Source: Candidatus Bathyarchaeota archaeon (GTDB taxonomy: Archaea; Thermoproteota; Bathyarchaeia; Bathyarchaeales; Bathycorpusculaceae). Taken from it: a DNA stretch of 64,000 nt. Numbering within the stretch: position 1 is the stretch's first letter; every line of letters begins with the position of its first letter. Shown here one piece after another: positions 1 through 64,000 of the stretch. Location: NCBI GenBank assembly GCA_963775685.1, contig CAVZJV010000014.1:768001-832000 (forward strand), in the 5' to 3' direction. The position numbers and the translations under genes were made by a program. The notes under the pieces are model-generated. The model saw nothing but the letters and a program-made list of their open reading frames with translations, did not search any database and was not told the DNA's origin.

Positions 1-98
1 CATGTTTTCGTATCCTGCTATTATAGGTACCATCACTATGATGAAGGCAATTATGAACACGACAATTATTATTTTCTTTGTCATGTGCTGGGTGTCCT

Positions 99-1217
99 CT
101 AGCCAATCAGCCTCTTCAATACGGGCACCTTCTTAAGAGGCACAATGATAGCTAAGCAAAGGAAAAGAGCAAGCACTGTAATTAGTGGAACGCCAACAAT
201 GGAGTTGATTGTGGAGCCGTTAATGGCGAAACCCAAATATCTTCTTTGAAGTGCCTCCAACACTATCAAATGAAACAGAAAAATCGGAAGGGTATTTTCG
301 CTTATGATATGAATAAGTTTTCGCGGTTTGGAGGGACCGGTCAGTTTTATGCCCGTTATATTAGCTTCTTTTTGAGTAGACGGAGTAGGCGCAGTCTTGT
401 ATGAAGGCATATTCACCGTGTTTAAAAGCAAAAAAGCCATAACTGAGGCAAGAATCATCGTTGGGCTTAGATAATCCTGGAAGTAATAGGAGTCCGTTCC
501 TCCGATGTTAAAGGACATGTAGACTGTGCCGATTGCAGCCAATGAAACCGCCAAAACCATCAGTCCAGCAAGGATTTTACGGGGAATTTTTACCTTGAGC
601 AGATAGAGCCCCAAGATATAGTAGCCAACCCAACCCGTGATTGTGAACACTCCAGTATTCACATTATAGGGCGTGAAGTAGCTGATTGCGGGAATGACGG
701 ATGCGCCAACAAACCATAACGCGATTAGGTACTTGATGGTCTTATCGTCTGCATGAGACATCACTATACGCAGGATTGGGGTAATCAGGTAGAGGCCAAC
801 AAGCATGTAGATGTACCAGAACTGCAGGTAAGGACTGGTGAGGAAGCCCTGAATGACGGAGTTGACGGTTACTGGAGTGTTGTCTGCGAAATAGATCCAT
901 ACAAAATACAGCGCCCCCCAAAAAAAGAACGGAAGACCTATTCTTGCCCACCGTTTCTTTAAAAAAACAGTCAGGCTCTCGTTTTTTGAGGGTTGAAGCA
1001 GCAAGGCGCCAGTTAACATAACAAATAAGGGAACACCTATCCGAGCAAAGCTCTGATAAACGTCCACCGTGACCCAGCGGACAACTTCCAATTGACTCAT
1101 AGAGTCAGGCGTTAAATCATTGGTGGCATGTAGAAAGATAACGCCTATAATCGCCAAAGTCCGAATTAGGTCAACAGGAATACCCAGCCCTTTATCTTGA
1201 CTCAACTTCTGCTCCAT
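99..1217 (-). CDS. Acyltransferase family 3 (WecH/OafA-like) integral membrane O-acyltransferase
   Basis: DLIRTLAIIGVIFLH, GVPLFVMLTGALLL and FWYIYMLVGLYL motifs; multiple TM segments. Confidence 0.85.
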   Translation of the reverse strand: MEQKLSQDKGLGIPVDLIRTLAIIGVIFLHATNDLTPDSMSQLEVVRWVTVDVYQSFARIGVPLFVMLTGALLLQPSKNESLTVFLKKRWARIGLPFFFWGALYFVWIYFADNTPVTVNSVIQGFLTSPYLQFWYIYMLVGLYLITPILRIVMSHADDKTIKYLIALWFVGASVIPAISYFTPYNVNTGVFTITGWVGYYILGLYLLKVKIPRKILAGLMVLAVSLAAIGTVYMSFNIGGTDSYYFQDYLSPTMILASVMAFLLLNTVNMPSYKTAPTPSTQKEANITGIKLTGPSKPRKLIHIISENTLPIFLFHLIVLEALQRRYLGFAINGSTINSIVGVPLITVLALFLCLAIIVPLKKVPVLKRLIG

Positions 1218-1313
1218 CTGTCAAATGCCAACTTTAAGGTACATTTTATAAATATAATACCTAAAATACGTGGTTTTAGACTTTGTGGAAAAACCGAGAA
1301 ACACACAGTTAAG

Positions 1314-1985
1314 CTATTTGCCTGCTGAATTTAAAGTGACATATACCACGTTGGCAATAACTTGGGCTCCTTCAACATTGGGATGCACGCCGTCTACAAA
1401 ATACTCTGAATGATTAAGCAAAGGAGCATAAACATCTATCAGGGGCAAACCCGTTTGACTTGCAACCTGTCGAATACTTGGAATCACGTTTTCTATAAAG
1501 TAGGTTTGGCTTAGGCTTGCATTGTTGCTAAAGATTGGCGGAGGCAGCACAAGATAAACTTTGGGTTTGCTGGCGAGCGTTTGGAATTCACGGGTTAGCG
1601 TGGTGTAATCGGCGATGAAGCTTGCGTTTGTCTCGTTGTGGTCAGTGCTTGCGTCGTTTGTTCCCAATGTAACTACAACAATGTCGGGCAGGAACTGCTT
1701 AACAACAAGAAAACCGGTCTTATTCGTCCAAGAACTGTCTGTACCAAGAGAAACTGTGGCGCCTCCAATGCCGAAATTGCCTACGACATAGCTGGGTCCT
1801 AGCAACTGCCAAAGGTCTACTGGGTACTCAGTGCCCGCTGTAATGCTGTCGCCAACGCATGCAACGCGGATTTGGCTAGGTTCGTTACTTGTATCTAGAA
1901 TGGTTGCCAAAATAAGTGTTTCAAAGCCCACCAAAACTATTAGAACTGCAACAGCCATCGCCAACAGTTTCATTTTACGGTTCAT
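1314..1985 (-). CDS. SGNH/GDSL hydrolase with N-terminal membrane anchor
   Basis: GDSIT block I, LGTND block III, DGVHP catalytic DxxH; hydrophobic N-terminus. Confidence 0.9.
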   Translation of the reverse strand: MNRKMKLLAMAVAVLIVLVGFETLILATILDTSNEPSQIRVACVGDSITAGTEYPVDLWQLLGPSYVVGNFGIGGATVSLGTDSSWTNKTGFLVVKQFLPDIVVVTLGTNDASTDHNETNASFIADYTTLTREFQTLASKPKVYLVLPPPIFSNNASLSQTYFIENVIPSIRQVASQTGLPLIDVYAPLLNHSEYFVDGVHPNVEGAQVIANVVYVTLNSAGK

Positions 1986-2106
1986 CCTTTCCGTTAATCA
2001 CGCATTATTTGCATTTAACAGTTAAGCTTGTAATATTTAGCTATTGATTAGCCCCATCGTCAACGGTTGGTAAATTTTGTTTGATGACGTTGCAGTCTTT
2101 TTCTGA

Positions 2107-2292
2107 TTAAAGTCTTTCGACAAATCTCCTGAATCGTTTCACAACAATCAATGACCCCGAACTAATCGTAGTTACTCCAACTATCGTAAAGGCAAAACCT
2201 AGTTCCGCTTGCTGCAAGCCGCAAGCAATCACTAAGACCCCAGCCAATGCCAATATAGTTATGAAGACCCATGTTTCCAAGGGCATTCCCAC
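2107..2292 (-). CDS. Small two-TM membrane protein
   Basis: 61 aa, two hydrophobic stretches and a basic tail; TATA-like sequence just upstream. Confidence 0.45.
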   Translation of the reverse strand: MGMPLETWVFITILALAGVLVIACGLQQAELGFAFTIVGVTTISSGSLIVVKRFRRFVERL

Positions 2293-2420
2293 TTATTTTT
2301 AGTTAGGTGCAGTTATAAATTTTGGCATAAAAACTCTAAATTAAACAATTGATCAACAATTCTACGGTTACAAGCGCTTTAGATTTAAAGAAGCAACGAG
2401 TTTTAAACAATGAAATCTAA

Positions 2421-3626
2421 ATGGTTGATACAAACTCATTCGTGCTTCAATTATCTATTCTATTAGTGGCGGCCATTGCCGGCGGCTTACTGATAAAGAG
2501 GTTTGGTTACCCCGTCGCTTTAGGTGAGCTATTAGTCGGAGTTATTCTTGGACCTTCAGTATTTAACCTAATTTCAGACCAAGCGACAATAAGCGTATTT
2601 GCCGAACTGGGCGCAATTATTCTATTATTCTACATAGGTCTAGAAACAGAGATAGGCGACCTAAGAAAACAGCTGGTGCCTTCAATTTCCGTAGGAGTAC
2701 TGGGAGCATTAGTGCCGTTGGCGCTTTGCTACTATACTGCAATATCTTTGGGAATTTCTAATGATGAAGCACTTTTCCTCGGTGTTGTATTTACTGCAAC
2801 CAGCATTGGTATTACTATCCGATTGTTAAAAGACATGGGCAAATTGTGCAACCCAGTCGGGTTAACGGTTTTAGGTGCAGGCATCGTGGACGATGTTGTC
2901 GCTGTCATACTTTTATCCGTTGTCTTAAGCATATTATCTGGCGGGGTTAATACCTTTGATATAGGACTTGTTGTTGTAAAAGCCATAATATTTTGGGCCA
3001 TCACTATCTTAATAGGTTCAAAAGTTATAGTTCGCATTATCGATAAATTGCGAATCGACGACGAATACCTGATTCTATTAATACTTGCGTACGGCTTTTT
3101 TGCAGCTTATGTTGCCGCAGGCATAGGATTATCCGCAATCGTGGGAGCGTTTGCTGCAGGCTTACCCTTAACAAAAAGACAATGCAAAGTTAAGATGGTG
3201 CTTGAGCAAACCAAAAGTCTTTACATGTTCTTTGTTCCGATATTTTTCATATCAATAGGCACTCTGATTAATCTGAGCGTTTTTGGCCAAGCAGCATTTC
3301 TCGGACTCATAATAACGGCTGTAGCATTCTTGGGCAAGATAATAGGCAGCTTTGTAGCCGCTCGCATGAATAAATTCTCAACCAAAGATTCTCTCAAGAT
3401 AGGAGTTAGCATGACGCCAAGAGGTGAAATGGGCCTCATAATTGCAAGCATAGGATTAACAAGCGGACTAATTTCCACTAACACCTATTCCATTGCAGTA
3501 ATAGCTGTTATCTTAACTACTTTTATTGCGATGCCAATACTCAAGAAGCTTTTGAGCGACAAAAGAGATTCACCTACTGAAGAAAAAAACTCTGAGGGTC
3601 AACAGCAAATTGTCTGCCCTGAATAG
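2421..3626 (+). CDS. CPA2-family cation:proton antiporter (NapA/KefB-like)
   Basis: GELLVGVILGP, LLFYIGLE, TATSIGIT, AGIVDDV, PRGEMG motifs. Confidence 0.92.
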   Translation: MVDTNSFVLQLSILLVAAIAGGLLIKRFGYPVALGELLVGVILGPSVFNLISDQATISVFAELGAIILLFYIGLETEIGDLRKQLVPSISVGVLGALVPLALCYYTAISLGISNDEALFLGVVFTATSIGITIRLLKDMGKLCNPVGLTVLGAGIVDDVVAVILLSVVLSILSGGVNTFDIGLVVVKAIIFWAITILIGSKVIVRIIDKLRIDDEYLILLILAYGFFAAYVAAGIGLSAIVGAFAAGLPLTKRQCKVKMVLEQTKSLYMFFVPIFFISIGTLINLSVFGQAAFLGLIITAVAFLGKIIGSFVAARMNKFSTKDSLKIGVSMTPRGEMGLIIASIGLTSGLISTNTYSIAVIAVILTTFIAMPILKKLLSDKRDSPTEEKNSEGQQQIVCPE

Positions 3627-3826
3627 TCCCGTCATCAAATAGATCGTAGATTCCGCAAAGCTTTAGTCTTTTTTGAACTCAATTGTCCTTTATGCTTATC
3701 TGATTCCCTTTAACCTTTGCTTCCCTGTTTTTAGCTGATAAATAATGTGTGGATAATTTTTATATAGGGAGCAAAAAAGCTACTATGATCGGTAATTTAC
3801 GCATAAAGCAGCTTGAGGTAAGCTAA

Positions 3827-5203
3827 ATGATAGAAATTAAGAATCGAGAAAAATTGATTGAAAACGGACAAACATCCCACATTCGAAAATGTCGAACAGT
3901 AGCTCTTGAGTGCATTGAGCAGGCCTTTAACGCTGCCGATCCAGTACAATTGATGAAGAAAAAAATTAGTTTGCAAAAAAACAATTTCCAGGTTGAAGAC
4001 TGCAAGTTTGATCTGGAAAAGTTCAAGCATATTTATGTGATAGGCGGGGGCAAAGCAGGCGGTAAAATGGCACAAGCAATCGAGGAGGTTTTAGGCGAAC
4101 ATGTGACTGCTGGAATAGTAAACATTCCTTACGGCACGAAACAAAAAACGCATGTCATAGAGCTTAATGAAGCAAGCCACCCTATTCCAAACCAAGCAGG
4201 AGTGGACGGAACTTTTCGCATTCTTGCCTTAGCTGAGCAAGCTGGAGAGAATGATTTAGTGATTTGTTTGATTTCAGGTGGGGGATCAAGCCTAATGACT
4301 CTTCCTCGAGAAGACATTTCACTTGAGGAGCAACAATTAATAACAAATATGCTCCTCAAAAGCGGAGCCGCAATAACCGAAGTCAATATGGTCCGAAAAC
4401 ACCTTTCAATCTTCAAAGGCGGATGGCTTGCCAAAAAAGCTTACCCTGCAACAGTTCTAAACCTTGTGTTGTCAGATGTTATGGGAGATCCATTGGATTC
4501 TATAGCCTCTGGTCCAACAGTTCCAGACTCCTCGACCTTCATAGATGCAAAAAAAATCCTTCAAAGATATAAATTATGGTTGAATGCCCCAGCGTCTATT
4601 CAAAAAATCCTTTTGAGAGGCTCCGAAGGTTTCCTTCCGGAAACACCTAAAGCAGATGATTTAGCTTTTAAAAAGGTTTACAATGTCATTATTGGAAACA
4701 ACCGAACAGTTAGTCAGGTTGCCGTTGACTTCTTGCGTTCTGAAGGACTTAACACTTTGCTATTGCCTAATTTGCTAGAGGGAGAAGCCAAGGAAATGGG
4801 CAAAGTATTGGCAAAATTTGTAGGCGCAATTTTTGTATGTAATAATTCCATTCTCAAACCTCTTGGCGTAGTCGCTGGCGGCGAGACAACCGTAACTGTG
4901 AATGGAAAGGGACTTGGAGGAAGAAATCAAGAAACGGCGTTGTCTGCTGCTTTATCACTCAAAGAACAAGAGGAATGTGTAATTGCTTCTGTCAGTACAG
5001 ATGGAGTGGACGGTCCAACCGATGCCGCAGGAGCAATCATAGACAACTACACGCTCAAACGAGCAATACAGCTAGGAATGACCCCCGAAAAATACCTCGA
5101 GGATAATAATTCTTACAATTTCTTCTTAAAGCTTGATGACCTTATCCATACAGAAGCAACCGGAACCAACGTTAACGACATATCTATTATTGTACGATTA
5201 TAA
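3827..5203 (+). CDS. Glycerate 2-kinase, MOFRL/TtuD family
   Basis: GGGKA, SHPIP, LISGGGSSL, GGETTV, GGRNQE, TDGVDG, TGTNVND motifs. Confidence 0.93.
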   Translation: MIEIKNREKLIENGQTSHIRKCRTVALECIEQAFNAADPVQLMKKKISLQKNNFQVEDCKFDLEKFKHIYVIGGGKAGGKMAQAIEEVLGEHVTAGIVNIPYGTKQKTHVIELNEASHPIPNQAGVDGTFRILALAEQAGENDLVICLISGGGSSLMTLPREDISLEEQQLITNMLLKSGAAITEVNMVRKHLSIFKGGWLAKKAYPATVLNLVLSDVMGDPLDSIASGPTVPDSSTFIDAKKILQRYKLWLNAPASIQKILLRGSEGFLPETPKADDLAFKKVYNVIIGNNRTVSQVAVDFLRSEGLNTLLLPNLLEGEAKEMGKVLAKFVGAIFVCNNSILKPLGVVAGGETTVTVNGKGLGGRNQETALSAALSLKEQEECVIASVSTDGVDGPTDAAGAIIDNYTLKRAIQLGMTPEKYLEDNNSYNFFLKLDDLIHTEATGTNVNDISIIVRL

Positions 5204-5355
5204 AATAGTTGAAGCCAAAGGGTCGTACAAAAAAACTCAGGGCAAATTACTTACTCTTAAAGATAGTATACACACAATTATAACGATCCTTCCATAACTT
5301 TTGAGCGAATGATTTTTTAGAAATGAGCACATAACTTGCGGAGGGGAAAAAAGAA

Positions 5356-6588
5356 TTGAATAAGAATGACTCCGCATTATCATTAGATGCCCACGTGTAT
5401 CTGCATGACATAGAAAAAGCAGATATCTTAGTGGGAATTCCATCTTTCAATAATATTCTCACTGCAAGCTACGTTATCTCTCAAGTAACCAAGGGTTTGG
5501 ACACTTATTTCCCAAATATGCGGTCGGTAATCTTTGTCTCTGATGGAAACTCAAAGGACGACACCTTGAATTCGGTAAAGAAGATTTACTTGCCCTCCGA
5601 AGTAAAGCTAATTCCGGCGATTTACATGGGTATTGCAGGTAAAGGACGGGCCGTCAGGGCTATCTTTGAGGCGGCTAGCCATCTGAAGGTGAGAAGTGTA
5701 GCGTTAGTCGATTCAGATTTACGTAGCATAACTCCTGAATGGATGCGACTATTGATTAACCCAACTTTGGCTGGAACTGGTTTTGTGGCACCATACTACA
5801 ACCGCCGCAAATACGACGGAACAATAACAAACTTCTTGTGTTATCCAGTTACAACAAGCCTTTTCGGCAAGGACATAAGGCAGCCTATAGGAGGCGACTT
5901 TGGGCTTTCTATTGAACTAGTAGAGGATCTCTTAGATTCTTCCATGTGGGAACTCCCTGATGTTAGCCGATTTGGAATTGACATCTTTGAAACCTACACT
6001 GCGCTTGCAAAGGGCTACAAGATAAAGCAAGCCCTACTTGGAGTAAAAAGCCACGATGCAAAGGACCCCTCCAGTCAACTTGCTTCTATGTTCCATCAAG
6101 TGATGAACATTATGTTCGCTTGTATAGAGCAGAATGAGTCGATTTGGAAAGAAATAGTGGGTGTTTCAAAGACAGAAATGGTTGGCGAGGCTAAATACAC
6201 TGAAACGCCCGAGACTATTCAGGTTTCTTTGCCCGCAACCGTAGACGCATTCAAGAATAATTGCGACCAATACAAGGCACTCTATAAATCAATTCTAGAA
6301 CCCGAAATCCAGAGCAAGTTTGAACAATTAAAACAGATAGCAACATCGAACGTAGATTTTCCCTCAGAGATCTGGGCAAAAACTGTCTATTCCTTCATAG
6401 CTGAATTCCACAAAACTCCTGCAATCAGGGATAAACTAATAGATGCCTTGCGTGTCCTTTGGATTGGTCGAGTGGCCGTTTTTCTGAAAGAAACGTGGAA
6501 AGAATCAAGAGAAGATGCAGAACTACGAATCGTTGAAGAGGTAAAAGTTTTCGAAAAATTCAAACACTACTTGATTGAAAAGTATTGA
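5356..6588 (+). CDS. GT-A glycosyltransferase, glucosylglycerate synthase (Ggs)-like
   Basis: VGIPSFNN, SDGNSKD, GKGRA, VDSDLRSI, YDGTITN, RQPIGGDFG, FGIDI motifs; adjacent to glycerate kinase. Confidence 0.75.
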   Translation: MNKNDSALSLDAHVYLHDIEKADILVGIPSFNNILTASYVISQVTKGLDTYFPNMRSVIFVSDGNSKDDTLNSVKKIYLPSEVKLIPAIYMGIAGKGRAVRAIFEAASHLKVRSVALVDSDLRSITPEWMRLLINPTLAGTGFVAPYYNRRKYDGTITNFLCYPVTTSLFGKDIRQPIGGDFGLSIELVEDLLDSSMWELPDVSRFGIDIFETYTALAKGYKIKQALLGVKSHDAKDPSSQLASMFHQVMNIMFACIEQNESIWKEIVGVSKTEMVGEAKYTETPETIQVSLPATVDAFKNNCDQYKALYKSILEPEIQSKFEQLKQIATSNVDFPSEIWAKTVYSFIAEFHKTPAIRDKLIDALRVLWIGRVAVFLKETWKESREDAELRIVEEVKVFEKFKHYLIEKY

Positions 6589-6906
6589 TATTTCCTTTTT
6601 GTGGCTGTGTCAGATGATCTACGACCAGAAGAAAATCAGTTCTTTTTTAGTCAATTAGACGAAGAAATATTGTTTTTGCGCAAATTTGCTGGGCTTGTTT
6701 TGGGTTGCTTTCTTTGTTTGGGCTTTGAAAAACTTGCAGGGTGCGTCTTTAAAAGTCTTAAAAAGTCTGGAAAAGGCGGCTTTTCTAATTGTCTTGAATA
6801 AAATAATATATACGGATTAACGCATCTTTACCGCTCCCCCCGCGTGGGTTTTTCAAGCATCTTCGAAGGTGTCTCCTATAGAAGGATTGTTGCTTTGCTT
6901 ATTGGG

Positions 6907-7990
6907 TCACGACGTGTTGGGTAAATAATGCTGTCGTGAAGCTACATGAAAGGGCGACAGTATCTCTATGTGCGATTTCTTAAATTCGCTAAGAATGTTA
7001 TCGATTAGATCGCTTTTTATGGTTATAATAGCGTTTGGTCTGTTAGTGTAAGCGTTGATTTCATAGGTTATTGCATAGTTACCTAGGTCTTTTAGCAGAA
7101 CAAATGGCTTTTTGTCCGTAGTTGTTACGATTCCGCTTGTTTTTTCTGCGCTTTCGATCAGGAGCGTTTTAGCTTGATCCTTGTCAACATCGTAACCGAG
7201 GGTTATTGAAACATAGATTAGCACTTCTCGTAGGGCACTAAAATTCTTCATCTCTTTGTTCATCACAGTTAAGTTTGGAATGCTTATTATTTCATCTTTT
7301 ATCGTTTTGATTCTTGTGTAAAATACGCCTACTTCAACTATGTCTCCGTAGCTTTCACCGATTTGTACCCTATCACCTGTCTTGAATTCGTTTGTTCCTT
7401 CTAGAACCGTATAAGCTAACACGTTACCAAGAACGCTCGATGTGAACAAACCTAAGATGAATGTTAAAGCAACAATCATCCCTGTTCCTAAGAAACCCAG
7501 CGATCCATGTGCCTATAAACGAGTAAGCCCAAATTAATACAAGAGCAGCTATTACAGTAAAGTAGGTAATGTAAGTTAAGTATCTTGTTGTTGACCTAAC
7601 GGTTTTAATTCTAGATGAAGGATCCCTAACAACTTTTCCGACAACAGGAGATATAGTTACTATTGCTGCTGGTATGATGATTTTTTTGGAAGCTGCCAAT
7701 AAAAACCAGACTAAAAATGAAAGTAATACCTTTTGCAAAACACTGTAAACCATTGATTGCACATTTGCATTACCTACAAAATACAGTAGTCCCGATCTGT
7801 AACTACTTTCTAGAACCGTAAAAAGGAAAATAAAGATTGAAACTCTTAAAGATAACCAAAACAGATATTTTCCTGCTATTGAACCTCTTGTTTCATTCGT
7901 CCTTTTCTGCAAATAGCCTAAACTCCAGGTACAAAATATCTTGTTTCTTGATATATAAAATCTTTTCAAATACCGGTTTCGGCGTTTCAT
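6907..7990 (-). pseudogene. mscS: Small-conductance mechanosensitive channel split by one frameshift near 7490-7500 (possibly a sequencing error)
   Basis: TM N-terminal ORF 7424-7990 and C-terminal ORF 6907-7479 (FKTGDRVQIG, YTRIKT, IPNL, NFS); removing one G from GGG restores ...GFLGTGMIVAL. Confidence 0.8.
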
Positions 7991-8074
7991 CTGTATTCGA
8001 AAAATCCAGGATACGTCAAATCAAAAATGAAAAAACTTGGGTCTTCTGCTAACATTTTTTTGGCTTTCTATCGT

Positions 8075-8833
8075 TTAAGTTAGAGCAATCGACTCGATTT
8101 TTTTCCAAATAGCTTCCCTGTTTTCAGAACTATCAACGAAAAAGGATTTATCCACGATTTTTAACATCGCTAAGTCGTTTGGGCTATCCCCAATACCAAT
8201 GCTGACAATTCTATTATACTGGGTTAAGTACAAATTTATTAGAATTGATGTTGCCTTTCCTTTGTCGCAAGTTCCTAAAGCATGTAAATATCTTCCACCC
8301 ATGGTACAGCAAAGTCCTTCTTTTCTAACTGCATTCAAAAACTCTTCCACATTGCCTTCTAATATTTTGAAGGGCTCACTGTACTCCCTCTTTTTAGCAA
8401 GTTGCGCCAAATGCAGAGGTAAGCCGCTATCTCTTGAAATCTCTTCGGCGGACATGTCTCCAAACCCAACAATAAGGACTCCTGTTTGATTTTTCGAAGC
8501 TGCTAATTTTTCACGTATAGTTCGATAAGGAGTACCAAGTTCAATTATCTTATATCCAAATTTCTGTCGGGTAAATTCATAACTTGACTTAAAGTAATCT
8601 TCAGGTATAACAATGGCAGACCCATTTTCACTTATGAAAGGATCGCTTACTTGCCATTTTTTTCGGTAAAAATCTATTTCACTTCTTGTTTTACTGCTAG
8701 CGAAGACTATAGCGACATCTAAAGATAGGAGCTTACGAATAATTGGCTCTATTTCACCGCATTCATATTTGTCATTTAGGAGACTCCCGTCAAGGTCGGC
8801 AAAGACAACAAGTTTTGCTTCTTTAGCGTTCAA
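8075..8833 (-). CDS. gpgP: HAD-IIB glucosyl/mannosyl-3-phosphoglycerate phosphatase
   Basis: DLDGSLL, SSKTRSE, ENGSAI, REYSEPF, GGRY, GDSPNDLAML; overlaps the upstream synthase gene. Confidence 0.85.
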   Translation of the reverse strand: MNAKEAKLVVFADLDGSLLNDKYECGEIEPIIRKLLSLDVAIVFASSKTRSEIDFYRKKWQVSDPFISENGSAIVIPEDYFKSSYEFTRQKFGYKIIELGTPYRTIREKLAASKNQTGVLIVGFGDMSAEEISRDSGLPLHLAQLAKKREYSEPFKILEGNVEEFLNAVRKEGLCCTMGGRYLHALGTCDKGKATSILINLYLTQYNRIVSIGIGDSPNDLAMLKIVDKSFFVDSSENREAIWKKIESIALT

Positions 8834-10007
8834 TAGCGTTGTCTCTTAGTTTCTCTCTAATATTGGGCATTGCAGCCATAGTTCGTAGCCAATCAGGTAA
8901 TTGGGCTCTTATAGGATTTTCCAAATACTTTCGTCCACCCGAGAGTATAACTGAGCACAAATCATCAACATTGGCTTCTTCTTCATGTCGATCAAAATCG
9001 AGTCTATTACAGGTAGCATCAGCATGATATTGCCGTATTTTATCTTGCGCTAGCCGCCTATAAGCTACTTGAAGACTAGTTAGAAAGGGTGCGGAAACAT
9101 CTATGTTTTCGGTTTCAGTTAATGTCCTCAACAAGGTTACAAAACTATCCTCTGCTGTTTTTAGAAGCCCGCTATTATCAATCTGTTTATGTCTGTGTTC
9201 GTAGAATCCTAGGTCTATTTGGCATATGCGTCCGTAAGAGGCGTTTCTGTAAACCTCAGATAATAAGCCAAGTTCAAGCCCCCAGTCACTTGGCACTCTA
9301 AGATGTGTAGCTAAATCGCAGTAAAGGGCAATTTCGCCAGCTAGTGGATAACTAAACGACTGCAAATATGTTAGGAACCTTGAATAACGGAGTTTTTCCT
9401 GCAAAACTTCTAGCAACGGGTTGATAAATAACCTGTGAATACGCCCATACAACTTCTTGTTATCCTGATTTATCCGCGCGTAATATCCTTTAGAGAAGAA
9501 AAAATCAAGCTTAGGTTCAATAAGAGGATACAGCATTTTGGTTGGTAACATTTTATTGTAGGACATTATGTCAGCATCGTGAACTGCAAAAGCAAAAAGT
9601 TCCAGAGATGCAATACCCATTGCCATCCAAACGTCTTTGCCTTTTCCATATAGCTCTGTTACATCCAGACCTTTCCGCTTAAGTTCCTCTAAAACAACAA
9701 GCACTTCAGGCTTATTACACCAAATTACTTCACATGGAACTTTGAAGGATCGACTAATTCTCAAAGCTTCCTCATAATCCCCTGGGTCTTTGACTGAAAG
9801 AGCAATGAAAACCTTTTTCAGATATTGACACTGATTAATTTCACTGACAATTTTTCTTAGTCCGGGACTCTGAATGTCCTTTCCGATAATGGGTATTATA
9901 AGGCCTGAAGAGAACTTGGCTTTGTAGCTTTCAAGCTGGTTGGACATTGAGTCAAAATCTAAATAGAAATCATGTATGTTTGCTATTTTTCTTTGGTCAA
10001 TGTTCAT
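8823..10007 (-). CDS. gpgS: Glucosyl-3-phosphoglycerate synthase
   Basis: GKGKDVW, HDADI, KGYYAR, YPLAGE, DWGLELG, YEHRHK motifs; coupled to a HAD phosphatase. Confidence 0.85.
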   Translation of the reverse strand: MNIDQRKIANIHDFYLDFDSMSNQLESYKAKFSSGLIIPIIGKDIQSPGLRKIVSEINQCQYLKKVFIALSVKDPGDYEEALRISRSFKVPCEVIWCNKPEVLVVLEELKRKGLDVTELYGKGKDVWMAMGIASLELFAFAVHDADIMSYNKMLPTKMLYPLIEPKLDFFFSKGYYARINQDNKKLYGRIHRLFINPLLEVLQEKLRYSRFLTYLQSFSYPLAGEIALYCDLATHLRVPSDWGLELGLLSEVYRNASYGRICQIDLGFYEHRHKQIDNSGLLKTAEDSFVTLLRTLTETENIDVSAPFLTSLQVAYRRLAQDKIRQYHADATCNRLDFDRHEEEANVDDLCSVILSGGRKYLENPIRAQLPDWLRTMAAMPNIREKLRDNAIER

Positions 10008-10429
10008 AACAATCGCCCATTTCTATTACATATTAGTCTATTTTTGTTTTTTGACCTTTCAAAGGAGAGCTCATGACTCTTATTGAACCTTTTTGTTCCC
10101 CCAACCTAGTGAAGATAAGAATAGAGTAATCTTGGTTATCCTCTTTAATTTCAAAGAGAGAAATGGTTTAGGTCTAAAATAAGTCCACCCCCTTATTAAT
10201 TTATAAGGAATTCGAATAGTAGACGGTTGAAAAAATTTTAGGATTCGCTAAGAGGCATTTCTTAAAATCTATAATGTAGACTTCCAAAGAGAATTCAGTA
10301 ACCTTAATGCCAAAGCATCAATGGCGAGCTGGGAACTAAAGTAAGTTGACTTTCTAAGTCAGCGTAAAACTTTGTTCTTTCAAAGATAAATGCTCCGGTG
10401 AAGAACGTTTAAGAAATGTTCTTACAACT

Positions 10430-11689
10430 TTATGTCTTTTTAAGTCTGTACCTCAAAATAGCGGCAAATCCGCTCAATGCGGTTAGCTTTTCTTTCTCCT
10501 CCGATGCGGTAGATATCACCTCGACTCTCGCGTTGGACTGCGAAGCTAAATCCTCCAAGACATCCACTATATCTTTCTCATCAACTGTGTATTCTACTGC
10601 GCCACACCTCTCGCATGGGCGCGATATCATTTCGCGTATGGCTTGAATCTTGAGGTTTTTGTGTACTACTTTTGCCGCTGATAGCTCACACTTATTGCAT
10701 ATTACGACAATTTCGACGATGTCAGAATTATCCGTAACAAGTGCAACTTCTACTTCGCCTATCTTGAGTGCGTTTAAAACAGGATCTAAGCCATAAATAG
10801 CCAAGCTGTCTTGCTTGCCCACATATGTCAGAAGACGCTGTACAATCATCTTTTCTTCTGGGGCACACATATTCTTCAAAGTCTCAGATGATTTTTCAAG
10901 CACCTCCCGCACCCCTTCTCTGTCGGCGGATTGCGTGTCAATAGTGCTGACAAGTGCATTCTTTAATTCATAATGAAGATAATTACCGTTTAAGAAGTCG
11001 TCTTTTGTTAGACCCGGCCCACCAACAATCAAAACTGTGACTTTATGGTTCTCAAGAAACGCTTTCGCAGCATGCTCGGCAACTCTGTGGAAATAATTTG
11101 TAAGAGCCATGTCGCGTTCTCTTTCGTACCTTCTTTGGCTCGACCCGCCCTTTCCAGACTTTCCATGAATCCCTGAAGTGATATTTTCGATAATTTCAAG
11201 ATGTTCACCATTGAGGACTCCAAAGCTTGCCTCCTTTGAATCCATAGCAATAAGCCCAACAACTTTTTGGTTTCTCAGCATTTCTCTCAAAGGCTCTAGC
11301 CGGAAATGATTGTCAACTTCGTAGAGATATGTGATAATGGGTTCTGGTGGAACGAGCTCTTCAACATTCAAAATTTTGCTTTCCGAACCTTTGAAGGCGA
11401 AAGCCCCGGCAAATATTGCCAACCCATTCTCAGAAATTTGGGTCTGCAGCTTTAGTCGCTGGATTATATTCTTGAGTGCGTCTTGAAGATGATCTCTAAT
11501 ATTCCTTGCTTTCTCATATTTCGTGGATACTGATTCATATTCATTCTTAAGGTTTGCAACTATTTCGTCTGTAGATGAGCAACCAGGAATGTAAAGCGAG
11601 ATGAACTCCATATCCTTGTCCTCTTTTTCAGATAACCATGCTATGAGCTTCCTTAGTTTGTGCTGTTTCACTGAGTTTGTAGTTGCCAT
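10430..11689 (-). CDS. aRF1/eRF1-family paralog with altered motifs (GGSSQ, no NIKS)
   Basis: Three-domain aRF1 layout (ISLYIP, PPEPI, GGPG, YGLDPV, CxxC..CxxC minidomain, GFAAILRY); start set at ATG 11689 (MATTNS). Confidence 0.85.
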   Translation of the reverse strand: MATTNSVKQHKLRKLIAWLSEKEDKDMEFISLYIPGCSSTDEIVANLKNEYESVSTKYEKARNIRDHLQDALKNIIQRLKLQTQISENGLAIFAGAFAFKGSESKILNVEELVPPEPIITYLYEVDNHFRLEPLREMLRNQKVVGLIAMDSKEASFGVLNGEHLEIIENITSGIHGKSGKGGSSQRRYERERDMALTNYFHRVAEHAAKAFLENHKVTVLIVGGPGLTKDDFLNGNYLHYELKNALVSTIDTQSADREGVREVLEKSSETLKNMCAPEEKMIVQRLLTYVGKQDSLAIYGLDPVLNALKIGEVEVALVTDNSDIVEIVVICNKCELSAAKVVHKNLKIQAIREMISRPCERCGAVEYTVDEKDIVDVLEDLASQSNARVEVISTASEEKEKLTALSGFAAILRYRLKKT

Positions 11690-11761
11690 CTGGCATCCAT
11701 GAAAATGTGATATTTTTTCAGAAACCAAATCTAACACCTTAACGTTCAGTTACGGGGAATA

Positions 11762-12674
11762 CTAATTTATAGAGTTTCTCAATAGAGGTAATTGTTTCGC
11801 AAGATGAAATGTTTTGATTAAAAAGACAAAGATCATGTGCACAATGGGTCCAGCCGATTCTTCACCGGTACGTGGGAAGAGTTTTCTTGAGTAATCTTTG
11901 TGGGATTCGGTAACGCGGTTGTGTATTTGCTCTAGGTTTAACACTAAAAGTGTCATGTTGAATTTGTCTTGTCCACAATATTTCTTGAGGGCGCTCGTTT
12001 TCCAGTGTTTCTGACAGGAGGTAATAGAAGAATTTGTCAAAAGCAGCTGCAACCGGCGTGTGGGTTGTGAAGACACATACGTTTTTTACTTTATTCTCGT
12101 CTAAATTGTTTCTCTTCAAGAGTCAAGAGTAAGTAGACTTGAATGTCCTTCGTTTCATGTGGTATTTCTTGACATTAATGTTTAATGCTTCAAGAATGCG
12201 TAATCCGCCTAACCCAAAACTATCTCCTGCATTAAACAGCATTTTTTGCCGTCGCCATAGAGCAAATCAATAATTTGCCTGTCCTCTTGAGTGTTACCTT
12301 CAACATCTTTAGTAAGGAACAGAACCGGTATGGTTCCGCCAATAAGACTCTCCTGTTCATAAACCCAAACACCAACCTTAACATGCCGTCCCGAAATCTT
12401 CAAAGTTGAAGTCACGGTCAATAGCTTCACAAACTTTGAGGGACTCCCTTCCTCAGCGAGTTCGATTTGTCAGCCGTCAAGAGTTAATTTTTGTTTCAAG
12501 TAACCTTTTTGGTGATTAAAATTACCGCGACCACAGGTAACCTCAAATCTGCACTTGACCTGATTATATCGCCTGCCATAACCACCAGTCCTCCACTGTA
12601 ACTATGGATATCTGGCGACTACCGATTTCCATAGAGAAATAAACAATTTTGGACCCTTCAACAAAACTGGTCAT
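11762..12674 (-). pseudogene. glgP: Alpha-glucan (glycogen) phosphorylase, N-terminal remnant with frameshifts and stops
   Basis: Fragments [55 protein letters not shown](A)FDKF in different frames. Confidence 0.85.
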
Positions 12675-13031
12675 ATAATATTCGCTGTCAAAATAGTATT
12701 ATCGCCCTAAAAATTCATATTTATGCTTTGTTTTCTGTGGATCTAAGGCATACCGCAAACTGGGTCCTTGGTAGACATGAAATCAGAACCCTCGTTTTTA
12801 AAGAATGTGACTTCGCCTGTAATTAGATTACTAGCTAAAATCTCTTAAGAATCAATACAACCGTTTGTAAAGATGGGTGCTTCAAAATAGTTTAATACTC
12901 CTCAAGCATAAATTATTTAGATACACGTCAAAGTCCCAATTTTGAGCGAGTTATTTTGGGGGCGGCGCTTTGACTAAGATGCTTAACTTGATTTAGTTAG
13001 GAGACAAACGCTTATAGGCGGTTTAGATATC

Positions 13032-13523
13032 ATGGTTGAAAAAAATACCGAGCAATTAGATTTGTCAGATGTTGTTGCTTGCGTTAAAGAACATTTGGAA
13101 AGAGCAGGATATAATGTTACAACCATTAATCATTACGGAATTGGCGTCAGTATAACTGGTATAAAAGATAAAGAAATCTTTATTGTTGAGGCAGTGGGGG
13201 AAAGTGAACAAGATTCTAACAACACAAGCGAAAAACAGATTCTATCTGCAATTGGTGAGGTAGTGCGAAGGATGAAACGCCGCGAAATGTGGACTTTTTA
13301 TGGAATAGCAATACCTAAGGGCTACTTGAAAATTTTGAAGGACTTTGAGGTGGGCGGGATTAAGTTATTGGATTTTCATTTTTTCATAGTCGAGACTTTA
13401 TGGTCTCTGTATCATCTTGATTTAAAAGCAACAGTTGAGCTAATCCAAAATCTTAAAGCAGGCAAACCTGAAGCGCTAATAGATTTAGATATTGATTTTA
13501 AGAATTTTGATTACATGATTTAG
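13032..13523 (+). CDS. Hypothetical protein, degenerate PD-(D/E)XK-like fold
   Basis: HLERAGYNV..GVSITGIK..FIVEAVG resembles a restriction-endonuclease-like core with catalytic D and K replaced. Confidence 0.5.
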   Translation: MVEKNTEQLDLSDVVACVKEHLERAGYNVTTINHYGIGVSITGIKDKEIFIVEAVGESEQDSNNTSEKQILSAIGEVVRRMKRREMWTFYGIAIPKGYLKILKDFEVGGIKLLDFHFFIVETLWSLYHLDLKATVELIQNLKAGKPEALIDLDIDFKNFDYMI

Positions 13524-13569
13524 GGTTAAAATCCTTGTCGGCAGTTCGTTATTTTAGAAAACTTAAAAA

Positions 13570-16152
13570 GTGATCATCACCTTTAAAGATTTAGTTAAGG
13601 TGTTTTTTTTCTTGGCTTCTAAGAAAACAGAAACTCTTAGCAGAGATACCCCCTTTGAAATCTATGTTAAGATGGGTCTCTCTTCAGAAGAAGTTGCAAG
13701 AAAAATTGAAAAATATGGATTAAATGAATTCCCCGAAAAGAAAGTTAATTCCTTCCGAAAATTTTTGGGATATTTCTGGGGACCCATACCCTGGATGATT
13801 GAAATTGCTTCAATATTATCTGTAATCATACAGCACTATGACGATTTTGCTATTATTTTCACCTTGTTAATCGTGAATGCTGTTGTGGGGTTTTGGCAGG
13901 AACGCAAAGCAGACAACGCAATAGAACTGCTAAAGAAAAGACTATCTCCAAAAGCCCGGGTGTTGCGAGATGGCATCTGGCATGAGATACCGTCAAAGGA
14001 ACTTGTTCCGGGAGACATCGTACGTGTACGTTTAGGCGACATTGTTCCTGCCGATGTAAAACTTATGAAAGGCCCCTATTTGCTTGCCGATGAATCCGCA
14101 TTAACGGGTGAATCTTTACCTGTAGAAAAACACGTTTCTGACATAGCTTATGCAGGAGCCATCATTAGACAGGGCGAAATGGATGCTTATGTCGTGGCGA
14201 CTGGAATAAGCAGCTTTTTTGGCAAGACGGCCAAGTTAGTAGCTGAAGCTAGATCTGTAAGCCACTTTCAAAGAGCAGTTATAAGAATAGGCAACTACTT
14301 GATTATTCTTGCAGCAATCATGGTTTCTGCTGTTGTAATTGCTGCTCTCGCTCGACAGGCCAATCCTTTGGAAATTCTACAGTTCGCGTTAGTTTTGGTT
14401 GTAGCTTCGATACCTGTAGCGTTACCTGCTGTTTTGACTGTAACAATGGCAATTGGAGCAATTGCTCTTGCCAAAAAAGAAGCCATAGTCAGCAAATTAG
14501 TGGCGATTGAAGAAATGGCTGGTGTTGATGTACTATGTTCCGACAAAACAGGCACAATAACAAAAAATGAACTAACTATAGCGGAAGCGCAAGCCTTAGG
14601 AAAATTCGAAATCGACGACGCTCTTTTATATGGAACATTAGCTTCAAGGGTAGAAAATCATGATCCTATCGATGATGCAGTGATTTCAAAAGCCAAGTCA
14701 ATCCATGTTGTTGCTGATGTTCTTGGTCGATACAATGTAGTTGATTTTAAGCCTTTTGATCCGGTTTCTAAGATGACGGAAGCCACCGTGGAGAATCGAG
14801 ACGGCGGAAGTTTCAGAGTTGCAAAGGGTGCGCCACAGGTGGTTTTGTCGCTTGTTTCAAACAGAGCAGAAATTGAAAATAGAGTTGACGAAATTGTAAA
14901 CACCTATGCACGAAAAGGTCACCGGTCATTGGGTATAATTAAGGAAGATGAAAAGGGCAATTGGGAGTACGTTGGTCTTCTTGCAATTTATGATCCGCCA
15001 AGAGAAGACTCTGCAGAAACGATAAAAACAGCTCAAAAAATGGGTTTGCAGGTTAAAATGGTCACAGGCGACCACATTGCTATTGCTAAACAGATTGCTC
15101 AAGAAGTTAATCTAGGCACAAATATAGTGTCAGCGTCTTCTTTTGTAGATAAACCTGACAGTGAATCAAAGCGAATAATTGAAGCCGCTGATGGTTTTGC
15201 ACAAGTTTTTCCTGAACACAAATACCGCATTGTCGAGTTGCTTCAAGATAAAGGACATATTGTTGGCATGACTGGAGACGGCGTGAATGACGCACCTGCA
15301 TTAAAGAAAGCAAATGCCGGCGTGGCAGTTGCCGGAGCTACCGACGCTGCAAAATCAGCAGCAGATGTGGTGTTAACAAAACCAGGACTTTCTGTTATCA
15401 TTGATGCAATAAAGGAAAGTCGCAAGATTTTTGAACGCATGACCAACTATGCTGTTTACCGAATTGCCGAAACAACTAGAGTGTTAATTTTCTTGTCTTT
15501 TTCAATTCTTGCCTTCAACTTCTATCCATTGACGGCTGTCATGATAGTGATCTTAGCCTTGCTTAACGATATGCCCATAATGACAATTGCTTATGATAAA
15601 GTTAGGGTGCAAGAGAAGCCCGTCCGTTGGAACATGCGTGGAGTATTGATTGTGGCGTCTCTTCTTGGAGCCACAGGCGTTGTTTCAAGCTTTGGGCTCT
15701 TTTTAATTGGATTAAACGTGTTCCACTTGAGTTTAAGCAGTCTTCAAACGTTGATTTTCTTGAAGATGGCTGTCGCTGGGCATCTGACTATTTATCTTGC
15801 GCGCACTGGAGTGAACCATTTCTGGAAACGCCCACTTCCAGCATACATTCTTTTCTTAACTACAGAGGTGACTCAAGTTATTGGGACGCTGTTCGCTGTT
15901 TACGGTGTGTTTATGACTCCGATTGGTTGGGGATTCGCTGCCTTCGTTTGGGGATATGCGTTACTCAGCTTCTTAATTACCGACCAGCTAAAGATTCACT
16001 TCTTCAGATTGATGAGGCACGAAGAAGCGCAATCCAGCAGACAAAACTATAGCGGGTCTTCCGCTTTTCCTCGTATCCGACAGCTCTTATCTAAAATAAT
16101 TCAGCCTAAAATAGGAAGAGTCAAAATTTTATCCTCTAAAAAAGAAAAATAA
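13570..16152 (+). CDS. Plasma-membrane proton-efflux P-type ATPase (P3A)
   Basis: FWGPIPWMIE, DESALTGES, SIPVALPAV, CSDKTGT, KGAPQ, MTGDGVNDAP, LLNDMPIMTIAYD; true start may be TTG 13612. Confidence 0.95.
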   Translation: MIITFKDLVKVFFFLASKKTETLSRDTPFEIYVKMGLSSEEVARKIEKYGLNEFPEKKVNSFRKFLGYFWGPIPWMIEIASILSVIIQHYDDFAIIFTLLIVNAVVGFWQERKADNAIELLKKRLSPKARVLRDGIWHEIPSKELVPGDIVRVRLGDIVPADVKLMKGPYLLADESALTGESLPVEKHVSDIAYAGAIIRQGEMDAYVVATGISSFFGKTAKLVAEARSVSHFQRAVIRIGNYLIILAAIMVSAVVIAALARQANPLEILQFALVLVVASIPVALPAVLTVTMAIGAIALAKKEAIVSKLVAIEEMAGVDVLCSDKTGTITKNELTIAEAQALGKFEIDDALLYGTLASRVENHDPIDDAVISKAKSIHVVADVLGRYNVVDFKPFDPVSKMTEATVENRDGGSFRVAKGAPQVVLSLVSNRAEIENRVDEIVNTYARKGHRSLGIIKEDEKGNWEYVGLLAIYDPPREDSAETIKTAQKMGLQVKMVTGDHIAIAKQIAQEVNLGTNIVSASSFVDKPDSESKRIIEAADGFAQVFPEHKYRIVELLQDKGHIVGMTGDGVNDAPALKKANAGVAVAGATDAAKSAADVVLTKPGLSVIIDAIKESRKIFERMTNYAVYRIAETTRVLIFLSFSILAFNFYPLTAVMIVILALLNDMPIMTIAYDKVRVQEKPVRWNMRGVLIVASLLGATGVVSSFGLFLIGLNVFHLSLSSLQTLIFLKMAVAGHLTIYLARTGVNHFWKRPLPAYILFLTTEVTQVIGTLFAVYGVFMTPIGWGFAAFVWGYALLSFLITDQLKIHFFRLMRHEEAQSSRQNYSGSSAFPRIRQLLSKIIQPKIGRVKILSSKKEK

Positions 16153-16176
16153 GAATTCAATTTTGGTCAGGACTTG

Positions 16177-17964
16177 TCATACGCTTCCTGAGAGTTTAAT
16201 CTCTTCAAGTTTTGACATTATCTCAATGTTATAGACCCGCCAGATATCTTCCCGAGTAATTATACCTATCAGTTTAGTGTCATCCTTTTGGTCAACAACA
16301 GGCAGACGCCCAACCTGGTTATTTGTCATCTTGCCAAAGGCGACATAAAGATTTTCATCTAAAATCGTTGTGACCAAGTCTTTGGTCATTACGGTGTTCA
16401 CTTTCGTGATTGTTCTTTTGTCTGGATGAAGTTTGAGAACATCAGTAAGAGTTATCATACCCTCGAGTCTGCCTTGATTATCTGAGACAGGTACCCCTTT
16501 TATTCCATTCCTTGATAACATATCGGCAACCTCTGAAACCGGTGAGTTGGGGGAAATCGTGAGGACTTTTTTGGTCATTGCATCTTTGACCAAAAGCCGT
16601 TGCATCATAGAAATCGAGTATTCACTTCTGTGAGCAGGAGACTCAACTCTTGATGGAACTTGGCTTTTATAAATTGTATTCTTTCCTGTAACTACGTACG
16701 CAATTACGGTTGCTATCATTGAAGGAACCAGTAAAGTGAGGCCGCCTGTCATTTCGCTAACCATAAGTATGACTGCAACAGGCACTTTGCCTACGCCTCC
16801 AAAAAACGCCATCATCCCAACTATTGTGAATGCAGCAATGACTGGACTGAAGTTTGGAAAAATGAAATTTAACAGTAACCAGAGTGCTACGCCAAGAAAG
16901 CCGCCTACGAATAGAGCGGGTGCAAAAACGCCTCCGCTTCCTCCTGAACCTACCGTTAGGGATGTTGCGACTATTTTGGCTGCAATTATGACTGGAACGA
17001 GAATGACTGGGAGTAAAATAAAGTTGCTGCTCATGGCCATCTGGAGCCAACCATATCCCATGCCGAGCACTTGCGGCAGAAACATTCCGATGATGCCTAC
17101 TAGTAGTCCGCCTAGGGCAGGCTTTAGGAATCGGGGCATTTTAAGACTTTGAAAGAAAGCCTTTGTACCGTAGAATCCCTTGACGTAAATTATGCCTACT
17201 AAACCGCAAAGTATGCCTAGAACAGCATAGAAGGGTAGGTCAAGTGGGTCGCTGAACGCAGCTTGGTTCATGTAGCCGAATATGGGCGTCCATCCCGTAA
17301 ACGATGCAAATATACTGTAGCCTACAGTCGAAGCAATAAAAGCGGGCAACAATGTTTCTACTTCGAAATCGCCCATGTAAAGAATTTCTGCGGCCAATAT
17401 TGCACCGCCAAATGGCGCTTTGAAAATGGCGCCTATGCCTGAACCTATGCCGACTGCGACTGCTATTCTTCTGTCTTTTAAGCTGAGGTGGAGTTTTTTG
17501 CCTAAAAAAGAGCCGAATCCGGCGCCTATCTGTGCTGTAGGGCCTTCTCTGCCGGCGCTTCCTCCGGAGCCTATTGTAATAGCTGAAGCTATCAGCTTTA
17601 CTATGGGGATTCTGGATCGGATTTCGCCTTTTTTGTTGTGGAATGCGTCGATAGCTGCGTCGGTTCCGTGACCTTCAGCTTCAGGTGCTAAGCCATAGAC
17701 GATAAGACCGCTTAGAAGCCCCCCAATGGTTGTAATTACTGGTATTAGGTAGATGTGGGATGAGAGTATTCCTAAGCTTCCGCCTTCTCCTGCTGGTGAT
17801 GGAGGAAAAAAACCTCCGAAGTCACCGAGCAGATAGGTGCTAGAAAGGCTGATAGCTTCGTAGAAAAGCAGACTCCCCACGCCGCTTATTGTCCCTATCA
17901 AAATGGCAATGGGAACCCATTTTCTTAAATAACTTAGCTCGCGAGAAGCTGTGGGAGATTTCAA
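16177..17964 (-). CDS. ClC chloride channel / Cl-/H+ antiporter with CBS pair
   Basis: GHGTD, GSAGREGP (gating Glu), GGSGGVFAP; two C-terminal CBS domains. Confidence 0.95.
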   Translation of the reverse strand: MKSPTASRELSYLRKWVPIAILIGTISGVGSLLFYEAISLSSTYLLGDFGGFFPPSPAGEGGSLGILSSHIYLIPVITTIGGLLSGLIVYGLAPEAEGHGTDAAIDAFHNKKGEIRSRIPIVKLIASAITIGSGGSAGREGPTAQIGAGFGSFLGKKLHLSLKDRRIAVAVGIGSGIGAIFKAPFGGAILAAEILYMGDFEVETLLPAFIASTVGYSIFASFTGWTPIFGYMNQAAFSDPLDLPFYAVLGILCGLVGIIYVKGFYGTKAFFQSLKMPRFLKPALGGLLVGIIGMFLPQVLGMGYGWLQMAMSSNFILLPVILVPVIIAAKIVATSLTVGSGGSGGVFAPALFVGGFLGVALWLLLNFIFPNFSPVIAAFTIVGMMAFFGGVGKVPVAVILMVSEMTGGLTLLVPSMIATVIAYVVTGKNTIYKSQVPSRVESPAHRSEYSISMMQRLLVKDAMTKKVLTISPNSPVSEVADMLSRNGIKGVPVSDNQGRLEGMITLTDVLKLHPDKRTITKVNTVMTKDLVTTILDENLYVAFGKMTNNQVGRLPVVDQKDDTKLIGIITREDIWRVYNIEIMSKLEEIKLSGSV

Positions 17965-18404
17965 ATTGGCATTATCCTTCTCGGATATTCAGTGCACAAT
18001 AAAGTCTGATATAAATGGCACGCTTCTGAAACGATCAAACTGGTGCAAAAATGTGGAGGTCGCTTTTGGAATGCATGATGATGAAGAGGAGAGGATTTTG
18101 ACCTTTGTTAAGAAGTGAATCCAAGTGTTTAACCCTTGTTTGGCATAGTAACAAGCACATGAGCTATCCGGTTATTTGTTTGTTGTTTGGGAAAGTTTTT
18201 TGGCTTGAGTTGGGTGAGTAAGGTTTTTCGAATTGGTGAAAAGGGGCTTTTTGGTTTAGGTGTTCTGGTTGAGGTTTTTTGCAGGGTTTGATTGTTGCAA
18301 CCGGTATGCAAAATTCAGTTGCAACAACAACATCAACAACAACTTTTATTTTATGTTGCAGTTGATTTGGATTGATTTTTTTAATTGAGGCTGTTGCCAC
18401 GGTT

Positions 18405-18641
18405 TTAAGGATCGATGGGTGGATCTTTCTTCATTTGGCTATGAGCAGCTTTGAGCGATAATTCGAAACTGCCTCGATCAACCACAAATTTTGTTTTTCC
18501 AGTTTGCAACTTTGAGAGGTTCTCACATATCGCCTTGGAACAAACCTTTCTCATGTCTTCACCGGTTAAAGTTCTCTGGATTATTTGGGTTTGAGTAGCA
18601 GCCTTTGGAACTGCTCTACCTATTTTTGGCGACAGTAGCAT
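18405..18641 (-). pseudogene. Probable fragment of an element-borne gene at the island edge
   Basis: 78-aa ORF with no recognisable family; overlaps a weak tRNA-3'-like string at about 18462-18484. Confidence 0.25.
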
Positions 18642-18686
18642 GATCTACTAAATAGATTTTAGTACGTAAGCTAATTAAGCGAATAA

Positions 18687-19304
18687 TTGGATTATTGGTC
18701 CAGTATGAGACTACTAAATAATGCTCTTTCAGATCTCAAGGCTTATGCTAGAAGAGAGTATTCTCTGACCAATAACGTTCCAGTTCTTGTGATGCTAATA
18801 ACTGAAGAAGAACACATGAAACTGAAAAATGCCTATGATAACAAAGTTAAAACTAATACTGAAAACGAAGCCAACCTGAAAGATTTTGAAAAAGAAGAGA
18901 ATGCGACTAATCATTCAGACGAGTTTTTTTCAAACATAGCCAGTATATTTGAGCTATTGCACAACTATTCATCAGAGGTGCGGCCTATAGTCACACCAAT
19001 ATTGAAAGAAGTTTTTGATATTCCTCATTTTGGAAAGTACAAGTATGCGATTATTATTCGAGAGGAGAAACTGCTCGAATGGGGTAGCCAAATGGATATT
19101 CAGGTGGAAGGTAAACAAGCTACAGGTAAGAAAAGAAAGCTCATTATCTTTTACAGAATTCTAACACAAGAGTTTCTCCATGTGGTGGAATGCGAAAAAG
19201 GTATTCAAATATTCCGAAACACTGGGAGAACAGATTCAGAGACGGTTCAACGAGCGTTGAAAACTGTTAAGATATTTCGAGATATCGATATCTTTTCTGA
19301 TTAA
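18687..19304 (+). CDS. Hypothetical protein
   Basis: 205-aa ORF; QEFLH resembles a degenerate HExxH. Confidence 0.6.
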   Translation: MDYWSSMRLLNNALSDLKAYARREYSLTNNVPVLVMLITEEEHMKLKNAYDNKVKTNTENEANLKDFEKEENATNHSDEFFSNIASIFELLHNYSSEVRPIVTPILKEVFDIPHFGKYKYAIIIREEKLLEWGSQMDIQVEGKQATGKKRKLIIFYRILTQEFLHVVECEKGIQIFRNTGRTDSETVQRALKTVKIFRDIDIFSD

Positions 19305-19348
19305 CGGTTAGTCCATTTGAAACTCTAAAAACTCAGAAAAAAGAACAG

Positions 19349-19537
19349 TCAGGGAATTTCGGTCATATTGTCACGCAGAGCTAACCAACGTTTAAACTCT
19401 AGTCCAGTACACTTGCCCTTCCCTAGCCAATTGTCACCATACTTCTTTCTCAACTTCTCACTGTATGACTCAAAAGTCTCTGCTTCACTTGCTTCTACAC
19501 TGTCTTTTTTTTTCACTAATTTATGACTCCAAATCAA
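19349..19537 (-). CDS. Small hypothetical protein
   Basis: 62-aa ORF preceded by a GGAGG ribosome-binding-like sequence. Confidence 0.4.
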   Translation of the reverse strand: MIWSHKLVKKKDSVEASEAETFESYSEKLRKKYGDNWLGKGKCTGLEFKRWLALRDNMTEIP

Positions 19538-19909
19538 GTCTTATACATGCCTCCAATTAAAGTTAAGTCTAACTGATTACATTGAAAATCAAAAGTCGAT
19601 AACTTTCAAGCAAAATAAGATAGCATAGGCTATGTTACATTCAGATTTTCCGATAACCCAAACAAAGATTATCTGCAATTAATATGTCTCAGCTAACATG
19701 CCATGCCAAAACTTGAAAAACTTGTTATTACTTGGCTTTGTCGGTGGATTTTCTCTTAAGAATTTTTTTAATCCATTGTGTTTCTGAGGAAAAAAACTTT
19801 TTCGTGCCGGTAATTCACCTATGACCTTAGAAATTAATGGAGCACACTTTGAGTCGGCGACTAACAATGGCAAAGAACGATGACACGTCATTCAGAATAA
19901 AGATATACG

Positions 19910-20000
19910 AGAGAATAGCCAAAGCATACACTTTCATAGAAACTGGATTTGAGTACGTCACAGATTTCAATAATCGAATATCTTTAAGAAAAGAAAGCAG
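19910..20000 (+). pseudogene. Tyrosine integrase C-terminal stub
   Basis: RIAKAYTFIETGFEYVTDFNN/IFKKRK matches the end of the 55176 integrase (LIESGFEYVTEFHGAKIFKKRK). Confidence 0.8.
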
Positions 20001-20056
20001 CCAAACAAAAGAATAGGCAACAACTTTTCCACCACCGTACTTTTTTGCTTATTTTC

Positions 20057-20117
20057 GTGCATGGGCGGGATTCGAACCTTCACCGCTGGATATATCATCC
20101 GAATATCCCTATTTTTT
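20057..20117 (-). repeat. Degenerate att site: tRNA-Leu 3' fragment plus conserved arm
   Basis: gtgcatgggcgggattcgaacc versus tRNA gtgcagggggtgggatttgaacc, followed by a degenerate arm and T-run. Confidence 0.7.
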
Positions 20118-20128
20118 CAAAGTAATCT

Positions 20129-20944
20129 CTAATTTTCTTTGTTAGATTTTCCTGAGGTAGAGTTTGAATTTCTTCCTCGGGACTTCCAAAGGGCTTTTGA
20201 TTGCGTGAACCAGAGTGTTTCAAAGTAATCCTGGACTATCCCGACGAGTGAGGGATTGTTCGACCACAACATAGAAGATCCCGCGAAATCTCCAGTTGGT
20301 GAAGTTACAATATTAACCTCTCTTTTATCATAAATTACTATCATAGCTGAAGGGATAGACGGGATATACCTGATGTTACAAGACGAGGTCTTGCAGACAT
20401 CCTCCAAAACTTTTGGCTGAGGCGTTTTTTGGTCAAATTCATCCAAAACGAATCGAACCTTTACTCCTCTATTTAATCCTTCAAAAATATCTCCACTTAC
20501 AGCAAACATCATTTGAAGAAATCTCTTGTGCGAAGTGACGCAATCTATGAAGTTTTGAGTAGCCTTAATGGTTTGTTTCCCCTTCTGGAGGCATGCTCTT
20601 CCTTTAGGAATCAAAACGAACTGCGTTTCATTAACGGATACTCCGTTTTTTTTCGCCTCGAACATATGGATTAAGCTTTGTGTTTGTATCTGCAATTCAC
20701 GGCTCTTCTCGAATCTAGCTTCCATCATGACATTGAGGGCTTCTTCCAAAGGGATAGATCGATACAAAATGGGGTTGGTTATAGATTTTTCAACAAAGCC
20801 CCTTTCTTCCAGCTCAGTTAAAATTCGGTAAATGTCTTGTCGGGCTACTTTGGATTCTTTTGAGATTACTTTTGCATTTGAGATTCCTAATTGACACAGC
20901 GCACTGTAAGTTCTGGCTTGGGTGACTGTAAACCCTAAGTCCAT
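20129..20944 (-). CDS. TrmB-family transcriptional regulator
   Basis: LGFTVTQARTY..SKVARQDIYRILTELEERGFV HTH; C-terminal MIVIYDKREV...LWSNNPSLVGIVQDYFETLW. Confidence 0.88.
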   Translation of the reverse strand: MDLGFTVTQARTYSALCQLGISNAKVISKESKVARQDIYRILTELEERGFVEKSITNPILYRSIPLEEALNVMMEARFEKSRELQIQTQSLIHMFEAKKNGVSVNETQFVLIPKGRACLQKGKQTIKATQNFIDCVTSHKRFLQMMFAVSGDIFEGLNRGVKVRFVLDEFDQKTPQPKVLEDVCKTSSCNIRYIPSIPSAMIVIYDKREVNIVTSPTGDFAGSSMLWSNNPSLVGIVQDYFETLWFTQSKALWKSRGRNSNSTSGKSNKEN

Positions 20945-21129
20945 TAGTACTATGGTTAATTCGTTTTTGACCCGGAATGTTGACGCCGTTGGAGGTCACA
21001 TTAGAATTTAATGTGTAATCTGCAGATAAATTTTTTGTTTTGTCAGTCGAGGTGCTTCCGACTGAGGCTTATTAGCTTTGCAATATAAACAAGCGATTGC
21101 GAAAATAAAAAATAGGAGAAGAAAAATAC

Positions 21130-23772
21130 ATGAAAATTCTAAAAAATAAGACTGCGGCCATAGCAATTGCTTTGCTCTTGATGTTTTCGATGTCGACTTC
21201 AACTACGCTATTACCAACCGCTACAGCGCATACACCCCCGTTTGTTTATCCGACATACGCGTTTATCAGTGTTCAACCAACCCCCGTTGGTATAGGTCAA
21301 CAAGTGTCTGTTAACTTTTGGATTGATAAGGCAGTGCTGACAGCCAATGGCGTTTATGGTGACAGATGGCAAAATTTCATGGTGAACGTTACTAAACCAG
21401 ATGACACCACTGAAAAGTTGGGGCCATTCACATCCGATGCAGCAGGAGGAGGACACACTTATTACACGCCCAGCACCCTCGGCAACTACACTTTCGTCTT
21501 CAGCTTTCCAGGACAAACATTATTAGGCGCCAATCCAGGCCCATCAGGCACATCTAATCCTAACAACATTGGCGATTATTTCGAACCCAGCACAAGTGCA
21601 CCATATATATTGTTTGTACAACAAGAGCCATCGCCACTTTTGCCAACAAACCCGCTCCCAACAAACTATTGGACACGCCCCATATTTGACAACAACTTGG
21701 CGTGGTACCCGATCGCCGGAAACTGGCTTGGCGGCGGCGCCGGAGGAAATAGTGGATGTGTTTACAATTCTACATCAAACTACGCTCCATACAGCACAGT
21801 CCCAACTACTGCCCACATAATGTGGACAAAACCATATGCCCCCGGAGGACTCATCGGGGGAGAATTTGGCGGCAACCAAGTGAACAGCAACTTCTATGCA
21901 ACCTCCCAATATGAACAAAAATTCGCTGGAGTTATCATCAACGGAGTATTGTACCGGACTTTAGAACCAGGGTCCACTAACAACTACATGGGCTGGGAAG
22001 CAACAGATCTGCGAACTGGAAAAACAATATGGTATCAAAATCAGTCTGCTACCACATGGCTAAGGATGGGTCAAATATTTGATTATGTTTCAATCAACCA
22101 ATTCGGAGGTCTCGCATACTTATGGGCCAATCTACCAACAGTAGCTCCCAACACAGGCAATACTTATGGCATGTACGACGCAATGACGGGAGGATGGATA
22201 TTGAACATAGTTAATGGCACCGCGCCGACGTGGGCGCAGGGACCCAACGGAGAGGTGTTAGGATACTATATCAACTCGACCTCAAAAACGCTGAACATGT
22301 GGAACTCAACCCAAGCCATCTTAAGAGGACCAACTGGAAGGGGGGACACGAATAGTCAGACATGGAGACCTAGTGCAGGAGCGTCTATTCCATGGTCATA
22401 CGGAGTGCAATGGACAGTGCCGATGGTCACGACGATAAAATTAGCCAATGGAACCACGGTAGACATCAATGAACAATATGCCCAAGATTCGGGAGATACT
22501 GATTTTCCTCTAGCCATAACTAAAGTCGCCGACATAATACTCGTAGATAATAGCTTGGCAGGGGGCAGGTTTGACGAGCCAGGTTACATAATTCAAGAAG
22601 CTTACAGCCCAATCGACGGGCATCTGCTGTGGGGCCCGTTAAACCAAACGATGACGCCGTTTGTTAGGACATCGATAGCTGCTATCGGAGATGGAGTTTA
22701 CACTCTTTTCATTTATGCAACGCAGTCATTTTATGGCTACAGCACAGCTACAGGAAAGCAGATCTGGGGACCCGTATCAATAGCAGTCGAAGATAATCCA
22801 TGGGGATACTATATTACCCACGCGGTAATCGGCGCTAACAACCAAATGTACGTGGATACATTCGGAGGGAACGTATGGGCTCTTGACATCACAAACGGAG
22901 CAATCATATGGCATAACAGCACTAATGCAGTCTCAAGTAGAGGAGTCGCAGGAGCGAATACTCCTTACGGTGTGTGGACTATCGCGAACGCTCCGGTCTT
23001 AACCAACGGAGCGTTTGTCACTATGGGAGGCCACTTATACAGCCCACCACTATATAATGGAGGCTCGATGTGTGTCTGGAACACGACTAACGGAAACCTA
23101 TTATGGGAGATCCTGGATTTCGCCACTTCAAACGGTGGTGAAGCCACTGTTGGCGACGGTTACATGGTGGTGACAAATGGCTATGACAATCAGTTGTACT
23201 GCTATGGCAAAGGACCAAGCCAAACAACTGTTATCGCACCTAACGTTGGCGTGACAACCTCAACACCAATAACGATAAGAGGAACAGTTACAGACATCGC
23301 TTCAGGCTCACAACAAGACGCAATGATAGCAAACTTCCCCAACGGTCTACCAGCTGTATCTGACGCAAGCATGACACCATTCATGGAAGCAGTTTATGAA
23401 CAGCAGCCAATGCCACATAACATAACCGGAGTCCCAGTAACAATATCTGTTACAGATTCTAATGGCAACTACAGAGATATCGGCACCACTACAAGCAATG
23501 CATATGGCACTTATAGTCTTAATTGGACACCAGACATTCCAGGCAACTACGAAGTCACTGCAACCTTTGCAGGCACAGAATCTTATTATCCATCCTCAGC
23601 AGCAACAGCCTTCTATGCTAGCGAGCCAGCAGCAACAACTGCGCCAATTGCTACCCCTGTATCAAACTCTGCAACAACGAGCGATCTTATGATAGGTATA
23701 GCTGCAATCATTGTTGTAATAGTCATAATTGGCATTGTATTGGTATTGCTGACGCTTAGAAAACGACCATAA
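21130..23772 (+). CDS. Secreted PQQ-like beta-propeller surface protein (paralog 1), C-terminal TM + RKRP
   Basis: Signal peptide, AHTPP..PTYAF, ATDLRTGKTIW-type propeller repeats, NGYDNQLYCYGKGP, Ig-like C-domain, TM tail. Confidence 0.85.
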   Translation: MKILKNKTAAIAIALLLMFSMSTSTTLLPTATAHTPPFVYPTYAFISVQPTPVGIGQQVSVNFWIDKAVLTANGVYGDRWQNFMVNVTKPDDTTEKLGPFTSDAAGGGHTYYTPSTLGNYTFVFSFPGQTLLGANPGPSGTSNPNNIGDYFEPSTSAPYILFVQQEPSPLLPTNPLPTNYWTRPIFDNNLAWYPIAGNWLGGGAGGNSGCVYNSTSNYAPYSTVPTTAHIMWTKPYAPGGLIGGEFGGNQVNSNFYATSQYEQKFAGVIINGVLYRTLEPGSTNNYMGWEATDLRTGKTIWYQNQSATTWLRMGQIFDYVSINQFGGLAYLWANLPTVAPNTGNTYGMYDAMTGGWILNIVNGTAPTWAQGPNGEVLGYYINSTSKTLNMWNSTQAILRGPTGRGDTNSQTWRPSAGASIPWSYGVQWTVPMVTTIKLANGTTVDINEQYAQDSGDTDFPLAITKVADIILVDNSLAGGRFDEPGYIIQEAYSPIDGHLLWGPLNQTMTPFVRTSIAAIGDGVYTLFIYATQSFYGYSTATGKQIWGPVSIAVEDNPWGYYITHAVIGANNQMYVDTFGGNVWALDITNGAIIWHNSTNAVSSRGVAGANTPYGVWTIANAPVLTNGAFVTMGGHLYSPPLYNGGSMCVWNTTNGNLLWEILDFATSNGGEATVGDGYMVVTNGYDNQLYCYGKGPSQTTVIAPNVGVTTSTPITIRGTVTDIASGSQQDAMIANFPNGLPAVSDASMTPFMEAVYEQQPMPHNITGVPVTISVTDSNGNYRDIGTTTSNAYGTYSLNWTPDIPGNYEVTATFAGTESYYPSSAATAFYASEPAATTAPIATPVSNSATTSDLMIGIAAIIVVIVIIGIVLVLLTLRKRP

Positions 23773-24110
23773 AAAAGCCAAACAAACAAAAACTATCTTC
23801 CCCTTTTTTAGTCCAAAAAATGCATTGGAGAAAAAAGCGCGCTGATTAGGCTTTGGATAAATTTAACTGTTGAAGCTGCAATCAAAATAGGTTTATGCAT
23901 TTTTCCTCTTCTCTCCTATTTCGGTTCTAGAGCCTCAGCAAACCCTAACCTTTGAACGCTTAAGAAATATGCATTTCTGATTAACAACCAGACTCACAAG
24001 ACTCTGCCCTGCAATGTACATGCATCGACTTTGCTCAAATTTTTCTGGAAAATTTTCGGACGCACTCGTGCGCTCGAGGTTGGTCTTTGAACGGATTTTA
24101 ACATTTCTGC

Positions 24111-24294
24111 TCATGCGGAATTGTTCTGAACGGATTTTTTGGTTGTCGCTATGTGTTCGCCTTGGACGACTTCCAACTGCCATTCCAAAGTGTCGCCCGG
24201 CTGGAGCCCCAAGAAGACGACTACTCCTTCAGGAACTGTCGCTCTAAACTTTAGAGTTTGGGTGCGCTATCGATGTTTTTGATTTTAGGCTCAT
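24111..24294 (-). pseudogene. AbrB/MazE/SpoVT-type DNA-binding protein, frameshifted
   Basis: MSLKSKTSIAHPNSK / RATVPEGVVVFLGLQPGDTLEW in two frames. Confidence 0.6.
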
Positions 24295-24399
24295 GCTTAA
24301 ATCATTGTTTCATTATTGATAGTTTTTAAAAAATGCAGAAAACGCCCCGCTATTTTTGTTATCCTTAATTAAGCTCAGTCAAACTCCGTTTGGTTTTTC

Positions 24400-25395
24400 T
24401 TAAAAGGTTGAAATATATTGATGAGGGCCAGGCCAAACAGGTGGAATCCTTCTCAATGTTCCTTCCATTTTTTTGATATGGGGTATTTTGAGAATTTCGT
24501 CATTTATTCTGATGATATCCTTACAATCTTTTACCAGAGCGACTGCTGATAAATCAAAATTGCCGCTAATTTTTACAATATATGAAACACCCGGTATTTT
24601 TGACAATTTGTCGGTAATTCTATTGACTTCCGATTGGTCAGCCAATGCCAAACTTATTTCTAGGATATTCTGAAAACCTACCTCTAGAGGATTAAATTGA
24701 ATTACAGCTTTAATATAATTGCCCATCTTAAGCTTTTCATATCTTCTTGAAACCGTCGCTGTTGATACACCTATCTGTTGACCCAATCTGTTGAATGTTA
24801 AGCGCCCATTTAACATAAGTGCATCAATAATTTTCTGATCAACCGCATCAAGATTATAAGTTGGTGCTTTTGTTGGAACTGTTACATCGCTAATGTCACA
24901 ATCTGGGTCAGAAAAAATGTTTTCAGGTATATTTCTACAATCAGTCCAAATATAGGTTTTGAAATCATTAATCTGATTTTGTCTATTTATAGATTGTTTG
25001 ACATTTTCAAGATCCCTTAAATTCTTTAAAAGCACTATAGCTGCCACGTTGTAAATGGAGTTATAATATTTGAACGCTCCTCCATTGAGGAATAGAATTT
25101 TTTGCAGCCTACTGCAAACATCTTCCACATTCTGGGACTCGACATTCATCATTATCATGGCAACAGCATCAAAGCCTAATTTGGGAACATTAATTTCTAT
25201 TGTGGAACCGACAATAATGTCTGACCTTTTCAATTCAATGAAATGTTTCCAAATGACTTTATCGGAGGTTTGACAATTTTTTGCGATGTCAGTAAAGTTT
25301 GTCCTCCCATCTCTTAAAAGCGCTTTAAGTATTTTGATGTCAATTTGTTCGAGGTCTCGCATAGCTGTAATTTTATTCTTAGCTAAATAAATCAT
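24400..25395 (-). CDS. Tandem-duplicated Lrp/AsnC-family regulator
   Basis: Two HTH+RAM units (IDIKILKALLRDGR; DAVDQKIIDALMLNGR..GVSTATVSRR). Confidence 0.88.
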   Translation of the reverse strand: MIYLAKNKITAMRDLEQIDIKILKALLRDGRTNFTDIAKNCQTSDKVIWKHFIELKRSDIIVGSTIEINVPKLGFDAVAMIMMNVESQNVEDVCSRLQKILFLNGGAFKYYNSIYNVAAIVLLKNLRDLENVKQSINRQNQINDFKTYIWTDCRNIPENIFSDPDCDISDVTVPTKAPTYNLDAVDQKIIDALMLNGRLTFNRLGQQIGVSTATVSRRYEKLKMGNYIKAVIQFNPLEVGFQNILEISLALADQSEVNRITDKLSKIPGVSYIVKISGNFDLSAVALVKDCKDIIRINDEILKIPHIKKMEGTLRRIPPVWPGPHQYISTF

Positions 25396-25762
25396 CTGCT
25401 TTAATATACTTCTTCAAATGTAGAAAGCCCAGTAAATAAACGATAAATTTTGGGTTTCCTTTATAAAATTTTTAAAAATACAATCCGCTTTTTAATACCT
25501 TGGATAAATTTAAAAACGAATTACCAATATAAAATTATACTTTTTACCTCTTATTTTAAACGTTCAATCTCGCATATAGGATTATTATTTAGAGCTGGAT
25601 CAGCTCTAATCTGAAAAATAATCGCTATGAAAAAGTAGATTGTTAGATTTAATTTCATAATTTATCCTTATTATGGCAAAGCTTATAAGCGTTCTTCATA
25701 AGCGTACCGAGAGAGAAAGTGCTTTGGCGCGATCTCTAAAAATTAAAGGAAGAAAAGAACAA

Positions 25763-28447
25763 ATGCAAAATCTTAAAGGTAAAACCTTAGCTATTTTGAT
25801 CGCATCAATCTTAACAGTTTCAATGGGATCTACAACTGTTCTATTGCCAATTGCTAACGCTCACACACCGCCTTATCAAATTCCAACATATGCTTTCATC
25901 AATGTTGCACCTAATCCTGCAGGCTTAGGACAGTCAGTTAACATTGGATTCTGGCTTGGCCAACCCACCCCGACAGCAGGCACAATTTACGGTGACAGAT
26001 GGTCAGGCATGACATTAAAAGTCACAAAACCCGATGGTACCACAGAAACCCTAGGTCCATTTACTGCTGATGATACAGGCGGAACATACAGTAGCTACAC
26101 ACCAAACCAACTTGGCAACTACACTTTCCAAATGAGTTTTCCAGGACAAACATTAGAAGGCACTAACCCCCCTCCGAGAGGATATTCTCCTGCAGTACAA
26201 GAAGATATTGGCGACTACTATGAGCCAAGTACCAGTGAAATAGCAACGCTTGCAGTGCAACAAGAGCCGATACCACTTATTCCGCAGAATCCGCTTCCAA
26301 CAACCTACTGGACTCGCCCAGTACAATCTGGGAACAGCTTATGGTATCAAATTACTGGCAACTGGCTTGGACTAGGCTCTTTATTTAGCGCTAGCACTGG
26401 CATGTACAATGCAACTGGAAACTACAATCCATACACTACAGCGCCGACAACCGCCCACGTTCTATGGACAAAGCCTATAGCATTCGGAGGTTTAATCGGT
26501 GGAGAATTCGGCGGAACAGATACAAGCAATTACTATGCAACACGACAGTACGAAAGAATGTTCCAGCCAATAATCATGAACGGTATACTATACTACGAAG
26601 AATACCCCGAAAGTACTCAAAACCCAACGGGTTGGGCAGCAGTAAACTTAAAGACAGGACAAACACTGTGGAGAGAAGATTCTACCAACTATGGTGGTGG
26701 TTCTCCAGCGCAAACAGCTCTATTACCAAATGGTTTGGTTACAACTCTAAGATGCGGACAATTACTTGATTATATGACTCCCAATCAATACGGGGCCTTA
26801 GCATACTTGTGGAGCACCGGAACCCCTGATGGAATAGTTTCGACTGGAACGACTTGGAACATGTTTGATGCTATGACTGGACAATATGTACTAAGCATTG
26901 TTAACGGTACTTCGCTCTCGCCGCTTGTAGAAGATGACGGGGGAAACTTGATTGGTTACTACGTCAACTCAAGTACTGCTAATGCATATCATGCACCTAC
27001 CTTGAACATGTGGAATTCAACGCAATGCATTGTTGAAGGAACCAACGGAGCTGCGGCTTGGCAATGGAGACCGACACAAAACGCCCAAATTCCGTTTTCG
27101 CTAGGCATAATGTGGTCAATGCCCTTAACTACTAACATTTCAGGTGCTGCTTTGCCTTCGACGCTTTCACTTCCAGGCGGTGCCTACTCTGTTACAGCTG
27201 CAACTTTCAATAGTGGCGTCCTGTTTATGCATGCGTTAGGTTCCACTGGAGGTTCCAGCTACAATACTGGATTTGATATCCAAGCAGGCTACAGTGCGGA
27301 CACAGGGAAACAGTTATGGATAGTTAACAGAACAGAAACGCCTTACACAAGAGTTGATTTTTCACAAACTTCACATGGAGTCTATGTTGAAATCAACCAA
27401 GATACAGCGGCTTGCACTGGTTACAATATCAACACAGGCCAGGTACAGTGGGGTCCAATTACGCTTCCAGATCCTGACCCTTACAACAGCATTGGTAGCT
27501 ATTATGGCCAAGTTGCTGACGGTATGCTCTACTTAAGCAGTTTTGGTGGAAACATCTACGCTATGAACATAGAGACGGGTGCTATCATTTGGCAAACTGA
27601 CACAAACACGCTTACTGGTGAAGCGGGTTCTGACACTCCTTATGGAGTGTGGCCTCTTTGGCAGTTTGGGAACCCAGGAGCTATTGCTGATGGAATGTTA
27701 TTTCTCGGTGAAGGCCATGAATACAGTCCGCCTCTTTTCCGCGGAGCACAGCAACTTGCAATAAATCTTACTGATGGAACGCTTGTTTGGAGCATGACAG
27801 CTTTTGATGTTGACGGCGGTACAGCTATTGCTGATGGAGTAATGCTAGCAGAAAGTTCGTATGATAATCAGATATACGCTTGGGCCATGGGACCGAGCAA
27901 GACAACGGTTACCGCACCTAGTGTTGGCGTAACGACTGCTACACCAGTGACGATTAGGGGGACGGTAAATGATATTTCGGCCGGCACGCAGCAAGAAGCT
28001 GTTGCGGCCAACTTCCCGGGTGGTCTTCCTTGTGTTTCTGACGCAAGCATGACGCTGTGGATGGAATTCGTCTATCAGCAGCAGCTTTGTCCGTCGAACG
28101 TGACTGGTGTTCCAGTAACACTTAGCGTTGTTGACAGTAACGGCAACTACAGACAAATCGGTACAACTACAAGCGATGCTAGCGGTATGTTCACTTACAC
28201 GTGGACACCTGATATTCAAGGTGACTATACTGTTATCGCAAACTTTGCAGGTACACAATCATATTATCCATCTTCTGCTGAAACATCATTCTATGCCAGT
28301 GATGCAGTAACTCCAGTACCAACTGTTGCGCCTCAATCAAACCTAGCAACGACAACAGATCTACTGATGTACATAGCGGTTGCAGCTATTGCAATAATTA
28401 TTGCAATCGCAATTGCTACAGTGCTATTACTCAGGAAAAGACCATAA
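25763..28447 (+). CDS. Secreted PQQ-like beta-propeller surface protein (paralog 2)
   Basis: Same architecture as paralog 1; start set at ATG 25763 after AAGGAAG; ends LLLRKRP. Confidence 0.85.
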   Translation: MQNLKGKTLAILIASILTVSMGSTTVLLPIANAHTPPYQIPTYAFINVAPNPAGLGQSVNIGFWLGQPTPTAGTIYGDRWSGMTLKVTKPDGTTETLGPFTADDTGGTYSSYTPNQLGNYTFQMSFPGQTLEGTNPPPRGYSPAVQEDIGDYYEPSTSEIATLAVQQEPIPLIPQNPLPTTYWTRPVQSGNSLWYQITGNWLGLGSLFSASTGMYNATGNYNPYTTAPTTAHVLWTKPIAFGGLIGGEFGGTDTSNYYATRQYERMFQPIIMNGILYYEEYPESTQNPTGWAAVNLKTGQTLWREDSTNYGGGSPAQTALLPNGLVTTLRCGQLLDYMTPNQYGALAYLWSTGTPDGIVSTGTTWNMFDAMTGQYVLSIVNGTSLSPLVEDDGGNLIGYYVNSSTANAYHAPTLNMWNSTQCIVEGTNGAAAWQWRPTQNAQIPFSLGIMWSMPLTTNISGAALPSTLSLPGGAYSVTAATFNSGVLFMHALGSTGGSSYNTGFDIQAGYSADTGKQLWIVNRTETPYTRVDFSQTSHGVYVEINQDTAACTGYNINTGQVQWGPITLPDPDPYNSIGSYYGQVADGMLYLSSFGGNIYAMNIETGAIIWQTDTNTLTGEAGSDTPYGVWPLWQFGNPGAIADGMLFLGEGHEYSPPLFRGAQQLAINLTDGTLVWSMTAFDVDGGTAIADGVMLAESSYDNQIYAWAMGPSKTTVTAPSVGVTTATPVTIRGTVNDISAGTQQEAVAANFPGGLPCVSDASMTLWMEFVYQQQLCPSNVTGVPVTLSVVDSNGNYRQIGTTTSDASGMFTYTWTPDIQGDYTVIANFAGTQSYYPSSAETSFYASDAVTPVPTVAPQSNLATTTDLLMYIAVAAIAIIIAIAIATVLLLRKRP

Positions 28448-28469
28448 ACACGATAAACCAAACTATCTT

Positions 28470-28520
28470 TCCCCTTTTTTAGTTTAAATTCAAGCGATCA
28501 AACTGGGGCTGAGTGGGCTT
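28470..28520 (+). repeat. Left arm of 51-bp perfect inverted repeat (includes the paralog terminator)
   Basis: tccccttttttagtttaaattcaagcgatcaaactggggctgagtgggctt is the exact reverse complement of 29366-29416. Confidence 0.95.
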
Positions 28521-28631
28521 TGGTTAAAATTCATGATACTAGCCATGTCGTGACTTAGCAATTGCATTGTTATTTCCAGAGCTTCAGCAACCATTTTTCT
28601 TCACGGCTGCTTTTCTAGTTCAGAAATCATT

Positions 28632-28697
28632 ATGGTGGATCGAGGGATTTGAACCCTTCATCCAGTGGAGATGTCACCCGCATATCCCCTTTTTTAT
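28632..28697 (-). repeat. att-like site: tRNA-3'-like fragment plus conserved arm
   Basis: tggtggatcgagggatttgaaccc followed by ccagtggagatgtcacccgcatatcccctttttt, near-identical to the arm at 32680-32713. Confidence 0.75.
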
Positions 28698-28800
28698 TTA
28701 ACATAGAAGGCCCTTAAAAAATTTCTGTTTTGTAAAGTGTTCGTTTAATTAATGGTTTAATTTATTTAGGGCTCAATTTGTAACTGTTTAGCGTTTTTAG

Positions 28801-28859
28801 AGAGGGATTAAATTGAACCCACCTCTCAGTGGAGACCTCGATCGCTTATCCCATTTTTT
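28801..28859 (-). repeat. Degenerate att-like site
   Basis: gggattaaattgaacccac..cagtggagacctcgatcgcttatcccattttt. Confidence 0.55.
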
Positions 28860-29230
28860 ATTTACCTATCTTAGCGGTTTTTCGATGCCTACTCAAAAGC
28901 TAATATTGATAGAAAGACAACTATAGTCACTATAACGCTGATAGGTAATATGTAATCAGTCAACTCCCAAAGCTGCGAATTTCTATCTGTTGGGAGTGAA
29001 GAGAATACGCTTGGTGAATTGGTTGCTGTCTGATTAGGCGTTGATGTTGGCGGATTTGTTGTTGCAGTTGGGTAGATGAAATTTCTCCAATATAGAAAAC
29101 AATTGGTTCTGATGAATCGGTAAAAGAAATACCTCCTGACTTATCGTGTATGTTTGCGGTAATCACGATGGAGTGAATACAATATGATAAACTAGCAGTC
29201 GTGTGGTTATTGCTAAAAACCGTCTCTGAG
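28858..29230 (-). pseudogene. 3' remnant of a secreted protein with S/T/P linker, TM and RHRK tail
   Basis: SEPIVFYIG / PTATTNPPTSTPNQTATNSP..YILPISVIVTIVVFLSILA / RHRKTAKIGK* across frameshifts. Confidence 0.65.
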
Positions 29231-29365
29231 ATAACATCAAAGAAATATGTCTTTAAGAAGTGCTAAATATGGTCGGTTATTGCTGGGGTTTGGACTCAGT
29301 TACTCTTGGAGAAAAGAAAAATGAAGAAACCAAACCTTGAATGCACACACAGCAAAGGTTATCAG

Positions 29366-29416
29366 AAGCCCACTCAGCCCCAGTTTGATCGCTTGAATTT
29401 AAACTAAAAAAGGGGA
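29366..29416 (-). repeat. Right arm of 51-bp perfect inverted repeat
   Basis: Reverse complement of 28470-28520. Confidence 0.95.
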
Positions 29417-29444
29417 GAAGGATTTTTCCATTTTTGTTTTTACC

Positions 29445-32216
29445 TTATGGTCGCTTTTTGAGCAGCAACAATGCGAGGACTAAGCCGACAACAATTATTG
29501 CAATGATTACGCCGATTATGCCTGGCACAAAGTATAGGTCAGCCATTGATAGAGCTGCGGTTGGCTGCGGTGTTGCTGTTGCAACTGGTTGATCAACTGA
29601 GAAAGCGGTTTCAGCAGATGATGGCCAGTAGCCATTGGTACCTGCGAAGGTTGCGATTACTCTGTATGCGCCGGAAATGTCTGGTGTCCATTGTAAACTG
29701 TAAAAGCCCTTTGCGTCTGTTGTTGTTGTGTCGATTGTTCGGTAATTGCTGTTTGCGTCTATGACATTGATTGTAACTTCAACGCCTGTGAAGTTGGTTG
29801 GAAGAGGTTTCTGTTGGTAAACATAGCCCATCCAGTCACTCATGCTCGCGTCTGAAGATACTGGTACACCGCTTGCAAAGCGGGCTGATTGCTCGTCTTG
29901 TGTGGTTCCTGTGGAAACATCCATCACTGTTCCGCTAATGGTTACGCCTTGACCTGAAGCTGCTGCGAGGTTTGGAGCTGAAACTGTTGTTGTGCTTGCG
30001 CCTCTGCCGACACAGTAGATTTGGTTGTCGTAACCGTTTAAGGTCACAGAGAAACCGTCTGCGATGTAGCCTGTATCTAAAGCGGCAAATGGTCCACCAG
30101 CCTCGGAGGTTACTTCGTTTAGTGTCCAGATTAGTTGTCCGGTTGTGGCATTGATAGCCTGCTGTTGTGCATTCCTGTAAATTGGGATTTGAAGAGTGTG
30201 TTCAGTGGTTGTTGTGTAGATTATTCCGTTCCCGATAGCGTACATTGTCATTGGGTATGGACCTGGAACTTCGAAGCCGCTGCTTGTACTGTTGCCTGCG
30301 CCGCCGTTACCATATGTCCAAAGTAAGTTGCCAGTTTGCAAATCAAAGCATGACATTACTCCGCCGAATCCATCGTAGTAAAGATTTCCATAAGCATATG
30401 CTGCTCCGTTTTCGTTCCCGCCGCTGTTGTATCCACTGTTGTAGTACATGAGTTGCGCTTGTGATTGATCGCCGACTGGGCCCCATAGTTTCTGTCCTGT
30501 CGCCATGCTGTATCCTACGAATTGCATAGATTCCTTATAGAATTCAACGAATACACCGTTTGTTGGAATGCTGTTGGCTGGTCCACTGTAACTCACTGTG
30601 ATGTTGCCGGTTGGTGGTTGGAGAGTGTTGCTCCATAGTTTAGCACCGATTGCACCTTTAGAGGCATTGAGGTTGATTCCAAAGTATATGTAGGGTGTTT
30701 GTGAGGTGCCAGACGGTGTAGAGCCGCTTCTGGCTACCATCATATCGCCTGCCCATGCTACGACTATAGTAGGAGCTGGTGTAATAGTGCTAAGCCAGTC
30801 TAATGAAACGTTCCAGTCATAACTGTATCGTAAACTGTTAGCGTTTACTACGTTTCCGTAGACTACGTAATTTTTAGTGGCGGGTTGTGTAGGGTCGTTT
30901 CCTGCGACTGCGCCTAGTGCTGGTTCAGGAACGCTTGCATACATTGCTTGAGTTGCGGTAATACTGGCTCCGGTAGTGGTGGAGTAGTTGTAAAGTGTTG
31001 GAGAGTTAATGACTGAGTTTGGTGACCATGGATTGGCAACGTTTTCCCAAAGACGTGACGAATTCCATTGGCTCAGATACATTTGTGGATTTGTAGCGGT
31101 GCCAAGGTTAGTTAGAATGAGTCTTAGCTGTTCTCCTTTTGGACCTACAACTTGGGTACCAGTAGGAACGCCAGTTACATTGAAAAGCGGACATCCAGTG
31201 TATGCATCAAATGCTTGCGCAAAGTTACTTGTGAAAAGTATTGGTGGATATGTTCCGTGTTGGTTGGGGTTATCGACATCATAGATGTAACCGAACGATA
31301 GCTGAGGGATTGCAGTGCTGCTCCAAATGATTTTTCCTGTTCGCAAATCTTGGCAAACAGTTGCTCCACTGGCGGCGCCTGTGAAGGTTACTGGTTTAGT
31401 ATAGTACATGTATCCATTCATTATTATCGTATTGGTGAATCTACCACTATATGCAGAGCCTTCAAAGTTTGTGGCGCCTGGCTGAGGTATGGTTCCTCCT
31501 ACGATTCCGCCAAAGTCAAGTGGATATGTCCACATAACATGGCTGGTTTGAGGTCCTATGGCGTTTCCTGGTGGAACGTTACAACCTGCTGCACCAGTCC
31601 CATAACCTGCTGAACCAGTGCCTAGCCAGTTTGAGGATATTGTGTACCAATAAATGTTTTCAGCGTATATTGGGCGTGCCCAGTATTCTATTGGAAGCGG
31701 TACAAGATCAGTAGTTGGAATTTGTTCCTCCTGCACGGTTAGTGTTGTCGATGAGGTACTTGGCAAATATGTATCGTTAATGTATAACGAGGTTGGTGAA
31801 TGTGAATAGTCATTAACGGCTTGTCCTGGATAAGTAAAGTTGAAGCTGTAAGTACCTACTTGTGTAGGGGTGAAGGTATAGACCTGGTTTGAGGTAGGAT
31901 CCGTGATATCCGTAAAAGTCCTTGTTTCGGTAGAACCATCAGGTGCGGTTATAGTGAGCTTATAATTATGGAATCTATAGTCGTTTATTTTCGATGCATC
32001 GGCATAAGTGTTAGATAACCACATGTATATAGTCGCTGTTTGACCGACACCTATAGGGTCAGGTACCGCTTGTACGAAAGCAAATGTTGAATTCTGCCAC
32101 TCTGGTGCGTGTGCACTTGTACTTGAAATAGTCACCATTGGAATAGTCATAGATAACGCTAGTAATATTGCAAATATAGAAATTGACGTTTTAGATTTGC
32201 TTTTTAGTAAGTTCAT
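29445..32216 (-). CDS. Secreted PQQ-like beta-propeller surface protein (paralog 3)
   Basis: AHAPEW, CQDLRTGKIIW, NGYDNQIYCVGRG, MADLYFVP-TM-KKRP. Confidence 0.85.
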   Translation of the reverse strand: MNLLKSKSKTSISIFAILLALSMTIPMVTISSTSAHAPEWQNSTFAFVQAVPDPIGVGQTATIYMWLSNTYADASKINDYRFHNYKLTITAPDGSTETRTFTDITDPTSNQVYTFTPTQVGTYSFNFTYPGQAVNDYSHSPTSLYINDTYLPSTSSTTLTVQEEQIPTTDLVPLPIEYWARPIYAENIYWYTISSNWLGTGSAGYGTGAAGCNVPPGNAIGPQTSHVMWTYPLDFGGIVGGTIPQPGATNFEGSAYSGRFTNTIIMNGYMYYTKPVTFTGAASGATVCQDLRTGKIIWSSTAIPQLSFGYIYDVDNPNQHGTYPPILFTSNFAQAFDAYTGCPLFNVTGVPTGTQVVGPKGEQLRLILTNLGTATNPQMYLSQWNSSRLWENVANPWSPNSVINSPTLYNYSTTTGASITATQAMYASVPEPALGAVAGNDPTQPATKNYVVYGNVVNANSLRYSYDWNVSLDWLSTITPAPTIVVAWAGDMMVARSGSTPSGTSQTPYIYFGINLNASKGAIGAKLWSNTLQPPTGNITVSYSGPANSIPTNGVFVEFYKESMQFVGYSMATGQKLWGPVGDQSQAQLMYYNSGYNSGGNENGAAYAYGNLYYDGFGGVMSCFDLQTGNLLWTYGNGGAGNSTSSGFEVPGPYPMTMYAIGNGIIYTTTTEHTLQIPIYRNAQQQAINATTGQLIWTLNEVTSEAGGPFAALDTGYIADGFSVTLNGYDNQIYCVGRGASTTTVSAPNLAAASGQGVTISGTVMDVSTGTTQDEQSARFASGVPVSSDASMSDWMGYVYQQKPLPTNFTGVEVTINVIDANSNYRTIDTTTTDAKGFYSLQWTPDISGAYRVIATFAGTNGYWPSSAETAFSVDQPVATATPQPTAALSMADLYFVPGIIGVIIAIIVVGLVLALLLLKKRP

Positions 32217-32401
32217 TTTTTTTACTCCTTTTATGATTTTTAAGTCAGAAAAGTAGTGCTAATAAGCCTTTCTTATCTATCGTGAGCTCAAAAAATTCTT
32301 GTGTGTTAATCTTCAGCAGGTAAAATGCCACTTGTCTTTTTGCTAATTTATTGTGATACTGTTCAAGATTGGGGAAGACCTGCGAAAGACAAGATCACCG
32401 T

Positions 32402-32607
32402 CTCCACGTAAAACAAGTCTTAGGTCACAAACGAATAGAAAACACACTAAAGTACATACAACTTGCTAAAGAATATTCAAAGGCGAGATTGAATACGTTT
32501 CAAGAGTAGCCAAATCTGAAGGAGAAGCCTGCCTACTAATGGACGCAGGTTTTGACTTTGTCTGCGATTTCAACGGCAACAAACTTTTCCGTAAATAGAA
32601 ACACTAA
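32402..32607 (+). pseudogene. Tyrosine integrase C-terminal stub
   Basis: LHVKQVLGHKRIENTLKYIQL / FKGEIEYVSRVAKSEGEACLLMDAGFDFVCDFNGNKLFRK*; homologous to the end of 55176-56120. Confidence 0.9.
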
Positions 32608-32641
32608 AGAAATCACCCTTCGTACACCCTCGGTATGTTTT

Positions 32642-32676
32642 ACCATAGTGGTGCAGGGGGCGGGATTTGAACCCAC
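32642..32676 (-). repeat. att direct repeat (3' end of tRNA-Leu)
   Basis: accatagtggtgcagggggcgggatttgaacccac; 34/35 identical to 56179-56213. Confidence 0.95.
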
Positions 32677-32745
32677 ATACCGGTGGAGATGTCACCCGCA
32701 TAACCCTTTTTTTCTCCATTTTGATTTTTGTTTAAAGCTACTACC

Positions 32746-33060
32746 TCATGAAGCAAATTTTCGATGCCTAAGTATCGCAACTAAAGAGAATACCCCAACT
32801 AACAAAGGTATGACCACCAACAATGATAACTTTGGAGCAGTTGAAGTCGGAGTTGGGTTTGAGGTTGGCAATAATTCTAAAGTTCTAGTTACAGTAAAAT
32901 ACATTTTAGAACAGGCATTGACTGTTCCATCCTCATCATTTGCCATGGCAGTTGCTTTGACTTCTATTGAATGAAATCCTTTAGGCAGAAGACTTAGCGA
33001 TAATGTTTCAGTTAGATTATGCGATAGTGGATGCCCAGGTGCAATCGTCTTTGAGAGGTC
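32746..33060 (-). pseudogene. 3' remnant of a secreted protein with PT linker, TM and RHRK tail
   Basis: YFTVTRT..PTSNPTPTSTAPKLSLLVVIPLLVGVFSLVAILRHRKFAS*; no N-terminal part seen. Confidence 0.65.
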
Positions 33061-33363
33061 CTAAAGTCGTTGCCTCAAGCGGTGAAGAGGAAATGAAATC
33101 GTCCATCAAGTTTAAGATTTGACCTGACTTGCTAAGTCCCTCGAACCTAGCGTCGTTTACAAGTACAGATAATATTTTTGCGTCAAGTCACTCCTTACTC
33201 TCAATTGTGAGCGCATCGGCCAGCCCTCATTTTTGTCATAATAGAGCATGTTGGCAAAAAGGAAAACACCTAAGTGCGCGCTTTTTTCACATTTATTTCT
33301 ATCTATAATTTGAAGCGTTCAAAAGATTCTTATTCTTCGCGAACTAAAAGAATATGATGTTTT

Positions 33364-34365
33364 TTGAAGAGAATAAATGTCACTGTAACTACAGACCAGT
33401 CTGAAGGAGTTCGTGAAATCTTTGAAAAAATTAAGCTCCCCGTTGTTATTTCAACGGGAACCCAGGATGACAAGACTGTGAGCAATTTTTCGGCGCTTAT
33501 ACCTGATGAACTTGTAGACAATTCTATCGAAGAATTAACAAAAAACATAGACCTGCGAATAAAAGAAAATGTAATCAGCGTTTACGACGTAGAATCCTTT
33601 GTCTCCACTGCACTTGATAAAATTAACGAGAAAGCCGCTAAGGAGAAATCCAAAAAGAACCCGTTGGAAAGACTGATTAGCCAGACAGACAAACACGTGC
33701 GGCTAAACAAAGACACGTTAGCCATGGCTTTGTTTGCGACCCTTGTAGCTTTCGCCGGTCTTCTTTTAGACAATGTCGCTATTGTAATCGGAGCTATGCT
33801 CCTCTCGCCTCTCCTAGGTCCATTAAACGCCTTTGCTGTCAACACGAATTTGGGAAGACTGCGAAAAGTCGCAGTTAGTCAATTGTCGATTCTGGGTCTT
33901 TTAGGTGCCATAATCACTTTGTCGGCGGTCACAACCTTTCTTGTTTCACAATTTGTTAGTGTGCCTTTGAATTCAGGCCAAATAATTTTGCGCATGCATG
34001 CTTCTATTTCCGACATTGGGATAGCATTGGTTATCGGGCTTGCAGGCGGATTGGCTTTGTTTGTGGCTCTTCCTGAATTGCTGGTTGGTGTTGCCATTGC
34101 CGTCGCTATTGTTCCGCCGGCTACTGTAGCTGGGATAGGGCTAGCTTTGGGAGACGTTGGTCTCTTAGCAGGAGCTCTGACGCTGACGTTTGTGTACTTG
34201 ATTGGACTGGAGCTAGGTTCTAGTGTAATGCTTAGAATTAGAGGGGTTACACCTAGACATTATTATAAGAAAGGCGAAGTTAGGACGAAATTCGCGTATT
34301 CTGTCGCAATTCTTGCTGTATTATTCGGCATTTTAGCCGCAATCGTTTTCTTCCTAAACATTTAA
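33364..34365 (+). CDS. TIGR00341/DUF389-family membrane protein
   Basis: AGLLLDNVAIVIGAMLLSPLLGP and LVGVAIAVAIVPPA signatures. Confidence 0.88.
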   Translation: MKRINVTVTTDQSEGVREIFEKIKLPVVISTGTQDDKTVSNFSALIPDELVDNSIEELTKNIDLRIKENVISVYDVESFVSTALDKINEKAAKEKSKKNPLERLISQTDKHVRLNKDTLAMALFATLVAFAGLLLDNVAIVIGAMLLSPLLGPLNAFAVNTNLGRLRKVAVSQLSILGLLGAIITLSAVTTFLVSQFVSVPLNSGQIILRMHASISDIGIALVIGLAGGLALFVALPELLVGVAIAVAIVPPATVAGIGLALGDVGLLAGALTLTFVYLIGLELGSSVMLRIRGVTPRHYYKKGEVRTKFAYSVAILAVLFGILAAIVFFLNI

Positions 34366-34657
34366 CCAGTAACCTAAAGGACTTATGCAGGTACCCAATA
34401 AATAGTATTTTTTGCTTTCAAGGGCAACAATAGGAGCCATTGTGGCTATCTTGCTTGCATTCGATTTAGCAATCTTTGTTTCTCCTTGAATTGTAAAGGT
34501 TATGTGTCCCGTTGGACAAGCCTGTTACGAAATCTGTTCCCTCTATTATCGGCAATATACAAACCAACCAGGCATTCGTAATTATATTTCGAGCGAAGTT
34601 CGAAGAAATCCGTAACTTTAATAAATTTATAAAAACAATTTATTATCGGAGATTGTT

Positions 34658-34942
34658 TTGATAAGTTTTGATACATTAATAGGAAAAAAGGTTATTGGAA
34701 CAGACGGATACATAATTGGAGAAGTAACAGGTGCAGAAATTGATCCTACCATTTGGCATGTTCATCAGCTGCATGTAAAGTTAACTGATAATGCATCGGA
34801 AGAGCTCGGTTTTAAGAAAAGGTTTCGAAGCTCCAAAATTTCTATGCCCACTAAAATGGTTCGGTCTGTAGGTGACGTTGTAAACATATGGCCGAAATTA
34901 GAGGCACTAAGTGAAAGCAAAGAGATTACCGAATGCAAATAA
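34658..34942 (+). CDS. PRC-barrel domain protein
   Basis: LIGKKVIGTDGYIIGEVTGAEID..VRSVGDVV. Confidence 0.85.
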   Translation: MISFDTLIGKKVIGTDGYIIGEVTGAEIDPTIWHVHQLHVKLTDNASEELGFKKRFRSSKISMPTKMVRSVGDVVNIWPKLEALSESKEITECK

Positions 34943-35092
34943 ATTAATAGAAAAAGACAACTTTGCCCTTAAGTAATTTCTTTTTTAAATTTTTAAAACT
35001 CCTTTTTGAAACTGGGATTTGCAGTATTGCTTAAAAAGCCAACCGATATACTTTATAGGGAAAAATTCGTTATGTTTTGATTGGAGTAGATT

Positions 35093-35389
35093 TTGATGAA
35101 ATTTAATGAATTAGTTAACCAAACTGTGACTGGCGCAAATGGTTTTGTTATAGGTAAAGTTAAAGACATCGTTATGGATACCGAAGAGTGGAAAATAACT
35201 CACCTTGAAATCGAATTAACAAAGGAAGCTACTGAACAAATCCTTGGGGTAAAGCCTGCGTTGTTTGATCTTCCAAGAAACACCTTAGCAATTTCTGCGT
35301 TGCAAAAAGGCGTTTTATGCTGTAGCGAAAAAGGAATAAGCCTTAAGGTAACAAAAGATCAATTAGCTCTCTACCTAAGACCTACGTAG
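35093..35389 (+). CDS. PRC-barrel domain protein
   Basis: LVNQTVTGANGFVIGKVKDIVMDTEEWKITHL. Confidence 0.8.
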   Translation: MMKFNELVNQTVTGANGFVIGKVKDIVMDTEEWKITHLEIELTKEATEQILGVKPALFDLPRNTLAISALQKGVLCCSEKGISLKVTKDQLALYLRPT

Positions 35390-35985
35390 CGTAGGCGGGT
35401 AGATAGGAATTTTGGTTTGGGCTATCTTTTCATTTTTTTATTAATAAGTTTGAATGCAAATGTGAGTATAAATAAAAAAGTAAAAAAATGAGTACCCTTT
35501 AGCCCTTGCCCAATTTTCAATGGAAGGATTTTAAAAACATGAGGCAGAAAAAGGGTTTTTAGAACCCTTCACGCACTAACAATCAAATTATTGATATACG
35601 GAAATAATACATTTGAGGAAAGATTGAGGGCTTTGATGCAAAGACCTATACGCCTTGGAAGAGAAGAAAAGTAGAATAGACAAAAACAATCAAGCCCATC
35701 CAGAAACTCGTCGGCTTGTTTGACTTTGCCATGATAACCACTCCCACGAATTCTGTTAGTATGTTCTTTTAAAAATTCCAGCTGACAAGAAAAGATGTAG
35801 GTGTTATTCTGCACGATATAGAGGCTCGGTAAAATGGCATAAACAATCGCTCGTCAATACAACTCGCTAAAGGGCACCCCTCGCAAGAGTCTGCCTTGCA
35901 GCCATTAAGCAACTTTTGTGGAAGCGCACTATAAAACTAATCCAAACTGGAACTTGAAAGAAATATTATCAAAATTAATCGGCGT

Positions 35986-36594
35986 CTAACTTAGGGGTAT
36001 AGTTGGAATGACTGCGGTGATTCCATTTATAATAAATTGTATTGCTATAGCCAGTACTATGATCGCCATTAGTGTACTCAACACGTGCAATCCATCGTGC
36101 CCTAAGACCTTGAAAAGTTTTGGAGCGTAAATCATGCCAAAATAGGATAACAGAATTCCAACAGCTATTGCCAAGAAAACAATGCCTGCTTCAACAACAT
36201 TATTAGCTTCTGAAAAAAGCAATATTACTGTTGTTATAGTGCCTGCACCTGCGGTTAGAGGAAAAGCAAGCGGAATAATTGAAATATCTTCACGATCAGA
36301 TGAATAAACTTTCTTATCTGACAACATTCGTAGTGCAAAGACAATCAAGAGGATACCGCCTGCTATTTGGAAAGCATATACTTGAAGATTAAATACCTGA
36401 AAAATAAGTTGACCCGTTATTGCAAAGAAAAAAAGAACGACAAGGGATATTTTCATCGCCTTGATTATGATCTTGCGTTGTTTTTCAGGACTAAGATCTT
36501 CTGTCAGACTTGAAAAAACAGCTACTGTGCTAATTGGATTCATTACCGCTACAATAGATGAAGTGGCTACTAATACGAATTCAATTGGTTCCAA
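35986..36594 (-). CDS. marC: MarC-family membrane protein
   Basis: VMNPIS, FQIAGGILL, IIPLAFPLTAGAGTIT, AIAIQFIINGI. Confidence 0.9.
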   Translation of the reverse strand: MEPIEFVLVATSSIVAVMNPISTVAVFSSLTEDLSPEKQRKIIIKAMKISLVVLFFFAITGQLIFQVFNLQVYAFQIAGGILLIVFALRMLSDKKVYSSDREDISIIPLAFPLTAGAGTITTVILLFSEANNVVEAGIVFLAIAVGILLSYFGMIYAPKLFKVLGHDGLHVLSTLMAIIVLAIAIQFIINGITAVIPTIPLS

Positions 36595-36744
36595 TATTTT
36601 TGCCTAAACTGACTTAGTCAATTTTGTATATAAGCATTGACAAACAAGCCCAAACTAGGTACGGTTTTTTTAAGTTATGACAATACTTAACATCGAAAAA
36701 CGAGAAGTACACCGTCTCGAACCAAAGATAGCCATTGAAATCGG

Positions 36745-36969
36745 AAGGAAATATTAGACGAAGCTTCAGCAGCAATTGAAGGCGTTACTTGTGAAACGGT
36801 TTTGGAATTTGGTAACCCTGCAAGAATGACGCAACAAATAGCAAAAATGGATGACTACGACCTGATTGTATTGGGAAATCGAGGTTTAAGCAGCATTACA
36901 AGGTTTTTCATGGGAAGCGAAGCATCCTTTGTAAGCATGAATGCTAAACGTTCAGTGATGCTTGTTTGA
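36745..36969 (+). pseudogene. Universal stress protein, C-terminal remnant
   Basis: EFGNPARM..YDLIVLGNRGLSSITRFFMGSEASFV..RSVMLV*; no intact N-terminus. Confidence 0.8.
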
Positions 36970-37058
36970 TAGCATTAAATGTGGCAACCCAAATACTCAA
37001 AAATTGAATACAAACATTTAGCGAGGCGCATTTTCTATTTTTTCTTTGATGTTTGCCT

Positions 37059-37289
37059 TTATGGCTTAAAAATTGTCAAGAACCCTTTGGTTTTATCCTC
37101 TTGTATAGCCAAATTGAATTTCTCAATGAACATTTCTATTATGTGACGGTCGTAATCAGCTCTTACCTTCAATTGGTAGTTTCCAGGGGTTCTCTTCTCA
37201 ATCAAAACAAAAGTTGGATCAATTAAATATTCATCACTCAACTGCTTCATGAGAGCTACCACTTCCGCTCTATTCATCTGTTCCCCCAA
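37059..37289 (-). CDS. Small hypothetical protein
   Basis: 76-aa ORF with globular composition. Confidence 0.6.
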   Translation of the reverse strand: MGEQMNRAEVVALMKQLSDEYLIDPTFVLIEKRTPGNYQLKVRADYDRHIIEMFIEKFNLAIQEDKTKGFLTIFKP

Positions 37290-37460
37290 AACCCATTTTT
37301 AACTCATTCCACTAATAACACTTTGGTACGTTCAGGCAAAATTGCCCTATCCAAGCAATACAATGCTTGAAGCTGAGCTTAGCTAAAGCTTCAGCGCCAG
37401 CATAATTTCCTCTTCTCATACTAAACAACTCTCCTAGCCCGCACCGAGGAAGCCTATAAA

Positions 37461-38207
37461 ATGGAAATGGAGAAACCACCTGAATCTGAAATAAGCAAGT
37501 TAGCCCGCATGAGTGCTGACCGAGAGAGAGCGTTCAACGCCCTACCACGCCCAGAGCAGCTGCGATTGCTCGGGTACATTCACTTTTCCCCTCAGGAAGC
37601 CGAGAAAGCCGTTTATCCATCGGGTGATTTTAAGCGAATTGAGATGCAGAATTGGACTGCTCTTTTGGGGTTAGAACAGGGAGTTAAGGTTAGGCATACG
37701 ACGACGTCTTGGATTGTTCATGTGGAAACGCTCTATGGTCGTAGTTCCGGGGAGTTAGTGACGACTGCTAAAACTTTGGCTGACCGAGTCGCTAAGGGTT
37801 TAATGAGCAAATATGGCTGCGTTTTAGGTGACGGCAAGATTAACAAACGCCACGAGTTAGGTGTCGATGATCCTGTCGCTAATCTTCTCAACCGCTACTT
37901 TACAGTTAGCACTCCCAAACGAGTAATCGATGATAGTCCAGGTGAAGATGAGGGTGAGCTTGATCACCTTGGGCGTGACGCTGCAGTTGAGTACTTGTTA
38001 ATGCCAGAGCGAGTCAAGAAACTTGAAGGGCAATTTGATAATGTTCTTTGTGATTTAGAAAGGATTTCAGGCAGCCTTGTCAAACTGGAGAAGATGGGTT
38101 GTGACTTGGGAAGAGTTGCCGATATTTTGGGTAAGCTTGTAGTTTCTGAGGGCACTCAAGACGTCGCTAAAGGTTCAGTAAACGGAGGAAGTAGCTATGT
38201 GTCTTAG
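37461..38207 (+). CDS. Hypothetical element-backbone protein
   Basis: 248-aa ORF with coiled-coil-like C-terminus; no family recognised. Confidence 0.6.
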   Translation: MEMEKPPESEISKLARMSADRERAFNALPRPEQLRLLGYIHFSPQEAEKAVYPSGDFKRIEMQNWTALLGLEQGVKVRHTTTSWIVHVETLYGRSSGELVTTAKTLADRVAKGLMSKYGCVLGDGKINKRHELGVDDPVANLLNRYFTVSTPKRVIDDSPGEDEGELDHLGRDAAVEYLLMPERVKKLEGQFDNVLCDLERISGSLVKLEKMGCDLGRVADILGKLVVSEGTQDVAKGSVNGGSSYVS

Positions 38208-38407
38208 GATGGTTCCAGAAAATCCCAAGTTTAGAATAGCAGTAATGGCAGTAAAAACACGTTCAAAAGCCATTTCATCACATTGCTCAAGGCATGGGAA
38301 AAGTCCATGCTTTTTACAAGTTGCTTTTCTGTGGTTGGTTGGTCCTGATTACCCACTGCTAATTTTGCCATGCGTGGATGGAGCGGAAAACTTGGAGTGT
38401 GCATTTT

Positions 38408-38873
38408 GACATGGAAGATAGCGAAAAACCTGTTCAGAACCAGAAAAAGAAGCGCAGCCAAAGCGATAAGATAGGTCGATTGAAGTACAATCAGCAGCTC
38501 CTCAAACAGACTCTGTCTGAGATAGAAGAAGTGAAGTTGATACTACGCACAATCTTTGCTGGTTTGAAGGATTCTTTCATTTTTAACAGTCGTTAATCGA
38601 GCGTATAGCTTGCGTGGATGAGGTAGACCGAGAGATTTTACGTTTACTCTTTGAGGCGGGACAGTCTGGCTTATTACCAAAGAATTGGCCTTCAAGCTTG
38701 AATCATTTAGGGGGATGCGTCACCAGGTTAGCCGTAGAATCTTTCGGATGAATAAACGTATGGAAAAAGAGCTTGGAGAACAAATTGTTGAGAGAAGAGG
38801 GTGGCATTGGGAGCTTACCCATTTTGCGTTTGATACTTGGACTAGCAGCAGAAAGGATGAATTAGCAATATAA
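38408..38873 (+). pseudogene. Winged-helix-like element protein, frameshifted
   Basis: MEDSEK..DSFIF / LIERIACVDEVDREILRLLFEAGQSGLLPK / HQVSRRIFRMNKRMEKELGEQIVERRGWHW. Confidence 0.55.
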
Positions 38874-38985
38874 TATGGGTTTTAAAGGCTTAGATGTTCA
38901 ATGGTGAATAGAAGCAGTCATTTGAGGATAGTTTTAGATAGTCATATATACATTAAGCCTCCCAGTTGTACTAATCTTCGGCTGA

Positions 38986-40020
38986 GTGAAGTCAAACTTG
39001 TTATCGTTAATTAGGAAACGAAATATCATAATTATTGCAGTCGTAATCTTATCATTGGCAATTATTTTAAGTTCATTTCTTTACCTTAATTATCAAAAGT
39101 CGTATTTCGGTGACGTAGAATCAATTTCTGTTGGAATGGAACCTAATCAGGTAAACCTGCTTGTTTATGTCGCTGAAAATCAAAACTACTTTACTACCAA
39201 TGGGCTCAACGTAACAATCAAAGATTATGCTTCTGGGTCCGCGGCAGTTAATGGAATGTTAAATGGGGAAGTGAATATTGCCGCCGCAACCGAGTTTGTT
39301 GTTGCCAGAAATGCCGCAGCAAATCAAACCATCCAAACCTTCGCTAGCATAAACAAGTTCCTACAAATTTACATCATAGGAAACAAAGACAGTGGCATCA
39401 CAAATATTTCAGACCTACCAGGAAAGAAAGTTGGATTATCGTTGCAGACAGCATCCCAGTTTTATCTGGGCAGGTTCCTTGAATTAAACGGAATGAATCT
39501 TAACCAATTGAGTCTTGTTAATGTTTCGCCTTTGCAAGTGGAAGATGCCTTGGCAAGTGGAACTGTTGATGCTGTAGTTGCCTGGCAGCCCTACGCTGGA
39601 GCAATCGAAAATCGGCTAGGTAATGACCATCTGGTTATGTGGGATGCTCAAAGTGGGCAGGAAGCGTACGATTGCGCAATTAGTCAAACCAGCTGGATAA
39701 ATAGTAATCCACAGCTTGTGCAGCGGTTTTTGAAGTCTCTTGCGCAAGCCAAGCAGTACATCATAAGTCATCCACCTGACGCCAAAATGATTTTGCAAAA
39801 TCGCCTCAACTTTGACGCTTCATATGTTGAGACAGTTTGGTCACAATACAGGTTCTCGCTTTCGCTAGACCAGTCCCTTGTTGTGGCTTTGCAAGATGAA
39901 GGTCAATGGTTGATAAGTAATCATTTGACCAATGCGACCGTAACTCCTAACTTCATACAGTACGTTTACATTCAAGGGCTTAAATCGGTGGAACCTGATA
40001 CCGTGAACGTCATAAGCTGA
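38986..40020 (+). CDS. NMT1/SsuA/NrtA-type substrate-binding protein, membrane anchored
   Basis: VYVAENQNYF..GLNV, ISDLPGKKVG, GTVDAVVAWQPY, NPQLVQRFLKSL. Confidence 0.88.
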   Translation: MKSNLLSLIRKRNIIIIAVVILSLAIILSSFLYLNYQKSYFGDVESISVGMEPNQVNLLVYVAENQNYFTTNGLNVTIKDYASGSAAVNGMLNGEVNIAAATEFVVARNAAANQTIQTFASINKFLQIYIIGNKDSGITNISDLPGKKVGLSLQTASQFYLGRFLELNGMNLNQLSLVNVSPLQVEDALASGTVDAVVAWQPYAGAIENRLGNDHLVMWDAQSGQEAYDCAISQTSWINSNPQLVQRFLKSLAQAKQYIISHPPDAKMILQNRLNFDASYVETVWSQYRFSLSLDQSLVVALQDEGQWLISNHLTNATVTPNFIQYVYIQGLKSVEPDTVNVIS

Positions 40021-40029
40021 GGAAAACAA

Positions 40030-42354
40030 ATGAAGTTAAAGAGTCAACTCATCATCGGCATCATTGTCTTCGGCATAATTTTACTATTTATCTCTGCATC
40101 GGTGGTCGCTACAAATCAACAGGTAACTCAGATTATTAAGCAGGAACAAATGGCTAATGACATTAATACTGGCGCCAGCACTCTTGCCTACATTTCGAAC
40201 GATTATTTCCTTAGCAAACAAGGTTCCGAAGTTACATCATGGCAGAGTCAGTTTTCAACCCTTTCAACTGAACTTTCGCAAATAAATCCATCGAGCCCAG
40301 AGTTAACAGGACTAATTAATAACGTAAAAGCCGACATGCAACAATTGGGCACAGTGTTCAATAATTCTGCAATTTATCTCCAAAGTATCCCTGCAAATGA
40401 AAGCGGAATCGTTCATCCGCTTCTAAACACTTATACCACAAGATTGAATCTACAAAATCAAGCACTCGCTTTCGACGCTTCTGTTTTATCAAAAGCTCTA
40501 AGCGATCAAGCCGACCAATTACGGCAAACAAACAGCATTCTCCTTTTCATCCTTTTAGGTGCATTTGGAGCGTACTTTGTGACTGTTTACTTCATTAGTT
40601 ACAGGCGCACTTTTAAATCATTAACCAATCTCCAAGAAGAAACAAAAATTATCGGTTTAGGCAAACTTGACCACCAGATTATCAGTAACACTAATGACGA
40701 AATTGGAGATTTATCTAAAGCCTTCAACCAAATGACAACTAACCTGAAAACCGTCACGGCCTCCAAAACTGACCTAGACAAGCGCAAGCTTCTTTGCGTG
40801 AAAGTGAGCAGCGCTGGGCAACTACTTTGGCAAGTATCGGCGACGCTGTCATTGCCACTGATATATCGGGTAAAATTATGTTTATGAATGGTGTGGCTGA
40901 AGAGTTGACAGGTTGGGCAATGAGTGAAGCTTTAACGAAACCGGTGAAGACCGTATTTAACATCATTAACGAGCAGATCTCGTTTGGAGGTTGAAAGCCC
41001 AATAGAAAGAGTTCTCAGAGAAGGAATGGTTGTTGGTTTAGCTAACCACACGGTCTTAATTCGAAAAGACGGCGCAGAAGTTCCAATTGATGACAGCGGA
41101 GCACCTATAAGAGATAAAGACGGCAAAACCACGGGTGTGGTGCTTGTTTTCCGCGACATTGCAGAGCGAAAGAAAGCTGAAGAGGAATTGCTGGAGAGCG
41201 CGGACCGACTGAACAGAAGTCAAGAGATTGCTCATCTTGGTGGCTGGGAACTTGATTTAGTTAAAAATAAGTTAACGTGGTCAGATGAAGTTTATCGTAT
41301 CTTTGGTTTGAAACCGCAAGAGTTTGGAGCCACGTATGAAGCGTTTTTGCAAGCGGTGCATCCAGATGATCGTGAAGCCGTAGACACTGCATATTCGGGG
41401 TCTTTGCTTGAGGGCAGAGACACTTATGAAATTGAACATCGAGTGGTTAAAAAATCAACTGGTGAGATACGTTTAGTCTACGAAAAAGGAGAGCATCTTC
41501 GAAATGGAAAAGGCAAAATAATTCGTTCAATTGGGATGGTGCAGGACATTACCGATCGCAAGATGATGGAAGCTAAGCTTGAAGAATACAGCCAGCATTT
41601 GGAGAATTTGGTTGAAGAAAGAAGTAAGCAGCTTAAAGATTCTGAGCGACTGGCAACTATCGGTGCCACTGCGGGTATGGTGGGTCATGATATTCGAAAT
41701 CCACTGCAGGCTATTACTGGGGATGTTTATTTGGCTAAAACAGAGTTGGATTCAATTCCTGAAGGAGAAGAGAAAAAAAACATCCAAGAAAGCCTAACAG
41801 AAATTGAAAAAAATATAGATTACATTAACAAAATTGTTGCTGACTTGCAAGATTATGCAAGACCTCTTAAGCCAAATGCTGAAGAAACTGATTTAAAACT
41901 CATAATTGATGACTTGCTATCAAAGAACGGTTTGCCAGAGAATATTAAAGTAAATGTTAAAGTAGACACTGCAAAAGTTGTGGCTGACTCCACTTTCATA
42001 AACCGCATATTATACAATTTGGTAAATAATGCTGTTCAAGCCATGCCAAAGGGCGGCAAACTAACCATTCGCACATACAAAGAAGCAAATGATACCGTCA
42101 TATCTGTTAAAGATACAGGCCATGGCATTCCTGAAGCAGTGAAAGGCAAGTTGTTTACTCCAATGTTCACCACAAAAGCCAAAGGCCAAGGATTTGGTCT
42201 AGCAGTAATCAAGCGTATGACTGAAGCTTTAGGCGGCACCGTAACCTTTGAGAGCCAAGAAGGCAAAGGAACAACTTTCATTGTACGTTTGCCCCCCCCC
42301 AAAGAGCTAAACGGTAAATGGACTATAAGTAAGGATAGTTTTCTAATTCTTTAG
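40030..42354 (+). pseudogene. Sensor histidine kinase (TM-HAMP-PAS-PAS-HisKA-HATPase) split by two frameshifts (~40790, ~40980)
   Basis: DEIGDLSKAFNQM; TLASIGDAVIATD; WSDEVYRIFG; GHDIRNPL; NNAVQA, DTGHG, GQGFGL. Confidence 0.85.
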
Positions 42355-42535
42355 CAAAGAAAAGGGTCTCAAAATGTAGCTCTACAAATTTACTTCTTGA
42401 CCTTTTTTGTTTTGGAATATGCGGTTAGGATGTGTTTTATTTTGGCTTTTTCGAAGTTTTGCTGTTGTAGTTAATCCGAAGTCACAAACAGCTAAAATAT
42501 TTATGCTCCTTTTGTTGGATTAGGAGTTTTTTGAA

Positions 42536-43400
42536 ATGCCTAATATTATTACCAAAGATGGCACGAAGATTTATTATAAAGATTGGGGCAAAGGACAACC
42601 AGTTGTTTTCAGTCATGGCTGGCCTCTAAATGGAGATGCTTTTGAAGATCAAATGTTCTATCTGGCGCCTAAAGGTTACCGCTGTATTGCACATGACCGA
42701 CGAGGGCACGGACGCTCAAGTCAACCTTGGAACGGAAATGACATGGACACTTATGCGGACGACCTTAGTGAGCTCATAGAAAAGCTTGACTTAAAAAATG
42801 TAATTCTGGTTGGACATTCAACTGGAGGCGGCGAAGTTACAAGATACATAGGTCGCCATGGAAACAAAAGAGTGGCAAAAATTGTGCTAATTGGCTCGGT
42901 TTCACCTTTAATGGTTAAGACAGCAGATAATCCTGGAGGGTTACCAATACAAGTTTTTGACCAATTACGCGCAAACGTTGTTGATGACCGTTCACAATTC
43001 TTTAAAGATCTCTCGATGCCGTTCTACGGATATAACAGACCAAACGCCAAAATTTCGGAAGGAGTGCGCGAGAATTTCTGGCATCAAGGCATGATGGCGG
43101 GATTTCCAGCAGCATATTTCTGCATCAAAGCATTCTCAGAAACAGACTATGACGGAAGATCTGAAAAAAATAGATGTGCCAACATTGATTCTTCACGGCG
43201 ACGACGATCAAATCGTGCCCATTGCTGACTCGGCTATGCTCTCCGCAAAAATCGTAAAGCAAGCAACACTCAAAGTCTACAAGGGTGCACCGCACGGTAT
43301 GTGCACCACACACAAGCAACAAGTCAACGAGGATCTTTTGGCATTCTTCAAAGAAAAACCGGCAACTCAAGCACCAATGACAGCCCAACCCAATTCTTAA
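42536..43400 (+). pseudogene. cpo: Non-heme chloroperoxidase-type alpha/beta hydrolase, one frameshift at ~43150
   Basis: [24 protein letters not shown]; second frame [28 protein letters not shown]. Confidence 0.85.
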
Positions 43401-43401
43401 G

Positions 43402-43671
43402 ATGCACAAACTGCAGCCACACCTTATAAAAGTCGGGAAACTAGAGAGCCTTAGCACGGATCAAATGTGCAAGGTTAAAGAAACATTTCTCCGAAGCAAT
43501 CATCCAAGGTTCAAAAGAGAATTTGCCGTTAGCCGACACCAACCATTCGGAAAAACAACTGATTACCAGATCGCAATCCAGAAAGCAGATCCAACAAAAA
43601 TGACAAAACTCATCAAACTCGTCGGAATGCTTCTTCAAATGAAAATTTATTTGTTTTGGAGAAAGCCATAA
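43402..43671 (+). pseudogene. Duplicate C-terminal remnant of the element GNAT protein
   Basis: KETFLRSNHPRFKREFAVSRHQPFGKT..KLVGMLLQMKIYLFW, nearly the same as 45091-45339. Confidence 0.75.
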
Positions 43672-43706
43672 CGGCGCAGAGAGCCATTTTGCTTTGTAGC
43701 TTCGCT

Positions 43707-43955
43707 TTATGTTTTTTCCGAATGCAGTTTACCAACATAAAACGAATCCTGTCTTTCCTCTACCCACAATGATATTTTTACGAATTTTCCGTTTTTCCTT
43801 CTTTTGAAAACGATTTGGAACCGATTGTCGTCTGAGTATTTGCATTCGCTTGTTGGGCAGTTTAGGGTTATGCCTATTATGACTTCCTCGGAGATGAATC
43901 GGTGTCTTTGTAGCCATCTGTAGGATGCGGGACTTATGAGCACTGGCTTGGTCAT
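43707..43955 (-). CDS. Small basic hypothetical protein
   Basis: 82-aa ORF, divergent from an HTH remnant. Confidence 0.55.
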   Translation of the reverse strand: MTKPVLISPASYRWLQRHRFISEEVIIGITLNCPTSECKYSDDNRFQIVFKRRKNGKFVKISLWVEERQDSFYVGKLHSEKT

Positions 43956-44085
43956 GAGGGTGTTTTATGGTTTTTGGTGTTAATTTGAAAATCGTTTGGA
44001 AGCTTCTAAACGCTTATTAGTATCTTACTTATCTTAATATCTACGGTGACATTCATGAATCAAGCTTTCAGGTGCTCCCGTAGTT

Positions 44086-44656
44086 ATGCACAAAAAGGGG
44101 CGGTTAACCGACTCTGCCGTCTTAAAGGAAATCATGAGGAAACCAGGAACAGCAATTGCTGAAATCGCCGAGAACCTTAAGTGGACAAACGGAAAGGTGA
44201 TGGAAGCGTTAACCGCTTAGTCGCTGAGGGCAAAGCTTCAGTGAAACATAATTTGAAAAGAGGAATACTGGTCAAAACAGTTTATCCTGCAGACTTTGAA
44301 CAAGAAACAGGATAATATGGTACAGATACCAACGGAACTGGTTAATTGTGATCATTGGAGGGAAAAAGCGTTTGTCTATGCTTTGTCTAGGTCAACCATT
44401 GGGATTGCCCCTCATGAAGTAGATGAATGGGGCGTAAAAGCATTTTCTGCGGAGTATGTCTCTGGTTAAGAAAAGCCCTGAAGGTGTTACCCTTAAACTT
44501 TCCGAGCGGCTTGCTGGATTCTATCAGCTGGATAATTCGGAAATCAGCTTGTCAGCCGTCGGAGACCTTGTCTTTGTTACAGTTGAAACTGTCTTGCCTG
44601 TAAAATTTACACCCCTATCTGAGGAAAAATCAAAGTATGCCTTAGCCCAGCACTAA
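44086..44656 (+). pseudogene. Winged-helix DNA-binding protein, frameshifted
   Basis: MHKKGRLTDSAVLKEIMRKPGTAIAEIAENLKWTNGKV / GSVNRLVAEGK..VKTVYP / ..FYQLDNSE. Confidence 0.6.
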
Positions 44657-44749
44657 ATAGCTGAAAAACTTTTTTATTCCTGAAGGGTTGAGCATCTATG
44701 TTTTTGTTTCTGATATTCTTCAACAGGTCGTGGGCAGTTAATTTTGGGC

Positions 44750-45339
44750 AACAAGTTACCCTCTGCCAGTCTACTCTGGAAGACGCCTTATGCTCCCAAA
44801 AATGACGATGCAAGAAATCAACCAGCAACTAAGCACCATCAACCGCATAGTCATCCACCCAAAATACTGAACATTAGGCTTAGGCGCCAAACTTATCCAA
44901 AAAACACTCCCTCAAGCCAACACACCCAACGTTGAGCTAATTGCCGTAATGGCAAAATATTCACCCTTCGCCGAAAAAGCTGGAATGCAAAAAATCGCTG
45001 AACAACAATCAACAGGACCTGTTTCCAAAGTCTCAAAAACCCTTTCGGAGTTGGAATTTGACTTACAGCTCTTAGGGCAGTGAACGCTATGTGCTACAGA
45101 AGCTTGATAGCTTAACTGCTGAACAAACGGGCAAACTTAAAGAAACGTTTATCAGGAGTAATCATCCCAGATTCAAAAGAGAATTTGCCGTTAGCCGACA
45201 TCAACCATTCGGAAAAACATCAGACTATATAAAAAACATTCACAAGGCTAATTTTGAAAAAATGGCAAAGCTAGTAAAGCTTGTTGGAATGCTTCTGCAG
45301 ACTAAGATCTACTTGTTTTGGACCAATCCTGATTTTTAA
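44750..45339 (+). pseudogene. COG2401-type GNAT acetyltransferase remnant
   Basis: SYPLPVYSGRRLMLPKM..INRIVIHPKY*TLGLGAKLI..AVMAKYSPFAEKAGM with an internal stop and frameshift. Confidence 0.7.
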
Positions 45340-45715
45340 ACAAAAGACGTTTTGCATAACGATTATCTTAAATGCAAAGTGCAAACAATAGTTAACCCTA
45401 ATATACCGCACAGGAGTCGACGCTACGCCTATCAAACCAGAAGAAGAAGTCAAACAGTACATCCACGAAGAACAAAAAAGAACAAACAACCCACAAGTTG
45501 GACTAGTTTCTGCGGAAAATGATCCTCAAAATCAGAAGAAAACTTACCAGTTCGATCCTCATTTAGATCCCCCAGCTTCTATGGGCTTGAAAACTTCTAA
45601 CCCCTATATTTGCTGGGGCATAACCCGATGACGATGATGTGACTTTTGATAACTCAAACTTACTCACCTAAAAGAAAAATACTTAATTCTTAAGTTAAGA
45701 GTAATTTAGCTGGGA

Positions 45716-46342
45716 ATGATCTTTCACATGTCAAATCCTGATATTAAAATTGTAGATTTTGGTTGCCATAAAAAGGAAGCTGTATTCGATTCACCAATTC
45801 CTAGTAATAAAGATAATGAAATTCAGAATGAAAGCGAACAAATGAGATGCTTCATGGAACATGTTGCAAAACTAAATGATGACAGGTTGTTAGCTTTAAC
45901 TGCGAACTTACTAATAGAAAATGCGATTGATAACTTTCTTTCAGCAATAATGCCTAACTATGAAAACGAAATATTTGATGATCTTGATTTTACCATAGCT
46001 AAGAAAATAGCAATAGCTAAAGCATTGAACCTTGTTCCAAGAAAGTTTTTTGATAGTGCAAAATTGATTAATGAGATACGGAACAGATTTGCCCATGATG
46101 TAGCAAACAAGTCTTTTTCAGATTTGGACAAATCAAAAATAACAAGAATTGAAAAATTGCTGATGTTATTTAATATTGATGTAACAGCTAATTCTATGGA
46201 TGGAAAATTTAGAATATTGACCTTTTTTACAATTATTGGGTTAAATAGATATGTGTATAGTTTGAGTTTGCTTAACTCTTTTTTAAGGAGCGCAAATTTC
46301 AGTGAAGTTTTAGCACAGTTCAAAGAGAAGATTAAAAAGTAA
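45716..46342 (+). CDS. MtlR/HEPN-like protein with Rx4H motif
   Basis: DDRLLALTANLLIE..KKIAIAKAL..INEIRNRFAH; AT-rich. Confidence 0.6.
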   Translation: MIFHMSNPDIKIVDFGCHKKEAVFDSPIPSNKDNEIQNESEQMRCFMEHVAKLNDDRLLALTANLLIENAIDNFLSAIMPNYENEIFDDLDFTIAKKIAIAKALNLVPRKFFDSAKLINEIRNRFAHDVANKSFSDLDKSKITRIEKLLMLFNIDVTANSMDGKFRILTFFTIIGLNRYVYSLSLLNSFLRSANFSEVLAQFKEKIKK

Positions 46343-46417
46343 CAGATATCACAATTGACAAAGAAGCATCAGAACCAAAAATAGTCCCTTTTAGTATTCT
46401 GATAAAGGGAATAACCG

Positions 46418-46783
46418 ATGAGCAAACGCAAAGATGAGTTTGAGAACTTAATTGAAAGGATTGAAGATTTATCAAGCAAATTATCGGTTCTTTCCAGCGG
46501 TATTGAGGAACTAAAAAAAGTTAATTCTAAGACTGAATCAAAATTTAAAGAAACCAATAGACAACTGTTTTGGGCTGGTGCAATGTTGGGAATTGTTGGA
46601 GGAATATTAGGCGGTCTGTATAATTCTTATTTGATGAAACTTTATGATTTTCAAAATGTTCCCTATTATGCATGGGTGCTTTCAACAATATTTGTAGCTT
46701 CGCTTGTTGGAATTTTTTTATTTCTAATGTGGAAATTAGCTTTCAACAAAACTCTAAACAAGTCTAACCGAGACAACAAGTAG
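46418..46783 (+). CDS. Coiled-coil + two-TM membrane protein
   Basis: Heptad-like N-terminus and two hydrophobic helices. Confidence 0.65.
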   Translation: MSKRKDEFENLIERIEDLSSKLSVLSSGIEELKKVNSKTESKFKETNRQLFWAGAMLGIVGGILGGLYNSYLMKLYDFQNVPYYAWVLSTIFVASLVGIFLFLMWKLAFNKTLNKSNRDNK

Positions 46784-47775
46784 AATTATTAAACTTCTTT
46801 TTCCTTGAAATAACCTCCCATCTACCTTAGAATTGATCCTGCTGTTTTCTTCAAAGACTAGTGGAGTTAGGCTTTAAGGATGAGCATGCAAAAGAAATTG
46901 TGGGTTGGCTGCAGGTTATTTCGGATACGAAAATCGGTGGTCAATCGGGGCGTTCGTTTCTTGCTGGAAAGCGACTAGGGTGATAAAGGGATGTTTGGCA
47001 TAATTGGCAGTCGGGTTTTGGATGAACCGAACTATTACTATTTGGTTCAGCATACCGTAGGCATATATTTTAATGTTGGAAGCAAGGGTTTCATTGCAAA
47101 TTACAAAAAATACGTGGATTTTTGCGTCAAAAAAACCCGTCACGGTTCAAATTGGATAGAGACTTACGAAAAGACCAGTTTTTTTAAGGCGTTCATAGTC
47201 AGCTATCTTTGTTATCCATCTTAGCTCGATTTTTCGGAGCAAAAAGATTACTTTTACTCACCTCTCCACTGCGCAAGAAGGTTGTTGAACAATTTAACTT
47301 ATAAGGAATTTGAGCTGATGTTTTTGCCCCCGAGGAATTTCCTATGAAACAGAACTCAGATTGTTTGGAAGTATAGCTGGTTATGGGTAAGACTGCTGAA
47401 TCTTTTTCGGAATAGCTTTGAAGGGAGTAATCAACACATGAAGGCTTGTACACTGCGCAGATGTTAGAAATAATAGGCAACAAAAGGTTAACAAATTAAC
47501 TATAATATTTATTTCGAAATTTTAAAAAATCAGAAATTGTTTTCCATTTAGTGTCAACTATCATAGGTATTAGTGAGTTTGTTACTCCTGCTGGCTATCT
47601 TACGTGTAACTTTATTATTTCTTTTAGTTTGTCGAGAGTTAGTGCTTTGATTTTGAATATAAGTCATATACGCCGTATAGGCATGTGCTTCTTCAACGCC
47701 CAATATTCGACAACAAAGCGTCGCTTCAGATGATAAATTTATTAGCTCTCAGTTACTAACAAAAGAGTAAGGTGA

Positions 47776-48225
47776 TTGTTTTTGGGAGTTAAAGAAAACC
47801 TAGAGTTAATGAAAACTCTTGATGACGCCTGGAACGCAGGACCCAACAGCCCATTATGGGAGACTTTTAAGAAACGCCACCGAGAAGACGTCAAAGTGTA
47901 CTGGCCAGCCCAACCTCTTCCCACTGTTGGACGCCACAACCACGACGTCGAAGCCACGGAATTCTTCAAAACATTCGACAACAAACTAGCCAACAACCCA
48001 TACAAGATCATATTCGGCGACGGAGATCACACATGCACCGTTGCCGATTGGACCGTAACGATGAAGGGACCCATGAAAGGCGCAGACGGAAAAATGATTC
48101 CGCCAACTGGAAAAACAGCGAAGCTCGAATTCTGCACAGTTGCCACATGGAAAGACAGCGAAATCGTTGAAGAACGATTATTCTACGATGTTGTCGGTTT
48201 CATGAAGCAACTTGGCCTTATGTGA
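47776..48225 (+). CDS. SnoaL-like/ester cyclase family protein
   Basis: MKGPMKGADGKMIPPTGK..EIVEERLFYD..MKQLGL. Confidence 0.85.
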   Translation: MFLGVKENLELMKTLDDAWNAGPNSPLWETFKKRHREDVKVYWPAQPLPTVGRHNHDVEATEFFKTFDNKLANNPYKIIFGDGDHTCTVADWTVTMKGPMKGADGKMIPPTGKTAKLEFCTVATWKDSEIVEERLFYDVVGFMKQLGLM

Positions 48226-48299
48226 GGACCAAATCTTTTTTTAGTATTTTTGAGAATCGTTATTTACTGCTTTCAGTTATGTATTTATAGAAGTGGTTT

Positions 48300-49158
48300 T
48301 TGTTGGAAAGAAAAGTCGAAAAGATTTTGGAACGAAGACTAACTCTTGAAGGCGCAGGAGTGAAACTAAGACGTGTTCTAGGCAATGATGATGACTCCAC
48401 GCTTGATCCGTTTCTGCTCTTAGACCATTTTGGATCAGATAACCCTAAAGACTACATCAAAGGGTTTTCCTTGGCATCCACATAGAGGAATGGAAACAGT
48501 CACTTACATGTGGACAGGCGAGGTTGAACATGGCGACAGCATGGGCAACAAAGGCGTAATCAAATCTGGAGATGTGCAGTGGATGACTGCCGGGTCAGGC
48601 ATTATCCATCAAGAAATGCCCCAAAAATACGACGGAATAATGCAGGGATTTCAGCTCTGGGTAAATCTGCCAGCTAAAAAGAAGATGACTGACCCAAAAT
48701 ATCGAGGGATAACAAAAGACCAAATACCCACGATCGAGAAAGACGGTCAAACAATTAAAGTCATAGCGGGTAAAATAGAGGGAATTGAAGGACCAGTTCG
48801 AGACCTATCCACTGAAACAGAATATTTTGACATTGAATTAGCTGTTGGAAAAGAATTTCAGCACTTAACACACAAAAATCTTACCGTTTTTAGTTACATC
48901 ATAAACGGATCAGTCGAAGTTCATGATCAGAAAATTAAAAGCGGACAATGCGCGGTTTTCAGTCGAGGCGATTCAGTTAAAATTTCAAGCCTAAACGGTG
49001 CTCGATTTCTTTTTGTCGCAGGTGAACCATTAAACGAGCCAGTTGCTTGGAGAGGACCAATTGTGATGAACACCGAAGAAGAATTGGACAAAGCGTTCGA
49101 AGAACTCGACGAGGGAACATTCATCAAGAGCCACATTCCCCTTCGCGCACTAGCTTAA
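48300..49158 (+). pseudogene. Pirin, one frameshift at ~48462 (possibly a sequencing error)
   Basis: EGAGVKLRR..LDPFLLLDHF / GFPWHPHRGMETVTY, WMTAGSGIIHQE, GFQLWVNLP, GPIVMNT. Confidence 0.85.
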
Positions 49159-49212
49159 CTATAACGAAAAGACTTTTTTACTAATTCATCGAATATCGAA
49201 TTTGGTGCAAAT

Positions 49213-50067
49213 ATGTCAAAATTCCAAGTATACAAGGATGCGGCATCCAAATTTCGTTTTCGCCTACGAGCAGACAACAACAAAATCATAGTGATAGGAG
49301 AGGCATACGAACAATACAAAAGTTGCATAAACGGAATTAGAAGCATTCAAAAAAATGCCAAAGCGTCAATTGAAGACATCACAGTTGAAGGACAACGAGT
49401 TTCTAACCCAAAATTCCAAATCTACAAAGACAACGCAGGAAAATTTAGGTTTCATCTATTTGCAAGAAACGGAAAAATCATAGCTGATAGCAGCGAAGGA
49501 TACGAAACAAAAGAAGCTTGCCTCAACGGTATTGATGTAGTGGGGCAAAGTAGCACAGCTGAAATCAAGGATCTAACTGACTCTGAAGGATCAAAGGTAA
49601 CAAAAACAGAAGATGTTGCACCAACGATGTCTGCAGAAATGAAGACACCCCAAAGTATTGAGATGTCTAAACCTGAAGTGATCAAAAGGGATAGAGAAGA
49701 TGAAATATTAGCTGAGTTAAAGAAGATTAGTTCAGCTTTAGAAAAAGCTCCACCGCCAACTCCGCCGAAAGGTTTTGTGAACGAGTTTAAGGATTTTCTA
49801 TCGAAGTACAAAATCTTTGGTTTGGCGGTTGCTTTTATCTTGGCTTTGTATGCTGGCATTTTAGTTCAGGCGCTTGTTAAGGACTTCATTATTCCGCTCC
49901 TGGGCTTAGTTATTCCGGGTATGTCTGATTTAGCTACGTATTCCGCTACTGTGCTTAGTCAAGTGTTTGGTATAGGTGACTTTCTGATAGCGTTGATTAC
50001 ATTCATTGTAGTTGCTTTAGTGGTATTCGTTGTTGTGAAAGTAGCTAAGAAATGGCGCATAGAATAA
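49213..50067 (+). CDS. mscL: Fusion of tandem DUF1508 (YegP-like) domains and MscL-family channel
   Basis: Two KFQxYKD..KFRF.L.A.N.KII..E.Y repeats; C-terminal EFKDFLSKYKIFGLAVAFIL..LVKDFIIP..GDFLIALITF. Confidence 0.8.
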   Translation: MSKFQVYKDAASKFRFRLRADNNKIIVIGEAYEQYKSCINGIRSIQKNAKASIEDITVEGQRVSNPKFQIYKDNAGKFRFHLFARNGKIIADSSEGYETKEACLNGIDVVGQSSTAEIKDLTDSEGSKVTKTEDVAPTMSAEMKTPQSIEMSKPEVIKRDREDEILAELKKISSALEKAPPPTPPKGFVNEFKDFLSKYKIFGLAVAFILALYAGILVQALVKDFIIPLLGLVIPGMSDLATYSATVLSQVFGIGDFLIALITFIVVALVVFVVVKVAKKWRIE

Positions 50068-50448
50068 ACTCCCTTCTTTCTTTTTTTATTCAACTAAATT
50101 AATTCTATTTGAAAAAACGTAGGCACAATGCGAGAAAGATAACGTCCACAAAGCCCGTTGTAGTCAAGTGTAATTTTGATTTTTCCCATTTCATACTTTG
50201 AGCCGAAGGTTCACTTTCAATTTGCTCTCCAATGACGGCAAACGTCGTTTGTCCATTTGCCTTAAATACATTTTAAGCTGATTCTTAAGCCCCCAAGGGA
50301 TGCACAATGAAAGTGTAATCAGATTATTTGGAGGCTTAGCAGGTTATGGGTAAGACCATTCCATCTTATCGGATGGCTTTGGAATTTGAAATTGGAGGTT
50401 CAACTCTCAAGCCAACAATTTAATAATGCGTTTACGAGGAACATCTCT

Positions 50449-50856
50449 ATGTCATTAGAAGAAAATAAGGCAATTGTTCGCAGATTGGCTAAAGCCATTA
50501 ACGAGAACGACTTAGCCTTGTTTGATGATTTAATAGCATCCGACTTTGTTGACCGTGACCTTCATGTGAAAAGTTTGGAAGGCTTCAAGAAATATGAGAC
50601 TATATGGGCCAAAGGTTTTCCTGATATGCATCTGACTATTGAAGACATAATTGCTGAAGGGGATAAGGTGTGGATTAGACTTAAAGGTACGGCGACGCAC
50701 ACTGGCGAATTTCGCGGATTAGCCCCTACGGGTAAGAAGGTTACATTTAAGAGTTTTATGATTTGGCGTATCGTTGATGGCAAGATTGCGGAACGAGAGG
50801 CACAGGTATGGGATTTTATGGAGTCCTTCAGACAGATAGGTGTTATTGAATACTAA
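50449..50856 (+). CDS. Ester cyclase (SnoaL-like) protein
   Basis: MSLEENKAIVRR..FPDMHLTIEDIIAEGDKVW..THTGEFRGLAPTGK; start set at ATG 50449. Confidence 0.88.
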   Translation: MSLEENKAIVRRLAKAINENDLALFDDLIASDFVDRDLHVKSLEGFKKYETIWAKGFPDMHLTIEDIIAEGDKVWIRLKGTATHTGEFRGLAPTGKKVTFKSFMIWRIVDGKIAEREAQVWDFMESFRQIGVIEY

Positions 50857-51172
50857 GGGTTTCCTAACGAAGCCATATAACTCAACAACCATGAGTGTTC
50901 CGCTTCAACGCAAGTCTCCAATAGAATACTTCATATCGGAAGAAAACTTGATTAATGGACTAAGGCAGGACTAACGAGTTGCTTGATATAAATAAGGTAA
51001 AAATGACCGGGTGAGATTTGAGTTCATTTGAGTTCAGACCCCAAGATCCAAAAACTGGAGGTGGATCTTCAATTTCTCGGCCCAGGTTAAAAATCCGAAT
51101 CCCGATAACCTACTTCTGAGGAAATTATTTAAAGACTAAAAAAGGGGAAAGATGGTTTTTTGTATGGCATTC

Positions 51173-53776
51173 TTATGGTCGTTTTCTGAGCATTAACAAT
51201 GCTAGCACTAAGCCGACTATGATGATGACAACGATTATGGCTACAACTGATGGAACAAAGTATTGGTCAGCCATCGATGGTGCTTCAGTAGCAACTGGCG
51301 CCGCGGTTGGCGCTAGATTTGCAGCGTTAAAGTGTGCCTCAGCAGATGACGGATAATATGATTCTGAACCTGCGAAGTTAGCAATCACAGTAAAGTCGCC
51401 AGAGATATCAGGAGTCCAAGTTAATGCAAATGTACCACTTACGTCGCTGGTTGTGCTTCCTATTTGTCTAAAGTTTCCATTTGAATCAATAACGTTTATG
51501 GTCACTGGAACACCGGTAACGTTTGTTGGCATTGGTTGCTGCTGATATACTGTTTCCATGAATTGACTCATGCTTGCATCAGATACACATGGTAAACCAT
51601 TGGGGAAGTTAGCTGCTACTGCATTTTGGTTTGTGCCGGCGGAAATGTCGGTTATTGTACCGCTGATGGTTATGGCTGTTGAAGTTGTCACACCAACGTT
51701 GGGGGCAGTGACCGTTAATTTGCTTGGTCCTTTACCATAGGAGTATATTTGATTGTCATAGCCGTTAAACCAAACCATATAGCCGTCAGCAACAGCGGGT
51801 GAGCTGCCAATGTCAAAGCTTAAGCTATCCCAGATTAAGTCGCCAGTTGTAGCATTTAGGCAGTAGAGTTTTGCACCTTTAAACACCGGTGGCGTATAGT
51901 CGTGTCCAGCTCTTACGTAAATTTTATCGTCTGCAATAATGTAGTGTGACCACCAAGTACCTAATGGCCAGGTGCCATATGGCGTGTCAATTCCAGCATT
52001 ACCTGATGTCCAATACCACTTAAGGGTCCCAGTTGTAGCATCATAACAATATACTGCGCCGCCTAGTCCCCAAGTGTAGAAGTTGCCATTGCCAAATGCG
52101 CCGTTGCCGCTGAAATCATAGTAACCCCATGAACTGTTTTCTGGTGGAGTTGTCCATAGTTTCTCGCCTGTCGTTATGTCATAACCAGTCCAGGTCATAG
52201 TCTGTTGAGAGTATTCAGCGTATTTGCCATCACCTGCCTGTATGACAACAGTGGTAAATGGTGTTAGTGTTCTGTTTACTGGTCCCCATAGCAGTTGTCC
52301 TGTGCTTGCACTGTAGCCAGCGTCAATCTCATACCCCAATTGAGCGCCTCCAGGTGGTCCTGTGAATATTCCTCCCGGGATTGCGGTTGTCAGCACTACA
52401 TCATCTGTAACTTTAGAAACAGCTAGTCCAGGAATTATTGGAACACCACTAATATTGGTGGCTAATGGAATACTCCATTGGTATCCAACATTCCAATCGA
52501 TTGTTGCTCCTTGGGGCGGTCGCCAGATTTCAGCAGAGCTATAGGTCAAATAATACAGGTTTTTCTGAGAGCCAGCTGCAATGCATTTGGTTGAGTTCCA
52601 CATATTCAACATACCGTTCGCTACAGTGTAACTTAGTATTTCGCCGTTTGGACCCTCAACAAGCGTTCCAGAGCTTACGTTGGCTATATTGAGTATCCAA
52701 GCGCCAGTCATAGCATCGTACATTTCCCAGTTACTTCCAGCTGGATAAGGAATGAATCCAATCGTCGCAGGTGCACAGAACAAGTAGGCATGGCCTCCAT
52801 ATTGATCTCCCGTTACGAAATTAAGTATCATTCCGCATTTTAGTGGAGTGGTAATATTTCTCTCCCAAACAGTTTCGCCAGTTCGCATATTCACAGCTTT
52901 CAAACCTGTCGGATTATTGCCAGCGCCCGGATATTCAGTGTAGTAGAGGATTCCGTTGAGAATAACTGCGCCAAACTTGGTTTCATAAGCGGTTCCCGTA
53001 GCGTAAAGACCAGTTTCTGAACTGCCAAATTCCCCTCCAACTTGACCTCCGAAAGCTTCTGGCAGAGTCCACATAACGTGTGCACTATTTGGAGCTGTTG
53101 TGTATGGATCATAATTGCCGTTGTTTGCATAAAGTCCCGTTGCGCCAAAGTTAGTTGCTCCAAGTCCAAGCCAATTACCACTGATTGAAGCCCATTCTCT
53201 ATTCATTGAGCTTATTGGACGTGTCCAGTAATTGGTTGGAAGCGGATTAGGTGTATATGTCAGGCTTATTGGATCTTGCTGAACTGTAAGCGTTGCGCTT
53301 GCACTGCTAGCCAGATAAGTATCATTTAAGTAATCAAGCCCAAGAGGAACAAAGCCAGCACCGAAAGGATAGGGATTTTCATTTAGAGCTACTTGCCCTA
53401 GATATTCAACGTAAAATTTGTATGTTCCAGCGACAGTAGGTGTATATCGTGTTGAAGCTCCGCCGTTAACATCTGAGTTGAAGCTTCCCAGCGTTTCATT
53501 TGTTCCGTCAGGCTTTGTTACGGTGACTTTCATGTTGTGCCATCTTGAGCCCCATTGGCCTTCGGCTCCAATTGGAACTTTATCAAGCCAGAATGCGACA
53601 GTTGTCTGTTGTCCAACTCCTATTGGGTTTGGTGCAACAACCATAAAGGCATAGGTTGGAACTTGCCATGGAGGCGTGTGTGCACTAGTGGTTGGAAGAA
53701 GCATTATTGAAGTGGGTAAAGAGAGCATAAAAAGCATTGTAATGCCAATTGCAAAGAATTTGTTTAATTTTTTCAT
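51173..53776 (-). CDS. Secreted PQQ-like beta-propeller surface protein (paralog 4)
   Basis: AHTPPWQVPTYAF, NGYDNQIYSYGKGP, MADQYFVP-TM-RKRP. Confidence 0.85.
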   Translation of the reverse strand: MKKLNKFFAIGITMLFMLSLPTSIMLLPTTSAHTPPWQVPTYAFMVVAPNPIGVGQQTTVAFWLDKVPIGAEGQWGSRWHNMKVTVTKPDGTNETLGSFNSDVNGGASTRYTPTVAGTYKFYVEYLGQVALNENPYPFGAGFVPLGLDYLNDTYLASSASATLTVQQDPISLTYTPNPLPTNYWTRPISSMNREWASISGNWLGLGATNFGATGLYANNGNYDPYTTAPNSAHVMWTLPEAFGGQVGGEFGSSETGLYATGTAYETKFGAVILNGILYYTEYPGAGNNPTGLKAVNMRTGETVWERNITTPLKCGMILNFVTGDQYGGHAYLFCAPATIGFIPYPAGSNWEMYDAMTGAWILNIANVSSGTLVEGPNGEILSYTVANGMLNMWNSTKCIAAGSQKNLYYLTYSSAEIWRPPQGATIDWNVGYQWSIPLATNISGVPIIPGLAVSKVTDDVVLTTAIPGGIFTGPPGGAQLGYEIDAGYSASTGQLLWGPVNRTLTPFTTVVIQAGDGKYAEYSQQTMTWTGYDITTGEKLWTTPPENSSWGYYDFSGNGAFGNGNFYTWGLGGAVYCYDATTGTLKWYWTSGNAGIDTPYGTWPLGTWWSHYIIADDKIYVRAGHDYTPPVFKGAKLYCLNATTGDLIWDSLSFDIGSSPAVADGYMVWFNGYDNQIYSYGKGPSKLTVTAPNVGVTTSTAITISGTITDISAGTNQNAVAANFPNGLPCVSDASMSQFMETVYQQQPMPTNVTGVPVTINVIDSNGNFRQIGSTTSDVSGTFALTWTPDISGDFTVIANFAGSESYYPSSAEAHFNAANLAPTAAPVATEAPSMADQYFVPSVVAIIVVIIIVGLVLALLMLRKRP

Positions 53777-54281
53777 TTTTATTCTCCTAAGAATTTAAGT
53801 CGTGAAAAGTGCGCCTTAAAAGTGCTATTCACGACTAGTCATAATTTTATTGGATAATTTAAATAGTTTTCTACTAAAGGCCTTATCGAAAAAATCGTTG
53901 TGTCTGATACATGATAGATTTAATCAAGCATGAACAATGAAGTGTCGCTTTTTGGGTTGAACTGCCTCTCAAGCCAAAAAGAAAACGGTCATAGACATCT
54001 TTTGTGGTCAAGTGTTTTTTGATTTTTCCTCTTCGATTTTCTTGCTTTGTTTTCGCCCAATTCTTTTCTTTTTTGCTTGACTACTTCTTTCATATTGTTC
54101 GAACGGTTTGCTGAGGCTCGGGGGCAGGGGGAGAAAAGAACACAACGTAGTTGGGAATATTTCATCTTTGATTTTATCCAGAACCTTCTCAGCCTATTTT
54201 TCTTCTATTTTTTTCGTAACTAAAAAAGGGGAAAGATTGTTTTTGAACTCAGACTCTACGGTAGGTCAAGGTGACAAGAAA

Positions 54282-54524
54282 TTGGTAAATATTATTGAGG
54301 ACTGGGAGGTCCTTGCTGAGTATGCTGGAGAAAAACTGGGCTTTTACCAGCTCCTAAGCAACGATGGAATCATCGAAATTAGGGTACAAACGGTCAGGAT
54401 TGGATTCAAGAAAGAGTTTGATAAGGGCGACGACCCACTCCTGACAAAAATCTTGGGTTTCTGCAAGAAACGCCGCTTTATCCAAATCAGCGAAAACATG
54501 CGTGACGACCAATTCTTCAAGTAA
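54282..54524 (+). CDS. Small integrase-proximal hypothetical protein
   Basis: TTG start after AGGTGA; VNIIEDWEVLAEYAGEKLGFYQLL..FFK. Confidence 0.6.
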   Translation: MVNIIEDWEVLAEYAGEKLGFYQLLSNDGIIEIRVQTVRIGFKKEFDKGDDPLLTKILGFCKKRRFIQISENMRDDQFFK

Positions 54525-54835
54525 CGGTGGCAGAGAACTTGAGGAAACGGCTGGATCGCAAGCGATGCGTAGTCTGTGGAAATCCTCCTGCAGGGCACAC
54601 AGGCTATGTCTAATATCAAAGCGGCATAACAAGACTGTACGCTCCATTTTGCAAAGATCACTTAAACAATGCGCCAGAGTATGCAAATCCTATCTTTGAA
54701 AACCAAGAGGCGGTGATCTGTTTAGGCAAATGTTTCCAGTAACTTACCTGCAAGACGTTAAAGGCAAGCCGATTCTATTTTTTGACTCACACAAAATGGC
54801 AAAGGAAAACTAAACAGAGCTATAGGTGGGAGGGA

Positions 54836-55175
54836 ATGGCTGAGCTTACATCGAAACCTTCTCCAGACGTATTTGGCACTAAAGTCGGTTCCAATTCTTG
54901 TAAGTCAGAGTCTGCCCAAGACTCTGCCGGCACCAGCCCCCTATGCCCACAATGCAGCTCAAAAAGAGTTTGGCGAGCGGGTTTACGTTTTGACGAGTTG
55001 GCGAAAGATTCAACGTTGGTTATGTCGAGAATGTGGATTGAGATTTTCAGATCCAAACGATCTTTAAGGTCCAAAAAGAGCGGTTGAAGCTGTTGAATCG
55101 GTTGAAACGAAGTCATTAAAAACCTCTGTCGGCATAGTAACTAGTAGCCAAATATGCGTCACGGAGACGAAAATC
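54836..55175 (+). pseudogene. Disrupted N-terminal Zn-ribbon extension of the integrase
   Basis: MAELTS..CPQCSSKRVWRAG / IQRWLCRECGLRFSDP*; after the stop the frame continues without interruption into the integrase. Confidence 0.65.
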
Positions 55176-56120
55176 TTGGTAGCAGAACAACAAACAACTA
55201 AAGTTCTGCGAAGAAACGAAACTGGCGATTTCAAACAAAAAATCCTCGAATATGCGCTCTGGCTAAAAAACAGTGGGAAAAGCGAAGCAACCATATGCGG
55301 CAGAGTTAAACTGCTAAAAAGATTGATCAAAAGGGGCGCCAATCTCTACGATCCAGAGTCACTTAAGAAAACTATCGCAGAGCAGAAATGGGGCAACGGC
55401 ATGAAAAACAACGCCGTCGACGCCTATTCATCCTTCCTAAAAATGGCTGGAGGAGAATGGGAACCCCCACTATACAAAGTTGTCCGCAAGATACCTTTCA
55501 TACCTAAAGAAACAGAAATCGATCAATTAATCGCAGGCTCCAGCAAACGTATGGCAATATTCCTACAACTACTCAAAGAAACAGGCGCACGATGCGGAGA
55601 AATCTGGCAACTCAAATGGCTCGATATCGATTTAGAAAGTAAAGTCATAAACATTACACCTGAAAAGAACAGCACCCCAAGAGTAACCCACCTAAGCAAC
55701 AAGGCTATAGACATGCTCCAAACGCTGCCCAAAAACTACGGCGACAGAGTCTTCTCATTTCAACACATGCGAGTCGACAATTACGCTGTAAATTTCCAAC
55801 GTCAACGCCGAAAAGTAGCCAACAAAATAGGCAACCAAAGAATAATGCAAATCCACTTTCACACTCTAAGATATTGGAAAGGAACAATGCTCTACCACTC
55901 ACACAAAGACATGTACTATGTCATGCAACGATTAGGCCACAAAAACATCAAAAACACACTACTTTACGTCCAACTGGAAGAAGCTCTCTTTCAAGGCGAA
56001 TGCGAGTATATTTCTAAGGTTGCGAAAACAGCAAAGGAAATATGTGCTTTAATCGAGTCAGGATTCGAATACGTTACCGAATTTCACGGCGCTAAAATCT
56101 TTAAGAAAAGGAAACTTTAA
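55176..56120 (+). CDS. Tyrosine recombinase/integrase
   Basis: ETGARCGE (R), HFHTLR (HxxR), RLGH, NTLLY (Y); ends 59 bp before the att repeat at the tRNA. Confidence 0.93.
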   Translation: MVAEQQTTKVLRRNETGDFKQKILEYALWLKNSGKSEATICGRVKLLKRLIKRGANLYDPESLKKTIAEQKWGNGMKNNAVDAYSSFLKMAGGEWEPPLYKVVRKIPFIPKETEIDQLIAGSSKRMAIFLQLLKETGARCGEIWQLKWLDIDLESKVINITPEKNSTPRVTHLSNKAIDMLQTLPKNYGDRVFSFQHMRVDNYAVNFQRQRRKVANKIGNQRIMQIHFHTLRYWKGTMLYHSHKDMYYVMQRLGHKNIKNTLLYVQLEEALFQGECEYISKVAKTAKEICALIESGFEYVTEFHGAKIFKKRKL

Positions 56121-56185
56121 CATGAAAATTAGCCAAAAGTTTAAGCAACATCGCCAGGCGGGACCCCCTTACTATTTGACCATAG

Positions 56186-56273
56186 TGGTGCAGGGGGTGG
56201 GATTTGAACCCACGAACCTCTGAAGGATAGGCTCCTGAAGCCTACGCCTTTGACCATGCTCGGCGACCCCTGC
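56186..56273 (-). tRNA. tRNA-Leu: tRNA-Leu(CAG) with encoded CCA
   Basis: GCAGGGG acceptor, anticodon arm TAGGC-TTCAGGA-GCCTA, long variable arm, GGTTCAAATCC T-arm, CCCCTGCACCA. Confidence 0.97.
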
Positions 56274-56404
56274 ACAAAAGGGCTTCGCTGTTATCAAATT
56301 GCCTTTAATGATAAATACATTACCAAAGTCAAATGACATAGGCTTTAGTTGCCAAAGCTTAAATCGCAATAACGCAAAGGATAGCTATTCAGGGTGCAGG
56401 CTTT

Positions 56405-57004
56405 ATGGCGCTTAACTGGAAACAATGGAGCAAAAAAGACATAATCTATAGAATCATAATTCCAGTAATAGTTGTTTTAGCTATTGTAGGAATTTCCAAA
56501 ATCAGGTCGATAGTAGGATACAGCTCTGCGAGCGCCGGAATAGTAATTGGAATAATAATGGAACTCTTTGAACTAACTGTTATTGTCGCAGTTCCCTTAA
56601 TTCTCGGGTTAGTCTGGAACCAGTGGGCAGGAGGCGCCTCAGGCTTTTTGATGGGTAGTCTCTACGCGTTTTACTGGTCAAGCAGCTTTCATGGCGCCGC
56701 AGGTTCGGGCACAGTTCTGTTAGCATATGTTCTTAGTGCTATGTTGATTGGCTACATTGCAGGCGCCCTAAACAAGGGCTCCCAAGATTTCAGAAGAATG
56801 ATAATTTCAGGAGTAACTGCAACCGTTATCGGAGGAGCAATGCTTTTTTGGATTTTCCTGCTTTCGCCAGCTAACGTAGTCACGGGAATAGATGGCTTGT
56901 TGTTTACCCTATTACCCCGCCTTGCATGTGGCGCCTTAATCCCAATTGTTGCAAAAGTGTTATTTTGGTATGGGATGGGCATGATTAAAAAAACAAATCA
57001 ATAA
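56405..57004 (+). CDS. Multi-TM membrane protein (possibly ECF S-component-like)
   Basis: About 6 TM helices; LGLVWNQWAGGASGFLMG. Confidence 0.7.
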   Translation: MALNWKQWSKKDIIYRIIIPVIVVLAIVGISKIRSIVGYSSASAGIVIGIIMELFELTVIVAVPLILGLVWNQWAGGASGFLMGSLYAFYWSSSFHGAAGSGTVLLAYVLSAMLIGYIAGALNKGSQDFRRMIISGVTATVIGGAMLFWIFLLSPANVVTGIDGLLFTLLPRLACGALIPIVAKVLFWYGMGMIKKTNQ

Positions 57005-57191
57005 CTTCATTTACTTGTTGTTATCTTCGATAGATTATGATTTTTGTGAGGAAAAAACTACATAAGCAAAAAATAAAGATAATATAAAATGAAAGTCCCT
57101 TAGAAAAAGTGAGTCTTACCTAAATTCGAAAATGTGATGCACTATTTTCGGTTTAAGGCTGACGCGATAACATGAAACCTTGGATAACAGG

Positions 57192-57593
57192 TTATGTTCC
57201 TGTTTGTTGAGCTATGAGTTCTTGTACTTTTCTTTCGATGTCGTCTCTGATTGCTCGTACTTTATCGATGGGTTTGCCTTTAGGGTCTTCAAGTGCCCAG
57301 TCAATTGTAGGTTTAAAGAATGGTCCGGGACAGACGTCTTGATCGTTGCATCCCATTGTAACAATTAAATCTTGGTCTATCGCCATCTTTGCCGATATCA
57401 ATTTTGGCTTGTTGCCAGAAATGTCTATACCTTTTTCCTTCATAACCTCAACAACAACTGGGTTCACATGTTCGGAAGGTTTGTTGCCTGCGCTGGAAGC
57501 CACGAACTTGTCGGCACCGTACTTTTTGGCGAACGCCTCTGCCATCTGGCTTCGGCCCGCGTTCTCAACACAGACAAACAAAATTTTCTTCAA
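57192..57593 (-). CDS. arsC: LMW-PTP-type arsenate reductase
   Basis: CVENAGRSQMAEA P-loop, TMGC..VCP, DWALEDPKG. Confidence 0.92.
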   Translation of the reverse strand: MKKILFVCVENAGRSQMAEAFAKKYGADKFVASSAGNKPSEHVNPVVVEVMKEKGIDISGNKPKLISAKMAIDQDLIVTMGCNDQDVCPGPFFKPTIDWALEDPKGKPIDKVRAIRDDIERKVQELIAQQTGT

Positions 57594-57609
57594 ATTTCCC
57601 AGCCTCTAG

Positions 57610-57900
57610 TTATGACAATGCAGCTTCCTGCAGCTTTTCAATAGTCTTTCGGGTTTCCTCCTCTGAGGGATGAGATATTGCGCCAGCAGGACAGATGTCT
57701 TCACAACCCCGGCAGAAAACGACGCATCTGTTGGGGTTTACTAATGTTAGTTTTTTGCCCTCTACCTCTTTAAGCTTGAATGTGCCCATGTGGCAGAAGT
57801 CAACGCATTTTCCGCAAGCAACACATTTTTCGTAGTCTATTTTTGGGTCCCAAGGTATTTTTTCTCTGGGGATTCCTTCGTATGTATCTTCTTCTGACAT
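57610..57900 (-). CDS. 2[4Fe-4S] ferredoxin
   Basis: CVACGKCVDFC and CVVFCRGCEDICP. Confidence 0.9.
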   Translation of the reverse strand: MSEEDTYEGIPREKIPWDPKIDYEKCVACGKCVDFCHMGTFKLKEVEGKKLTLVNPNRCVVFCRGCEDICPAGAISHPSEEETRKTIEKLQEAALS

Positions 57901-57916
57901 TCGAAATCACCTTTGT

Positions 57917-58249
57917 TTATGTTGTCCAAAACGAGTAAACTTCCAAGTTTGGGAACTGCTCTTTAAGATAAGCTTTAACTTCGTCTTCGTCGAGGTTTGG
58001 GATTCCGTTTTTATCTTTGTGGAGAGGGATTTTTGTTTCTCTGAGGGCGTCACCTTTTGGGAAGTCGTAGAAGATGAAGTAGCGTTTGTCGTGGAGCATT
58101 ATTATTTTAAGCGTAGAGAGTTCTTTGTTTTTTGAGAAACCGTTTTGTTCGAGGATGAACACTATTGAGAGGGGCTTGTTTTCATTAACTGCTTGTTTGA
58201 ATTCTTTCCAGCTTCTGAGGTGGATGTGGCCTTCTGTCAATTTTGTCAC
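57917..58249 (-). CDS. Hypothetical protein
   Basis: 110-aa ORF in an apparent operon with ferredoxin and arsC. Confidence 0.7.
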   Translation of the reverse strand: MTKLTEGHIHLRSWKEFKQAVNENKPLSIVFILEQNGFSKNKELSTLKIIMLHDKRYFIFYDFPKGDALRETKIPLHKDKNGIPNLDEDEVKAYLKEQFPNLEVYSFWTT

Positions 58250-58325
58250 TTGGTGTTTTGGATGATGTTAAATAACAAGCGTTAATGTAAATATTTAAAT
58301 ATTGTTATATACATTTTTTGCTACC

Positions 58326-58676
58326 ATGACCCCGCCAACAGCACCACAACAAAGATTTAAAGCCCAAGTCTTCCATGCCCTCTCCGACTCCAACAGACTC
58401 GAAATACTCGAATTCCTACGCGATGGAGAAAAATGCGTCTGCGAAATAGTTCCACACCTTAGCTTAATCCAACCAGTCGTTTCCCGCCACCTAAAAATCC
58501 TCAAAGATATAGGAGCAATCAGGTGCAGAAAGGACGGAACTAAAAGAATGTACTTCATAATTGATCCACGAATCCATCATGTTGTTGACGCTCTAACTCC
58601 TGGACTCATCATAATTCTACAGAAAGAAGTTATTGAACAGATGAGTTGTATCCCTTTCAGAACAGGAAAAATTTGA
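58326..58676 (+). CDS. arsR: ArsR/SmtB metalloregulator
   Basis: FHALSDSNRLEIL, EKCVCEI, QPVVSRHLKIL; start set at ATG 58326. Confidence 0.9.
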   Translation: MTPPTAPQQRFKAQVFHALSDSNRLEILEFLRDGEKCVCEIVPHLSLIQPVVSRHLKILKDIGAIRCRKDGTKRMYFIIDPRIHHVVDALTPGLIIILQKEVIEQMSCIPFRTGKI

Positions 58677-58803
58677 TGAAGTTATTTGATGCCTTGTGAA
58701 GACGAAAACAAATCTTGGGCTGGATAAGCAATACTTGAAGTAAAATCAAGGATAAAAAAAGGGTCACTTAACCCTCAAATTAAAAGCAATGAGTTGAAAA
58801 AAT

Positions 58804-59565
58804 ATGAGCAATAAAGACATAAAAAAAATTGTAAAGACAAATTATTCAAAAATAGCCACTAATACCAACTCGTGTTGCTGCTCATGTGGCTGCGGTAGCG
58901 CTGATGAGCAAACAATAAAAGAAATATCAAAAAACATCGGGTACTCAGAAGAAGAAATAAATTCTTTTCCCGAAGCCAACCTTGGTTTAGGCTGTGGTAA
59001 CCCAACTGCATTTAGTAGTATCAAAAAAGGAGATACGGTCCTTGATCTTGGAAGTGGTGCAGGTTTTGACTGTTTTTTGGCATCAAGAAAAGTCGGAAAA
59101 ATAGGCAAAGTCATCGGCTTAGATATGACTGAAGAGATGGTAGCAAAAGCAAGAAAAATAGCCAAACAACAAGAGTACGCAAACGTCGAATTTAAGCTGG
59201 GCGACATCGAGCAAATGCCTCTTGACGACAGCTCCGTTGATGTCATTATCAGCAATTGCGTTATTAATCTAGCACCCGATAAGTCAAAGGTATTCAAAGA
59301 AGCATACCGCGTACTCAAAAACGGCGGCAAAATGTATGTCTCTGACATTGTTCTACTAGGAAAACTAACTGACGAGCAACTAAATGATGATGAATTGATT
59401 TCAGGTTGCGTTGCTGGCGCTTTGCAAAAAGTTGATTACTTAAGCAAGATACAACAGGCTGGCTTCAAGGTAAAAATTGTCAACGAAGACAAGGAAATCA
59501 GCAAGACACAGTACAACGGAATTGCCCTTGAAAGCTTAAAGGTTGAAGCAACAAAACAAGATTGA
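58804..59565 (+). CDS. arsM: Arsenite methyltransferase
   Basis: Cys-rich N-terminus, NLGLGCGNP, LDLGSGAGFD, ISNCVINL, GCVAGA. Confidence 0.93.
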   Translation: MSNKDIKKIVKTNYSKIATNTNSCCCSCGCGSADEQTIKEISKNIGYSEEEINSFPEANLGLGCGNPTAFSSIKKGDTVLDLGSGAGFDCFLASRKVGKIGKVIGLDMTEEMVAKARKIAKQQEYANVEFKLGDIEQMPLDDSSVDVIISNCVINLAPDKSKVFKEAYRVLKNGGKMYVSDIVLLGKLTDEQLNDDELISGCVAGALQKVDYLSKIQQAGFKVKIVNEDKEISKTQYNGIALESLKVEATKQD

Positions 59566-59575
59566 AGGTGCTAAT

Positions 59576-60868
59576 GTGAAAAAATACCCAGTTATCGTCT
59601 TGTTTCTGGCAATTTTGCTTTTTCCCTTTTTCATAGAGGTGAACGCAACGTCACCTTCCTCCGATGACTGGCCTATGTTTCGACATGACTTGACTAACAG
59701 CGGCTACACATCTACAACACCTGCAACATCCAACAATTTGCTATGGAAATTTGAAACTGCAACCCCTGCAGGCGCTTCAGGCACAATAGTTGAGGGTCAT
59801 CTTTACATATCATCTAACGATGGCATAGTCTATTGTCTCAACGCACTAGACGGATCTCAGATATGGAGTTATACTCTATCAAATAGAGCGGCAATAAGTT
59901 CTTCCATTGCGATTGTAGATGACTATGCATATTTTGGAAGCTACAACGGGAATGTTTACTGTTTAGATACCTCATCAGGAAAAGAGATCTGGTCTTATCC
60001 TACTGGAAATAGTGTTGAATCCTCGCCAGCGGTCGCCGATGGATATGTCTATGTGGGCTCCTGGGATGGAAACCTCTATTGTTTGGATGCTTCAACTGGA
60101 AACAAAATATGGAATTACACAACGGGAAATCTTGTAGAATCCTCGCCAGCGGTAACGAATGGTCACGTCTTCATCGGAGCGGTAGACATGAATGTTTACT
60201 GTTTTGATGCGTTAACCGGTGAAAAAACATGGAGTTACCAGACTGGACAATTGATAATGTCTTCGCCTGCGGTTGTTGACGGTCGAGTCTACATAGGTTC
60301 TGAAGACAATAACCTATACTGTCTGGACACGTCAAATGGAGCAGTTCTTTGGAAGTTCACAACCCAAGGTTGGGTTGACTCGTCTCCAGCAGTTGCCAAC
60401 GGATACGTTTACGTTGGAACTGGAGAAACTGACAAGAACATTTACTGCATCAACGCGACAAACGGCAACAAAGTTTGGAATTACACCGCTAACGATGGCA
60501 TAACTTCAGCTCTAGCAATAGCGGGCAACTACGTTTATGCTTCTGCTTGGAACGGCGATATTTACTGCCTTAGCGCTTTAACAGGCGAAAGCGTTTGGAC
60601 CAAGACAACTGAGGGACATGTAAGTTCTTCTCCCATAGTCTGGAACGGATGCGTTTTTTACAGTTCATGGGATCACAATTTCTATGCTTTAGGCACGTTG
60701 CAAAGAAATGATGAACCGTCAACTGGCAATACGTTAACGTTTGCAGCAATAGCAACAGTTGTGTTATTAATCATCGCTGCCGCTGTAATTGTCGCTTTGC
60801 GAAAGAAAATGCTATTCAAGAATCAAAAAAACAACATTAATAATTCAACTCTACCTGCCTTTTTATAG
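59576..60868 (+). CDS. BamB-like PQQ-repeat beta-propeller protein, secreted and membrane anchored
   Basis: DWPMFRHD and ~40-aa repeats SSPAV..GYVYVGS.DGNLYCLDA.TG..IW; C-terminal TM. Confidence 0.9.
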   Translation: MKKYPVIVLFLAILLFPFFIEVNATSPSSDDWPMFRHDLTNSGYTSTTPATSNNLLWKFETATPAGASGTIVEGHLYISSNDGIVYCLNALDGSQIWSYTLSNRAAISSSIAIVDDYAYFGSYNGNVYCLDTSSGKEIWSYPTGNSVESSPAVADGYVYVGSWDGNLYCLDASTGNKIWNYTTGNLVESSPAVTNGHVFIGAVDMNVYCFDALTGEKTWSYQTGQLIMSSPAVVDGRVYIGSEDNNLYCLDTSNGAVLWKFTTQGWVDSSPAVANGYVYVGTGETDKNIYCINATNGNKVWNYTANDGITSALAIAGNYVYASAWNGDIYCLSALTGESVWTKTTEGHVSSSPIVWNGCVFYSSWDHNFYALGTLQRNDEPSTGNTLTFAAIATVVLLIIAAAVIVALRKKMLFKNQKNNINNSTLPAFL

Positions 60869-61052
60869 TACTAACTGGCTTTTTCAGTAAGTTCCATATA
60901 CCAGTTAGGTCAGTCGCTGAAAATTTTTCTTTAAAGAGGTTTGCTAATTTAGGTTTTCAACAGTTGTAGAAGGCGCTAAAACGGTGCTTTTCCAATAAAT
61001 TACACATTAAAAAACTAAAAGTATATAAGGAGATGATTGAGCTTTATGCAAG

Positions 61053-61174
61053 TGTCTGCCGGTCAAAGGGCACGGGTTCCACCTGATCCCATTCCGAACT
61101 CAGAAGTTAAACCGTGTTCCGTTTCCAGCTGTAGTGTGGTCTTAGGCCACGTGAACCTGGGAAAGCTGGCAACA
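61053..61174 (+). rRNA. rrf: 5S rRNA (stand-alone)
   Basis: CCTGATCCCATTCCGAACTCAGAAGTTAA loop C region; terminal helix TGCCGG/CTGGCA; TATA (gtatataa) at 61021. Confidence 0.93.
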
Positions 61175-61266
61175 TTCATTATCATTTTAAATGCAATTTT
61201 AAGCGAGATTTAGCATAGCTTTATAGGTAACCGAGAACAGTTTTTGAAAGACGTGGTGTTAGTAAA

Positions 61267-62376
61267 GTGAGTCTTATTCCCGGAAGCGATTCAATTACAC
61301 AGATAATCAGCTTGCTATCGTATGTGTTCTTTATAGTTCTGATCTTTTACGGTCAACGTATCCAAATGTACGTTATGATCCGTGAAGTCGAGAACAGTCT
61401 GCACAAGCTGAGGCACATAAAAGAGGAAGGCAGAAAAACGGCCATCGAAACTCTTAAAGAGATCGGTAAGCCAACTGCAGATCCGTCTGCACGCGTAGAC
61501 CGATACCTCGACTACTTCACCATAGGACCCCAAAATATGGATCCAGCAGGCATCGTCTACAAACTCGACCATGTCCTAGACGTCCGAGATGAACGCCTAA
61601 AAGAAGAAGTTAAACTTATGGCACCCGCTGTCCAAAACGACGATGTCCAAATCAACAACCTCGAAAACACCCTCGAAGCTGCGATGGCACTGAACTTCAT
61701 CTACAAAGTTATTCGCCACTACTATATCCAAGGCAAAAAGACGCTCAGTCTCTATGTCATCATGCAGATTCAAATGATCCTGCCCATGGTCATGAAAGAA
61801 GCCGATGCGTACTCAAGCGCACTCAAAGCCTTCGCATACGGTCAACCAATTGGCGACGGCGCAGGACCTCTGGTTGCAGGAAAACTCATGCACGGATACG
61901 AAATCCGCAAGCTACCTAAAGACTGCGTGATGGCGACTGTTCCAATCGAAGAACGGGTTGGATTAATAATTAAAGCGGAAGGTCCTGGCGGCAATGTCGG
62001 CAAACCAGGCGACGCCGTAGTAACAGTTATCGAGGAAAACGAAGGCAAAATCGGCTGCCTAATCATGATTGACGCAGGCTTAAAGCTTGAAGGCGAACTC
62101 GTCGGCGAAGTCTCCGAAGGCATTGGTGCAGCCATTGGCGGACCAGGTGTAGATGCATTCAAAATAGAAGAAAAACTAACCAAATACAAGATACCCAACT
62201 ACGCCGTAATAGTCAAAGAAGATATTGGTGACGCCGTTTCACCCATGCGCAAAGAAATCCATGAGGCAACCGACAAAGTCATCGAACGTGTGAAAACAGT
62301 TATAGTTGAGCGCACAAAGGTTGGCGATAAAGTCATTATAGTCGGAGTTGGCAATTCTATCGGAGTGGGGCAATAA
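61267..62376 (+). CDS. DUF1512-family archaeal protein
   Basis: MDPAGIV, PIGDGAGP, AEGPGGNVG, IDAGLKLEGE, GVGNSIGVGQ. Confidence 0.85.
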   Translation: MSLIPGSDSITQIISLLSYVFFIVLIFYGQRIQMYVMIREVENSLHKLRHIKEEGRKTAIETLKEIGKPTADPSARVDRYLDYFTIGPQNMDPAGIVYKLDHVLDVRDERLKEEVKLMAPAVQNDDVQINNLENTLEAAMALNFIYKVIRHYYIQGKKTLSLYVIMQIQMILPMVMKEADAYSSALKAFAYGQPIGDGAGPLVAGKLMHGYEIRKLPKDCVMATVPIEERVGLIIKAEGPGGNVGKPGDAVVTVIEENEGKIGCLIMIDAGLKLEGELVGEVSEGIGAAIGGPGVDAFKIEEKLTKYKIPNYAVIVKEDIGDAVSPMRKEIHEATDKVIERVKTVIVERTKVGDKVIIVGVGNSIGVGQ

Positions 62377-62813
62377 TGAGGATTAAACGTATGACCCAAA
62401 ACCAAACTCGATCTGCATCTGCAAACAAGAAAATCTCAACTTATCTCACCATGATAGTTTTGATTGTCATGGCTCTTGCCGTAACTGCTCTGTTGATTGC
62501 AGGCGAAACCTACTTGGCAGGCGACCTGTGGGCTGCGGGTGCCCTTGCTGGTATCGGCTCAATCGCTCTAGTACTCTCCGTGTTTTTGCTCTACCAGTCC
62601 AAACTGCAATCTGCACAAGTAAAAATTGAAGTGCCAAAGGTCATGACCACAATCGAGTGCAAGTGTGGCGAAAAAACTGTACGCGAATTCCAGCGTGGCG
62701 ACTATGTCTACAAAGATTTGGATGTTCCATGCCAAAAATGCCCAACAACACGCCAAATGATAACTGCTATCTACAAAGAAGTCAAAGAAAAGGAAAAAAC
62801 CTACAACGTCTAA
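62376..62813 (+). CDS. Two-TM protein with C-terminal Zn ribbon
   Basis: TTIECKCG..REFQRGDYV..CQKC..ITAIY. Confidence 0.8.
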   Translation: MRIKRMTQNQTRSASANKKISTYLTMIVLIVMALAVTALLIAGETYLAGDLWAAGALAGIGSIALVLSVFLLYQSKLQSAQVKIEVPKVMTTIECKCGEKTVREFQRGDYVYKDLDVPCQKCPTTRQMITAIYKEVKEKEKTYNV

Positions 62814-62830
62814 ACGAAGAAGTTTAACCT

Positions 62831-63733
62831 TTAGGTTAAAACTTCGCAACCCTCATCTTTTATCAATAATGTATGCTCGGCTTGAGCCACAGGTTTCTTG
62901 GTTACCTCGACGAAAACAGGATACCCCATAATTGCCTTTGACGCAAATAACTCCTTAAAAGCAGCTTTATGCTGCTCAGCAGGAACAACGCCATTTAGCC
63001 ATCGTTCGGCAAATGGCAGGGTTCGGAAGCTTGTTTCGATGTGCTTGAGCATTTTTTTTGCCGCGTCGCTCTTTGTGGATTTGGCCTTTAGCAAGCGGTA
63101 GATGGTGATTTGGGGTGCGTCTTCCACGATTGCTGTTGCTTCAGGAACTGTAACAAAGGGTTCTATGGCGTAAACTTCGCCTGTTTTGACCTTTGTCAAA
63201 GAAACTTGAGAGATGTTGGGAATGGATGTTCCTGCGTGAATGAGGTATCGTCCAACGCTGTGTCCAGTGAGGTTGCTAATTGGCTTGAAACCGCGGTTTT
63301 TTATGGTTGTTTCGATTAGGCTACCGATTTTTCCCAGCGCCATGTCGCCGTGGATGTTATCTATGACAGTTTTGAGGGCCAGTTCAGCAGTGGCTGCCAT
63401 ACTTCTGCCTTCTGCACCAAAAGCTGCCGTGAACGCGGTGTCGGTCACGTAACCGTCAACTTGCACGCCTAAATCTACTTTGACGGTGGAGCTTTCAGGA
63501 ATCAGCGATATGTCGTTTGGAGGCGAAGTGTAGTGGGCAGCAACCTCATTGATACTGACATTGCAGGGAAACGCTGGTTTACCGCCTTTTTGGCGAATGA
63601 GAGCTTCAGTTTTTTCGCACACGTCAATAATCGGCATGCGTTCCCTAACGTAACTGCGCATTTCTTCTCTGGTTTCGCGAAGGATTTTTCCTGATTGGCG
63701 GAATTTTTCGAGCTCTTCTTTGTCGTAGGGCAT
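62831..63733 (-). CDS. map: Methionine aminopeptidase type II
   Basis: AFPCNVSINEVAAHYT, KVDLGVQVDG..DTA, NLTGH, AIEPF, AQAEHT. Confidence 0.96.
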   Translation of the reverse strand: MPYDKEELEKFRQSGKILRETREEMRSYVRERMPIIDVCEKTEALIRQKGGKPAFPCNVSINEVAAHYTSPPNDISLIPESSTVKVDLGVQVDGYVTDTAFTAAFGAEGRSMAATAELALKTVIDNIHGDMALGKIGSLIETTIKNRGFKPISNLTGHSVGRYLIHAGTSIPNISQVSLTKVKTGEVYAIEPFVTVPEATAIVEDAPQITIYRLLKAKSTKSDAAKKMLKHIETSFRTLPFAERWLNGVVPAEQHKAAFKELFASKAIMGYPVFVEVTKKPVAQAEHTLLIKDEGCEVLT

Positions 63734-63880
63734 GGCAATTCACATTCGTATGAAATTGGTTTATGCATCGGATGCTTAAATGCATAACCACCCAAACCTC
63801 TCAATGCTTAGAAAAAACTGCAGACCCTCTTAGGGCCAAACGGTCTTATTTGAAAAGGAGGAATATGCCCTGTGTTTGAA

Positions 63881-64000
63881 CTAAGGCAAAGTATTTTTGG
63901 TCGTTACTTTACGAAGAAGCGCAACCACCACGATCACAAAGCAGGCAATTACCACAGCCATAACTAAAAGGGCAGTTTGTTCCCAGTCAGACCCAGACAG
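63881..64000 (-). CDS. Partial CDS: C-terminal TM and basic tail of a secreted protein
   Basis: ..DWEQTALLVMAVVIACFVIVVVALLRKVTTKNTLP*; runs off the window edge. Confidence 0.6.
   Translation of the reverse strand: MSGSDWEQTALLVMAVVIACFVIVVVALLRKVTTKNTLP

Follow-up and report, generated by a model that had tools for sequence, protein, structure and literature searches.

Archaea are thought to use one omnipotent release factor, aRF1, for termination and Pelota for the rescue of stalled ribosomes, and Pelota cannot cut the nascent chain from the tRNA. To our knowledge, archaea have no established dedicated hydrolase of the full three-domain aRF1 type that works independently of codons. Mutating the glutamine of the GGQ motif reportedly reduces release only moderately, the glycines being essential, and only one of the two aRF1 copies of Methanosarcina barkeri is said to be active in vitro. 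Excerpts of Burroughs and Aravind (2019, PMC6514570) describe aVLRF-1 and acVLRF-1 as predicted hydrolases that carry a GGxSQ motif: in aVLRF-1 the C-terminal Pelota-type domain is missing and a long coiled coil occupies the N terminus, acVLRF-1 is devoid of the codon-binding domain, and VLRF-1 loops are said to be longer than that of aRF1. In Pelota the N domain is Sm-like and a GGQ-type loop is lacking (same excerpts; PMC2613156), while an HP motif and a lasso loop are described for Balon in part of bioRxiv 10.1101/2022.11.24.517861. A passage of PMC3467058 has aEF1-alpha carrying both aRF1 and Pelota in archaea. Two aRF1 copies occur in 4.3% of archaeal genomes and copy number rises with genome size, according to excerpts of PMC12626013. 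Our literature searches returned no description of a Bathyarchaeia family of aRF1 paralogs, although the two-copy list of PMC12626013 may include carriers.

Here we analysed such a paralog in a 64,000-nucleotide stretch of a Candidatus Bathyarchaeota contig, hereafter the window. The open reading frame 10430..11689 of the minus strand translates into 419 amino acids with no internal stops. A previous inspection of the letters, the sequence-only reading, had taken it for a full-length aRF1 paralog, which stands, but had started it 13 codons too far downstream. In the ortholog alignment these 13 codons are kept as protein (MVSEKxxHFHGCQ), many orthologs have I, L or V for the Met of ATG 11689, and of the 39 loci with a placeable start 32 show an aligned TTG, 6 an ATG and 1 a GTG; we therefore set the coding sequence at 10430-11728 (minus strand, 432 aa, stop codon 10430-10432), the conserved TTG at 11728 being the evident start and ATG 11689 an internal codon. 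A stop codon sits just 5' of the aligned start in several loci, and GTG at 11737 is a less likely alternative. A candidate H-x-H-x-C metal site in the N-terminal segment was discarded, its second His being Q, Y, K or R in many orthologs. The reading frames of the window are ordinary under table 11.

The aRF1 model TIGR03676 (NCBIfam) matched residues 9-415 with 357.9 bits, above its cut-off of 234.7. Pfam eRF1_2 and eRF1_3 (65 bits for the latter) also matched the window copy, in which eRF1_1 did not reach E 0.01. An AlphaFold2 model (mean pLDDT 84.3) contains the aRF1 N domain and was aligned by Foldseek with aRF1 4AF1 over its full length (E 4e-37, 421 columns), so that the three-domain N-M-C architecture of classical aRF1/eRF1 is present. 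The CxxC...CxxC minidomain of domain C lies at 10604..10699 (minus strand) with C331, C334, C359 and C362; C331 and C359 are invariant, and C334 and C362 occur in at least 90%, of 55 aligned sequences. Three intact domains and an intact zinc minidomain had been claimed, and the profile match, the fold and the four cysteines bear this out. The Pelota model TIGR00111 covered only the M and C domains, at 79.7 bits against a cut-off of 177.65, and the genome has its own Pelota, which led us to reject identity with Pelota/Dom34; the Balon/Rv2629 model NF052289 gave a weak match of 34.6 bits against 320, and that identity was likewise rejected. Kinship with VLRF-1 could not be judged from Pfam, where acVLRF1 scored 43.7 bits on the paralog and 40.3 on the canonical aRF1 of the same genome; acVLRF1 and baeRF family 10 match canonical aRF1 equally well.

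The window gene belongs to a family of Bathyarchaeia aRF1 paralogs, of which 145 members were aligned. In a tree that held no VLRF-1 sequences, the paralog grouped with the canonical aRF1s P0124, L117 and L118 at 100/99 support, and the nearest canonical relatives are the aRF1s of one other lineage, from MAGs labelled Nitrososphaeria. The family thus appears to be derived from classical aRF1, within which it branches. All named relatives come from Bathyarchaeia-type MAGs except for a few bins labelled Acidoferrum, Nanoarchaeia or Nitrososphaerales. The median pairwise dN/dS was 0.209 (533 pairs with dS of 0.05-1.2), with 0.237 for domain N, 0.165 for M and 0.227 for C: purifying selection acts on the entire protein, including its N domain. 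Across the 145 sequences 49 of 419 sites are invariant, 14 in N, 22 in M and 13 in C; these include all but one of the eight positions of the K180-R187 loop.

The paralog is not the single, universal terminator of its cell. Its own genome (G000) encodes a canonical aRF1 at C14:1473727-1474974, 37% identical to the paralog and equipped with NIKS, YRCDSRF and GGQSARRY, as well as a Pelota at about C14:310 kb; the case in which this would be the only aRF1 in the genome, left standing by the sequence-only reading, is thereby excluded. A canonical-type aRF1 was also found in all 29 other paralog-bearing genomes searched. The 26 full-length copies among these carry NIKS, YxCxxxF and GGQ, and the other three are fragments.

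The motifs with which aRF1 reads stop codons are altered. In an alignment with 55 canonical aRF1s, the equivalent of the TASNIKS loop spans residues 49-61 (11507..11545, minus strand); NIKS is absent, and the stretch reads ESVSTKYEKARN in the window copy. Over the 145 members no part of the protein varies more than this loop, which shows up to 44 changes and up to 13 residue types per position and 30-44 changes at each of its four most variable positions, and none of the orthologs examined keeps NIKS. At residues 123-129 (11303..11323, minus strand) the alignment places YEVDNHF where YxCxxxF is expected; the family consensus is Y-E/K-V-D-D/N-H-F, and the Cys is gone in 119 of the 120 closest relatives, one of which reads CEV. 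The family consensus and the window copy both have Met in place of the invariant Thr of the GTS-type loop. Both motif losses noted from the letters, of NIKS and of YxCxxxF, were thus confirmed. Because no ortholog keeps NIKS and the equivalent loop is hypervariable, stop-codon reading appears to have been lost across the whole family.

The catalytic loop behaves differently from the NIKS-equivalent loop. Residues G181 G182 S183 S184 Q185 are encoded at 11135..11149 of the minus strand (ggc ggg tcg agc caa, codons 11149-11135) within GKSGKGGSSQRRYER, as had been noted. The loop length is unchanged, the canonical aRF1 of the genome reading GGQSARRY and the paralog GGSSQRRY, so GGSSQ is not an insertion. 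Residue 183 (x183) takes the place of the canonical Gln, and Q185 stands where canonical aRF1s have Ala or Gln. Among the 145 members, K180, G181, G182, S184, Q185, R186 and R187 underwent no change, while x183 changed at least 21 times by parsimony between six residue types (S 73, Q 49, E 14, M 4, W 3, A 2), Q being ancestral. The same GGSSQ is present in 59 of the 120 closest database relatives and is therefore neither chance nor decay; GGxSQ with an invariant +2 Gln is the family trait. The claim that GGQ is replaced holds for the window copy, which reads GGS, and x183 is not Q in 96 of the 145 members, but about a third of the orthologs read GGQSQ, so that loss of the canonical Gln does not define the family. 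Positive selection at x183 was considered and rejected: at rank 79 of 419 by parsimony changes, the site is relaxed, not exceptional. The family offers a natural experiment on the GGQ loop, in which the Gln was replaced at least 21 times while both glycines and the +2 Gln stayed fixed.

The distribution of the gene is patchy. Of the 151 genomes of the order sample 13 have it, as do 9 of the 301 of the class sample, and several MAGs carry two copies. The reading frame is intact in the window and at most loci; broken or split copies were seen at L069, L071, L074, L075 and L076, and in G091, which contains one TGA and one TAA. The paralogs were more similar than the canonical aRF1s in 137 of 377 genome pairs (95.4% against 47.5% in one example), and across genome pairs the two similarities gave a Spearman coefficient of -0.26. 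DNA homology was confined to the gene and short flanks in 914 of 946 locus pairs, between-genome similarity extending from about 150 nt upstream to about 40 nt past the stop codon; the window and L063 share 166 nt upstream and are 78% identical over 1424 nt. A neighbouring gene on the L055 contig tracks the host lineage: it is 95% identical in G161 and 66% in G160 and has no counterpart in G157 or G151, which excludes mis-binning for that locus. The family moves horizontally between soil archaea as a single gene with about 150 nt of upstream DNA. This conserved upstream region, recognised by DNA similarity between loci and travelling with the gene, occupies 11729..11890 (minus strand) and includes a TATA-like ATAAATTAG at 11762-11770 (minus strand), some 34 nt ahead of the TTG start; beyond this element, conservation continues over about 90 nt of non-coding DNA. 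A core translation factor here behaves as a mobile accessory gene with its own putative promoter. Rfam gave no match in 9900-13100 at E up to 1. Among the sequencing matches there was no RNA run; four soil DNA runs from a single study contain 5-7% of the words.

Clustering of 44 loci revealed no neighbouring gene conserved beyond sub-clades, the commonest non-overlapping neighbours being a P-type ATPase (10 loci) and a CBS/CLC protein (9 loci). The "stress-gene block" in which the gene had been placed is not conserved in these loci and is attributed to chance. We also rejected a functional link with the sub-clade neighbours, which by eye resemble a tRNA-splicing endonuclease, eIF-2B/MtnA and a phosphoribosyltransferase. 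No integrase, transposase, defence or viral gene recurred beside the paralog in the 44 loci, and inspection by eye identified no terminal repeats at the ends of the shared DNA. In an empty-site comparison with five same-genus GpgS loci, synteny ended right after GpgS in all five, so that neither an empty site nor an insertion boundary emerged.

The paralog is probably an accessory factor that acts on ribosomes without reading stop codons. We propose that it is a stop-codon-independent A-site factor that has kept the capacity for peptidyl-tRNA hydrolysis, and give this reading a probability of roughly 0.45. From the features above we infer ribosome binding, hydrolysis, a role for Q185, a carrier GTPase and a physiological trigger, which would combine as follows. 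Delivered by aEF1-alpha through its intact M and C domains, the paralog would occupy the A site as a tRNA mimic, aRF1-like but codon-blind, and its K-G-G-x-S-Q-R-R loop would reach the peptidyl-transferase centre and still trigger hydrolysis. The two glycines would supply the backbone geometry, and Q185, or the backbone alone, would do the work of the canonical Gln, in the way suggested for the VLRF-1 GGxSQ loop. Its likely job would be nascent-chain release on ribosomes that have stalled with no stop codon in the A site. The sequence-only reading, which had put forward a codon-independent rescue or quality-control factor, is borne out in part, and such a role is a candidate one. The gene would be dispensable and, with its TTG start, expressed at a low level; its gain and loss by horizontal transfer suggests a benefit only under particular stresses or conflicts. 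Several observations fit hydrolysis less well. Q185 falls in the first helical turn of the AlphaFold2 model, in which the helix after the loop begins at residue 183, unless the loop rearranges on the ribosome, and the loop is no longer than that of aRF1, unlike in VLRF-1. The second Gln need not be catalytic, since some canonical aRF1s also read GGQSQ. Pelota already rescues stalled archaeal ribosomes, which leaves the need for a second factor unexplained; only one M. barkeri copy of two is active in vitro, where it recognises stop codons (excerpts of PMC12626013); and the 44 loci share no conserved partner gene.

The same loss of stop-codon motifs would be expected of a protein that merely plugs the A site and the peptidyl-transferase centre of idle or stalled ribosomes, its loop only docking on rRNA, as a hibernation, silencing or splitting factor resembling Balon or Pelota. 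The canonical Gln is indeed dispensable, x183 being S, E, M, W or A in 96 of 145 members; Balon, an aeRF1 fold without NIKS and GGQ, hibernates ribosomes with EF-Tu (part of bioRxiv 10.1101/2022.11.24.517861), eRF1 itself has been observed on idle 80S ribosomes (title of 6ZME), and passages of PMC6514570 suggest non-catalytic A-site inhibitors for baeRF-1 families devoid of the Gln. The Balon chain 8v9j came at rank 20 of the Foldseek matches, with the weak NF052289 match lying far under its cut-off. Families presumed non-catalytic are, however, described in the same passages as having a poorly conserved loop of variable length, whereas here seven of eight positions are invariant and the length is fixed, and the invariant Q185 and G-G pair are exactly what a hydrolase loop requires. 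We regard such a plug as somewhat unlikely. Still less probable in our estimate is a relation to genetic conflict, in which the gene would counter or mimic viral or toxin attack on translation, for instance by freeing ribosomes stalled by tRNA- or mRNA-cleaving effectors, or would serve a mobile element; it would be compatible with either a hydrolase or a plug. The patchy presence, the double and broken copies, the discord between the gene tree and the canonical aRF1 tree, the homology restricted to gene and short flanks and the L055 neighbour that rules out mis-binning all suit such a gene, and Burroughs and Aravind tie several rescue-type release-factor paralogs to conflicts (excerpts of PMC6514570). 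Yet no mobile-element, defence or viral neighbour recurs, no terminal repeats were identified, the middling rank of x183 offers no sign of an arms race at that site, and accessory genes are simply more numerous in larger genomes.

That the N domain is maintained (dN/dS 0.237), with a conserved N-terminal helix and Y-E/K-V-D-D/N-H-F motif, could also mean that it was remodelled to read a particular codon or context, such as one stop codon, a sense codon or a recoding signal, giving the cell two terminators of different ranges; aRF1/eRF1 duplicates are discussed for organisms with recoded stops (excerpts of PMC12626013; PMC2613156). This is highly unlikely, however: the loop that should contact the codon is the least constrained part of the protein, the window frames are ordinary under table 11, the gene is missing from most close relatives, and no Pyl machinery was found in the 96.9%-complete genome G000 (PylS C-terminal domain 35.5 bits against a cut-off of 178, PylD no match). 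As for a decaying duplicate without function, the split or stop-carrying copies, which may be assembly errors, and the lost catalytic Gln of the window copy weigh little beside a dN/dS of 0.21, 49 invariant sites of 419 that include most of the catalytic loop, frames intact at most loci and a conserved promoter and start codon; we consider this scarcely credible.

The codon-blind hydrolase that we favour may be extended further. The family might represent a hitherto undescribed, horizontally mobile archaeal peptidyl-tRNA hydrolase born from classical aRF1, whose catalytic Gln has shifted by two residues (GGxSQ) in convergence with Vms1, a counterpart of ArfB/Vms1 that spreads among soil Bathyarchaeia as a single-gene cassette, possibly against ribosome-stalling attacks; we consider this fuller picture possible but doubtful. 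The pattern at x183 bears on the debates about the role of the Gln and about whether GGxSQ loops, as in VLRF-1 proteins, are catalytic, and the question is directly testable, since the protein is small, looks soluble and can be assayed easily.

Compared with known systems, the paralog shares the M and C domain folds with Pelota/Dom34 and Balon, which act without stop-codon reading, and probably also has in common with them an EF1-alpha/EF-Tu carrier. Like Methanosarcina aRF1-2, to which we liken it by description only, it supplements a functional aRF1 as an additional gene of the aRF1 family; it differs in that its nearest canonical relatives are Nitrososphaeria-labelled and its genome has no Pyl system. 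A GGxSQ-like loop had been named as a feature of VLRF1-type factors, and excerpts of PMC6514570 state it for aVLRF-1 and acVLRF-1. The paralog resembles these in that loop and in being a standalone gene, and both it and they (in the same excerpts) are predicted to be specialised release factors outside normal termination. Unlike aVLRF-1, it has all three aRF1 domains, no coiled coil, an extension of only 13 aa and a loop of aRF1 length. Identity with Vms1/VLRF1-type factors, whose loop the sequence-only reading had brought in for comparison, is not upheld, given the C domain, the missing coiled coil and the branching within classical aRF1 in our tree without VLRF-1 sequences; by its architecture the paralog does not qualify as an aVLRF-1. 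Together with the aRF1-length loop and the uninformative acVLRF1 score, these features argue that its GGxSQ motif is convergent with that of VLRF-1. With canonical aRF1 (TIGR03676; 4AF1, 3AGK/3VMF) it shares the three-domain fold and the length, the G-G pair, S184, the RRYER helix start, the CxxC...CxxC minidomain and the C-terminal GGFAAxLRY. It departs from canonical aRF1 in lacking NIKS, the Cys of YxCxxxF and the Thr of the GTS-type loop, in the variable Gln of GGQ, and in its fixed +2 Gln, 13-aa N-terminal extension and TTG start; it is accessory and horizontally mobile, whereas canonical aRF1 is universal.

The open reading frame at 10430-11689 (minus strand) translates cleanly into 419 aa, and its codons 11149-11135, within GKSGKGGSSQRRYER, encode the G-G-S-S-Q loop that the sequence-only reading had described. 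The same reading had noted the loss of NIKS and a divergent YxCxxxF motif, and the translated ORF agrees on both points: NIKS is missing and residues 123-129 (numbered from the ATG at 11689) read YEVDNHF. In the alignment GGSSQRRY of the paralog and GGQSARRY of canonical aRF1 correspond one-to-one; a longer catalytic loop was ruled out, the two stretches being equal in length. The start proposed at ATG 11689 had to be moved. Of 45 paralog loci, 6 fall outside the pattern; at the 39 that allow the start to be assigned, the aligned start codon is TTG in 32, ATG in 6 and GTG in 1, and it lies 13 codons upstream; a stop stands just ahead of it in several loci. Because the frame 5' of the ATG is kept as protein across orthologs (MVSEKxxHFHGCQ), because many of them have Ile, Leu or Val in place of the Met, and because the aligned start is mostly TTG, the coding sequence is taken to be 10430-11728.

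All three domains are present, as had been claimed. The NCBIfam aRF1 model aligns with the paralog along its whole length (357.9 bits; the cut-off is 234.7), and an AlphaFold2 model (55-row alignment, mean pLDDT 84.3) compared with solved structures matched archaeal aRF1 4AF1 across all three domains, followed by eRF1 structures, then Balon and Pelota; 4AF1 is also the nearest solved chain by sequence (E = 1.4e-55). Pfam matched eRF1 domains 2 and 3. The Pfam eRF1 N-domain model did not reach E 0.01 on the window copy, and it scored 49.2 bits on an ortholog and 75.1 bits on canonical aRF1. The paralog is shaped like aRF1, and its M and C domains are intact; in aRF1 these two domains bear the hydrolase loop and make the contacts with GTPase and ribosome.

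At E<1e-20 we found 1796 database relatives, of which the best 120 are 70-82% identical and all of the window-paralog type. Conservation of GGSSQ, which the sequence-only reading had left to be checked, was observed in 59 of these best 120 of 1796; the others carry GGQSQ (43), GGESQ (11), GGWSQ (3), GGMSQ (2) and GGASQ (1), and one was unmatched. Among 145 distinct family sequences, loci and database proteins pooled, K180, G181, G182, S184, Q185, R186 and R187 never change. Residue 183 is S in 73, Q in 49, E in 14, M in 4, W in 3 and A in 2, with at least 21 changes (rank 79 of 419 sites) on a tree built without the loop columns. GGQSQ is the ancestral loop and its first Gln has been lost repeatedly, since Gln occupies position 183 on all deep branches and in the canonical outgroups. 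In the same 145 sequences the TASNIKS-equivalent stretch varies more than any other part of the protein (up to 44 changes and up to 13 residue types per site), Y-E/K-V-D-D/N-H-F is fairly constant across the family with its Cys gone, and the GTS-type loop has Met in place of the invariant Thr. Pairwise dN/dS over 533 pairs had a median of 0.209 (N 0.237, M 0.165, C 0.227), a value computed from paralog pairs alone that says nothing relative to aRF1. Selection maintains the protein; the decoding loop varies freely and the peptidyl-transferase-centre loop stays fixed save for the classical Gln.

The 3.06-Mb assembly (96.9% complete) also encodes Pelota and the canonical GGQ/NIKS aRF1 that had been sought elsewhere in the genome (NIKS, YRCDSRF, GGQSARRY; 37% identical to the paralog), so that the paralog is not its only aRF1. 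A profile search returned just these three superfamily members, and canonical-type aRF1 was present in all 29 further carrier genomes searched. PylS and PylD were looked for in the window genome and not found, hence no pyrrolysine link there. The records of 43 genomic loci of the family are labelled as Bathyarchaeia-type MAGs of soil and peat. An even sample of the order gave a paralog-type gene in 13 of 151 genomes (8 of the window's family, 1 and 4 of two other families; 2 of the 13 copies interrupted), and a class sample in 9 of 301, all of the window's family. Within the genus, larger genomes tend to be the carriers. In several MAGs the gene is present twice, and split copies also occur; these may be genuine pseudogenes or artefacts of assembly. 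Two loci on separate contigs of one MAG (L034 and L063) are 98.7% identical over ~10 kb with identical paralogs; either a segment was duplicated recently or assembly or binning produced a duplicate.

The window also holds an osmoadaptation/ion-type cluster (2421-10007 and 13570-17964) comprising a Na+/H+ exchanger, a glycerate kinase-type protein (DUF4147/MOFRL), a mannosylglycerate-synthase-like glycosyltransferase, an MscS apparently split into two ORFs (6907-7479 and 7424-7990), a HAD phosphatase, a glucosyl-3-phosphoglycerate synthase (NF040724, 517.5 bits, below the cut-off of 700), a P-type ATPase and a CLC channel with CBS domains, which suggests a glucosylglycerate or compatible-solute locus. 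None of these genes is a conserved partner across 44 paralog loci, so the location in a "stress-gene block" is due to chance. Two short minus-strand ORFs within 11862-12430 align with separate, non-adjoining segments of the alpha-glucan phosphorylase model TIGR02094 (12209-12430, profile 87-148, 29.9 bits; 11862-12119, profile 195-228, 23.4 bits). They represent a degraded phosphorylase gene directly upstream of the paralog, the rest of which would fall at the paralog's present position, and suggest local rearrangement; five same-genus loci provided no empty site for comparison. A 163-aa protein (13032-13523, plus strand) has no Pfam or NCBIfam match; its homolog adjoins the paralog in one other genome (neighbour family F134, locus L063) and at no other loci.

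In 914 of 946 locus pairs, DNA similarity extends no further than the gene with ~150 nt upstream and ~40 nt downstream. The upstream part contains a TATA-like box ~34 nt before the start and ~90 nt of conserved non-coding sequence. As similarity stops at these short flanks, the paralog travels as a single-gene unit carrying its own promoter; on inspection by eye, neither an integrase nor a transposase recurs around the loci, and terminal repeats were not clearly visible. How alike two paralogs are is not predicted by how alike their hosts are: paralog identity exceeds canonical aRF1 identity in 137 of 377 genome pairs (for example 95.4% vs 47.5%), and the two similarities have a rank correlation of -0.26. 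The canonical aRF1s of two independent MAGs are 97.8% identical, and both MAGs carry the paralog, at differing sites. On one of their contigs a neighbour gene tracks the host: its counterpart in the sister MAG is 95% identical and that of another genome 66%, and two genomes with paralogs 91-95% identical gave no match. Since both sister MAGs carry the paralog and this neighbour follows the host lineage, binning error does not look like the cause of the discordance. The protein of this neighbour gene (363 aa, L055:14078-15166) belongs to an expanded family: G154, G161 and G160 each contain 5 to 15 paralogous matches to it, and in G160 several of them cluster on one contig. In a carefully built maximum-likelihood tree (LG+C20, 45 rows) the paralogs are monophyletic (support 100/100) on a long stem (0.79), outside the aRF1s of their hosts' order, and group (100/99) with P0124, L117 and L118, canonical aRF1s of a lineage whose MAGs are labelled Nitrososphaeria. 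The latter carry YRCDDHF, which resembles the paralog YEVDDHF. Long-branch attraction could conceivably contribute to this placement.

Release needs the GGQ glycines; the Gln side chain serves chiefly to select water. The most economical reading, to which we give a probability of about 0.45, is a release factor that would act without codon reading, its loop retaining catalytic capacity and the Gln requirement having moved to Q185 or to the backbone; it is based on the intact fold and M and C domains, the degenerate decoding loop and the rigid G-G-x-S-Q-R-R. PMC6514570 presents aVLRF-1 and acVLRF-1 as predicted hydrolases with GGxSQ. The main rival, a factor similar to Balon that would plug the A site or hibernate ribosomes without catalysis, is possible but clearly less probable: presumed inactive relatives have poorly conserved loops, according to the same paper, whereas the loop of the paralog is well conserved. 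A conflict-related role, which fits the mobility of the gene and is compatible with either release or a plug, is less likely still. Changed codon specificity fits poorly and is improbable, and decay, a poor fit too, is the least credible of all.

A literature search, outside which lay SI Table S9 of PMC12626013 and Alkalaeva 2009, yielded no description of the Bathyarchaeia family, of its GGxSQ pattern or of the gene's mobility. Many other aRF1 homologs of 500-1450 aa (P0121-P0123, P0126 and P0128 among them) match in two stretches with a break near residue 183, at the GGQ loop, and look like intein-bearing genes with an insertion at the catalytic loop. P0161, whose source label is bacterial and which reads GGESARRFER, and P0228 also have the length of aRF1 and lack both NIKS and YxCxxxF; aRF1 paralogs with degenerate motifs may have evolved repeatedly. 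The window's release-factor paralog is real, unusual and under selection. By fold and phylogeny it is a derived member of classical aRF1, but it lacks four features that define that group: NIKS, YxCxxxF, GGQ and universality. The suggested link to VLRF1-type factors holds for the GGxSQ motif, shared with aVLRF-1, and fails for architecture and clade, which differ; the motif is therefore convergent, and the acVLRF1 Pfam match of the paralog is no better than that of canonical aRF1. PMC12626013 reports two aRF1 copies in 4.3% of archaeal genomes and an increase of copy number with genome size, and Methanosarcina likewise has an extra aRF1 copy, aRF1-2.

Follow-up and report, generated by a model that had tools for sequence, protein, structure and literature searches.

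A short conserved motif that recurs fused to the 3' ends of tRNAs probably serves as the attachment-site arm, on the element side, of a family of insertions that is spread across Bathyarchaeia and targets tRNA genes. We analyzed it in a stretch of 64,000 nucleotides of Candidatus Bathyarchaeota DNA (hereafter the window, to whose numbering all coordinates refer), in the genome from which the window comes, and in other genomes. An earlier note had recognized four copies in the window. All of them are present, supported by membership in the repeat family D5 (28644-28695; 28808-28859, 69%; 32662-32713, 85%), by an exact 15-mer or, for the degenerate copy at 20067-20117, by an nhmmer profile built from 32 copies. 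The number four applies to the window alone, as the profile search (E<=0.05) recovers about 16 copies in the whole genome.

Anatomy of the junctions beside tRNA-Leu(CAG)

On the minus strand each copy consists of an A-run, GGGG, about 4 nt, GC, GGGTGAYATCTCCAC, a spacer of 9-11 nt and finally the T-arm and 3' acceptor end of a tRNA (Table 1). The 15-mer of the arm, GGGTGACATCTCCAC, is exact at 28665-28679 and 32683-32697; taken alone its occurrence in the window is within chance (2 matches versus 0.81 expected, with at least 2 in 18 of 100 shuffles). The T-loop half GGTTCAAAT belongs to the conserved unit, and the composite pattern used in our searches is the 15-mer followed by N6-14 and GGTTCRAAT. 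The 15 nt are invariant across genera and lie 9-11 nt from the T-loop. Three copies (L017, L021, L031) retain the 15-mer without the A-run/GGGG part. A point against the attP-arm reading is an alternative left flank, AATTRATAGTWAAGTCTTC, which abuts the 15-mer directly in three genomes; a 151 nt patch with 95% identity has its boundary precisely at the 15-mer. The imperfect dyad attributed to the arm in the earlier note, GGTG-7nt-CACC, is found as such in the 32.7 kb copy only, a reduced GTG/CAC version being family-wide; it folds no better than shuffled sequences (z -1.0 to +0.9 in 10 folds of sites), and there is no attC-like hairpin. Likewise, no RNA structure was detected in the motif (consensus fold -1.6 kcal/mol, compensatory pairs 1 of 7), and pairing between the T-stem halves is often absent at the junctions.

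Table 1. Features of the tRNA-Leu(CAG) array, with window coordinates
Feature	Position	Strand	Evidence or remark
Copy 4: degenerate arm + Leu-like 3' end (..CCCGCCCATGCAC)	20055-20117	minus	nhmmer E 8.7e-05
Copy 2: arm (15-mer 28679-28665; plus-strand T-run 28690-28695) + T-arm + foreign acceptor end ..TCGATCCACCA	28633-28695	minus	D5; exact 15-mer
Copy 3: degenerate arm + decayed T-arm, ~105 nt from copy 2	28802-28859	minus	nhmmer E 0.0098; D5
C-terminal integrase pseudogene (stop + frameshift), just past copy 1	32405-32595	plus	tblastn, residues 248-267 and 271-311; repeat D20
P'-side unit of older insertion, AGGGTGTACGAAGGGTGAT; GGTGAT box 32617-32612	32612-32630	minus	P'-box comparison
Copy 1 core: spacer, T-stem, T-loop (TTCAAAT 32671-32665), acceptor 3' strand ending CACCA	32649-32682	minus	D13; 34/38 identity
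Copy 1 arm: A-run, GGG, TTATGC, 15-mer (32697-32683)	32683-32713	minus	D5 repeat; exact 15-mer
Broken N-terminal zinc-ribbon region of integrase	54906-55175	plus	Cys pairs in different frames; 1 TAA after ..SDPNDL
Tyrosine integrase ORF, 314 aa, TTG start, convergent with tRNA	55176-56120	plus	Pfam PF00589 E 6.5e-21; PDB match XerA
P'-side unit AAGGGGGTCCCGCCTGGCGATGT between tRNA and integrase stop; GGCGAT box 56155-56150	56148-56170	minus	P'-box comparison
tRNA-Leu(CAG); target gene and array anchor (attL side)	56186-56273	minus	ARAGORN; Rfam 54.6 bits

All four copies are in the same orientation downstream of tRNA-Leu(CAG), and the window contains an island with the copy 1 arm at one end and tRNA-Leu(CAG) and an integrase gene at the other. 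Copy 1 is the best match to the 3' end and flank of the real tRNA; the repeat D13, which relates the two with 86% identity over 51 nt, begins only at the T-stem, which bears out the earlier claim that the arm is absent from the tRNA itself. In copy 1 the core represents the 3' portion of tRNA-Leu that was displaced, and the arm is the P arm, on the element side, belonging to the 23.5 kb island (32714-56185). The integrase pseudogene beyond copy 1 is the relic of an older insertion. The different tRNA-like end noted earlier in copy 2 is indeed foreign, as it matches the 3' end of none of the 49 tRNAs detected by ARAGORN in the genome. Copy 4 is the outermost junction recognized in the array. 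Together, the four copies are read as attR-type junctions of stacked insertions. A clean empty site was not found in nine relatives, in each of which the flank 3' of tRNA-Leu(CAG) is different.

Distribution, switch point and one-directional arrays

The earlier note had proposed scanning Bathyarchaeia genomes for the motif and examining its association with tRNA ends and integrases. Rather than being scattered independently of tRNA fragments, six of the eight places in the window's own genome with up to 2 mismatches to the arm are fused to a tRNA T-loop, and for 10 of its 16 copies a tRNA on the same strand lies no more than 30 kb upstream (with random placement the mean was 3.3 and the maximum 10 in 2000 trials). 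One of them, 16 kb from tRNA-Arg(ACG), carries the 3' end of that tRNA with a single mismatch. Among 61 related genomes, 15 contain the composite pattern, with 34 places in all, and the reversed control gave none. The same pattern turns up in species-representative genomes, where at least 117 stretches contain it; of the 80 stretches listed, 75 bear Bathyarchaeota or Bathyarchaeia in the title. When 18 upstream stretches (5-20 kb) were inspected, 5 contained a matching tRNA on the same strand, either Ala(TGC) or Leu(TAG), and this was also the case for 8 of the 80 8-kb loci listed. We found no free attP on a demonstrably circular or viral record, and the viral collection gave 0 matches.

In many genomes the arm is fused to the 3' ends of tRNAs for Leu, Ala, Arg and Pro and stays with the element flank, which supports the earlier suggestion of a family-wide attP arm paired with more than one tRNA target. 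In two pairs of loci (L113/L139 and L131/L150) the left flank, arm, spacer and T-loop are common and the sequences diverge 1-2 nt past TTCAAAT. As the same left flank and arm thus stand beside different right halves, the switch point lies at the T-loop and the arm is part of the inserted DNA; such a sublocation of crossovers, in the anticodon or T-loops, was reportedly described by Williams in 2002. The arm is strongly directional, with 161 hits oriented as the seed copy and 2 in the opposite sense, and all 29 multi-copy loci among the 80 listed are co-oriented. Arrays may contain mixed cores, as exemplified by a Pro-like core inside a Leu(TAG) array and by the foreign end at 28633 in the window array, a situation unpredicted by plain serial insertion at one tRNA.

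The integrase family and a proposed mechanism

The window integrase is Xer-like with a family-specific C-terminal extension. XerA is its best match both by sequence (PDB, E 2.9e-12) and by fold (E 6.6e-13), and it scores 82 bits against the XerA equivalog cut-off of 220. An identity as an integron integrase was rejected (49 bits versus the model cut-off of 265). The family comprises 3726 proteins at E<=1e-10, typically of about 425-435 aa, with a 4-Cys ribbon, a linker of about 40 aa (low confidence), the Xer-like core and a C-terminal beta-alpha-beta-beta unit; unlike its intact paralogues of 409-435 aa, the window's own integrase has a disrupted zinc ribbon. On the integrase side of the attachment site, the P'-side unit at 56148-56170 repeats the pattern of the arm in direct orientation. 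The GG[TC]GAT box of this unit is present at 11 of 20 integrase-adjacent cores, at an offset of 33-35 in 10 of the 11, and at none of the 46 other tRNAs of the genome.

In the window and at L120, L124, L130, L160 and L177, integrase remnants encoded on the opposite strand directly follow the arm and core. Other results weigh against the attP-arm reading. An integrase homologue is found within 1.5 kb of only 1 of 30 arm loci and within 8 kb of 11 of the 80 listed, and at the expected position relative to the copies in none of five other genomes. Across genomes, motif and integrase counts show a modest correlation (rho 0.39). Presence or absence of the two is not significantly associated (30/4/20/7, p 0.19). 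Six genomes have 3-7 integrase matches and zero motif hits, and four have at least 2 motif hits and zero integrase matches at E<=1e-10. In G005, G007, G027 and G032 the closest integrases adjoin tRNAs, with no arm on the element side of the integrase over the approximately 0.5-18 kb covered, a span limited by contig ends.

The attP of a circular element or cassette would begin with the arm (AAAAAAGGGG, about 4 nt, GC, GGGTGAYATCTCCAC), followed by the 9-11 nt spacer and a copy of the T-arm and 3' end of a tRNA. Elements that carry an integrase would continue with a related second box (GGGGG, about 6 nt, GGYGAT) and then the 3' end of the integrase gene. The zinc-ribbon/Xer-like tyrosine integrase is proposed to exchange strands within the T-loop GGTTCAAATC(C), which is common to nearly all tRNAs, or at its 3' edge. 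The target tRNA would be completed by the element's own 3' tRNA part, and the old 3' part would stay behind, fused to the arm, as the attR junction. Every fresh insertion would displace the older junctions outward, and the copies at 32.7, 28.8, 28.7 and 20.1 kb may then be the traces of four or more such events on the downstream side of tRNA-Leu(CAG). The tethered N-terminal zinc ribbon of the family and the related GGYGAT box on the integrase side suggest that the 15-mer is a putative arm-type protein-binding site, most likely for the zinc ribbon or the C-terminal extension. On the opposite strand, the CCCC-T6/7 run is a candidate terminator of integrase transcription in the circular form, and short integrase-less units were presumably moved in trans.

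Alternative explanations and relationship to known systems

We consider it unlikely, though conceivable, that the arm and T-loop form the single site of small integrase-less circles, captured, excised and reshuffled at T-loops in trans in an integron-like fashion, with the tRNA in the role of attI. The arrangement, as foreseen in the earlier comparison with attC cassette boundaries, does speak for such a scenario: co-oriented arrays show 58 distinct intervals between successive copies among the loci listed (median about 1.5 kb, five below 110 nt), many being 0.3-1.5 kb with one ORF and lacking an integrase. One array runs from tRNA-Leu(TAG) through an acetyltransferase-like unit of 0.62 kb to a first site, and on through a unit of 0.32 kb to a second one. 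Units are also partly shared: a 1 kb unit between sites is common to L137 and L141 (85% identity) amid unrelated neighbors, and two units, X and Y, occur as tRNA-Ala, X, site (L046), as site, Y, site (L051) and as X, site, Y, site (L095). The mechanistic half of the comparison fails, however, as the sites have no hairpin and the integrase is not of the integron type. Moreover, ORF directions are mixed (11 same versus 6 opposite), the immediate flanks of the 1 kb unit are not alike between the two genomes, short units could be deletion remnants of larger elements, and neither a circular form nor a presence/absence polymorphism was seen when looked for.

Alternatively, the block (GC, about 4 nt, CCCC and T6-7 on the plus strand) might be a mere transcription stop or insulator against read-through into the element or the tRNA, its position at tRNA fragments being a by-product. 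A T-run does follow all four window copies, CCCCTTTTTT also occurs at the ends of nearby large surface-protein genes (repeat D7), and in the attP order the run would sit just 3' of the integrase gene. Yet a plain terminator needs no fixed 15-mer at a fixed distance from the T-loop, and as archaeal termination requires the T-run alone, the 15 nt would not be kept across genera; three copies, moreover, keep them without the A-run/GGGG part. We regard this explanation as very improbable. More doubtful still is a gene for a small structured RNA or for a half-tRNA (either the 3' half of a split tRNA or a tRNA-like RNA), with transcription starting in AT-rich DNA upstream of GGGG: the block includes a T-arm and CCA end, and some copies have TATA-like AT-rich stretches about 24-31 nt upstream, but ARAGORN and Rfam call none of the copies (at a relaxed threshold the sole match is tmRNA, 11 bits versus a cut-off of 47), the motif lacks the structure expected of such an RNA, and one leader is joined to 3' ends of several identities, which a split-tRNA leader could not use. 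The subterminal imperfect dyad, the TCAA within the T-loop and the many copies per genome could recall an IS200/IS605-like or MITE end with a T-loop preference. This we regard as scarcely credible, since an intact tRNA with a duplicated 3' part is the hallmark of attP x attB exchange by an integrase, neither a partner end nor a recurrent transposase was found among the neighbors of 30 loci, and the dyad does not fold.

The favored reading, an attP arm of tRNA-targeting insertions, has partial parallels in several systems. CIMEs of streptococci are integrase-less, cis-mobilizable elements that build up next to integrative elements in a shared att site; the arrays here similarly stack att-flanked units without an integrase beside an integrase-bearing element, but the units are much smaller, archaeal, and have heterogeneous cores within one array. 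As in lambda attP, the attB-homologous core is accompanied by a conserved site outside it that is restricted to the element side, with a related box on the other arm, and as in the heterobivalent lambda integrase a small additional domain is attached by a flexible tether. Unlike in lambda, this domain is a 4-Cys zinc ribbon, accompanied by a C-terminal extension, its binding is putative, the lambda N-domain is absent, and no Xis or IHF partners are known for the Bathyarchaeia system. Classical non-suicidal archaeal integrases of the XerA/pNOB8 kind share the Xer-like core-binding and catalytic domains and an attP outside the gene, adjoining its 3' end, but lack the approximately 115 additional N-terminal residues with the zinc ribbon and the approximately 45 additional C-terminal ones. 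The part of a review of archaeal tyrosine recombinases available to us (PMC8371274) names lambdoid phages as the notable exception to identical att sites, and in it 'arm-type', 'arm-binding', 'T-loop' and 'Bathyarchaeota' do not occur.

In the available portion of the Islander study (PMC4383910), tRNA-gene genomic islands and integrative elements end in a regenerated tRNA and a displaced 3' fragment. The present elements resemble them in these direct repeats, in the tyrosine integrase at the tRNA end, in tandem-stacked insertions and in a crossover at a tRNA loop, but differ in having one conserved arm of 15-17 nt across elements for at least four tRNA identities in a whole archaeal class, and many units below 1.5 kb without an integrase. 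Integron arrays and CALINs, including those of archaeal integrons as covered by the accessible text of PMC9668308, in which 'tRNA' does not occur, likewise have co-oriented short sites between short, often single-gene units, some of them found again in other arrays; in contrast, the sites described here are double-stranded and tRNA-derived, lack an attC hairpin and stand in arrays that have tRNA genes as their anchors, and the integrase is not IntI. If the attP-arm reading is right, the conserved signature marks the inner edge of foreign DNA inserted serially beside tRNA genes in Bathyarchaeia, and reveals how acquired genes come to be stacked and reshuffled in these archaea.

Junctions at tRNA-Leu(CAG) and the island they bound

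The arm, a conserved minus-strand motif of 15-17 nt, occurs in four copies in the window. In copy 1 it is joined to a core made up of a T-arm and a 3' acceptor end, and the likeness of this copy to tRNA-Leu(CAG), which is the sole tRNA gene called in the window by ARAGORN (Rfam adds a 5S rRNA alone), spans the region from the T-stem to about 14 nt beyond the CCA. The segments 32638-32688 and 56175-56225 are 86% identical over 51 nt (repeat family D13), and 34 of 38 positions were identical in a second comparison. The two are unrelated 5' of the T-stem, which bears out the claim of the earlier note that the arm is absent from the real tRNA. In copy 2 the arm is the same and the 15-mer exact; none of the 49 tRNAs found by ARAGORN in the genome has the acceptor end of this copy, ..TCGATCCACCA. 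The two decayed copies were recognised by a profile built from 32 copies, and the one at 20.1 kb retains a Leu-like end. The window thus holds an intact target tRNA and its displaced 3' part as direct repeats bounding an insert.

Coordinates of the junctions, integrases and neighboring features in the window
Feature	Position	Strand	Remarks
Copy 1, start	15-mer at 32697-32683	-	A-run, GGG, TTATGC, then 15-mer GGGTGACATCTCCAC
Copy 1, remainder	to 32649	-	CGGTAT, T-arm GTGGG-TTCAAAT-CCCGC, CCCCTGC-A-CCA
Copy 2	28633-28695		15-mer exact
Copy 3, decayed	28802-28859		profile E 0.0098
Copy 4, decayed	20055-20117		profile E 8.7e-05
Target tRNA-Leu(CAG)	56186-56273	-	
P' unit	56170-56148		AAGGGGGTCCCGCCTGGCGATGT
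Newest unit	32714-56185		23.5 kb
Tyrosine recombinase ORF	55176-56120	+	314 aa; PF00589 E 6.5e-21; converges on tRNA 3' end
C-terminal remnant of second integrase	32405-32595	+	stop and frameshift; just past copy 1; D20
Surface protein	21130-23772	+	
Surface protein	25673-28447	+	
Surface protein	29445-32216	-	
Surface protein, newest unit	51173-53776	-	
Non-coding module, ~200 nt	28448-28632		between surface-protein stop and tRNA-like end of copy 2
Repeat, 50-80 nt	18246-18406		80-93% identity
Conserved stretch, ~160-230 nt	19348-19576		69-86% identity
Small ORF	19349-19537	-	overlaps the preceding stretch
Small ORF	19368-19526	+	overlaps the same stretch
5S rRNA gene	61055-61174	+	Rfam 68.1 bits

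The integrase gene lies at the tRNA-proximal end of the newest unit, an arrangement also found at six other tRNAs. Because its two Cys pairs lie in different frames and a single TAA follows ..SDPNDL, the resident integrase is probably defective or truncated. Insertion of a newer element at a tRNA already bearing an older one would yield the order tRNA, newer element, arm with displaced tRNA end, integrase end of the older element and onward, which is the order in the window. The window is best read, from its sequence, as preserving four stacked junctions.

The cargo of the newest unit is ordinary cellular: a MarC membrane protein, a substrate-binding protein, a HAMP protein, a histidine kinase, a hydrolase, a pirin, a DUF1508/MscL protein and one large surface protein. 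None of the ten proteins scanned from this unit showed viral or plasmid hallmarks. The regions that separate the older junctions code for TrmB- and Lrp-type regulators and a further three surface-protein paralogues of about 900 aa. The four paralogues of the island (~870-920 aa) combine a PQQ-like beta-propeller, Ig-like domains and a C-terminal membrane anchor ending in ..RKRP, and each of their genes is followed by the stop signal CCCCTTTTTT (D1, D3, D4, D6 and D7). The non-coding module beside copy 2 includes a GAGC-loop-GCTC hairpin-like stretch, has no conserved reading frame, and recurs in the same contig near 658.4 kb, 73.0 kb and 2300.2 kb as well as at locus L015. A small ORF downstream of copy 2 (MVAEALE...) was rejected as its frame is not conserved; the similarity there stems from the non-coding module and the antisense strand of a convergent surface-protein gene.

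At nine orthologous tRNA-Leu(CAG) loci neither integrase nor arm was present within 0.6-1.5 kb downstream of the tRNA, and the downstream flanks of these nine relatives all differ. None of the flanks maps beyond the far end of the island in the window, and no empty site was found among the nine. A placement of the far border by synteny was rejected; homology to the chloride-channel side ends at about position 18023, and no tRNA adjoins the chloride-channel gene in 11 relatives. The repeat at 18246 has many copies in the same genome and in many relatives. The stretch at 19348 has ~27 matches among those listed, across relatives of the genus and without synteny of neighbors; most genomes have a single match, G007 and G014 have two each. 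It may be a small gene or RNA.

The side of the arm, its switch point and its distribution

A comparison of 124 distinct junction copies shows which part of the junction moves. The loci L113 and L139 share their left flank, arm, spacer and T-loop and diverge 1-2 nt past TTCAAAT; L131 and L150 show the same pattern, and L113 and L150 share a right half joined to different left sides. Moreover, the 5' half of the T-stem is often unable to pair with the 3' half (e.g. L010, L013 and L022), which has the look of a hybrid junction. From these patterns the arm belongs to, and travels with, the inserted DNA, for it stays with the inserted side while the right halves vary among Leu, Ala, Arg and Pro ends. 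The switch point is located within GGTTCAAATC(C) or at its 3' edge. This is the single stretch common to nearly all tRNAs, which accounts for one arm being joined to Leu, Ala, Arg and Pro ends alike. Two observations complicate a simple scheme. Cores of different identity occur inside one array. In addition, the 15-mer directly adjoins a second left flank in three genomes, and a 151-nt patch of 95% identity between two loci of the same genome as the window begins exactly at the 15-mer. This alternative flank (L017 at 73.2 kb of the window's contig, L021 and L031) is a conserved stretch of ~45 nt, GGTAYATCA ... AATTRATAGTWAAGTCTTC, which replaces the A-run/GGGG and contains a second GGTATATCA-like box.

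In the genome of the window, 8 places match the 17-mer when up to 2 mismatches are allowed; a T-loop follows 8-11 nt downstream in 6 of them, in keeping with the earlier proposal that the arm is tied to tRNA ends, and one further place has an A-run and a decayed core. A profile search recovered 16 copies at E<=0.05. A same-strand tRNA lies within 30 kb upstream of 10 of the 16, whereas 2000 random placements averaged 3.3 and never exceeded 10. This count overstates independence since the copies cluster and really amount to five tRNA-near arrays versus four or five orphans. The tRNAs of these arrays are Leu(CAG), Ala(TGC), Leu(TAG), Arg(ACG) and a Leu(TAA)-like gene, and the copy at 16 kb in the Arg(ACG) array bears an Arg 3' end with 1 mismatch. 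The Leu(TAA)-like tRNA (G000:C14:2295255-2295339, plus strand), which an integrase remnant adjoins, was missed by ARAGORN, possibly owing to an intron or a damaged 5' part.

Among 61 relatives the exact composite pattern was found at 34 places in 15 genomes (none with the reversed control), and a sequence-only model gave matches at E<=0.001 in 51, the weakest of which may be T-arms alone. Species-representative genomes hold the arm in at least 117 stretches; among the 80 matches listed, 75 are titled Bathyarchaeota or Bathyarchaeia. Mis-binning or transfer may account for the remaining five, which are titled Methanoperedens, Heimdallarchaeota, uncultured archaeon, Gemmatimonadales and Cytophagales. 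The viral collection scanned for the arm gave 0 matches. The arm is thus real and conserved across the lineage, as a family and not a local repeat.

An integrase family with a predicted zinc ribbon and a box on its side of the core

Full-length members of the integrase family have 409-435 aa and consist of an N-terminal four-Cys ribbon (CPxC ... RWxCRxCGxRFSDP), a linker, a Xer-like core and a conserved extension of ~45 aa beyond the catalytic tyrosine. One of them is encoded by a 429 aa gene beside tRNA-Leu(TAG) (G000:C14:1513280-1514569). PF00589 alone exceeds the Pfam cut-off, the ribbon giving sub-threshold matches to InsA, IS1595 and DUF7838. The collection searched holds 3726 relatives at E<=1e-10, mostly of 425-435 aa, and those with names are called integrase or recombinase of Bathyarchaeota. 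In an AlphaFold2 model from 31 sequences (mean pLDDT 75.6) the ribbon (residues ~33-72) and a helix (74-94) are modelled with fair confidence and the C-terminus forms a beta-alpha-beta-beta unit; residues 92-130, with pLDDT <50, constitute a low-confidence linker predicted to be the tether that carries the zinc ribbon. A Foldseek search with the core found XerA as nearest (E 6.6e-13), followed by IntI4, Tn1549 Int and lambda Int.

On the P' side, i.e. the integrase side of the core, the interval from the tRNA end to the integrase stop contains, in Leu-, Ala- and Pro-type elements, a GGGGG (or CCCC), ~6 nt, and then GGCGATG or GGGTGAT. The P' unit of the window and the arm, AAGGGGTTTTGCGGGTGATAT, appear to be direct repeats of one pattern. 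GG[TC]GAT occurs in 11 of 20 distinct integrase-adjacent cores, which are related sequences, at an offset of 33-35 in 10 of those 11; it is found at none of the 46 other tRNAs of the genome, and its reverse complement in 1 of the 20 cores. Of the 9 cores that lack the box, most come from Arg-, Cys- and Ser-type elements. An inverted arm copy downstream of the core was rejected (best-match distance 7.07 versus 7.05 in shuffles), the arm-related box being in direct orientation and on integrase-side flanks only. The P' box and the predicted tethered ribbon together have the anatomy of putative arm-type sites.

The link between arm and integrase also complicates a simple scheme. Most copies lack an integrase close by, one being present within 1.5 kb at 1 of 30 loci and within 8 kb at 11 of 80. 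Five other genomes had no integrase at the expected place relative to their arm copies. Across the 61 genomes motif and integrase counts correlate modestly (rho 0.39), and for presence or absence the association lacks significance (p 0.19). In G005, G007, G027 and G032 the closest integrases adjoin tRNAs, and the arm is absent from the element side of these integrases over the ~0.5-18 kb fetched, as limited by contig ends. A locus in G005 (L210, contig C12, 19680-20000) has two tandem tRNA-Leu copies, with integrase sequence before each and an N run between, and looks like a stacked insertion without arm.

Arrays of sites, competing readings and implications

When loci are oriented by their seed copy, 161 arm matches agree with it in direction and 2 are reversed, and the copies are co-oriented in all 29 multi-copy loci among 80. 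The 58 distinct intervals between successive copies range over 25-17354 nt (median ~1.5 kb, five below 110 nt). A single ORF fills more than half of the interval in 17 of the 24 that measure 250-1500 nt, running in the site direction in 11 and against it in 6. One such array comprises tRNA-Leu(TAG), an acetyltransferase-like unit of 0.62 kb, a site, a unit of 0.32 kb and a site. Short cassettes between co-oriented sites recur in other arrays: a 1 kb unit is common to L137 and L141 (85% identity) amid unrelated neighbors, and a unit X following tRNA-Ala in L046 and a unit Y between two sites in L051 lie adjacent in L095 with a decayed site between them. Clustering of ORFs from 30 loci gave no family in more than 4 loci, and conserved neighbor genes were rejected. 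One public sequencing run contained 0.07 of the sampled words, as short contigs in which no joints were seen.

In the repeated 3' part of the tRNA, the integrase at the tRNA-proximal end and the arm that stays with the inserted side, the junctions share features that define islands made by integrases at tRNA genes. The arm is best read, from sequence, as lying on the element side of an attachment site directed at tRNA genes. Had the copies been tRNAs or tRNA-like RNAs, a call by ARAGORN or Rfam would be expected, and there was none at gathering or relaxed thresholds; the RNAalifold consensus of the copies reached -1.6 kcal/mol, supporting neither a cloverleaf nor covarying pairing, and with the single-strand DNA folds also empty the RNA readings were rejected. 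The suggestion of a cassette boundary analogous to the integron attC stands as regards the co-oriented arrays and the recurring short units, and fails as regards hairpin and integrase. Unlike attC, the junctions have no hairpin, ten folds (five copies, both strands) giving z from -1.00 to +0.89 versus shuffles, and the integrases are not IntI, scoring 49.4 bits against a cut-off of 265 for TIGR02249 and 28.8 against 435 for NF011946. The recurring units look like cassette shuffling; the flanks directly beside the shared units differ, however, and the short units may also be deletion remnants.

Returning to the attachment site, the element-side arm, the box on the other arm and the predicted tethered zinc ribbon suggest, by analogy, a lambda-like asymmetric attP. 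The available part of PMC8371274 presents a canonical model of four identical att sites with lambdoid phages as a notable exception, from which such an attP would be a departure; that part has a section on "unescorted" archaeal integrases and does not use the words arm-type, arm-binding, T-loop or Bathyarchaeota. The accessible text of PMC9668308, on archaeal integrons, does not mention tRNA, and a paper on Bathyarchaeia viruses mentions integrases and no attachment sites. The literature searched, including those portions of the two articles, held no description of the arm, and the supplementary tables of PMC8371274 may classify the integrase family.

It is conceivable, if on balance improbable, that Bathyarchaeia practice gene capture at tRNA genes, with single-site, single-gene circles mobilized in an arm-dependent manner by zinc-ribbon integrases acting in trans. 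Circles, each with one arm and T-loop site, would be inserted, excised and reshuffled at the universal T-loop, and the predicted tethered domain would grip the 15-mer, such that any tRNA sequence would be tolerated on the other side. If true, the integron would have a double-stranded, tRNA-anchored counterpart, and Archaea their first arm-dependent integrase system; if the short integrase-less units are mobile, they would represent a cassette-array route distinct from integrons. Very little has been described of the mobile DNA of Bathyarchaeia, which are abundant and uncultured. A signature of 15-17 nt at insertion junctions in over 100 species offers a simple delimiter of acquired DNA, which could flag tRNA-gene hot spots and help date successive insertions.
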